Positions 1-64,000 of a DNA stretch of 64,000 bases are shown in pieces. Below the pieces are notes generated by a model. It had not been told where the DNA came from. It did no database searches and was given only the letters and a program-made list of their open reading frames with translations. This DNA comes from an uncultured Clostridia bacterium (GTDB lineage Bacteria > Bacillota > Clostridia > TANB77 > CAG-508), in assembly GCA_944390975.1 (NCBI GenBank), contig CALXRX010000003.1, forward strand, positions 25,115 through 89,114, read 5' to 3'. The position numbers and the translations under genes were made by a program. Numbering within the stretch: position 1 is the first letter of the stretch; every line of letters starts with the position of its first letter.

Positions 1-1422
1 TCTCCAATTAATGTTTCATATCCTTCTTTAAAATTATTAATATCATAATCCACCTCACAATTTGCACATATTTCTTTTAATTGTTCAAAAGGAATTTTTT
101 TATTTAATTCTATATTTTCTAATATGCTTCCAGAAAACATATAAGCTTCTCCTAAAATTAATTCCATGTAATTTCTAATATTTTCTTTACTTAAATTTCT
201 TAGATTATGATTATGAATGTATATATTGCCCTTATATTGGTAAAATCCTAAAATAGTTTTAGCAATTATACTTTTTCCACTTCCATTTTCTCCTATAATT
301 GCAACTTTTTCTCCTCTTTTTATGATAAAGTTCATATTTTCTAATATCTTATGCTGATCAATATAAATTGAAACATTACTAAATACTATATCTCCATTTA
401 AATCATATACATTACTTACTTTATTTTCTTCTTTTAAATTCAAAAACATATTTATTTTTTTATTTACTACATGAAAATCATCTATTATCTCTAAATTATT
501 ACCAAAACCGTAGATACAATCAAATATCTTTTCTGCCATATCTAACATTGCTACCAATGATCCCATTGTCATTCTTCCGTTTAATAATAGCTATTCCGCC
601 TAATATGTATATAATTGGTGTTCGTAAATATGTTAGATGTTCTAAAGTAATATCATAAAATAATACAAACTTTATAAAACTGATTTCTTCATCACAATAA
701 TCTTTATTTAGCGTTTTATATTTTTCCTTTTCTTGTTTTTGCTTATTAAACATCCTTATAAATTTAAAATTACTTATATGTTGAATTGTCATGTTTAATA
801 GTTTCTTTCTTTTAGTAATCATATTTTCTATATTTACGCTCAATTTTTTAAAATACCAAAATGAAAATAATAGCATTACAATAATTGCTAGAAATATATA
901 TATTGAAATTTCTAGGCTTAACGATATTCCTTCTTTGATAATTATTATGGATAAAAATAGTATATCTAATATAAGATTAAATTGGCTATCAAAAAATTTT
1001 GAATATGTATCTGCATCTTCATTTATTCTTTGCATTATTTCTGCTTTGTTATAGGAATTATAACTGTCATACTCTAAATTTAATAAATGATTAAATAATT
1101 TTGATTTTAAATTTATATTAATTGTTGATTTAAATTTGCCTGTTATACATTCTCTAAAATATTTTAATAGTTTTTCTATAAAATTTAACAAAATAATGAT
1201 GATAGCAATAATTCCTAAATCATATAGATAATTTTGTTTAAAAATTGTTTTTATGTACATCGGTATTTCATTATAGTTATTAAATAAAATTCCATCTATT
1301 GCATATTTTATGCTCATTGATATTAAGAAAGATATATATGCAATTATCATACTTAATACGATTAATAAAATTAAATATATTTTTGTATTTTTTAAAGCTA
1401 CTTTTAGCATTTTTACTTTCAA
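1..1422 (-). CDS. ABC exporter, fused permease/ATP-binding protein. The 3' end runs off the window start. The frame breaks at in-frame CGG 579..577 and continues in the +1 frame.
   Basis: ORF 520..1422 is a multi-TM ABC exporter domain. The +1 frame from 578 down to 1 translates to a nucleotide-binding domain with Walker A GENGSGKS. The junction IIK-G-RMTMGSLVAM fits the conserved G-x-(L/M)T-x-G of exporter TM6. Confidence 0.7.
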
Positions 1423-1506
1423 CTAAAAACCTCCCTAAATATATATTTTTATTTTATATTTTAGGAAGGTTTTTTTATTAATTTTTTTGGTTTCAATTTT
1501 ATTAAC

Positions 1507-2334
1507 TTATTTTATAGGAATACAAAGTTCACATTCATTTTCATAATAAATTTCTAATTCTGGATAATTTAATATCTCCGTATATTGTGATGATGGAAGC
1601 CATTTTGTATATATGGTATTAAAAAGTTTTAATATATCTGCTTGTTTTTTTGTTTTTAATTTAAAACATGCCCAGGTTGCTTTAGGAATTTCTATATGTA
1701 TAAAACCTTTATTTGGTTTTTTCCCCAATATATAATATTGTAGAGAATTAGTTAATTCATTATTATATATTTCTTTTGTAGCACCATAGTATAGTTCTTT
1801 CCCATCACTATTATTTATAATAAAATCCAGTATTTTTTCTTCTTTAGCTTTTTGAAATAATTCTCTTATTTTCTCATTTTTTGAATTTTCTATTACTCCT
1901 GTTGTTATTCCATATAAGTTCTGCCTATCTAAATTTATAATTCTATATTCTAACTCATCAATAGTATCTATCGTAGGTTTAAATTCTATTTTAGGAAATA
2001 TTTTTATCGACGTGCTAGTTTTTCTTAAGGTTTGAGGACTTACTCCATGCATTTTTTTAAATGCATTAGTAAATGATATGGGAGAATCATATTGATATTT
2101 TAAGCTTAAGTCAATTATTTTTATATTTGTTGATACTAATTCTTCTGCTGCTTTACTTAATCTTCTTTTTCTTATATATTCTGTTAGAGTAATACCAGTT
2201 AAAAAGGTAAATATTCTTTGTAGTGTATAACTGGATGTACCAATAATTCTAGCCAAATCTTTGTATTTTATTTCCTGTGTTAAGTTTTTCTCTATTTCTT
2301 CTATTACATTATTTAAATTATCATAATAATTCAT
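1507..2334 (-). CDS. AraC-family transcriptional regulator with a GyrI-like effector-binding C-terminal domain
   Basis: N-terminal AraC HTH (YKDLARIIGTSSYTLQRIF, IRKRRLSKAAEEL, SPISFTNAFKKMHGVSP) and a roughly 150 aa C-terminal domain typical of GyrI-like fusions. Confidence 0.8.
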   Translation of the reverse strand: MNYYDNLNNVIEEIEKNLTQEIKYKDLARIIGTSSYTLQRIFTFLTGITLTEYIRKRRLSKAAEELVSTNIKIIDLSLKYQYDSPISFTNAFKKMHGVSPQTLRKTSTSIKIFPKIEFKPTIDTIDELEYRIINLDRQNLYGITTGVIENSKNEKIRELFQKAKEEKILDFIINNSDGKELYYGATKEIYNNELTNSLQYYILGKKPNKGFIHIEIPKATWACFKLKTKKQADILKLFNTIYTKWLPSSQYTEILNYPELEIYYENECELCIPIK

Positions 2335-2520
2335 TACTTATTCCTCTATTTTTTATACTTATTATAAAATTTGTATACATGATATTAATATTATACGTAA
2401 TTTTTTATATGATTACAAGTTTATTTGCACCAATAATGTTTATAAAAAAATCAACCAGATTTTTATTTCTGATTGATTTTCATATCATATCTGTTCAATT
2501 AGTTCGAACAGAAACGTCGT

Positions 2521-2604
2521 TGGTGCGGATGAGAGGACTCGAACCTCCACGCCGTTGGCACTGGTTCCTAAGACCAGCGCGTCTGCCAGTTCCGCCACAT
2601 CCGC
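2521..2604 (-). tRNA. tRNA-Leu (anticodon UAG), class II with long variable arm, CCA encoded
   Basis: The reverse complement reads GCGGATG...CTGGT-CTTAGGA-ACCAG...GGTTCGAGTCC...CATCCGC-A-CCA. Acceptor stem, anticodon stem-loop and T-loop are all recognisable. Confidence 0.9.
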
Positions 2605-3089
2605 ATTTCTATTAACAAGATATATATTAGCATATTTTATCTTTCTTTGTCAATACAATTTTTACATATTTTTAAAATAAGCTTATATTGCTAACCTTTT
2701 GCTAACCGTTTAATTTACTTTTATTAATTTATCAAACATATTAGCTACTTCTTGGTCTGCTTCCTTGTATAAGTAAGAATACAAATCTTTTTTTCTTTTC
2801 ATATTACTTAATATATTTTTTAGTTTAAAAAAAGAAGCAAGTTTATTTGCTTCTCAAAAATAGTACTAAAAAATACTCACTTTCACCTATCTTACTAACA
2901 AATATTTTTATCTATTTTTTATTTATCATAATAATTATTTTTTTATTATTATGAAAAGGACATAACTTGTTCCTATATATTTATGTGTCTTTTCATATAT
3001 TTTTTGGTATTTAAATCGCCCTGTGCTACGCTACGCATAGCACATTTCCTTTGCCAAGAAGTCCTAAGGCCTTCTCGGCAGGCACTATT

Positions 3090-4133
3090 TTATATTCCTA
3101 ACTCATATGCTGTTTCTTCTGAACTTCCATCTCCTGCTACTACTTTGATATCAGATTTTAGAGATATACAAGGACGAAACCCACGCTCATAGCTGTAGCT
3201 ATACGTGCGGCCATCAGACTCCACACCGCACAAGAAGTAGTTGTACAAGTCGCCGCTGGTATACACATAACGCACATTGAAATTGAAACCTGGCGAATAC
3301 GAAGACAAAGTACGGGATGCTAACCAGTAAACTTCTTTTGTTGTCAATATATTAGCTGCTTGCATTGCTGTTTGGTCTGTTGTATAGTTTTCATCTATCC
3401 ATTTTTGACATCCTGTATCTCTGCTTGTCCATCCACTTGGCAATGTATAATCATCTGGTATAAAAAAAGTTCCTTCTACTTCTGTATTTTTTGCATTAAA
3501 TTTTCCATCTGTTCCTATTGTTGGTACACTTCCTACACATCTTCCGTCTAATGCATATGAACTACTTTGTGCATAATATTCTGCTTTTTCATTTAACATT
3601 GCTATTGCATTATTATAATCGTTCATTGATGTTTGAAATGCTACTAAATCATTTTCTCCATCTGTTCCCAATGTTACATCTTCGATATTTTTATCTGATA
3701 TTATTTGTAATCCATATGTGTCATCATTATATAACACTCTAAATGTTACTACTCCATTTTCTCCTACTGAACTTATTCCAGTATTGTATTTTACATAATC
3801 TCCTGGTTGGGCCACACTTGCTAATGTTTCATAATTTGTACTAGGTGTATCTGTACCACCACTACTTCCTGTTCCACCTATTATATTATTTATTGTATTT
3901 TCAAAGTCTGATAACCCTGCTAGTTCTCTATCCTGTGCTTCCATATAATTCTTTCCTGCCATCTCTGCTGTTCTAAATATTCCATTCTCTCCTAATGTTA
4001 AATTTATTGTTACTCCCGCTAGTATTAATAGCACAATTATTGTTATAATTAATGCTATTAATGTGATACCTTTACTATTTGTCTTTTTACTTAACAATTC
4101 ATATTTACTTTTTGATTTTAAATTTTTCTTCAT
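3090..4133 (-). CDS. Pilin-like signal-anchored surface protein with a hypervariable (DGR-VR-like) C-terminal region, paralog 1
   Basis: N-terminus KGITLIALIITIIVLLILAGV resembles a prepilin-type cleavage/methylation segment. RBS GGAGG lies upstream of ATG 4133. About 90% identical to ORF 59541..60554 except for a 46-codon block before the conserved RPCISLKSDIKV tail. Confidence 0.8.
   Translation of the reverse strand: MKKNLKSKSKYELLSKKTNSKGITLIALIITIIVLLILAGVTINLTLGENGIFRTAEMAGKNYMEAQDRELAGLSDFENTINNIIGGTGSSGGTDTPSTNYETLASVAQPGDYVKYNTGISSVGENGVVTFRVLYNDDTYGLQIISDKNIEDVTLGTDGENDLVAFQTSMNDYNNAIAMLNEKAEYYAQSSSYALDGRCVGSVPTIGTDGKFNAKNTEVEGTFFIPDDYTLPSGWTSRDTGCQKWIDENYTTDQTAMQAANILTTKEVYWLASRTLSSYSPGFNFNVRYVYTSGDLYNYFLCGVESDGRTYSYSYERGFRPCISLKSDIKVVAGDGSSEETAYELGI
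3177..3314 (-). other. Hypervariable block (candidate DGR variable region, VR1)
   Basis: 138 nt, GC-rich and A-poor on the coding strand inside an AT-rich gene. 31 of 46 codons differ from the paralog at 59628..59765, and 36 of 43 nucleotide differences are at codon positions 1 or 2. Confidence 0.6.
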
Positions 4134-4206
4134 TTTTTCTTTTTCCTCCGTTTTCTTTCTTATTTTTTTGCTTTTGCATTTTTTTACTTTTTATTCATTA
4201 TGCTAT

Positions 4207-4399
4207 TTGTTTAACAGACTTTTAAACTTCAAATTTGAAAAAAACGCATTGAAAGTAATTTGCTTTAGATATTCTTAAATAATTTTATGGAAAGTGTTCA
4301 TTTTTAATGGAAGGGTGCCATAAAATTATTTTAGAATATCTTAGTAAATTATCTTGAACAAGTTTTTTGATAAATTTAAGTTTAAATTCTGTTAAACAA
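4207..4399 (-). promoter_or_regulatory. Long imperfect palindrome (about 193 nt) in the 5' leader of the variable-protein gene, copy 1
   Basis: Outer arms are TTGTTTAACAG...CTGTTAAACAA. Inner arms AGATATTCTTAAATAATTTTATGG / CCATAAAATTATTTTAGAATATCT flank a 27-nt centre. Nearly identical copy at 60639..60832. Confidence 0.6.
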
Positions 4400-4421
4400 T
4401 TCTTTCCTACTTTATGATACA

Positions 4422-4450
4422 ATTTTATATTTACTTCTATTACTTGTCAA
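4422..4450 (-). promoter_or_regulatory. Sigma-A-type promoter of variable-protein gene 1
   Basis: On the minus strand: TTGACA (4450..4445), 17-nt spacer, TAAAAT (4427..4422). The same arrangement is conserved at 60855..60883. Confidence 0.6.
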
Positions 4451-4562
4451 GCCTTTTTATATATCTTTTTTCTCTATTTTAAAATAAGCTTTTCCAGATA
4501 AGGTTTTTAAATAACTTTGTAAGAAAACAAAAAGAAGCCTTTAAAGACTCCTTTTTGTTTTC

Positions 4563-4736
4563 TTAATGTGATTTATTATTATATTTATAGCTACTACACA
4601 TTGATTCATCTGGGTTAGTTGTCTTACATTCTTGAACTGGTGTAACCATTATTTGTTCTAATGTACATTCTTGTTCTTTGTTTTTGTTGTATTTACAGCT
4701 TGTTACAGTACAATTTATTTTTTGCTTATTATCCAT
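4563..4736 (-). CDS. Small Cys-rich protein, DUF1540-like (57 aa), absent from the ORF track
   Basis: Translates MDNKQKINCTVTSCKYNKNKEQECTLEQIMVTPVQECKTTNPDESMCSSYKYNNKSH. The C-x-V-x-x-C-K-Y-N pattern matches DUF1540. A terminator hairpin follows. Confidence 0.6.
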   Translation of the reverse strand: MDNKQKINCTVTSCKYNKNKEQECTLEQIMVTPVQECKTTNPDESMCSSYKYNNKSH

Positions 4737-4821
4737 AAAAATAACCTCCTTAGAATTATTATCAATAATAGTATGTGTAAGTTAGTTATTTTTATTACAT
4801 GGATATTTTATGTACTAATTA

Positions 4822-5532
4822 TTATTTCTTTTTTTCTTCTAATTCTTTTATTTCATTTCCTCTTGAACAACATTCTTGTGAATTCTTAAAACTTAAATAC
4901 CAATTAAATCCATTTTGATTTTTTTGAATACTTTGTACTCTTTCTTCTAATTCACAAAATGTCTGTGGCATAGGTACTATTAAAGGCTCATTTGGACACC
5001 AGTTTGCAGGAGTTGCTCCCTTATTGCAATCTGCAATTTGTAGTGCTTCTAATAATCGTAATATTTCGGGTATACATCTTCCTACATTCATAGGATATAC
5101 GAGAATTGCTCTTACAATACCTTTATCATCTATTATGAATACATTTCTTACTGTTTCTGAATTACTAACATCGTTTGAAATCATTCCATATTTTCTTGCA
5201 ATGCTACCATTTCTATCTGCAATAATCGGAAATGGAATTCGTATTCCTGTTCTACAATAAATGTCATATACCCAGGCCAAGTGTGAGGCATTGCTATCTA
5301 CGCTAAGTCCTAATAAACAAGCATTTTTATCTCTAAAATATGTATCTGCTTTTGCAAATGCTATCATTTCAGTTGTACAAACAGGTGTAAAATCTCCTGG
5401 ATGAGAAAATAGCACTACCCATTTTCCCTTATAATCATTTAAACATATATTTCCCATTGTCGTAACAGCTTCGAAATCTGGTGCAAACATTCCAATCCTA
5501 ACGTTTCCATTCATCATAACTTCGTAATCCAT
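4822..5532 (-). CDS. Peroxiredoxin (1-Cys/Prx6-like, AhpC/TSA family)
   Basis: Motif HPGDFTPVCTTE. The start is moved to MDYEV (5532), which has a GGGAG RBS. The ORF-track start at 5595 has none. Confidence 0.8.
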   Translation of the reverse strand: MDYEVMMNGNVRIGMFAPDFEAVTTMGNICLNDYKGKWVVLFSHPGDFTPVCTTEMIAFAKADTYFRDKNACLLGLSVDSNASHLAWVYDIYCRTGIRIPFPIIADRNGSIARKYGMISNDVSNSETVRNVFIIDDKGIVRAILVYPMNVGRCIPEILRLLEALQIADCNKGATPANWCPNEPLIVPMPQTFCELEERVQSIQKNQNGFNWYLSFKNSQECCSRGNEIKELEEKKK

Positions 5533-5720
5533 AAAATAAACTCCCTTCATATTTTTGTATATAATATGAAGAGAATTATTTTTTTGTGAATTCATTCATT
5601 TTTTTATTGTCTTTGTTATCATATTAATAATTAATTATTACTTTTTACTTTTCTATTATTAATTTTTTATTTTTAATACTTAATACTCTATTTTCTATTT
5701 TTAATTTATATTTTAATTAA

Positions 5721-6032
5721 TCATTTAATCATGTCTAATATTTCTTGTTTACTTATTACTCCTACAGATTGATTAACTAATTTACCATTATTTATCACTA
5801 TAAGTGTAGGTATACTCATTATATTAAATGCTCTAGCTAATTCTTGTTCATCATCAACATTTACTTTTCCAACTTTGACCTTTCCATTTATTTCTTCTGC
5901 AACTTCATCAACTATTGGTGATAGCATTTTGCATGGACCACACCAACTAGCCCAAAAATCTAATAGTACTGGTATTTCTGATTTTGATACCTCTTGTTCA
6001 AAATTTTTACTTGTAATTGTTAATACTGACAT
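5721..6032 (-). CDS. trxA: Thioredoxin
   Basis: 103 aa with the WCGPC active site. Confidence 0.9.
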   Translation of the reverse strand: MSVLTITSKNFEQEVSKSEIPVLLDFWASWCGPCKMLSPIVDEVAEEINGKVKVGKVNVDDEQELARAFNIMSIPTLIVINNGKLVNQSVGVISKQEILDMIK

Positions 6033-6045
6033 ATAATCCTCTCCT

Positions 6046-6618
6046 TTATTTAATTTTATTTATATTTTGTATTAAAATATCTTTATCAATCATTCCCTGA
6101 TATTCAGTTATTATATTAAAATTTTTATCAATAAAAATAGTGGTCGGGAATCCAGTTATTCTATAATTTTGTATTGCTTCTTCTTCCATATCATAATAAA
6201 CTGGAAATGTATATTTTTCTTTTTCTACAAACTCTATTGCTTTTTCTTTCATTTCTTGCATTCCATCTGTTGCGTTTACCATTAAAAATATAACATTTTC
6301 TTTTTCTTGTTCATATACTTCATTAAAGTCTGGCAATTCCATTTTGCATGGATTACACCAAGTTGCCCAAAAATTTACAACAATTGGTTTTCCTTTATAA
6401 TCACTAAGATTTATTGCATTATTTTCTTTATCATATACTGTAAAATCAATTGCAAAATTTGCATCTTGTTGTTCTTTTTGTCCTTCTATTTGTTCTTCTT
6501 GCATTTGATTAATATATTCCTTATTGTTATTTTTTATATTATAATAAAGAATATTTGCTCCTATTAATATTAAAATAAATACGATTATATATATTACTAA
6601 TTTGATCTTATTATTCAT
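6046..6618 (-). CDS. Membrane-anchored TlpA/ResA-family thiol-disulfide oxidoreductase
   Basis: N-terminal TM helix and the motif FWATWCNPC. Confidence 0.8.
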   Translation of the reverse strand: MNNKIKLVIYIIVFILILIGANILYYNIKNNNKEYINQMQEEQIEGQKEQQDANFAIDFTVYDKENNAINLSDYKGKPIVVNFWATWCNPCKMELPDFNEVYEQEKENVIFLMVNATDGMQEMKEKAIEFVEKEKYTFPVYYDMEEEAIQNYRITGFPTTIFIDKNFNIITEYQGMIDKDILIQNINKIK

Positions 6619-6637
6619 TTCATAACTACCACCTTTT

Positions 6638-7306
6638 TTAAAATGTTAGAAATGCTAAAAAACGTTCCATAAAACCTGTTATCATAAGAATACCTATTGC
6701 TATTAAAAATACTCCTGCAACTTTATTTATTATTTCATAATGTTTTTTTATAAAGTCAATTGTTGACCTTAATTTGTCTATCAAAAATGCACTAATAAGA
6801 AATGGTATTCCTAATCCCAAAGAATAACAAAGTAACATACTAATTCCTTTAAACATATGGGCTTGTACTGTAGCAAACATCAATGCTGAGCCTAAAAATG
6901 TTCCTATACAAGGTGTCCAGCCAACAGCAAAAATTATTCCAAATAATATAGAAGATAAAAAACCAGTTATTTTAATATTTATATTTAACTTTTTAGTACG
7001 ATTAATTATTGGCATGTTTAATACATCCATAAAATTCAAACCAAATAATATTACTATTATTCCAAATACTATATTTATTATTCTGTTATATTGTTTTACA
7101 AACATTCCTAAACTTGAAGCAAATGCTCCTAATAATACAAAAATAATTGTAAATCCAATTATAAAACCAATTGCATTTTTTATAAGTTTTTCCTTACTAT
7201 CTTCTTTTTGCCCTGCTAAATATGAAAAATATAGCGGTAGCATAGGTAGTAAACAAGGAGATATGAAAGTTATCAAACCCTCCATAAATAACATTATATA
7301 TTCCAT
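6638..7306 (-). CDS. ccdA: Cytochrome c biogenesis protein CcdA / DsbD-family transmembrane electron transporter
   Basis: Six-TM protein with SPCLLPMLP and WTPCIG motifs. Confidence 0.8.
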   Translation of the reverse strand: MEYIMLFMEGLITFISPCLLPMLPLYFSYLAGQKEDSKEKLIKNAIGFIIGFTIIFVLLGAFASSLGMFVKQYNRIINIVFGIIVILFGLNFMDVLNMPIINRTKKLNINIKITGFLSSILFGIIFAVGWTPCIGTFLGSALMFATVQAHMFKGISMLLCYSLGLGIPFLISAFLIDKLRSTIDFIKKHYEIINKVAGVFLIAIGILMITGFMERFLAFLTF

Positions 7307-7315
7307 TTTTCACCT

Positions 7316-8185
7316 TTACTTTTTTCTTATATATTTTATTGCATCTAGTCCAGCTACTGCTCCTTCATACACAGCTTTTGAAATTTGTAATAAACCTCCT
7401 GTACAATCTCCACAAGCATAAAGTCCTGGCACATTTGTCTTCATATTTTTATCTACTACAATATAATTGCCATTAGTAATAGCTCCTAGTTTTTTAGCTA
7501 AATCTGTACTTGATGCTACTCCAAGTGCAATAAACACTCCTGAAGTTTTAAGGTTTGAATTGTCATTAAAAACAACTTCTTCTATAACTTCATTTCCTCT
7601 AAAATGGTTAATTGGCTTTTCTAATAATTGTATTTTTTCTAAATCTGTATTTCTATTTTCCACAATTTGTTCTCCATTAGTTAGAATAGTTACTGAGTTT
7701 GCTACTGGTAATAATTGTTTTGCTTCTGATATTGCATAGTCCCCGCTTCCCAACACAGCTACATCCTTATTTTTATAAAAAAATGCATCACAGATAGCAC
7801 AGTAACTAACGCCTTTTCCTTCAAATTCTTTTATACCCTTTATTGTAGGTACATTTCTTCTAGCACCTGTTGCAAGGATTAAAGTTTTTGCTTTGAATAT
7901 TGAGTTTCTAGTTTTTACTATATATTCTCCATCGAATTCTAGTCCTATTACTTCATCTGTTTCAAGCTCTACTCCTAACCTTTTTGCTTGTTCTATCCCA
8001 TTTATTAGTAATTCTTGCCCAGAAATAGTATTTTTAAATCCATAGTAATTATCAATTTCTTTTGTTTTTTCTAATGCTCCTCCATCTTTTCCTATAACTA
8101 GTACTTTTAAATTAGCTCTTTTTACATATAAACTTGCTGATATTCCAGCAGGTCCTTTTCCTATAACTATACAATCATAGCTCAT
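7316..8185 (-). CDS. Thioredoxin-reductase-like FAD/NAD(P)-dependent oxidoreductase
   Basis: GxGxxG (IGKGPAG), redox CAIC motif, a second dinucleotide fold (VLGSGDYA), and C-terminal GLYACGDC. Confidence 0.75.
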   Translation of the reverse strand: MSYDCIVIGKGPAGISASLYVKRANLKVLVIGKDGGALEKTKEIDNYYGFKNTISGQELLINGIEQAKRLGVELETDEVIGLEFDGEYIVKTRNSIFKAKTLILATGARRNVPTIKGIKEFEGKGVSYCAICDAFFYKNKDVAVLGSGDYAISEAKQLLPVANSVTILTNGEQIVENRNTDLEKIQLLEKPINHFRGNEVIEEVVFNDNSNLKTSGVFIALGVASSTDLAKKLGAITNGNYIVVDKNMKTNVPGLYACGDCTGGLLQISKAVYEGAVAGLDAIKYIRKK

Positions 8186-8250
8186 AAATTCACCTTCCGC
8201 TTCTTTATAAGATATGCAAATTACAAAATTTTATTATTACCAATACTTTA

Positions 8251-9822
8251 TTAGTTAGCTTTTTCTTCATGATATTCTTTATCTGTATTAACATTCCAAA
8301 TATTGTCTCGCAAAGAAACTCCTTCTTTTATATTTTTTGCTGCTTCAATAGCTGTAACCATTGAGTGGTCCATATTATTATATCTATGTTGTCCATTTCT
8401 TCCAATACAATATAAATTATCTATTGTATTTAAATAATTTATTAATTTATCTATATCTTTATAAGTATCAAAATATGCAGGATATGCTTTTTTAATTTTT
8501 TCTCTATGTGAATCTTCAACTTGTTCTTTAGTTATAATATTCATAGAAACTAATTCATCTATAGCAAAATTAATAAATTCTTCATCTGACATATTCCAAT
8601 ACTTGTCCCCTTCTTGACAAGTATACTCAAGTCCTATCCATACTTTATCTTCTGGATTTTTTACCAAGTATGGAGACCAATTATTAAATATTTGTATTCT
8701 GCACATTTTAACTTCTGGCTCTTGAACATATATCCAACAATCTGGGACTATATTTCCTAAAGTTTTTATATCTGTTTTATTTTCTAAATTCAATTTATCT
8801 ACAAGTAGTCCTACTGTTATAAAATCTCTAAATGGCAGACCTTTAGCTATGTCTTTTATTTCGTTTGGTACATCTATTCCTGTAAATCCTGCAACTAAAT
8901 CATTTAACGGCATAGTAGATACAAATAAATCACCTGTTAATATTTCTTTTGTTCCATTAACATCACACTCTAGAGAAACTATTTTTCCTTCTTTAAAATT
9001 TATTTTTTCTACTTTATATCCTTTTTTTAATATTGCTCCTTCATCTTGAGATTTTTGTGCTAAAGTTTCCCATAGTTGACCAGGTCCATATTTAGGATAC
9101 CAAAATTGTTCTATTAAAGAGGTTTCTACATTACTATTATCTCCTTTTTTTCCAAATGCTTTTTTAAACATGTCCTTTATTATAGCTGTTATAGATATTC
9201 CTTTAACACGTTGAGCACCCCAATCAGCAGAAATTTCACTTGGATGTCTTCCCCATAATTTTTCTGTGTATTTTTCAAAAAACATACTATATAAAACTTT
9301 TCCAAACCTATTTATATAGAAATTTTCAAGAGATGTTTCTTCTTTTTTGAAAAATATAGATTTTAAATAACTGAATCCTGCTTTTATTGTTCTTATAAAT
9401 CCCATATTTTTTAATGTTTCCATTTTCATTGTTATAGGATAATCAAAAAATTTCTTTAAATAATATATTCTAGAAACTCTATGCCTTACTAGCATTACAT
9501 TATCTTCAGTATTTGGATTAGGTCCTCCTTCTACAAGTGGTTTTTCTCTTCCTAATTTTTCATCATCAAATGAATTTATACCTTGTATAGGCATTAGTTC
9601 TTTCCAAAAATTCATAACTCTTTCATCTTTAGAAAAGAAGCGGTGTCCTCCTATATCCATTCTATTATCATTATATTTTACTGTTTTTGATATTCCTCCA
9701 ATATCTTGTGATTCTTCTAATATTGTTACTTTATATTCTTCCTTCTTATCCTTTAACAATTCATATGCCATTGTTAATCCCGCAGGTCCTGCACCTATTA
9801 TTATCACATCTTTTTTTTCCAT
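8251..9822 (-). CDS. NAD(P)/FAD-dependent oxidoreductase (amine-oxidase / UDP-galactopyranose-mutase-like fold)
   Basis: N-terminal [15 protein letters not shown]...LEESQDIGG. Sits next to GtrA and glycan genes. Confidence 0.6.
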
Positions 9823-9929
9823 TATAACCTCCTTTCAAGATAATTTGCTCTAAAAATTTTTTTCAAATAAACGCTATCAGCAATAATTATAAAGCTTAAT
9901 ATTAGCAATCTTAAAATTAGTTATAATTT

Positions 9930-10376
9930 TTATGGTGATATTGGCTGTAATTTATCTATTAAAACATATATAGCTTTCCTTGCAAAGAAATTCCATATAA
10001 AAACTAATCCTGTAGAAATAATTTTGCTTAACATATAGTATAATCCTAATATAGAAGTAAACAACCACATAAATAAAGTATCAAAACCTAAACCTAATAC
10101 TCCAATTATGGCATATGTTATAAATTCAAGTACCAAGTTTAAATTATTTTCTTTTGAAAATACTAACCATTTGCTTAATATGTAATTAGTTATTAATCCG
10201 AATATAAATCCAATTACATTAGCAATTAAATAATGTATATTTAGCCATTCCTTGAAAATAAATAGTGAGCCTATATTTACAATGGCTGCAAATCCACCTA
10301 CAAATAAATATCTAAAAAATTGCAATTTTATATTTTCAGTTTTTTCTAGAACTATTTTATAAAATAGATTTTTCAA
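9930..10376 (-). CDS. GtrA-family membrane protein
   Basis: 148 aa, 4 TM, FRYLFVGGFAAIVNIG signature. Confidence 0.75.
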   Translation of the reverse strand: MKNLFYKIVLEKTENIKLQFFRYLFVGGFAAIVNIGSLFIFKEWLNIHYLIANVIGFIFGLITNYILSKWLVFSKENNLNLVLEFITYAIIGVLGLGFDTLFMWLFTSILGLYYMLSKIISTGLVFIWNFFARKAIYVLIDKLQPISP

Positions 10377-11652
10377 CTTTCCTATCTCCTTTAAATATGC
10401 CTAATGCATATATAATTAGTAATAACACACTTTCTACTGAACATAAAAATAGTCGTTCTTGTTCAAATGGTGCTTTTACAATTAATGCAAATATATTTGA
10501 AGCAATTAACACTGAAAAAAATGCTACATACCAATTTATTTTTTTGTTTTTAATTAAATTATAAACTAAATATATTACTGATACTATTATCATTACATAA
10601 ATAACTGCAAAATTTATAGGTAACAATATATGACCAATATCTTTATATCCAAAATTAGAATTTTCTATATCTACATATGTTGTACCTATATTCAATGTTG
10701 AAACATAAAATACCTTATTTATTAAATACTTATTATAATTTGGATCATTCTTAATTGCTGAACTTGCAAAATCTTTCTTTTCTTCTTCTGTGTAATTATT
10801 TTTAATTTTTCTCCATATTGTCCAAACGTTTTGAGTATTATTTTCTTCTTCAAAAGCTTTATCTATAGCTTCAACCATTTCTTTATTATCTGCAAATTTA
10901 TATGATTTATTATCTAAAGCTGTTATAAAATTATTTACATATGAAATACCTGATACAGAAAACACATTATGGTTTATTTTCATAAGCCAACAGTAGCCAA
11001 GAATTAGTGCCACACATATTATACATGATATTATGCCTGTCAAATTATTTTTTAATTCATTTTTATTAAATATAAATCTTAATAGCCAAAATAGTATATA
11101 AATTGGTAATAAATATATATATGAAGGTCTCGTCATTATCATTATAAATATAAGACCTACTATTAATCCTGCTAATATATTGTTTGATTTTTTTATATAT
11201 TTTAGTGTAAAAAATATTAGTAATGCCATTTCTAACATAGCTAGTGATTCTGTTAATATGACTGTATTCCATAAAATAATATTAGGACATATTCCAAATA
11301 TTATAGTAAAAATTGATAGAATTAGTGTATTATTTGTTATTTGTTTAATTGAATAATAAAATAATATAATTGTTATAATAAATAAAATTTCTTGAACTAT
11401 TACTACATTTCTTATGTAATTTTCTTGTCCACTTATTAGTTTGATTATTTTAATAAAATAAGGATATACTGGTGTTCTTTCCTCATCAACTTCTCCATTA
11501 AGAATATTTTCATCAAATTCTAAGTATGTGTTACTATCTCCTGCAAGTGTGTATTGATTTACTGTACTGTAAATTATTACTTGGCAAAGTATGCAAAAAA
11601 TTACAATAAATATAATATGCTCTTTAAATAAATTAATTATTTTATTCTTCAC
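10357..11652 (-). CDS. Polytopic membrane protein, possible GT-C-type glycosyltransferase
   Basis: 431 aa with more than 10 predicted TM helices, within the glycan cluster. No motif recognised with confidence. Confidence 0.4.
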   Translation of the reverse strand: MKNKIINLFKEHIIFIVIFCILCQVIIYSTVNQYTLAGDSNTYLEFDENILNGEVDEERTPVYPYFIKIIKLISGQENYIRNVVIVQEILFIITIILFYYSIKQITNNTLILSIFTIIFGICPNIILWNTVILTESLAMLEMALLIFFTLKYIKKSNNILAGLIVGLIFIMIMTRPSYIYLLPIYILFWLLRFIFNKNELKNNLTGIISCIICVALILGYCWLMKINHNVFSVSGISYVNNFITALDNKSYKFADNKEMVEAIDKAFEEENNTQNVWTIWRKIKNNYTEEEKKDFASSAIKNDPNYNKYLINKVFYVSTLNIGTTYVDIENSNFGYKDIGHILLPINFAVIYVMIIVSVIYLVYNLIKNKKINWYVAFFSVLIASNIFALIVKAPFEQERLFLCSVESVLLLIIYALGIFKGDRKVEKSIL

Positions 11653-11683
11653 TCACATATCAAACCCTTCAATTTCTTTTATA

Positions 11684-12457
11684 TTAGAATTCTTCTGCAA
11701 AACCTTTTTGTAATTTATTAAATATTAAGTATCCAACTATACATAAAATAATTGACAATACAAGTATTATTCCTAAAATTTTTAAATCAGGCATGGTTTG
11801 ATTATAAAATATATTTCTATATGCTGTTATTATATGAGCCATAGGATTTAGTGCCATTATTCCTTTAAATTCTGGTGGTATTGAGTCTAGAACATATACA
11901 ATTGGTGTTGCATAAAAAGCTACTTGTAATGCTATAGCAATTAGATGTTCTAAATCTCTTAAATAAACAGTTATGCTTGATACTATAAAACTAATTCCTA
12001 GGGATAAAATATATTGTATTAATAATATGAATGGATAAAATATTATGTATTTGCTAATTCCTACACCATAAAATATAACAAATGCAAGTATTATAACCGT
12101 TGATATTAGAAAATTTATTGTATTACTTGTTACTACAGCAATAGGTAAAATTTCTCTTGGGAAATATACTTTTTTTACAATATTTCCATTTGCTATCATA
12201 GTAAATGCTGCTTGTGATACTGTTGTAGTAAAAAATGTCCATGGTATAAGTCCAGTACACAAAAATACTACATATGGTTGTGGTCCATCTTTTAAAATAA
12301 GCGGGAATATTACAGCATATACTGCTAGCTGTAATAATGGATTTAAAAAAGACCATAATATTCCTAAAAATGAGTTCTTATATCTTCCTCTAATTTCTTT
12401 TTTTATATTAGTTTTTAACAATTCTCTATATTGATATATATTTTTAAATACGTTCAC
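11684..12457 (-). CDS. ABC-2-type polysaccharide/teichoic-acid export permease (TagG/Wzm-like)
   Basis: 257 aa, 6 TM, N-terminal YRELLKTNIKKEIRGRYKNSFLGILWSFLNP signature. Confidence 0.8.
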   Translation of the reverse strand: MNVFKNIYQYRELLKTNIKKEIRGRYKNSFLGILWSFLNPLLQLAVYAVIFPLILKDGPQPYVVFLCTGLIPWTFFTTTVSQAAFTMIANGNIVKKVYFPREILPIAVVTSNTINFLISTVIILAFVIFYGVGISKYIIFYPFILLIQYILSLGISFIVSSITVYLRDLEHLIAIALQVAFYATPIVYVLDSIPPEFKGIMALNPMAHIITAYRNIFYNQTMPDLKILGIILVLSIILCIVGYLIFNKLQKGFAEEF

Positions 12458-12483
12458 CTTTTTCTCCTTTCACTTTAGTTTTA

Positions 12484-13221
12484 TTAAGCTGTTTCCTTCA
12501 AATATGCTTCTACTACTGTTTTTGTATCCCCATCCATTTTAATATGCCCGTCACATAACCAAACAGCTCTTGTACATAATTGTTCTACTGAATGCATGCT
12601 ATGAGTAACAAAAACCATTGTTTTTCCTTCTTCTTTTAAGCTTCTCATTTTATCAAAACATTTATCCTGAAAATGTTGGTCTCCAACTGATAATATTTCA
12701 TCAATAAGTAATATTTCAGCATTTACATTTATTGCAACAGAAAATGCAAGTCTCATATACATTCCTGATGAATATGTTCTTACAGGATTATCAATAAACT
12801 CTCCTAATTCTGAAAATTCTATGATATCGTTTACTCTTGCATCTATTTCCTTTTTTGTTAATCCGAAAATTGAAGCATTAAAGTATATATTTTCCCTTCC
12901 AGAAAAGTCTGGATGAAAGCCTGCACCTAATTCTAAAAGTGAAGTTAATTTACCTTTTGTTGTAATTTTTCCGGTATTAGGATATATTATCTTTGTCATA
13001 AGCTTAAGTAGTGTTGATTTTCCACTACCATTTGTACCAATTAATCCAACTACTTCTCCTTTTTTTATTTCTAAATTTATATTTTCTAAAACTACATGTT
13101 TTTCTTTTCTATTTCTTTTGAAAAATAATAACTTTTCTTTTATAGTATTTGCTTTATCGTAATATATATTAAAACTTTTAGTAACATTTTCTACTGAAAT
13201 AACTGTTTCTTTTTCTTTCAC
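12484..13221 (-). CDS. ABC transporter ATP-binding protein (TagH/Wzt-like)
   Basis: Walker A GTNGSGKST, signature SSGM, Walker B LLIDE. Confidence 0.85.
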   Translation of the reverse strand: MKEKETVISVENVTKSFNIYYDKANTIKEKLLFFKRNRKEKHVVLENINLEIKKGEVVGLIGTNGSGKSTLLKLMTKIIYPNTGKITTKGKLTSLLELGAGFHPDFSGRENIYFNASIFGLTKKEIDARVNDIIEFSELGEFIDNPVRTYSSGMYMRLAFSVAINVNAEILLIDEILSVGDQHFQDKCFDKMRSLKEEGKTMVFVTHSMHSVEQLCTRAVWLCDGHIKMDGDTKTVVEAYLKETA

Positions 13222-13233
13222 TTCTTCACCTTC

Positions 13234-15423
13234 TTATAATTTAAATAATCTGTTAATCCTTAATCCATAAAATAGTTTTTTAGCTAATCTTCCTGGCCTT
13301 GAATCAACTAACCTATTTATTCTTCTCATTCTTTCTTCCATATATGGATCTACATTGTTTTGTGTTGGCTGCCCAGACATAAATGTTGGATTGTTCCAGT
13401 AAAATGGTTGCCCATTTGCAAGTAAAAGCATAAACACTTCAACAGCATATTTTCCATATAATTCTGGATAATTCCTACTTAAAACATCATATAAATAAAT
13501 TCTCATTTTTTTATTAAATTGTCTTGCCATTGAATTTTTTCTAACTCTATATATGTTTAATTCTTCTGGTATAGATACACCTAAACAACCATGATTTGCA
13601 AGAGATACCCAAGCATCATAGTCTTCCATTCCATATTCCATTTCTATCCTATTCTTTCCGAAATTTAAAAAGTCATTTTTTCTAATTACAGGAAAGGCTG
13701 CAAGCATATTTCCACATAATAAATAAGGAATATGTGTATTAAATGTTGCCCATGTATAATCATTTCCTTCAAAATATTTTACCCAGCTATATACATACGA
13801 AACATTATTATATTGATTTAATATATTTACTGCTTTTTCATAAAATGTCTCTTCTATTTTGTCATCTGCATCAATGAATGCAACAAATTCTCCTTTAGCA
13901 GCTTCTGCACCTACATTTCTTGCATTTGCAAGCCCTTTGTTTTTAATGTTTATAATTTTTATTTTTTTATCATTTTTTAATTCTTCTAATGCTTCTATAC
14001 TTTCTTTTTTATTGCTTCCATCATTAACAATAATAATTTCATAATTTTTATAAGTAGATTTTTTTATACTAAGTATAGTTTCTTGTATTGTTTCTCCAAG
14101 ATTATAATATGGAATTACAATTGATATAAGCCCTTTTTCACCTTCATAATTTTTATAATATGAATCCTTTTTTACCTCTTGTACAAATGGGAACTCTGTT
14201 TTACTTGTTTTCTTATTTTTAATAACTTCTTCAAAGAATTCCTCTCTTTTTCTTAAATTTCCTTCCATATTACATAATTCATGAATTCTTTTCTTAGCAT
14301 TGTTTCCCATAGTTTCTAAGTCTGATTTAGACATATTTAATAATTCTTCTAGCTTATTAGAAAAATCATCTTCTATATCCCAATCAAATATAATTCCGTT
14401 TTTCCCAGAAGTTTCAACCATTTCTGCTTGCCCACCACTTTTTGAAACTAGCACAGGTTTTCCTAACCACATTGAATATATGCAGGTATTAGGAAAGTTT
14501 TCATACAAAGATGGAATTGTTACAGCAGTAGCAGAAAGTATGTGAGGTATTAACTCTAAATGTGGTACTGAATTTCTTAATTCTAAATTGTCTTTTTCTA
14601 TATATTCTTTGTATTCTTTTTTTATTGCCTCTCCAATATAAGTTCCTTTGGGATCTAATATTGTATCTCCACCTATTATTTTTATTTTGAAATCTAATCC
14701 TTTATCCCAAAGTTTTTTTGCTCCTTTTAGCATTTGTATAACACCTTTTCTATATTCTGTTCTTCCAAAATATAGTATGGTTTTCTTTTCTTCATTTACT
14801 TGTACGTCTTTATATTTTTCTATTTCTTCTTTATCTATATCAAAAGGTAAATTTATTACTTTAATCGGTTTATCTGGTACAAGATATTGTAATTTATCTG
14901 CTAAAAATTGGCTTGGACATACAAGTGCATCTGCACCTTTTATACAAAACTTTTCCATTTCTCCTATCCAATAATATGGATGTTCGTATCGGTTAAATTG
15001 ATTAATTCTTAGAGTTTCAAAAGCAGGTGTATGCAAATGTACAACAATAGGTATATCTTGCAATTCTTTATTTAATAAATATTTATTTTGTATTAGATAT
15101 TGCCCCAGTGCATTATATTCTTGAGTTTCAATTAAATCAGGTTTTCCATCAATTTTCATTAATTCCATTATTTCTTCATAATATTGATATGCTAATGCAT
15201 TTTCATATCCTAAATATTTATAATATTCTGCTTGTCCTTGCTTAAATCTTAATACTTTATACCCTTCTTTTGTAGTTTCAATTTTTGTATTATTATTACC
15301 TCTAACAATTACTGTAATATCATGCCCAGCTTGTGCGAACATTTTTGCACAATTTTCTACATATGTGCCAATTCCTCCTCCAAATTCAGGTGCAAATTCT
15401 CCTGTTAGAAACCAAATTTTCAT
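13234..15423 (-). CDS. Bifunctional glycosyltransferase (N-terminal GT4, C-terminal GT2)
   Basis: The N-terminus GEFAPEFGGGIGTYV and the E-x7-E region are GT4-like. The C-terminal SIVIPYYN...IIIVNDGS...DADD is GT2-like. Confidence 0.75.
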   Translation of the reverse strand: MKIWFLTGEFAPEFGGGIGTYVENCAKMFAQAGHDITVIVRGNNNTKIETTKEGYKVLRFKQGQAEYYKYLGYENALAYQYYEEIMELMKIDGKPDLIETQEYNALGQYLIQNKYLLNKELQDIPIVVHLHTPAFETLRINQFNRYEHPYYWIGEMEKFCIKGADALVCPSQFLADKLQYLVPDKPIKVINLPFDIDKEEIEKYKDVQVNEEKKTILYFGRTEYRKGVIQMLKGAKKLWDKGLDFKIKIIGGDTILDPKGTYIGEAIKKEYKEYIEKDNLELRNSVPHLELIPHILSATAVTIPSLYENFPNTCIYSMWLGKPVLVSKSGGQAEMVETSGKNGIIFDWDIEDDFSNKLEELLNMSKSDLETMGNNAKKRIHELCNMEGNLRKREEFFEEVIKNKKTSKTEFPFVQEVKKDSYYKNYEGEKGLISIVIPYYNLGETIQETILSIKKSTYKNYEIIIVNDGSNKKESIEALEELKNDKKIKIINIKNKGLANARNVGAEAAKGEFVAFIDADDKIEETFYEKAVNILNQYNNVSYVYSWVKYFEGNDYTWATFNTHIPYLLCGNMLAAFPVIRKNDFLNFGKNRIEMEYGMEDYDAWVSLANHGCLGVSIPEELNIYRVRKNSMARQFNKKMRIYLYDVLSRNYPELYGKYAVEVFMLLLANGQPFYWNNPTFMSGQPTQNNVDPYMEERMRRINRLVDSRPGRLAKKLFYGLRINRLFKL

Positions 15424-15436
15424 TTTCTACATCCTT

Positions 15437-16781
15437 TCATTTTTTATTATTGCTAAATATACTTTTTATTTTTCTAATTATTCTATTATGTATTTTTTTT
15501 GAATTTTTAAATTTTTCTATTTCTTTTTGCATTCCTACATTATCTTGTGTGTATTCAAATTCTTCGATGGTTAATTTTGAAAAATTTTCATTAATTTCTT
15601 TTAATATTTCTTCTTTGTATATAGTATCTTTTGATACATATATTTCATTTATTTGTCTTGTTTCTATAATGTATTTAATGAAACTTAACCAATATTCTTG
15701 ATTAATAAAAGTTGTTAAATCAAATACTTTTGCATATTGTTCTATTTTTTGCCTATCTATATATTTAGAACTTAGAAGTGTTATAATAGTAATATCATAA
15801 TCATTTGATTCTAAACTTGATATCTTGTTATAATATTCTTTGTTAAATTTTAAATTTGGTAATATATATAGTATTCTTTTTCTTTTTAACTTTTTATTAA
15901 AATCTTTATTTTCCCAATTTAACTCTTTTTTGGGTAAGATGCTTTCTTGTATTGGATATATTTTTGCTTTTACTTCTTTTGTTATTTTATCTGCTTCTTT
16001 TTTTATGTCCCTAAGTCTTAATTCATTTTCTTTATTTTTATCATCATTTATATTTGTTAATAAACTTTTTGTACATCTTCTATACCAAAAACCATAAAAG
16101 TTCATTTGTACTGGAAAATATCCTTTTGCAAGCATTCTAAGCCATAAATGCCAATCTTCATTTACATATCTTTTTGCAACACCATATCCATTTAACTCTA
16201 AAATTTTATCTTTTCTAATTAGTGCTGTTGCAGTTAATATGTTTTCTTTTTTCATTCTATTTTTATCAAATTTTACATTCCACAAATATTTATATATACC
16301 AAATCCAACTGAATTTGAATATGCCCATGTAGCATCTTTATTTGTTCTTAATGACCAATATGCTGTTTCTATATATGTATCTATTATCAAATCATCAGAA
16401 TCTAGTGGAAGTATATAGTCAGTTGTAGCTTTAGATATTGCATAGTCTCTTCCTTTTGCTAGTCCTTCATTTTCTTTTTCATATATCTTTATTCTGTCAT
16501 CTATTTTAGAAATTTTTTCTAAAAATTCTTTTTCATTTTCACCGTGTACTTCCATCATTTACTATAATCCATTCCCAAAAAGGAAATGTTTGATTTAGTA
16601 CACAATTAACAGTTTGCATCATATATAAACTAGCATTATAGTATGAGGTTATAATGCTAACTAGAGGTTTACTATCTCCTTTTGCAATTACATCTTTTAG
16701 TTCTTTTCCAGGCTCTTTTTCATAATCAAAAAATACTTCTTCATCTTCCATATTAATTCCTCTTATTTTGATATTTGACAT
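15437..16781 (-). CDS. GT2-family glycosyltransferase. The frame breaks at in-frame CGG 16544..16542 (followed directly by TGA) and continues in the +1 frame.
   Basis: ORF 16539..16781 ends ...WIIVNDGSTR*. The +1 frame gives GENEKEF...LPLDSDD. Together they form one GT2 domain (SIITSYYN / VNDGS / DSDD). Confidence 0.7.
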
Positions 16782-16793
16782 TATATCATATAA

Positions 16794-17846
16794 TTATTTA
16801 TTGTCAAAATTTTTCATGTTATCTTCAAAAAAATTTCTATATTTTTTTGAAATATTTTCCCAAGAATAATTTTTTATTCTTTCTAAATTTTCTTTAGACA
16901 ACTCCCTAAGTATATTTTTGTTATTAATAATTTCTACTATCTTATTTTTTAATTCTTCTTTTGAGCGTTCATTTAATATATATTTTCTTTGCAAATCTCC
17001 TAAAGCCTCATTTACTATTCCTACATTTGTACTTACAATTGGTACTCCACAAGCCATGGCTTCAAGAATTGGATCTGGTGTTCCTTCTGTTTTTGAGGCA
17101 CATACATATAAATTTATAGAATTGTAATATTCTGGCATCTTGCTAATTGGTATTAAGCCTTCATTTCTATCTGCTAAATGCATTTTTATTTTATATCCTT
17201 CTTGTACTAATTCATTTATTGCTGGTTTTATTATGTTTTTTACACCTTTTAGGTCATCGTCATTTTCTAAATCATTAAATTTACTATTTCCAACCCAACC
17301 AATAATGATTTCATCAGGGTTATTGAATCTTTCTAAGTTTTCTGGTTTAAACAAATCTAAGTTTACTCCATCTTGTAAAACACCATAAGGATTTGGTAAA
17401 TCTTTTTGATTTATATATATTTCTTCTAATATTTGTGATGTAACAAAATAGTTCTTACAATATTTAAATATTTCTATTGTTCTCCAATATTCTGTTTTAT
17501 TCAAATATAAATGGTCACAAATGGTCATTGTAATATTTTTATTTATTATATATTCTTGTATAAATTCGTTTTTGCTCATTCCCAAGGTTTGTATATATTT
17601 GTCCATCTCTTCTCTATCTATTAATGATAAATACCCTCTCCAAAAAAAATGAATTAAATCATATTCTTTGCATAGTATGAATAGTTTTATCATATTTCCT
17701 TCAAAAATGTCTCCTGGTATTATAGTAATATCATAATAATCTTCTAACTGTTCTTTTAGATTTTTAGCAATATTGTGTAATGCCCAACCCGTTGTGTCTA
17801 TTATAAAAGCAAGTTTTGGTTTTCTTATATTTTTTTCCATAAGCAA
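16794..17846 (-). CDS. GT4-family glycosyltransferase
   Basis: C-terminal TEGTPDPILEAMACGVPIVSTNVG motif. Confidence 0.75.
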   Translation of the reverse strand: MLMEKNIRKPKLAFIIDTTGWALHNIAKNLKEQLEDYYDITIIPGDIFEGNMIKLFILCKEYDLIHFFWRGYLSLIDREEMDKYIQTLGMSKNEFIQEYIINKNITMTICDHLYLNKTEYWRTIEIFKYCKNYFVTSQILEEIYINQKDLPNPYGVLQDGVNLDLFKPENLERFNNPDEIIIGWVGNSKFNDLENDDDLKGVKNIIKPAINELVQEGYKIKMHLADRNEGLIPISKMPEYYNSINLYVCASKTEGTPDPILEAMACGVPIVSTNVGIVNEALGDLQRKYILNERSKEELKNKIVEIINNKNILRELSKENLERIKNYSWENISKKYRNFFEDNMKNFDNK

Positions 17847-18089
17847 TTATCTCCTTATTATCTTTTTTACTTTGCTTAAAAATTTATAACTTCTAGAATA
17901 TAAAATAGAATCTAGTTCGGCTCTAAGTGCTTTTTTCTCATTAATTAATTTTTCTTTTTGTTCATTATATTCTTTTTCTTTCTCTAAAAGTTTATTTGTA
18001 GCATTTTTTAAATTGCTTTTTACAAGTTCCAATTCTAATTCTAATTCATTTATTAATATCTGCTCTTTATTAATATTATCTTTTTCCAT
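17847..18089 (-). CDS. Small coiled-coil protein, unknown function
   Basis: 80 aa, heptad-rich (LELELELVKSNLKNATNKLLEKEKEY). Abuts the downstream GT gene with no gap. Confidence 0.4.
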   Translation of the reverse strand: MEKDNINKEQILINELELELELVKSNLKNATNKLLEKEKEYNEQKEKLINEKKALRAELDSILYSRSYKFLSKVKKIIRR

Positions 18090-18103
18090 AGCTAGTCTCC
18101 CTT

Positions 18104-18988
18104 TTACTTAAATTTAATTTTAGTTGCTATTATTCCAGGAATATATAAAATTGTAAATAAAATTTTGTTGAATGTCCATTTAACATTTTTTAAAGCTTCC
18201 TTAAATTTTACATTTGTTAAACTTGAAAATAATATATAATGCTTTATTAAATACATTCTTTTATTAAAGTATATCCCTTTACAGTTCATGTCAAACATTT
18301 CTTTAAAATATTTATAATAGCCATATGGATATTTCTTAAAAGTCTCATTTATATTATTAGTATATCCTTCTGTTTGATATTCGCATATCATTATAGGTTC
18401 ATTAAAGCATTTAATTTTATATTTTAAATCCATTTTATGGTGCATTCTAGCTTCTGTAATAAATTTTTCATTATTTTCCAGTTCATAACTATATTGTTTT
18501 CTAATTTTAGCATTGTATACTAAAGCTTTTTCTCCATCCTCACCCTGTTTAAAGTATAAATCAAACATTGTTGTTTCTTTTTCTTTAAATAAATTTCCTA
18601 AATTGCATTGGTTTTGGTCATATTTCAAATAACATAGAGCATATGTTTTTTCGTCTATTAGATGATAAGATTTATTTATTATATTAAAAGCATTTTCTTT
18701 AAAGTAATCATCTGAATCACATTCTATAATTAAATCTCCTGTTGAATATGGTATAAGTTTATTTATTGCTACCATTTTCCCACTATTTTCTTGACTATAA
18801 TACTGAATATCAAATTTATTATCTTGTATAAATTCTTCTACCATTTTTTGTGTATCATCACTAGAGCCATCATCCATAATTAACCATTCTATTTCTACTT
18901 TATTAGTTAGATTTTTTACTATACTATTATATAATCTTTTAAGTAATTTACTTCTATTATAAGTTGCTGTTAAAATAGATATTTTCAT
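18104..18988 (-). CDS. GT2-family glycosyltransferase
   Basis: ISILTATYNR...LIMDDGSSDDT...CDSDD. Confidence 0.8.
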   Translation of the reverse strand: MKISILTATYNRSKLLKRLYNSIVKNLTNKVEIEWLIMDDGSSDDTQKMVEEFIQDNKFDIQYYSQENSGKMVAINKLIPYSTGDLIIECDSDDYFKENAFNIINKSYHLIDEKTYALCYLKYDQNQCNLGNLFKEKETTMFDLYFKQGEDGEKALVYNAKIRKQYSYELENNEKFITEARMHHKMDLKYKIKCFNEPIMICEYQTEGYTNNINETFKKYPYGYYKYFKEMFDMNCKGIYFNKRMYLIKHYILFSSLTNVKFKEALKNVKWTFNKILFTILYIPGIIATKIKFK

Positions 18989-19028
18989 AACATATCACCT
19001 TCTACGTTCTTAGTTCATATATGTTTTA

Positions 19029-20147
19029 CTAGATTATTGCTTTTATTTTTTCTAATATTTTATCGTTATTATATTCTTCTTTTATATTTTCTTGTTTTTC
19101 ATATTTTTCTCTATTTATAATAATATCTTTTAGTCCTTTATAAATTGCTTCTTCGTTGTTTTCTAAAACAATACTTTTTTTATAATTTTGTACAACTTCT
19201 TTTGCTGTTGTATTTGTAATAATAAACTTGTCTAATATTTTTGCTTCTTCTAAAACCATTGGATAACCTTCAAAATATGATAATAAACAGATATAATCTG
19301 CATTTTTCATAAAAACATATGGGTTTTCTTTTTCTCCCAATAAATAGAATGTATCTTCAACATTTTGCTTTTTTATTTGTTGTTTTAATTCATTTTCTAA
19401 AGGTCCTCCTCCAATAACATATATATAATGCTTAACATCGTCTTTTATTAGTCGTTCATGAATATTAATAAGTCTATCAAAAGCTTTTGCATTAACTAGT
19501 CTTCCTACAGATACTATATTTACTCCATCTTTTTTTAAAGAAATTTTACCCTCTTGGTCTGCTTTTTTTAATACTTTTTCTTTATTTATATAATTATGAA
19601 TCACTTCTAATTTTTCACTATCTATTTTAGGATTTACTTCTTTAAATTTCCTTAAACTTTCACTACTAACTAATATAATCTTATTATAATTTTTATAAAC
19701 ATTTTTATTAATTATATTTTTTAATTTTGACTTAAATGAATTTCCAAATATTTTAGAAATATCTGTATGTACCCATGCAATTTTCTTAGTTTTTATATCA
19801 TCTTTTACACTAAACAGTCTAGTAATAGGTCCTTCTAAAAAAGCTATTTCTGTGTCATAATTATTTTTTATATATTTATTATATATTTGTTTTTTGAATA
19901 ATAATAGTCTTAAAGAAACTATTATTTTATTTAGTTTTGAAAATTCATTATATGATTTTTTATATAAACTTTTTACCTCAATATTTTTAGGTAAATCCTT
20001 CTCAAGTTCCCCTTTTCCATATAAAGTAAAAATGGTAATTTTAAATTCTTTTTCAATTTTTTCAATTATATCAATTAAAGTTCTTTCTGCTCCTCCAACA
20101 GTTAAACTTGTTATTCCAAATATTATTTTTTTCAAATATTTTACCAT
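19029..20147 (-). CDS. GT4-family glycosyltransferase
   Basis: TSLTVGGAERTLIDI at the N-terminus and SYFEGYPMVLEEA at the C-terminus. Confidence 0.75.
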   Translation of the reverse strand: MVKYLKKIIFGITSLTVGGAERTLIDIIEKIEKEFKITIFTLYGKGELEKDLPKNIEVKSLYKKSYNEFSKLNKIIVSLRLLLFKKQIYNKYIKNNYDTEIAFLEGPITRLFSVKDDIKTKKIAWVHTDISKIFGNSFKSKLKNIINKNVYKNYNKIILVSSESLRKFKEVNPKIDSEKLEVIHNYINKEKVLKKADQEGKISLKKDGVNIVSVGRLVNAKAFDRLINIHERLIKDDVKHYIYVIGGGPLENELKQQIKKQNVEDTFYLLGEKENPYVFMKNADYICLLSYFEGYPMVLEEAKILDKFIITNTTAKEVVQNYKKSIVLENNEEAIYKGLKDIIINREKYEKQENIKEEYNNDKILEKIKAII

Positions 20148-20186
20148 ATATAATAAATAATAACTTTTATTTATTATACCTTTCTT

Positions 20187-21584
20187 CTAGTTTTTATTGT
20201 TCAATTCTTTTGTATTTATTATTAATAATGTACTTAAAACAATTACTATAATCATACTTGATGAATTAAAAAATGTATAACCTGATAGGAATGAAAATGC
20301 AAAACTGAAAAATAATCCAAAAAGATTCATCATATATTCTGCATTTAATTTGTGTCTATTTTTTATGCCTACAAATAGTCCATATATAAATATTGATAAT
20401 AAAGGTACAAAATATAATATAAATCCTAAAATTCCGAAATTTAGTAAAAATGCTGGTATTTCCATTTCTAATATTAATTCGTTAAAATTAGCTTGAAATC
20501 CATTACCAAATAATAACAGCATTATATTAGATTGGTTTTTCACTAAATATATATTATAAATTAGCTGTTGTGCTCTCATATCATTATTAGCAATTTGGTA
20601 TTTATTTGCAAAATTATATAAATCCATAATAGATTTTTTATTTGCTTCTGACATATATCCTTCTTCTAGTCCATTTTTTTCTATTTTTTCCTTAATTCCT
20701 AGTAATGCATTTGATATATGTGTTACTTCTTGTCCAGATTGTTGTACTTCTTCTAAATGCTGTCTTCTTTTTAATGTATTAGAGCCAAATGCTGTAACAC
20801 CTATTACTACAATAATTATAACGCTTATGCTTATTATTAGTACATTTTTGTTTAATTGAATATGCTTTAAAATAGATGCAAGTAATTCGCTTAGTCCATA
20901 CAAGAATAATACACAAATAAATCCAAATAAACCTACTCTAGTCCCTAGCATTAGTGTAGTATATATTCCTACTAATATTACTATTGAAACTGCCCAATAT
21001 CTATATTTTCTTTCTTTTATCATTGTGAATATAATAAACATTGACAAAATTAAAATTGCACCAATACTATTTCCAGTTTCAAACCAACCTTTATATCCAA
21101 TACCCTCTATATAAGTAGATGTAGATGTATTGGTAATAATTGATAACCAAATAGAAATTATATAAATACTTATAGTAATTAAAACACTTCTTTTTAGCTT
21201 ATCTTTTGGTTTATCTTTAAATATATAAATATATATAAATAAATTTAATATCATAAATGAATAATTAACAATAAATTGTAATTCATTTATGATTCCACCA
21301 AAAGAACTTCCTGTTTTTATGTTATTAAATAACCATAAATGGATTATTGCATATATTGCATATATTAAAGCTACTAATATAAGTTTTAATTTTATTTTTT
21401 CTTTAAGGAATAAAATTAAAATTACAATTATGGGTAAAATTGGCCTAATAAATGTTGATGGAGAAAAGTTTGTTTCAAAAAAGCTTCTAAATAGAAAACT
21501 AGCAATATCTAATATTGGACATAATATAATTATTAAGCATAACAAATTTTCTAGATTTAATTTTTCTTTAATAAATTGTTTCAT
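20187..21584 (-). CDS. O-antigen ligase/polymerase-like (Wzy family) membrane protein
   Basis: 465 aa with more than 10 TM helices and a large loop, in the glycan cluster. Confidence 0.5.
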   Translation of the reverse strand: MKQFIKEKLNLENLLCLIIILCPILDIASFLFRSFFETNFSPSTFIRPILPIIVILILFLKEKIKLKLILVALIYAIYAIIHLWLFNNIKTGSSFGGIINELQFIVNYSFMILNLFIYIYIFKDKPKDKLKRSVLITISIYIISIWLSIITNTSTSTYIEGIGYKGWFETGNSIGAILILSMFIIFTMIKERKYRYWAVSIVILVGIYTTLMLGTRVGLFGFICVLFLYGLSELLASILKHIQLNKNVLIISISVIIIVVIGVTAFGSNTLKRRQHLEEVQQSGQEVTHISNALLGIKEKIEKNGLEEGYMSEANKKSIMDLYNFANKYQIANNDMRAQQLIYNIYLVKNQSNIMLLLFGNGFQANFNELILEMEIPAFLLNFGILGFILYFVPLLSIFIYGLFVGIKNRHKLNAEYMMNLFGLFFSFAFSFLSGYTFFNSSSMIIVIVLSTLLIINTKELNNKN

Positions 21585-21595
21585 TATTACCTCTT

Positions 21596-22549
21596 TTAAA
21601 AAATTCTAAATATTAATGCATATATTCTATATGTAAATCTATTCACACTTAACATATATCTTTTTTTTAAATTAAGTTCTTTGTTTAATATCGGGTTTTC
21701 TTTACATAATGGGAATTTTTCATATAAATATACCCATGTTTTGTTTAACAATTCTTTCCTACATATTTTGTCTTTAATTTTACAAATTCTTTTAAAAGAA
21801 CTACATAATAGCAATCTCATAAAAGTAAATTCTAATACATCTTTATAATCATCATATATTTTCTTTTCTTTGTAATATGATAGTACATTGTCTAATATTT
21901 TGAATATGTCTTGTGTTTTTTGGTCTTGAGTATTAATAATTGATTTCTTTCTTTGCACATAATATATAAGTGGCTCTTTTACAAAACTAACATTTTCAAT
22001 ATATGGTACTATTTTATAAAAAAATTCTACATCCTCATATACTAATCCTTTTGGAAATTCTATACCAGATTTATCTATTATTTCTTTTTTATATAATTTA
22101 TTCCATGCAACAACTCTTGCTTTTTCTATCATTTCTTTTTTTCCATAATATTTTTGTCCTATATCTTTTTTATTTTTTCTTGGATATGACCAATAAAAAT
22201 TACATTCAACCATATCACTATCTTCTTTTTTTGCTTTTTCATACATTTTTTCATATAAACTTTTTTCTACATAATCATCTGAATCTAAAAAAGCAATATA
22301 TTTTCCTGTTGCATATTTCAACCCATAATTTCTTGCATCTGATAGTCCACCATTTTCTTTTCTGTAATATTTTATATTACTATATTTTTTTTCATATTCT
22401 TTTGCAATATCTGCTGAACTATCTTTAGAGCCATCATCTACTATAATTATTTCTATATCTTTTAGTGTTTGATTTACAAGTGATTCTAAGCATCTTCTTA
22501 AATATAGTTCTACATTATATACAGGAACAATTATACTTACTTTTGTCAT
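21596..22549 (-). CDS. GT2-family glycosyltransferase
   Basis: VSIIVPVYNVELYL...IIIVDDGSKD...LDSDDY. Confidence 0.85.
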   Translation of the reverse strand: MTKVSIIVPVYNVELYLRRCLESLVNQTLKDIEIIIVDDGSKDSSADIAKEYEKKYSNIKYYRKENGGLSDARNYGLKYATGKYIAFLDSDDYVEKSLYEKMYEKAKKEDSDMVECNFYWSYPRKNKKDIGQKYYGKKEMIEKARVVAWNKLYKKEIIDKSGIEFPKGLVYEDVEFFYKIVPYIENVSFVKEPLIYYVQRKKSIINTQDQKTQDIFKILDNVLSYYKEKKIYDDYKDVLEFTFMRLLLCSSFKRICKIKDKICRKELLNKTWVYLYEKFPLCKENPILNKELNLKKRYMLSVNRFTYRIYALIFRIF

Positions 22550-22574
22550 ATCTAATCTATTATCCTTTCATAAC

Positions 22575-23522
22575 TTATTTTAATTTTAAGTACCATTTAA
22601 TGTTTAAAAATAGTATTATTTTTTTTATTGCTTGTTTAAAATTATGTATTTGTATATTTTTAATCATTTTTCTCTTTTTTATTTCGCTAATATAAATATC
22701 TAAATCTTGTTTTTTTAAATCTTTTAATTTCAAAATTATTGCATTTGTATAATATGTTTTTACATTTTTTTCAGTTTCACTAGTTAAATTCTCTTTTTGT
22801 ATAAACTCTAGCATTGTATCGTAATGTTTAAATACATCTTTTGTTTTTTTTATTGTTCTAGAATAATCCTCATTTCTTGTAATACTATTTGTAGTTTGCA
22901 AATAGCAATACCCATATAAATTAATTGAAACTACTTTTTTTGCTTTCAAAATTATAAGAGGAATTAACCCAAAATCTTCATGCTCTGTATCTGTTTTAAA
23001 TTTAAAATTATTTTTTTTAAACAATTCTTTTTTAAATAAGTATATACATGGAGAATCTATCAAAACATCTGAAAATGCAAGTATGTTAAATGCTTTTTGC
23101 CCATCTACCTGGTCAAATGCAGGTCCATCTATTTTTTCTAGAATTTCCCCTTTTTCATTTACTTTTTCTAGTTTAAATTTTACAATATCCATATCTTTAT
23201 CTATGTATTTTTCTAATTCTTCAATAAGATTTTCTTTAATATAATCATCAGAATCTACAAAAAGTATGTATTTTCCTATAGCTTTAGATATGCCAAAATT
23301 TCTTGTATCTGCAATTCCAGTGTTTTCTTTTTTATAATATTTTATTAAATTAGGATTTTCATTTTTATATTTTTGTATAATTTCTTCTGAATTATCATTT
23401 GAGCCATCATCTATAACTATTATCTCAATTTGTTCTTTGGCTTGTACTAGTATTGAATTTAAGCACTTTTTTAAGTATTGGCTTGTATTATATACTGGTA
23501 CAATTATACTTAAATTTATCAT
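22575..23522 (-). CDS. GT2-family glycosyltransferase
   Basis: LSIIVPVYNTSQYL...IIVIDDGSND...VDSDDY. Confidence 0.85.
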   Translation of the reverse strand: MINLSIIVPVYNTSQYLKKCLNSILVQAKEQIEIIVIDDGSNDNSEEIIQKYKNENPNLIKYYKKENTGIADTRNFGISKAIGKYILFVDSDDYIKENLIEELEKYIDKDMDIVKFKLEKVNEKGEILEKIDGPAFDQVDGQKAFNILAFSDVLIDSPCIYLFKKELFKKNNFKFKTDTEHEDFGLIPLIILKAKKVVSINLYGYCYLQTTNSITRNEDYSRTIKKTKDVFKHYDTMLEFIQKENLTSETEKNVKTYYTNAIILKLKDLKKQDLDIYISEIKKRKMIKNIQIHNFKQAIKKIILFLNIKWYLKLK

Positions 23523-23549
23523 TTAATACTTCCTATCTATATAATATTT

Positions 23550-24632
23550 TTAATTAATTATATGGTTTAATTTTTCCATTATTTCTTTATTATAATTTTC
23601 TGGATTAAACTTTTCTTTTATTTTATAACCATTTTGTATAAATTCCTTCATTGCTATATATAAATCTTTTTCATTCTTTTTTATTACTTTACCATATTTA
23701 TTATTTATATCTTTCATTGCATCAGATATATTTGTAGTTATAATTGGTTTATTTAATATGAGTGCTTCTAAAAAAACTACTGGATATCCTTCATAATCTG
23801 AAGTTAATAATATGGCATCTGCTAATTTCATATATGGATATGGATTACTTTTAGCTCCTATGAATTCAATTTTATCTTGTAATTTAAATTTTTTAACTAG
23901 ATTTTTATATAAATTAGTATCTTTTCCATCACCTACAAAAAGTATTTTAAAGTTTAGACCATCCTTTTTTAGAAACCTTGCCGCTTTTATTATTCTTGTT
24001 AATTTTTTTTGTAATTCGTCGTGTCGACCAATATTAACAAATGTATATGTGTCATTTTTTGTTTTAGTAATTTTTTCTTTTGATAATTCGATTATTTTAT
24101 TATAATCTATTAAATTATTACAAAATATAACTTTTTGCTTTAATTCTGGATATACTTGTAAAAATGTTTGTGATGCTTTATTAGATACAAATATTATTTT
24201 TTTAAATTTTTTACAATGTAATTTTTCAAAAAAACTTTTTACTTTTTTCTTGTCTTTTTTAAATAATTCTAAATAATCAGCATGACACCATAGTGCATTG
24301 TTTTTAGATGCATTTCTTGCAACAAATGAGCCTACATAAGAATATGTTGCAAAAGAAGCGGAAAAATCATATTTATTTTTGTATTTTAATATAAATGTAA
24401 TTCTTTTAATTAAATTAGATATCTTCCTTAGGATAATAATTTTATTTTCGTTTATTTTATATTCTACAATATTTATATTGGGGTTTAAATCGTTTAAAAA
24501 TTTTCCTTGTTTTTTTTCTAATACTAATGTTATATCATATTGTTTATTTGCTAAATAGTTTAATAGTGTTAACAAGGATGTTTCTATTCCACCAATATTC
24601 ATATCATATGCTGAAAATAATAGTTTCTTCAT
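23550..24632 (-). CDS. GT4-family glycosyltransferase, first gene of the glycan cluster
   Basis: MNIGGIETSLLTLL at the N-terminus and SDYEGYPVVFLEA at the C-terminus. Confidence 0.75.
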   Translation of the reverse strand: MKKLLFSAYDMNIGGIETSLLTLLNYLANKQYDITLVLEKKQGKFLNDLNPNINIVEYKINENKIIILRKISNLIKRITFILKYKNKYDFSASFATYSYVGSFVARNASKNNALWCHADYLELFKKDKKKVKSFFEKLHCKKFKKIIFVSNKASQTFLQVYPELKQKVIFCNNLIDYNKIIELSKEKITKTKNDTYTFVNIGRHDELQKKLTRIIKAARFLKKDGLNFKILFVGDGKDTNLYKNLVKKFKLQDKIEFIGAKSNPYPYMKLADAILLTSDYEGYPVVFLEALILNKPIITTNISDAMKDINNKYGKVIKKNEKDLYIAMKEFIQNGYKIKEKFNPENYNKEIMEKLNHIIN

Positions 24633-24719
24633 ATAATTCTCCTTTTAATTTTTCCGACTTTATTTTATCATATAAGAATATAAAAATCTAGATAATTCAA
24701 TATAAAAGTCGTTTTTCCG

Positions 24720-24747
24720 GTTACAGTTCAGACTATAAGTAGTTAAT
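24720..24747. repeat. Dispersed 28-bp intergenic motif, copy 1 (GTTACAGTTCAGACTATAAGTAGTTAAT)
   Basis: Related copies at 58312..58334 (same orientation) and 60987..61014 (inverted). A partial GTTACAGTTC occurs at 59318..59327. Confidence 0.5.
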
Positions 24748-24814
24748 AGATAGATAATTGTATACGAAATAAGAGCAAGTATTTAATTACTTGCTCTTAC
24801 TAATATCGTATTTC

Positions 24815-25015
24815 TTATGCAATTCCGTATTTTTTCTTGAATTTATCTGCTCTACCACCTGTTGTATTTAGTTTTAAGTTTCCTGTCCAAAATGGATGAC
24901 ATTTTGAACATACGTCTACTTTTATATCTTTTTTAGTTGATTTTGTTGTAAATACATTTCCACATGCACATGTTATTGTTGTTTCATTAAATTCTGGATG
25001 TAATCCTTCTTTCAT
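24815..25015 (-). CDS. rpmE: 50S ribosomal protein L31
   Basis: 66 aa, MKEGLHPEF...CxC...[10 protein letters not shown], followed by a hairpin at 24771..24798. Confidence 0.95.
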
Positions 25016-25104
25016 TTTGTCTTCACCTCTTTCATTGTTTAATAAATTTACTATTTATTATATTAACATATATTTTTATTCATTTCAAGCCAATTTTAAA
25101 ATTT

Positions 25105-25260
25105 TTATTTTTTTTCGTTGTTTTGGTTTAACATATATTGTGCTGAATTTCTTAATTCATCAAAAAATGGTAATTTATTTACTAATTTGAATGTTATATT
25201 AAATAAGCATGCAACTATTAATATAAAAAGACATATTTTTTTCCATAATTTAGCAGCCAT
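25105..25260 (-). CDS. Small membrane protein (51 aa), absent from the ORF track
   Basis: GGAGG RBS 7 nt upstream of ATG 25260. Translates MAAKLWKKICLFILIVACLFNITFKLVNKLPFFDELRNSAQYMLNQNNEKK. Confidence 0.45.
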   Translation of the reverse strand: MAAKLWKKICLFILIVACLFNITFKLVNKLPFFDELRNSAQYMLNQNNEKK

Positions 25261-25378
25261 AGTTTTTCCTCCATTTTTAACTCTCTTTATAATTATACTA
25301 TATTTTATTTTTTTGTCAATATTATTAATTTTTTTGGTTACACTATTATTTAATAAAAGTCGAATTTTGGAGGTTAAA

Positions 25379-26060
25379 ATGGAAAAAAAATATTTTTATA
25401 TAATTTGCACATTAAGTATTTTTTTATTTTTTCTTACAGGTTGTAACGATAATTCTAAAACTACAAATAATACAAATGATGTTGTTGAAGCAAATAGATT
25501 AAGTAGTGATGTTACTATTCAAAACAATAATATAAATACACGGAAATAATATTGCAAAAAATGAAATACGACTTGGTGAACATGAAGCTAATCAGTTAAA
25601 TGAACTAGAACTTGCTTCTTTTTCTACTAAACTTGGTGGTAAAGATACACCTAGAAGTCGCAACATTGGTATAACAACTTCTACTTTAAATGGTACAACA
25701 ATTAATAATGGTGAGACATTTTCTTTTTGTAATACAATAGGTAATCCAACTGCTGATAAAGGCTATGAAGAAGCTGATTCATTTAATGCTGAAGGTGAAA
25801 CTGTAAAAACTTTAGGTGGTGGGAACTGCCAAGTTAGTAGTACTTTATATAATGTTGTTTTACAAATTCCTGAATTGCAGGTAACAGAAAGGCATGCTCA
25901 TATTAAACCTGTTCACTATGTCGAAAAAGATAAAGATGCCACTGTTGCTTATGGAAGTGTAGATTTTAAATTTAAAAACAATTCTGGTAGTACCATTAAA
26001 ATTTATGCTAATTCAGATTTAAATAGTGTAAATATTAGAATTGTCAAATTATTAAAATGA
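25379..26060 (+). CDS. VanW-domain lipoprotein. The frame breaks at in-frame CGG 25541..25543 and continues in the +1 frame.
   Basis: GGAGG RBS plus a lipobox signal (FLTGC). The 0-frame stops 2 codons after CGG. The +1 frame encodes a VanW-like domain (ETFSFCNTIG...GGGNCQVSSTLYN...) with no start codon of its own. Confidence 0.65.
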
Positions 26061-26126
26061 TTGTATTTTAAAAGGTTGCTTAAATTGCAACCTTTTAGTT
26101 ATTTAATTATTTAAATTTTAGTAATT

Positions 26127-26603
26127 TTATTTTTTTATAGATAGTATTTTATATCTTGCTGTTCCTGCTGGTATTTTAAATTCTACTTCTTGCCCTTTTT
26201 TTGCTCCTAACAAAGCTGCCCCAATTGGTGATTCGTTTGATATTTTATTTTGTGATAAATCAACTTCTGTTGAGCCAACAATTGTATATTCACATTCTTC
26301 GTCAAATTCTAAATCTTTTACTTTTACAGTATTTCCTACTTGTACTGTTTTTGTATCTATTTCAGATTCATCTATTATTTTTGCATATCTTAGTTTTGTT
26401 TCTAATCCTGCAATTTTTATTTCATTTGCTGCTTGTGCATTTTTAGCTTCATCATATTCTGAATTTTCAGATAAATCTCCAAATCCTAAAGCTACTTTAA
26501 TACGTTCTGCTATTTCAGCTCTTTTTTCTGTTCTAAGATATTCTAATTCTTTTTCTAAATTATCATATCCTTCTTGTGTTAATAGTACTTCTTTTTCCTC
26601 CAT
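26127..26603 (-). CDS. greA: Transcription elongation factor GreA
   Basis: 158 aa, [17 protein letters not shown]...[12 protein letters not shown]. Confidence 0.9.
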
Positions 26604-26713
26604 AATATAAGTCTCCTCCTTGTATAAATATATAATATTTGTTGAATTAATTTTTACATTGACACTATCTTAAGATAATTCTATTGTTTTGTCAATACTT
26701 TAAATAATTTTTT

Positions 26714-27595
26714 CTAATTTTGCTTGTACTCCATATTATTAATAATTCCATTCTTTCCTATTAAGTTAACTATTTTTATATCATCTTCTTTTATTTGTTT
26801 TATTATAAAATCATAGTTTTTTCCTATTATATTACTTTCATATAATAATTTTTTATCAAATTTCTTATATGTTTTACTATCAAATTTATTTTTATATATT
26901 ATTTGATAATCGCAAATATTTATTCCATTAAATAGTTTTGTTTTTATATTTATTTTGTTTTTAATACTTATAATAATTGCTTTTGTGTTTATATTGAAGC
27001 TATTTATAGTTTCTTCATCAAAGTCAATATTTATAATTATTTTAGCTTTTAATAAACTTTTTCTTCTATTATTAGTTATTATAATTCCTATACCCATTTT
27101 TTCTTCTAAATATTTTTCTATTTTTCTAAAATGATTTATATTGTTTGTTACAATATTTATTCTTTTAAAATTCTCTGCAAAATATATTATATTGCTTTCA
27201 TCTATGGCATTAGCATTATTTATTAATATAAATATTTCTTGTGTATGAGTTTGTTCTTTTTTTATATGTGAAATGTAGCTTACAATATCATAAAGTAAAT
27301 AGTTAGATAGTATTTTCCCATCACAAATATCAATGCTATTTTTTAAAAGTGTGCTTTTTAATTCTTCTAAATCATTTAAGTAGTATGATAAAACTACAAT
27401 TTTAGTATTTTTTACTATTATTTTTACTATTAAATTTATAATTGTTTTATTTTCAATTTTTTTGTATGGTAATATGCAAATTTTTTCTTCTTTTATTGTT
27501 AATACACAAAATACTTTTTTTATAAAGTATATAAGGTATTTAATAATTTTGGGTAATTTACATTTGTTATCGAATAATTCTTCTATATTGTCCAA
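26714..27595 (-). CDS. Hypothetical protein
   Basis: 293-aa ORF with no recognisable motif. Confidence 0.4.
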   Translation of the reverse strand: MDNIEELFDNKCKLPKIIKYLIYFIKKVFCVLTIKEEKICILPYKKIENKTIINLIVKIIVKNTKIVVLSYYLNDLEELKSTLLKNSIDICDGKILSNYLLYDIVSYISHIKKEQTHTQEIFILINNANAIDESNIIYFAENFKRINIVTNNINHFRKIEKYLEEKMGIGIIITNNRRKSLLKAKIIINIDFDEETINSFNINTKAIIISIKNKINIKTKLFNGINICDYQIIYKNKFDSKTYKKFDKKLLYESNIIGKNYDFIIKQIKEDDIKIVNLIGKNGIINNMEYKQN

Positions 27596-27728
27596 TTCTT
27601 TTATATATAATATGTCGTAAATAATATCACCTTATTTCATATGTTTTTTTAATTATATTTATTAAAATAAGGTTTTATTACAAAAAGTGCATTAAAAATG
27701 CACTTTAAAAATAATTTTGTTATACTAA

Positions 27729-28400
27729 TTATATTAAATCTTCCATAGTTAATTTTGCATAATATTGAGGATTGAATTCTTCATCATAAGGTATTTCTGC
27801 AAATATATCTGGCATTTCCTCCTTAAAATATTTTAATAATGGTATCATTACTTGCCTAATTGCCGGATGAACATGCTTGTTAGCTCTTAAACTTAGTATG
27901 TGTTTCCATTCTCTTATATTAGCTGTCATAGTATATTCTGCCGCTACAGAATGTGGCAAAAGATTTCTACACATATCTGTTGTAGCCCCTAGCTTTTTCA
28001 TTGCAATATATCCATTTTCTATTTCTTGCATTGTTTTTTTCCATGTTTCATACATTTCTTTATCTTCTATGTATATTGGGTTTATAAATGATATTTCATT
28101 TCCATATTTGTCTTTGTCATAGCTACAATATCTTGTTGATTCTATTGAAAAACTTGCAAAACGGTGTCTTGTTAAATCTTTATAAGATCCTAAATCATTA
28201 TATATTCTAACAGTTATTTTTTCATGCTCTAAAACAGATTCATGCCCTCTGTTTATACAGTTTTTTAGTAAATTTTTATAACTGTCTTCACTTATTTTGT
28301 CTTCTGAACGGTAACATGTTCTACATGCTCTTTCTATTTTTTTCATTATAGTTTTTCCATCAAATTTCTCCACCTTTATCCATGGCTCAACTATTCTCAT
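27729..28400 (-). CDS. thyX: FAD-dependent thymidylate synthase ThyX
   Basis: RHRFASFSIESTRY motif. The start is set at MRIVEP, 8 nt downstream of GGAGG. Confidence 0.85.
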   Translation of the reverse strand: MRIVEPWIKVEKFDGKTIMKKIERACRTCYRSEDKISEDSYKNLLKNCINRGHESVLEHEKITVRIYNDLGSYKDLTRHRFASFSIESTRYCSYDKDKYGNEISFINPIYIEDKEMYETWKKTMQEIENGYIAMKKLGATTDMCRNLLPHSVAAEYTMTANIREWKHILSLRANKHVHPAIRQVMIPLLKYFKEEMPDIFAEIPYDEEFNPQYYAKLTMEDLI

Positions 28401-28505
28401 ATCTATTACCTCCATTATTTTTTATTACAATAACTATATCAAAACATTCTTTTTTTTTCAACAAAAAAGAAGAAATAATTTTATATTTCTTCTTTAATAT
28501 ATTTC

Positions 28506-29369
28506 TTATTCTCCTCTTCCTTCTGGAAGTGCTGGTACATCTAAGACAACTTTGATTTTTAGTATATAACTTACCATTCTACCAAATTTACTACTTTTAA
28601 TTCTTTGCCATAATGATGGTTTTACTTCTATTCTAGTTTCATTAATAAAGTTATCATTTTGGACTTCTTGCTCTGGCACAACATTTTCTACAACTTGTTT
28701 TGCTTCAACATTTTGTTCTTCTACTACTTCTTCATTGTCATAGTCTACTGGTGTAGGTATTACCTTTAATGCATCTGCAACTTCAATTCCTATATAGCTT
28801 AATGCTTTTGACCTATCTTCAATTCTTTCCATATCTATTTCAATATGTAAATTAGATTCTAAATTCACTATTCTTGCATTAATTAGTTTTACAGCATCTA
28901 AGTAATTTTGTGAAGTTGTTCCTTTTGATCTTCCAATTATTCCTAATGTATCTATTATATCTTCACCAAATTTAGTTTCTGCACTTTTTACTTTTGCTTT
29001 CCAATCTTTTTCTTTGTTTTGTACTGTTTCTAATAGTTCTTTTAGTTCTCCTGATAAAACTATGTTTTTTTCTCTTTGTCTTATTAATTCTTCAATTTGT
29101 TTTGTGTTTTCTTCAAATTGATTTGTTGCATATTCTATTAAACCATAAGCTGCTTTATATACAGTTTTTGGAAAATTCTTCTTTTTTGGATATTCAATTA
29201 AGTATGTTTTAATAGATTCAATTAAATCTTTAAAATATGTATCGTCATCTAATTGAACTATTTGTTTTTTACTATTTGGATTAATTAATTTTTGTACTTT
29301 ATCAATGTTTGATAAAATCTTTTCTTCCGTAATTACCATTCTTACGTTTACTATGCCACTTTTAGACAT
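28506..29369 (-). CDS. Hypothetical protein with an acidic linker and a hydrophobic C-terminus
   Basis: 287-aa ORF with no recognisable motif. Confidence 0.4.
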   Translation of the reverse strand: MSKSGIVNVRMVITEEKILSNIDKVQKLINPNSKKQIVQLDDDTYFKDLIESIKTYLIEYPKKKNFPKTVYKAAYGLIEYATNQFEENTKQIEELIRQREKNIVLSGELKELLETVQNKEKDWKAKVKSAETKFGEDIIDTLGIIGRSKGTTSQNYLDAVKLINARIVNLESNLHIEIDMERIEDRSKALSYIGIEVADALKVIPTPVDYDNEEVVEEQNVEAKQVVENVVPEQEVQNDNFINETRIEVKPSLWQRIKSSKFGRMVSYILKIKVVLDVPALPEGRGE

Positions 29370-29586
29370 TGTAAACCTCCCTCCTTTGTCCTACGTAATA
29401 TTTCTAACTATTAAAATTATACATCTTTTGATAAGAAAGTACAATAGGATTCATAAAAATTCATATTTCATTTTCGTTACAATTTTATTACACTTTTTAT
29501 ATAAAAGTCAACATTATTTCTATATTTTTTATATTTTATTTATTTGGCTTAAAGAAAATAGACATGTATCATGCCTATTTAGCTTA

Positions 29587-30159
29587 TTATTTGCTTTTAG
29601 ATAAGCTTTTTAGTATTGAATTATCAAATTCTTTATATAAAGTGGGTATATCTATTTCTTTATTTGTTTTTAGTTTGTATACTAAGCTTGAACAAGTTAA
29701 TCCAAATATTCCAGATGCCATAACAGCAGGATCTCCTTTTATTATTTCACCTTGTTCCATTCCTTCTTTTAATATGTTTTCTATTGTTTTTATGTATTCT
29801 ATTACTTTATTTTTGCACATTATATTTCTGGCTTCATTTCCCCAAATTTGACTAAGTACTATTGTCATAAAGTCCTCATATTTTGCAATTACTTTTATTT
29901 GAATTAAAACAACTGCTCTTATTTTATCTATGTAATTTGATGCTTTTGAAATTTTTATATCAATACTATTTTTTAGTAGCTTCATGCCTTCTTCTACTAA
30001 AAAGTTGAATATTTCTTCTTTACTTGAAAAATGATAATATAATGTTCCTTTTGCAACCCCAACTGTCGCTGTTATTTCTTCTATACTTGTTGCATCATAT
30101 CCTTTTTGTGCAAATAATTTCATAGATGTTTCAAATATTTTTCTTTTTGTTTTGTTCAT
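29587..30159 (-). CDS. TetR/AcrR-family transcriptional regulator
   Basis: N-terminal HTH KRKIFETSMKLFAQKGYDATSIEEITATVGVAKGTLYYHF. Confidence 0.85.
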   Translation of the reverse strand: MNKTKRKIFETSMKLFAQKGYDATSIEEITATVGVAKGTLYYHFSSKEEIFNFLVEEGMKLLKNSIDIKISKASNYIDKIRAVVLIQIKVIAKYEDFMTIVLSQIWGNEARNIMCKNKVIEYIKTIENILKEGMEQGEIIKGDPAVMASGIFGLTCSSLVYKLKTNKEIDIPTLYKEFDNSILKSLSKSK

Positions 30160-30163
30160 ATAC

Positions 30164-30739
30164 TCACCTATTTTTTTCTAATAATTTTTTTTCGCTTTTT
30201 ATGATTGTTTCAATAATATAAACTGTTTTTTCAAAATCATCATTTTTTATAACATAATCGTAATTACATATTTTAGATTCCTCATATTTTAATCTTCCTA
30301 GTCGTAATTCAATATCTTCTGGTGATAAATGATCTCCTCTTTTTTCCAATCTTTTTCTTAATTCTTCTTTTTCTACTTTTAAAAATATAGTTACTACTTT
30401 AGTTTCATTTTTTAGAATTTCTAATAGATTTTCTGTTCCATTTACTTCTATATCTTTTACTATAATTTTTCCATTGTGTATTTTCTCATTCATTAATTTT
30501 TTAGATGTTCCATAGTAATTGTTATGATGTAAATCATATTCATAAAACTCATTATTTTTTATTTTTTCTTCAAACTTTTCTTTACTAATAAAATGGTATT
30601 GAACACCCTCTTCTTCATCTTCTCTTGGTTTTCTTGATGTGTATGATGGAAGTGATTCTACATCTTGCATTCTTTTTATTAGTTCTTTTTTTATTGTATC
30701 TTTTCCTGCTCCTGAAACTCCAGATAATATTACTAACAT
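30164..30739 (-). CDS. gmk: Guanylate kinase
   Basis: SGVSGAGKDT P-loop, SYTSRKPREDEEEGVQYHF, located upstream of rpoZ. Confidence 0.8.
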   Translation of the reverse strand: MLVILSGVSGAGKDTIKKELIKRMQDVESLPSYTSRKPREDEEEGVQYHFISKEKFEEKIKNNEFYEYDLHHNNYYGTSKKLMNEKIHNGKIIVKDIEVNGTENLLEILKNETKVVTIFLKVEKEELRKRLEKRGDHLSPEDIELRLGRLKYEESKICNYDYVIKNDDFEKTVYIIETIIKSEKKLLEKNR

Positions 30740-30921
30740 TTTGTCACCTTTCCTTCTGCTATTTCATCCGCTGCAAGAGTTACATTAGATTCCTCTTTTT
30801 TATCTATTAGTGGTTTTTCTCCTTTTGATAATTGTCTTGCTCTTTTAGCAGTTATTACTACTAATTCATATCTGTTATTTACTTTTTTTAATAAATCTGT
30901 AACACTAGGTTGTACCATCAT
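30733..30921 (-). CDS. rpoZ: DNA-directed RNA polymerase subunit omega
   Basis: 62 aa, NRYELVVITAKRARQL. Confidence 0.85.
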   Translation of the reverse strand: MMVQPSVTDLLKKVNNRYELVVITAKRARQLSKGEKPLIDKKEESNVTLAADEIAEGKVTKC

Positions 30922-30943
30922 TTTTAATCTACCTCTTTTCCTA

Positions 30944-31192
30944 TTATTCTTCTATTTCTTCTTTTTCTAATCTACCTGCCACTGTTTCTGGCTGTATTGC
31001 AGATAATATTATATGACCTGAATCCATTATAACAACTGCTCTTGTACGTCTACCATATGTTGCATCTACAGCTGTTTTGTTATCTTTTGCTTCTTGTATC
31101 ATTCTTTTTATAGGTGCAGATTCAGGACTTACAATCGCTATAATTCTATTTGCCGATACAATATTTCCAAATCCAATATTTATAAGTTGCAT
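30944..31192 (-). CDS. remA: RemA/DUF370-family regulator
   Basis: [27 protein letters not shown]... Confidence 0.85.
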
Positions 31193-31203
31193 ATTCTTCT
31201 CTC

Positions 31204-32076
31204 CTATTCTATATTTTGAACTTGTTCGCGAATATCTTCTAGCTCAGTTTTTATGCCTATTACTAAATTTGTAATTAATAAATTTCCAGACTTTGAACCT
31301 ATTGTATTTGTTTCTCTATTCATTTCTTGAATTAAAAAATCTATTTTTTTGCCTACAGGTGTATCCATGTTTATTAATTCTTTGAATTGAATAATATGGC
31401 TTTTTAATCTTGTAATTTCTTCTTCTACAGAGGATTTATCTGCATAAATTACAATTTCTTGTGCTAGTCTATCTTTATCAACTACTTGTGTATTTAATAA
31501 TTCCTTTATTCTTGTTTCTAATTTTACTACATATTCTTCCACAAGTCTAGTAGAATATGTAGAAATTTCATATACTTTTTCTGAAATATTATCTATACGT
31601 TTTTCTAAATCCTCTTTTATTTTATTTCCTTCTTGTTTTCTCATTTCTATAAAGTTTTTTATTGCATTATCTAAACAAGTATACAATTCTGACCATATTA
31701 ATTCTTCATCCTCTATGTTTTCAATAGATAACACATCTGGAAATTTAAATATTTCTGTAACATTTATATTTTCTTTTATGTCATTTTCATTAGCTATTTT
31801 TTTTAGTTCTTTAATATAAATAGAAGCCATCTCTTTATTAATCTTTATGTTTTTTCCTTCTGTACTGTTGTTATCAAAGCTTATGTAAATATCTACTTTT
31901 CCTCTGCTTATTTTAGATGATATCTCTTTTTTTACTTTTTCTTCTAAATAACTAATAGTTTTTGGCATCTTTACAGTAATATCATTATATCTATGATTAA
32001 CTGATTTTATTTCTATATTATATGTTCTATTATCTTTTTCTAATCTTTCTCTACCAAAACCAGTCATACTTTTCAT
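31204..32076 (-). CDS. YicC-family stress-induced protein
   Basis: MTGFGR N-terminus and C-terminal [12 protein letters not shown] motif. Confidence 0.85.
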
Positions 32077-32092
32077 TTAACTAACACTTCCT

Positions 32093-32644
32093 CTATTTTT
32101 TTATAATTTCGTTTATATCATTTATACTTTCAAAATACTTCTTCTGCATTTTTACTTGTAAAATAATCGCTTTTGCCACATAGTAAATTGAAAACAAGTA
32201 TGAAATTGATGCTACTATTAAATGAAAATCTCTAAAGTATATACTGTATAGATATATTGAGAACAACGTAAATATTGCTAAAACTAGGCACTCGATTCCA
32301 TGTATACATACATTTGCATTTTCTTTTTTATAACTATATTCAAATAATATAATTGTAAATATAATAAGTCCTATACTAAATACTTTTAAATCAGTTATAA
32401 ACACTGATGTTTCTATATTTAATGATCCTAGTGTTATTAAATATAGAAATGCCATTATTAAATCGGCTATTAAAATATTTTCAAAAACTCTTTTATTAAT
32501 CTTATTTTTTTCTTCTTTTGGTAAATCTTTTTTATTTACCATTTCTTCCATATTTTTAATATTTTCTTTTAATTCTGCTTCATTTATGCTAGTATTTCTT
32601 GCTTGTTTTTTAGCAACATTATTATTTTTCTTATCACTTTTCAT
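32093..32644 (-). CDS. Hypothetical membrane protein
   Basis: 183 aa, basic N-terminus and 4 TM helices. Confidence 0.4.
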   Translation of the reverse strand: MKSDKKNNNVAKKQARNTSINEAELKENIKNMEEMVNKKDLPKEEKNKINKRVFENILIADLIMAFLYLITLGSLNIETSVFITDLKVFSIGLIIFTIILFEYSYKKENANVCIHGIECLVLAIFTLFSIYLYSIYFRDFHLIVASISYLFSIYYVAKAIILQVKMQKKYFESINDINEIIKK

Positions 32645-32674
32645 AATAATTTATTCCTTTCTTTTTATCTTCAA

Positions 32675-33424
32675 TTATCCCATTTCATCAAATTGATACA
32701 TAATTATGCTAGAAAGCACAATTGGTGCTGTTTCTGTTCTTAAAATTCTTTTTCCTAAGCTAACGATTTTTACGTTTTTACTTTCTAATTCAGTAATTTC
32801 TTCTTTTGATATTCCTCCTTCTGGGCCTATTATAATTGCTATTTTTAAATTTTCTTTTTTATTTACTTTATTTAAAATAGATTTTATTCCGTTCTCTTTT
32901 TCTTCTTCATAAGCTACTAATACTATATCATAATTTGTTAATTTTTCATATATATTTTTTATATTAACTGGTAAATTTATAATTGGGATTTTATCTCTTT
33001 TACTTTGTTTTGCTGCTACTTCTGCAATTTTTTGCCATCTTTGTATCTTTTTTGTAGTATTCGTATTATCTATTTTTGTAACACATCTTTGCATAATTAT
33101 AGGTGTTATTTCACTTACTCCAATTTCTGTAGTTTTTTGAATTATTGCCTCCATTTTTTCAGCTTTAGGTATCCCTTGAAAAATATGTAGATATAATCCT
33201 GCTTCTTTTTTATCTTCTATTTTCTGTATAATCTTACATCTTACATAATCTTTATTTAATTCTATAATTTCGCATAAATAGTTATCACTATTATTTATAT
33301 TACAAATTTCTATTTTATCTTTTGTTTTCATTCTTAGAACATTTTTTATATGTTTTACATCATCTTCTATAATATCAATAGTTTTATCTTCTATCTGATT
33401 TTGTGTTACAAAGAATTTGTTCAT
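32675..33424 (-). CDS. rsmE: 16S rRNA (uracil1498-N3)-methyltransferase
   Basis: 249 aa, RsmE-type C-terminus IIGPEGGISKEEI...LGKRILRTETA. Confidence 0.85.
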   Translation of the reverse strand: MNKFFVTQNQIEDKTIDIIEDDVKHIKNVLRMKTKDKIEICNINNSDNYLCEIIELNKDYVRCKIIQKIEDKKEAGLYLHIFQGIPKAEKMEAIIQKTTEIGVSEITPIIMQRCVTKIDNTNTTKKIQRWQKIAEVAAKQSKRDKIPIINLPVNIKNIYEKLTNYDIVLVAYEEEKENGIKSILNKVNKKENLKIAIIIGPEGGISKEEITELESKNVKIVSLGKRILRTETAPIVLSSIIMYQFDEMG

Positions 33425-33493
33425 TTTTTATCACCTATACGAATTATATCAAAAACAAAAGAAAGAGTAAATAGTTACCCTTTCTTTTATTAA

Positions 33494-34375
33494 TTATGCT
33501 CTTGGATGTGCATGTTTATATATATCTTTTATACTTTCATCTTGAAATTGCATGTATACTTGAGTTGATGATATATCTGAATGTCCTAACATTATTTGTA
33601 TAGATTTTAAATCTGCTCCATTTTGCAAAAGATGGGTTGCAAACGAATGTCTTAATACATGTGGTGTAATGTCCTTTGTTATATGTGCTTGCTCTTTATA
33701 ATATTTTACTATTTTCCAAAAACCTTGTCTTGTTAATCTTTTTCCATTTGTATTAACAAATAAAGCTTTTACATTTTCATCTTTTATTAGTATTGGTCTT
33801 GTGTTTTCAATATAGTCAGCTAATGCTCTTAAAGAAAGTGAGCCTAATGGTATATGTCTTTGTCTTGTTCTTGTTTTACATGTTACTAATCCGTCTTTTA
33901 AATTTATATCTTCTATATTTAGTTCTATAATTTCTGATACTCTCATTCCTGTAGCATATGCAAATTCTAACATTGCTTTATCTCTAATTCCTTTTAAATC
34001 AACATCTTTTGGTTGATTTAATAGTAGTTCTACTTCTGATGATGTTAGAACTGTAGGTGATCTTTTTTCTACTTTTGGAGATTGTATTTTTTCAGTAGGA
34101 TCTTTTTTTATTTTTTTGCAACGTACTAAGTATTGATAAAATGATCTTATTGAAGCAACATTTCTAGATATTGTAGATGTTTTTTTACCTATTGTTTGTA
34201 AATGTATAAAATATCTTTTCATGTCTTCTGGTGTTGCTTTTAAATAATTTATTTTTTCAGAATCCATATATTCTTCTAATTGTACAAGATCTCTTTTGTA
34301 AGATTGTAATGTGTTATCTGATAATTTTTTATCATCCCTTATAAAGCTTAAAAAATTGCTGATTTGTTTTTCCAT
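33494..34375 (-). CDS. xerD: Tyrosine site-specific recombinase XerD
   Basis: R..HxxR..Y catalytic pattern (ATGMRVSE, HVLRHSFATHLL, LGHSDISSTQVY). Housekeeping context next to spoIIM. Confidence 0.8.
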   Translation of the reverse strand: MEKQISNFLSFIRDDKKLSDNTLQSYKRDLVQLEEYMDSEKINYLKATPEDMKRYFIHLQTIGKKTSTISRNVASIRSFYQYLVRCKKIKKDPTEKIQSPKVEKRSPTVLTSSEVELLLNQPKDVDLKGIRDKAMLEFAYATGMRVSEIIELNIEDINLKDGLVTCKTRTRQRHIPLGSLSLRALADYIENTRPILIKDENVKALFVNTNGKRLTRQGFWKIVKYYKEQAHITKDITPHVLRHSFATHLLQNGADLKSIQIMLGHSDISSTQVYMQFQDESIKDIYKHAHPRA

Positions 34376-34481
34376 TAATATTCCCCTACCTTCAATTTAT
34401 TTTATAATTATTTTACAATTAACATAAACAATTATGTTATATCAAAATAATTGTAAAATGTAAAGAGATTTTTTAAATTTT

Positions 34482-35130
34482 TTATAAATATTTTGCACAT
34501 ATTTGTAATAAATTTGTAGAGCCATATACTTCTATAAATGCTGAAAGTTCTAAAACTAGTAATATAAACACGCAAAATATTGTATGTCTTGTTATTTCTG
34601 CTTTTATTGTTTCTTTCTTTTTATCTCTTACAATTGATTTATATAATTTTATTCCACTAACAGCTAAACCTAATATACATGGAATAAAAAATATATTTTG
34701 AAGTAATAAAGATGTTAGTGTAAATAAGATTCCACTTCCGTGTACCTAATGTAGCAATACTAGATGATATTGTATACCCTAAGCAAAATCCTCTATATGC
34801 AATTATACCATATACAATTGGTATTCCTATCACTGTAGATCCAACAAACCATAGGCTTAGTGCTAATAAAAAGTTAGAGATTAATGTATCTTTTAATAGT
34901 CCAGCTTTATCAATTTCTATGTTATTTTTTAAACTATCTACAAAATTATTAATATATGAAGTTATTTCATCTATTTGTGTTTTTCCTGCATTATTTATAA
35001 AAATAATCCCAAATATTAATCCTATTAAAAAAATTATTGTAATAATTGTATATTCTTTTAAATTGTTTTTTATATAGGTTAGTATTATATTTTTTATTTT
35101 GCTATTCTTTCTTCTTCCTGTGTTTCTCAA
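34482..35130 (-). CDS. spoIIM: Stage II sporulation protein M. The frame breaks at in-frame CGG 34740..34738 and continues in the +1 frame to stop 34484..34482.
   Basis: The 0-frame gives ...SSIATLGTRKWN then junk. The +1 frame gives G-SGILFTLTSLLLQNIFFIPCILGLAVSGIKLY..., restoring a roughly 215-aa SpoIIM-like membrane protein. Confidence 0.7.
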
Positions 35131-35263
35131 AAATTATTACCTCCTCATAAAGTACCTTTTTTCTTATACATAATGTCTATGTAATAATTTTATTTTTAGA
35201 ACTATAATATAAGAGATAAAACAAAATATTTTTTATACTTTTGTTTTATCTCTTAATTTACAA

Positions 35264-36457
35264 CTATTTAGTTGTTACCTTGCCGTATACTCCTCCGCCA
35301 CCTGCTTGTATTCCTAATTTTCCTTCTCTTGCTAAAATAATATTACTTGCATTTTTTTCTCCGACAACTTGCTCAATATCATCTTTTGAAAGTTTATGTA
35401 GTATATTCATTTCTGTTTCAAAGTTGTTTAATAATTTGTCAATTGTTTTTCCTCCTAGTCCAGGTATAAAAGTAAGCGGAACTTGATATATATATGGCGG
35501 TCTATCTTCTGGACTTTTGCTTTCTTTTTTATCTTTTATTATTTCTATTCTATCAAACACGCCCATTGTAATATTTCTACTATCACAATCTGGACAAGTA
35601 GTTACTGGAGCATCTCCCGGAATATTTTTTTGACAAATTTCACAATAAGTTCTGTGGTATTTTCCAAGTTTTGGATCTAATCCGTAATTACATATTATTT
35701 TTCTTCCATCTTCTTTTTTTAATGCTTTTAAAATTTCTTTAAAACTAATATCTTCTACTAATATTTTATTATATTCTCTTGCAATTTTTGGTAAGGAATG
35801 TGCATCTGAATTTGTTAAAAAAGTTTTTGTTTCTAGTTCGGAAATTTCATCTGCTAAAAATGTGTCTGAACTTAGTCCAAGTTCTATGGCTGGAATTTTA
35901 CTAAATTTTTCTTTAAATATTTTTTCTAATCTGTCTGTACAATTCCCATAAAAACTTTTGTGTGGCGTAAATGCATGAGCTGGTATTAGTATTCCATTAT
36001 ATTTTTCTACAATGTCAATTAAATAATATGCTGATATATCTGCTCTTTGAGAACTTAGTGTAATATTACTTATATGGTGACTCATTTCATTAGAAAAGCT
36101 TTTTATGTCTTTTAAACTTGGAAAGAAACATATATTATGAGCACTTCCAGTTTTTCCTGCTTCATTTGTTTCTGATGTTTCAATCTCACTTCCTAAAAGT
36201 ATACAAACTTTATCTTTGTATATAATTCCTCCATCAGGTATTTCATATGCTTCTCCATTTCTTAAAAATTCTCCTATATCTTCTATTACATATGGTGAAG
36301 CACAATCTATTATACCTACTACATTTATTCCTTTTCTTTCTACACATTCTTTTGCTATATTTTCAAAATTTAAACTTCTTGCTGCTGTTATTTTTATTGG
36401 TTTATTTGATTTACTTCTTCCTATATGTACATGTAAATCTGCAAATATTTCGTACAT
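35264..36457 (-). CDS. PHP-domain / endonuclease Q-family protein (TIGR00375-like)
   Basis: N-terminal ADLHVHIG PHP motif and a CxxC...CxxC zinc ribbon (CEICQK...CPDCDS). Confidence 0.6.
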   Translation of the reverse strand: MYEIFADLHVHIGRSKSNKPIKITAARSLNFENIAKECVERKGINVVGIIDCASPYVIEDIGEFLRNGEAYEIPDGGIIYKDKVCILLGSEIETSETNEAGKTGSAHNICFFPSLKDIKSFSNEMSHHISNITLSSQRADISAYYLIDIVEKYNGILIPAHAFTPHKSFYGNCTDRLEKIFKEKFSKIPAIELGLSSDTFLADEISELETKTFLTNSDAHSLPKIAREYNKILVEDISFKEILKALKKEDGRKIICNYGLDPKLGKYHRTYCEICQKNIPGDAPVTTCPDCDSRNITMGVFDRIEIIKDKKESKSPEDRPPYIYQVPLTFIPGLGGKTIDKLLNNFETEMNILHKLSKDDIEQVVGEKNASNIILAREGKLGIQAGGGGVYGKVTTK

Positions 36458-36514
36458 TTATTACTCCCTTCTATATAAATAGAGGATTCATATAATCCTC
36501 TATTTATTATAATA

Positions 36515-36751
36515 CTATCTATCTAATTCTTCATCTTCTACTTCTATCACATACTCTATTTTTTCATCTTTTTCATATCCTGCATCTTCTTCTATTCCTT
36601 TTTCTTTTGCACGTTGGCTCTCTAAAAGTTTTACACTTTTAATTACCTCCTCTTCAGGCATTCGTCTAAATTCTTCTTTGTCTTCTGTAAGTTTATGTCC
36701 TTTTCCTCCTACATGCTTTTCATAATATCCTTGTTCTGTATGGAATCCCAT
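36515..36751 (-). CDS. Small acidic hypothetical protein
   Basis: 78-aa ORF. Confidence 0.35.
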   Translation of the reverse strand: MGFHTEQGYYEKHVGGKGHKLTEDKEEFRRMPEEEVIKSVKLLESQRAKEKGIEEDAGYEKDEKIEYVIEVEDEELDR

Positions 36752-36766
36752 TTTTATCCCTCCATT

Positions 36767-37306
36767 TTACATTGGTATTTCTTCTGTAATACACACAAAT
36801 TCTTTAAATTTTTGCAAATAAATATTATCTTTGTCTCTCATATTTCTGTGTTCTAATAATACTAGTGCTTCGTCTACAGGAAAACCTGGCCTTTCCGGTC
36901 TATCAAGAAGCATTCCCCCAAAATTATCTACTAATTCTAATATATCGCTTTCTTTTTCTCTTGGAGTGCTTCCACTATATCTGTTTACTTCTTCACAAAT
37001 TTTACAAAATCTTTTATCAAATCCTAATGTTGCTAAATATTCTGCTCCTTCTTTTGCATATCCTTTTATTTTTGATAAATCTTGAGGATTAGATGGTTTT
37101 TTACATGCACATAACAATGCTGCTGTTAACACTAAATTTCTATCAATATCTATTTTCATATCATCTATGAACATTCTTGCAATCTCTGCTTTAAATACTA
37201 CTGAATTACCAAAAAAAATACCTGTTCTTTTACTTAGATAATACACTATTTCTATCTTTTTGATAAAATCCTCTTCAGACAATATGTAATCTGCAAATGT
37301 TTCCAT
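36767..37306 (-). CDS. Hypothetical protein (possible HD-like phosphohydrolase fold)
   Basis: The start is set at METFADY, preceded by an AAGGAGG RBS. The ORF-track start at 37384 lacks an RBS. Confidence 0.4.
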   Translation of the reverse strand: METFADYILSEEDFIKKIEIVYYLSKRTGIFFGNSVVFKAEIARMFIDDMKIDIDRNLVLTAALLCACKKPSNPQDLSKIKGYAKEGAEYLATLGFDKRFCKICEEVNRYSGSTPREKESDILELVDNFGGMLLDRPERPGFPVDEALVLLEHRNMRDKDNIYLQKFKEFVCITEEIPM

Positions 37307-37424
37307 TTTTATCCTCCTTATCGTTAGTTCGCATATTATTTTTTCAATTTTATTATATTCTAAAAAAATAAACAATTCAAGCATGTTACGAAAATGTAAT
37401 AATCTTGTAACATGCTTGAATTAT

Positions 37425-38006
37425 TTATTTTAATTTTATTTTTTCTATTTCTTTTTCTAATTCTTTAATACTTGCATCATTATAAATTATATAATCTGCT
37501 TTTTCTTTTATATATTCATTGTTTTTTTGAATATTTAGCCTCTTTTTAGCTAAATCCTCATCAATATTGTCACGATTACATATTCTTTCTATTTTGCTTT
37601 CATCTTTTGCAATTACACCTATTACTAAATCGCATACTTGGTCTAAGTTACTTTCAAATAATAATGGTGCATCAATAACTATTAATTCTTTATCTTTTAA
37701 TTTATTAATATTGTTTTTTATTTCTCTTACAACATAATTAAATGTTAATTCATTTAATCCATTTCTTTTCTCTTCATTTTCATAAATTAAATTTGCTAAC
37801 TCTTTTCTTTTTAATTCTCCTCTGTTATCAATTATGTCATGTCCAAAATACTCTACTATTGATTGCAAATACATAGTGCCTTTTTTAGATAATTTTTTTG
37901 CAATTTTATCTGCATCAATTATATGTGCTGCATATTTTTCTTTTAGAATATTACATACTGTAGTTTTTCCCGCTCCTGAATTTCCTGCAACTCCTATTAT
38001 TTTCAT
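37425..38006 (-). CDS. coaE: Dephospho-CoA kinase
   Basis: IGVAGNSGAGKTT P-loop, 193 aa. Confidence 0.85.
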   Translation of the reverse strand: MKIIGVAGNSGAGKTTVCNILKEKYAAHIIDADKIAKKLSKKGTMYLQSIVEYFGHDIIDNRGELKRKELANLIYENEEKRNGLNELTFNYVVREIKNNINKLKDKELIVIDAPLLFESNLDQVCDLVIGVIAKDESKIERICNRDNIDEDLAKKRLNIQKNNEYIKEKADYIIYNDASIKELEKEIEKIKLK

Positions 38007-38106
38007 TTTGAATCATCCCTTTCTATGTAAATTCCACAATATTTCTTTACACTAAAATTATACCATATTTTTACATAGATGGATATAGTTATTCTATTTT
38101 TTATTA

Positions 38107-38574
38107 TTATTTTAAAGTAGGCCGGGTTGCCTTCCTTGCTAATTCGTCACATCTATTGTTATATTTATTATCCGCATGCCCTTTCACTTTTATAAATTCT
38201 ACATTATGAATTTTAGTTAATGAATACAATTCTTCCCATAGTTCTTTATTTTTTACTGGCTCTTTATTTGAATTTTTCCAACCATTTTTCATCCATCCAT
38301 AAATCCACTTTTGATTAAATGCATTTACAACATATGCACTATCACTATATAATTTTACATTACATTTAAACTTTAACATTTTTAATGCTTCAATTACTGC
38401 AGTAAGTTCCATAACATTATTTGTTGTATCTTTTTTGCCACCACATATTTCTTTCATTTTATCTTTATACATTAATATGCTTCCCCATCCTCCTGGGCCA
38501 GGATTTCCTGAACATGCTCCATCTGTATATATAATTACTTCTTCCATTTTTTCCTCCATTTTATTATTTATCAT
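38107..38574 (-). CDS. rnhA: Ribonuclease HI. It has an in-frame CGG (38124..38122) five codons before the stop.
   Basis: [17 protein letters not shown]...TNNVMEL...DSAYV...[14 protein letters not shown]. Confidence 0.85.
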
Positions 38575-38645
38575 TTGATAAATATATTATTTTATGATAT
38601 TATAACAATAAGTTGTTTTATTTTGCAATATTGGAGGATAAATTT

Positions 38646-39882
38646 ATGAATAGAGTACTTGGTATTATTGCTGAATATAATCCATTTCACAATGGCCATT
38701 TATATCATATTAATGAATCAAAAAAGGCTGTAAATGCCGACTATACTATTGCAATTATTAGTGGTAATTTTGTACAACGTGGTGATACTTCTTTAATTGA
38801 TAAATGGTCAAAGGCAGAAATGGCTTTAAAAAACGGAGTAGATTTAGTAATTGAATTACCCCTTTTATATAGCATATCAAGTGCCGAAAATTTTGCTGAA
38901 GGTAGTATTAAAATATTAAATTCTTTAAATATTGTTGATTATCTTTCTTTTGGAAGTGAACTTTGCGATGTTAATATTTTAAATGAATTTGCAAATGTTT
39001 TATACTATGAGCCAAAAGAGTTCGTTTCTATTCTTAATCATGAATTAAGCAAAGGTTTTTCTTTTCCAAAAGCACGAGAAAATGCCTTATTACTATATTT
39101 AAATGATATACGAAAATATGCTAACATTTTATCAAGCCCTAATAATATATTGGCAATAGAATATTTAAAGGCTCTTAAAAAGTTTAAAAGCCCAATTGTT
39201 CCAGTTAGTATATATAGGAAAAAAGTAGATTATAACAGCACAAAAGTTGTTGATAATTTTGCTAGTGCCACTGCTATAAGAAAAATTGCTATGACTAATG
39301 ATGTATGGAGTTTAAGGCAAGTAATGCCAAAGTCTTCTTTTGATATAATGTATGATTGTTTGAGGTCTCGGAAAAGTAGTTGCTAGTTTATCTAAGTTTG
39401 AACGCGAAATTATATACAATTTAAGAAAAATGTCACTTTCAGAAATAGCTGATTTACCTGATGTTTCAGAAGGATTAGAATATTCTATTAAAAATGCTGC
39501 TAATTCTTGTAACACAATTAATGAATTATTAAATATAATTAAAAGTAAGCGCTATACTACAACCAGACTAAAAAGGATTTTAGTTTATTGCTTACTAGGT
39601 ATTACAAAAAAAGACATACAAAACTCAAGAAAGACCATTCCATATATTCGCATTCTTGGTGCTAATGAAAAAGGAAAACAATTAATCTCTGGAATTAGTC
39701 ATTCTAATCCAAAACTTGATATTATTACTTCTGTAAAAAAGTATTTAGATAATTCTAATAACAAGCTACTAAAAAGTATGTTAGAAAAAGATATTTTTGC
39801 AACAAATATTTACACACTTGGCTATGATTATGACTCTTTTAGTAATTTGGACTATACACGTGGAGTTATTAGTTTGCAATAA
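38646..39882 (+). CDS. tmcAL: tRNA(Met) cytidine acetate ligase (YlbM/UPF0348 family). The frame breaks at in-frame CGG 39369..39371 and continues in the +1 frame.
   Basis: GIIAEYNPFHNGHLYH N-terminus. The 0-frame ends ...CLRSRKSSC*. The +1 frame gives G-KVVASLSKFEREIIYNLRKMSLSEIADLPDVSEGLEY..., joining ORF 39430..39882 in the same frame. Confidence 0.7.
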
Positions 39883-39954
39883 AAAAGAGCTTTTGAGGAG
39901 ATTTTCACCTCTTAATAGTTCTTTTTTATTATATGCCTCCCTTAGTTCTGGTGT

Positions 39955-40122
39955 ATTGTGGTATCATCTAAAATAGCACAATTCTAAAACTGTATGATTA
40001 TATTTCAGATCATCTAATAAGTTTTATTACTATCTAAAATAACGCAATTCTAAAACGTTACATTTGCTCCATAAATATTTGTATTTGTTTTATTACTATC
40101 TAAAATAACACAATTCTAAAAC
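39955..40122 (-). CRISPR. Mini CRISPR array with three 36-nt repeats and two 30-nt spacers
   Basis: Repeats at 40087..40122 and 40021..40056 differ by 1 nt. A degenerate repeat lies at 39955..39990. In cas9 sense the repeat reads GTTTTAGAATTGCGTTATTTTAGATAGTAATAAAAC. Spacers are at 40057..40086 and 39991..40020. Confidence 0.85.
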
Positions 40123-43100
40123 GCCCATTTTACTTTATACCTTCTTTCGTACATACCTGTAACAGATTTGTCTACAAATATCATATTTAATAATTTTTCT
40201 GTTCTGAAATTTTGTCCGCTTTTTCTTCCCTCTCTTTCTGTCAATCCAATTTTCTTCAAATTTCCTTGTCCTGTTTCCATTAAATCTATTAATCCATTAA
40301 TTACTGCTGTCTTTTCTTGGTCACTTATTTCTTCAAATTTTGTATATTGATTCATTAGTTTTATATAAACTGCAGAAAATATTTTATATTCTTTATCTAA
40401 TTTGTCTAGCAAGTAATCAAAAACATATTTATACCCTTCTTCATTCAATTTTTCCTTTTGTTCATCTGTAATTTTATTTTCTTCTAAGTTCATGATATAT
40501 ACTAATTCAGAAACTTTTCTATTTACAATTAATTCTTTATTAGCTCTTATTTCAGAATCACTACATAGTCTCATTGGCTCATTTTTATCATCTATATATT
40601 CTTGATTCATTAAAATTTTATTTCTAATTATTTTGAAATCCTTATAAATTTTATCTTTTAACTCTGTATCCTTTATATAATTTTCTAATGTTTTCTTTCC
40701 CGCTTTTATTTCATATGATACTTGTATTGGAATACCTATTAATTGGTATTCTTTTTCATTTTTACTATTTATATACCCATATATAGCACAATATGCTTTT
40801 TGTTCTCCAGAATATCCACCATATTTTTGGGCATTTTTATCTTTCTTTAAAGCAATCAACTTGCTCTTGTTTGCTTTTGGACTATATAATGTTTGATCAT
40901 AGAAAGCTCCAGTTCCTTCTTCTAACATTCTGCTTATGTAGCAATCCTTGTATTCCATTACTTTTTTAACTTTATCTATATCTATTGATTTATTAAGCAT
41001 TCCCAATATAATGCCATTTTTTTCAAATTTGCTTTTTTCTTCTTTTAAATAACGTTTAACATATTCACTATATTTAAACTCTTCTGTTCCTCTCCATTCT
41101 TTTCTTATTGTATTTCCTATAAGATTTAAAATATAGGCATCTTGGGCATGGTGATAATTGTTAATATTTCTATTTTTATAAATTTCATATTTAACTCTAA
41201 AATTATGTGTTAACTCTCCTCTTATCGCATAAAAATCAGTATTTTCATATTCATTTTTCAACAAATTTGTTACATATTTTATTATTTGTCTTGTCTCTAC
41301 TAATTGTCTTTGTACAAATCGCTCTCTATCAGCATTTGTTTCAAACATTTTTCTTCTTATTAATTTATAATATTTAGTTTGACTAATTAATCCATTATCT
41401 AGTAAACTTTTCCACCATTCCATTCTTCCACTTATAATCTCATCTGATAATAATAAACTATCTTTCTTCCTTTGATTTTCTTGTTTTAACACTAAAGCTT
41501 TATTATCAATACTATCATCCTTTATGTAAGATTGTGGTAAAATATGGTCCACTTCATATTTGTTTAATTCATCAATATTTAATGGCATTCCAGAATACAA
41601 ACATTTTCCATTTTGAATATAATACAAATACATTTTTTCAGTTAGAGTTTTTTCATTCTGATTTTTCTTAAGTTCTAAATATACTTTATGGTCATAATTC
41701 TTTAATTCTTTTATTTGTTTTTCTATTTCTTCATATTTTTTCAGTAATTGCCTTTGTCTTGCATCTTTCATCTGTTTTTTTACATCTTCTGCCCTGGCAA
41801 ATTCAATATATACATTTTGTGGCTCATTTTTCATTACTTTTACAATTTCTTTTACTACGCATATTGACTGCCATATTGCTCTTTTATTGGCTGGTGATGT
41901 AGGAATTTCTGCAACATCGCTATATTCTATCTTTTTAGTTTTGTTTGGTAATAACTCCTCTATTTTTTTATTAAAGCCATATTCTTTGTTATTTATAATT
42001 TGCATAAAATTCAATGATGTTTTTTCTAATTTTTCCATTATACTTTCTTCATCATATGACTTTATTCCCGTTAATAATTTTTTAGATAAGCGTGACCAAC
42101 CAGTATATTTCAATTGTATTAGTTTTCTAATTTGTTCTTCTGAAATTTCTGGATATTCTTTTCTTATTTTTCTTTTTAGTATTTTCTTTTCTTCAAAAAT
42201 AGTAATCCAATAAATTAAATTTTCACATTTTTTATAATTATCTTCATCAACTTCTCCAAAAATTTTTATCATATCTATGTATGATGACATATTAGACATG
42301 AAATTTTCTCCATCTTGTAATCCTTCAATACTTTTTACTGTTCTTCCTTCTAGTTTATAAAAATCTATCAATGATTTTTTAGTTACTTTTTTCTTTTGTT
42401 TAAAAACATTGTCTATTATTGCTTTTTTTGTATTTTTTCCTATATGCTCTCCATCTACTCTTATATTATTTAACTCATTTAATACACAAAATTTAGAATA
42501 TAATAAAGACTGTTTTGGAATAACATTTTCATTTAATAAATATGTACATTTATTAGTCATCCTTTTTATGAATTCTTCTGCTGTAGCATCTTCATCCACC
42601 ACTTCTTCAAAATTCCATGGTCTTATTGGCTCATTACTTTTTCTAATTATCCATGACCATTTTCCATTTTCTTTTGATAGCGGACCAACATAATATGGTA
42701 TTCTAAAATAGAACAATTTTAATATATTTTCCTTGTTTTCTTTTAAAGTTGTATAGTATTTAGATTGATTTTCTAATATTTTTTCTAGTTCTTTTTGGTG
42801 TAACTGATGTGGTATTGCTCCATTTTCTGTTACATTTAACTTTCTTAAAAAGTTATTTTCTTCTAAATCTTTTTTTATTTTTTCCTTTTCAGTACAGTCA
42901 TCAGGTAATGTGTCTATTTTTTTCTTTAAATTTGTAAAAAAATCTTCTGGAGTACATTTTTTATATGTCTTTCCTGAACTTTTTCCTTCATATGCTACAT
43001 AGTTATTGTTATCAAATTTTCTAAACATATTTTTATAATCTTCGGAAAAATATTCTTTATATACTTTTTTTAGAATTTTTAAGTCTTTTGCATATTTTTC

Positions 43101-64000: not shown

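Follow-up and report, generated by a model that had tools for sequence, protein, structure and literature searches.

In DGRs, mutagenic retrohoming rewrites a variable region (VR): cDNA made from a template repeat (TR) that is rich in Asn codons acquires errors at the template adenines and then replaces the VR. Several described systems come close to the genes considered here. DGRs that carry the accessory genes MSL and Avd together form a known class (Wu et al., PMC5758913), and remote targets have been documented for non-phage DGRs, including targets more than 100 kb away (PMC5758913). DUF6273 is described as a target domain of DGRs that is C-type-lectin-like and has a C-terminal VR (PMC10743442, PMC11792537). 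A literature search for DGRs linked to type IV pilin-like proteins, in turn, found none among the papers covered. Here, we describe a pair of paralogous genes with pilin-like N termini whose C-terminal ends are DGR-type VRs, and we ask which source, if any, still serves them.

Results

We focused on two minus-strand ORFs of the window, i.e., the whole 64-kb stretch of DNA that was analyzed. Gene A (3090..4133) encodes 347 amino acids and its product is identical to the database protein P0001, and its paralog, gene B (59541..60554), encodes 337 amino acids. An earlier note on this DNA had proposed that the divergence of the two genes is concentrated in a block of 46 codons (3177..3314 in A and 59628..59765 in B), and alignment confirmed this: most 30-nt windows of the A/B DNA alignment are 80 to 97% identical, compared with 60 to 77% in the block between YWLAS and RPCISLKSD. 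A recount gave the same figures as before, with 43 nucleotide differences in 138 nt, 31 of the 46 codons changed, and 36 of the differences at codon position 1 or 2 (20, 16, and 7 at positions 1, 2, and 3, respectively). Outside the block, differences are most frequent at the third position (28, 18, and 46 at positions 1, 2, and 3 across 228 codons). Both the excess of differing sites in the block (31%, versus 13% elsewhere in the gene; Fisher p = 7.5e-7) and its bias toward positions 1 and 2 relative to the rest of the gene (p = 8.7e-5) are significant. The block is also GC rich and A poor: each copy contains 25 adenines in 138 nt (18%), compared with 44% A for the remainder of gene A, and its GC content is 48 to 51%, against 31% in the remainder of gene A and 25% in the whole window. 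Two details of the earlier description needed revision. The identity outside the block had been put at about 90% but measures ∼87% for DNA and 84 to 85% for protein, and the block, real as it is, has limits that are slightly too narrow, given that the footprint homologous to a TR (see below) extends over 155 nt in each gene (VR-A, 3169..3323, which encloses 3177..3314, and VR-B, 59620..59774, both on the minus strand).

To place these genes in their family, we searched a database for homologs and obtained more than 4,552. These derive from uncultured Clostridia MAGs, including ones from chicken, rabbit, and human (Hadza) gut, and share the C-terminal consensus YWLASRxVxSxSSxCxFxVRxVxTSGxLxxxxLCxVxSDGxTxGxSxExGLRPCISLKSD, with the variability at the x positions. 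A tblastn search with an Asn-rich consensus query led to a nongenic copy of this sequence in the Clostridia MAG BRZ_GT__bin15 (locus L016), whose translation is LASRNVNSNSNNSNFNVRNVNTSGNLNNNNLCNVNSNGNTNNNSNTNGFRP. The copy lies 0.9 kb downstream of a full-length A/B homolog that is 34% identical to the window protein over residues 6 to 339. The locus contains, in order, this target gene (9995..11179), a MutS_I-domain protein (11228..11701), bAvd (11673..12017), the TR (12039..12193), a convergent RT (12373..13326; RVT_1 E = 7e-18), and a second MutS_I protein (13326..13745). Over the 155 aligned nucleotides of TR and VR there are 24 mismatches, and all 24 fall at TR adenines (hypergeometric p = 1.5e-13), which makes A and B homologs of a protein whose TR/VR mismatches are exclusively at adenines.

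We then compared four close VRs, those of A and B and of two paralogs from the sister species L001 (∼85% DNA identity), all of which align codon for codon to the L016 TR; this alignment also defines the 155-nt footprints given above. Among these four VRs, 45 of the 54 sites opposite TR adenines are variable, compared with 18 of the 101 other sites (Fisher p = 1e-15). Across 76 family members, each AAY site holds 12 to 17 residue types, and the combined share of K, E, Q, M, and W at these sites is 2.6%, versus 16.9% over the whole length of these proteins. These five residues are not encodable by NNY codons. Scaffold codons within the block are invariant, adenine free, and GC rich in a genome of 25% GC, so that the C-terminal VR presents an NNY-coded repertoire interspersed with fixed, adenine-free codons. 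Ordinary diversifying selection fails to explain this pattern, because the variable sites map to TR adenines and their residues are limited to those of NNY codons. Judged from sequence, the identity of the block as a DGR VR in kind is thus strongly supported, and the adenine-only mismatches in L016, the coincidence of sites, and the NNY repertoire bear out the adenine-directed origin from AAY template codons that had been proposed, indicating that the window VRs were written by mutagenic retrohoming. Relative to a TR inferred from the four VRs, VR-A has 26 mismatches at inferred adenines and 7 private non-adenine mismatches, VR-B has 29 and 8, and the L001 VRs have a single non-adenine mismatch each. 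At the adenine sites themselves, A and B differ at 29 of 54 positions and the L001 pair at 30 of 54.

Both proteins have a pilin-like N-terminal hydrophobic anchor, a helical stalk, and a globular domain ending in the VR; in A, the long helix is joined to this domain by a Gly/Ser/Thr linker. The candidate pilin-like signal or transmembrane segment of A (KG|ITLIALIITIIVLLILAG; 3999..4082, minus strand) matches the Pfam model N_methyl below threshold (E = 0.0099, 15.9 bits, cut-off 21.2 bits), and that of B also falls below the cut-off (E = 0.061). The N terminus reads KG|ITLIA, with Ala at position +5, where the prepilin motif G|(F/M)TLxE has Glu. NCBIfam prepilin models gave no match to the A and B proteins, and no other pilin-like N termini were found within the 64-kb window. 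DGR targets whose C termini are of other types (L070, L072, and L036) have the same N-terminal segment. The earlier label “pilin-anchored” is consequently best taken as suggestive for A and B: the pilin-like hydrophobic segment and the long predicted helix speak for it, but the N_methyl match is subthreshold and Glu5 is absent. “Pilin-like proteins” of TANB77 (PMC11680825) were considered as relatives as well; a sequence link to them was not established.

For the fold of the C-terminal domain, we built an AF2 model of A with 32 homologs. The model (pLDDT of 81 overall and >90 for residues 100 to 347) predicts an N-terminal helix at residues 22 to 86, then disorder in the Gly/Ser/Thr linker, and, with high confidence, a globular region at residues 100 to 347, near whose C terminus the VR forms β-strands; the C-terminal 160 amino acids modeled alone reached a pLDDT of 46. 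Foldseek searches of the full-length model against PDB and BFVD returned nothing at E < 1e-3, the best relevant match being the mannose-binding protein 1bv4 (E = 0.47, not significant). No match was obtained in a PDB sequence-profile search, nor with the Pfam models FGE-sulfatase, DUF1566, and Fib_succ_major. The TR-like consensus VR peptide of the family aligned to positions 125 to 172 of the 172 positions of DUF6273 (E = 0.0077, 16.5 bits, threshold 23.5). Given this match and the published DUF6273 DGR targets, the C-type-lectin framing put forward earlier is plausible for the C-terminal domain of A and B, with the reservation that the profile match is subthreshold and the structure search gave no match.

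In agreement with the earlier note, blastn and tblastn searches detected neither an RT nor Avd nor a TR in the window. With three DGR RTs from the clade as queries, tblastn gave no match (E < 0.01) in the 64 kb, no window ORF combines GNxxSQ with YxDD motifs, bAvd and MutS-like queries gave no tblastn match in the window, and searches for a TR by blastn (word size 7) and by tblastn with an Asn-rich TR-like query recovered only the two VRs. We extended the search for the cognate TR to genome, viral (two patterns), and metagenome collections, which lack the lineage, using a lineage-specific DNA pattern (VR invariants, with N at the variable sites), and obtained 0 matches. RT homologs of this cassette type are abundant (>4,200). 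Cassettes with the RT P0172 lie on small elements with a Mob_Pre relaxase, and the cassette with P0195 has a chromosomal context and comes from samples of the same two studies as the assemblies that carry VR-B (see below). Both were rejected as a cognate source, as their targets (L091 and L098) are of other VR types. TRs are sometimes annotated as small ORFs by gene callers, and a search with the predicted TR peptide yielded 30 such TR ORFs, none of them cognate; the closest, P0251 (L097), was discarded since it belongs to another lineage and has 25 to 30 non-adenine mismatches to the window VRs. L036, a locus of the same clade, contains a TR and a post-TR module but lacks both RT and Avd to a distance of 10 kb.

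Directly after the stop codon of A, RNA folding predicts two GC-rich hairpins on the minus strand (3052..3080 and 3022..3044). Homologs of both occur at the DGR-adjacent target of L097 and at the orphan target L020, and of the first only at L016. Approximately 40 nt past the hairpins begins a segment (2827..2978, minus strand) that resembles the post-TR segment of the cassettes, where the homologous sequence spans the distance from the TR to the terminator. An nhmmer profile of this segment, built from 5 cassettes with the window left out, had a single match in the window (2978..2827; E = 4.6e-14), covering profile positions 49 to 201 of 208. Given this coverage, the TR-proximal hairpin is missing from the window copy, and what is left lacks the 48 profile positions closest to the TR as well as the TR itself, bAvd, the MutS-like gene, and the RT. 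Every other match of the profile is full length and TR adjacent, so that the window copy is the only truncated one. Local alignments (z = 16 versus L016 and z = 15 versus L091) and two motifs, ATATAGGAACAAGTTATGTCC at 2958..2978 and AAAATAGATAAAAATATTTGTTAGTA at 2893..2918, each with one occurrence in the window where chance predicts 0, support the homology; in 1.34 Mb of compared loci, both motifs together are found only beside TRs (in complete cassettes and in L036) and in the window. A predicted terminator (2832..2855, minus strand) closes the segment. Neither the post-TR element nor the leader hairpin nor the post-stop hairpins matched an Rfam family. We also considered a TR hidden in the 485-nt region downstream of A and rejected it, since only the post-TR part is present there.

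The position of this truncated segment just downstream of A suggests that a cassette has probably been deleted beside this gene. Alternatively, the segment might represent a module of 3′ UTR and terminator that targets and cassettes have in common, a reading that is weakened by the fact that it includes part of the sequence conserved inside the cassettes. The region downstream of B is unlike that of A and is common to the L001 paralogs, as expected for a remote target. Upstream, the promoter and 5′ leader of A (4134..4470, minus strand) have a counterpart in front of B (60555..60903), with 93% identity between the leaders and 85% over the whole aligned gene-plus-leader stretch. The A leader contains a predicted TTGACA-17-TAAAAT promoter (4450..4422, minus strand) and a hairpin of ∼190 nt (4207..4399; −55.8 kcal/mol, z = −5.8).

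Retrohoming overwrites the entire VR, and targets of one TR should therefore match at non-adenine positions. The L001 paralogs behave in this way, differing at 3 of 101 non-adenine VR sites and at 30 of 96 flanking sites; the corresponding counts for A and B are 16 of 101 and 14 of 96. Third-position divergence in VR, scaffold, and tail gives the same picture, with 2%, 19%, and 4% for the L001 paralogs versus 15%, 20%, and 18% for A and B. Homogenization of coresident targets at non-adenine sites, a sign of recent homing, is thus seen for two and probably three paralogs of the sister genome L001 and not for A and B. Since the 16 non-adenine differences are level with the flanks, A and B are not both fed by one TR.

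The scaffold of both VRs has also changed. VR-A carries the substitutions V6L and C13F, and VR-B carries R4H, R18G, L26V, and V34G. Each has, in addition, one Glu codon at an AAY site, which adenine mutagenesis could not have made because a third-position change is needed. At 22 fixed scaffold positions, A and B deviate 3 times each, compared with 0 or 1 deviations in half of the family, 0 in the three paralogs of the sister genome, and 4 to 6 in the closest relatives of A and B.

To look for variation within the population, we examined other assemblies. The gene B protein is identical in three other metagenome assemblies (ERZ28614461, ERZ28614877, and ERZ24773278), and in ERZ28614468 the gene B DNA is identical but is called from a later start, resulting in 331 amino acids. 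VR-B and the rest of gene B show zero DNA differences in three other assemblies (L085, L087, and L088), and a fourth encodes an identical protein. The assemblies carrying VR-B come from two studies and are almost clonal (∼1 SNP per 1.5 to 7 kb), so that the invariance of VR-B is weak evidence. The A locus is unassembled in other samples, where contigs end ∼500 nt downstream of A. Gene A shares its 84-nt tail, without a single difference, with a paralog in another species that appears to be an active target. In the scaffold, this pair differs at 24% of third positions, so that a cis element may be constrained at the nucleotide level, or the two genes may have exchanged sequence recently. Considering the identical tail together with the 7 private changes of the VR, VR-A could be a fairly recent product of its own, diverged TR. 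The suggestion in the earlier note that one TR serves both VRs in trans is not supported, given VRs that are not homogenized, a decayed scaffold, the invariance of VR-B across assemblies, and the cassette remnant beside A.

Discussion

Taken together, the genes look more like frozen relics than like sites of active hypermutation, because the cassette appears to be deleted beside one of them. We therefore consider it probable, if some way from certain, that the cassette was deleted and that both VRs are frozen relics which still encode intact, probably expressed surface proteins. On this account, a cassette consisting of a MutS-like gene, bAvd, TR, and a convergent RT would once have stood directly downstream of A. 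Its deletion would have removed MSL, avd, and TR beside A, together with the RT, and would have left the two post-stop hairpins and the distal post-TR segment with its terminator. After this loss, both VRs would evolve as ordinary sequence, with no diversification from a shared TR.

One or both VRs might still be diversified in trans by DGRs or TRs elsewhere, possibly mobilizable, with rare homing leading to invariant consensus assemblies. We regard this as a possible but rather doubtful alternative. Our view covers 64 kb of the genome, remote targets of non-phage DGRs have a precedent, and L036, with its TR and post-TR module but no RT nearby, points in the same direction, as do the abundance of cassettes of this RT family and the occurrence of some on Mob_Pre elements and of another on a chromosome in samples from the same two studies. 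The tail and hairpins of gene A are well conserved, and A and B are as divergent at adenine sites as the L001 pair, which appears to be active. Against this stand the adenine-impossible codon and the scaffold substitutions of each VR, the absence of a cognate among the recovered TR ORFs and cassettes (L097 being too divergent at non-adenine sites, and L091 and L098 having other VR types), the missing cassette where one would be expected beside A, and the lack of variation of VR-B in other assemblies. Service of one VR by a DGR elsewhere would, moreover, need separate or diverged TRs, given that the non-adenine differences between A and B argue against a shared one.

A further and unlikely reading is that the DGRs of this clade are modular, with targets keeping the cis elements and RT, Avd, and MutS-like proteins acting in trans, in which case the window genes would be dormant and could be diversified again whenever a compatible cassette arrives. 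The cis elements would then be the post-stop hairpins, the 84-nt tail, and sometimes a TR with a post-TR module as in L036, and the trans source would possibly be mobilizable Mob_Pre elements moving between strains.

That diversifying selection on ordinary point mutations, or recombination between the paralogs, produced the block without a retroelement at any stage is very improbable and effectively refuted: a window without RT or TR and 16 A/B differences off the inferred adenine sites would agree with it, but a homolog with an adjacent DGR and adenine-only mismatches, the coincidence of variable sites with TR adenines, the NNY-restricted repertoire, the adenine-free, GC-rich invariant codons, and the cassette remnant adjoining A speak against it.

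DGRs as such have been described before, as have remote targets, MSL accessory genes, and CLec-like VR domains; what the present case adds is an orphan from a large target family that lacks annotation. The link of DGRs to pilin-like proteins and the test for telling fossil from live targets are modestly new. This test is simple, in that divergence at non-adenine VR sites is compared with that of the flanks. Two paralogs alone sufficed to recognize a DGR VR, and a homolog whose cassette is intact served to check the call. If the favored reading of a deleted cassette is correct, the locus would be an example of DGR loss that leaves intact, expressed-looking genes with frozen VRs and a truncated post-TR remnant, and such orphans would inflate or confuse censuses of DGR targets that are based on hypervariability signatures. 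The family itself represents a very large, unannotated set of DGR-diversified surface proteins with pilin-like anchors in uncultured gut Clostridia.

Among known systems, the CLec2/DUF1566-type class (category “d” of Wu et al. 2018, with LdtA of Legionella) has the same C-terminal VR of ∼50 codons in a W-x-x-S ... R-P frame, an AAY-rich TR, and a surface-anchored protein, and the cassettes related to ours carry MSL and Avd together, like 16 DGRs including that of Legionella (PMC5758913). In contrast to this class, the proteins described here have no DUF1566 or Fib_succ_major match, their putative anchor is a pilin-like N-terminal segment rather than a lipoprotein signal, the RT of the related cassettes is convergent with the target-MSL-avd-TR operon, and the window copy has lost its cassette. 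The DUF6273 targets of Faecalibacterium prophages and the “tentaclins” likewise have their VR at the C-terminal end of the domain; those are phage tail proteins, whereas A and B are cellular, chromosomally encoded proteins whose anchor is of a membrane or pilin-like type, and the TR-like consensus of their family matches DUF6273 only below threshold. Several chromosomal paralogous targets far from the RT are known for the DGRs of Treponema denticola and “Lineage 4” (PMC5758913), a situation similar to that of the L001 paralogs. The window VRs differ from these in being nonhomogenized and in having no TR in the window, and thus resemble an orphaned rather than a working system of one TR and many VRs. 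Finally, although A and B have a subthreshold N_methyl match, no Glu5, and no other pilin-like N terminus in the window, they share with the modular type IV pilins, such as PilB of Streptococcus sanguinis (PMC8179133), the concept of an adhesive module on a pilin-like N terminus, and the type V pili of Bacteroides, with their DGR-diversified pilus adhesins in gut bacteria (bioRxiv 10.1101/2024.11.15.621889), follow the same concept.

Sequences shared by the two paralogs and their flanks

The last 84 nt of gene A (3090..4133, minus strand), which follow its variable region VR-A and occupy positions 3090..3173, show no difference from the tail of a paralog in another species (L001, 9371..9454), even though elsewhere in gene A 24% of the third codon positions differ from that same paralog. 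The tail that follows VR-B in gene B (59541..60554, minus strand) has diverged, with 8 differences in 84 nt. The identity between the tail of gene A and that of the sister-species paralog could reflect either a cis-acting element for target recognition or a recent recombination event.

A comparison at the DNA level showed that the similarity of genes A and B extends into their 5' leaders and upstream stretches (4134..4470 for A and 60555..60903 for B), where ∼340 nt are 93% identical, compared with 85% identity over the whole aligned stretch of gene plus leader. Upstream of gene A lies a near-consensus promoter (4450..4422), and its leader contains a long hairpin of ∼190 nt (4207..4399; −55.8 kcal/mol, z = −5.8), for which no match was found in Rfam. 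Since DNA similarity between the window and the sister species reaches only ∼80 nt beyond the start codon in the upstream direction, this leader is apparently not conserved in that species. Between the gene A promoter and a peroxiredoxin-like gene, there is also a small cysteine-rich open reading frame (ORF) on the minus strand (4565..4735; MDNKQKINCTVTSCKYNKNKEQECTLEQIMVTPVQECK...) with its own terminator.

Gene B is flanked on each side by one copy of a 70-nt element (59342..59410 and 61037..61106; 94% identity between copies), and related sequence is found 3' of both L001 paralogs as well. The 70-nt element could represent a structured terminator, or else a small repeat element. Short-read assemblies of the same strain (L083, L088, L085, L089, and L090) are repeatedly broken around both paralogs: gene B is found alone on contigs of 1.1 to 1.6 kb, and contigs stop ∼500 nt downstream of gene A. 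This pattern is consistent with the flanks common to A and B behaving as repeats. As a result of these breaks, VR-A was seen in no other sample.

Other genes in the window

The window also encodes a type II Cas9 (40116..44048) with REC, HNH, RuvC, and PI domains, at the 3' end of whose gene a repeat with a 66-nt period and 2.4 copies (39966..40123) is possibly a minimal CRISPR array. A run of glycosyltransferases, together with a PMT_2 protein and one resembling an O-antigen ligase (10357..24632), looks like a surface polysaccharide cluster, and a RhuM-family protein is encoded further along (48480..49505).

DGR modules and a possible mobilizable carrier

In DGR cassettes, the segment that follows the template repeat (TR) is strongly conserved even among cassettes with differing targets (L016, 12194..12400, and homologs; TRs annotated as small ORFs, P0242 to P0271). 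Translated in the TR frame, it reads ...RPVASINCGYTI.DCIRDNIET.YVL, and it contains a hairpin (TTATACAAT/ATTGTATAA). This segment, which is not in Rfam, may belong to the DGR RNA as a priming or spacer region.

At a further locus (L036, 9983..11400), the target is pilin-like but has a variable region of another type, and it is directly followed by its TR and a full post-TR segment, with no Avd, MutS-like protein, or reverse transcriptase (RT) within 10 kb. The mismatches between this TR and its variable region are mostly at adenines, alongside one 3-nt indel. This suggests that TR modules separated from their RT exist in this clade.

The cassette with RT P0172 had entries in 52 blocks of the collection, and 24 contigs with it were examined. 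At loci L091 to L096, this cassette (MutS_I, RT, TR ORF, bAvd, MutS_I, and target) is part of a small element whose other genes encode a Mob_Pre relaxase, helix-turn-helix regulators, a sigma-70 region 4 protein, and DUF3846, and which looks like a mobilizable DGR carrier.
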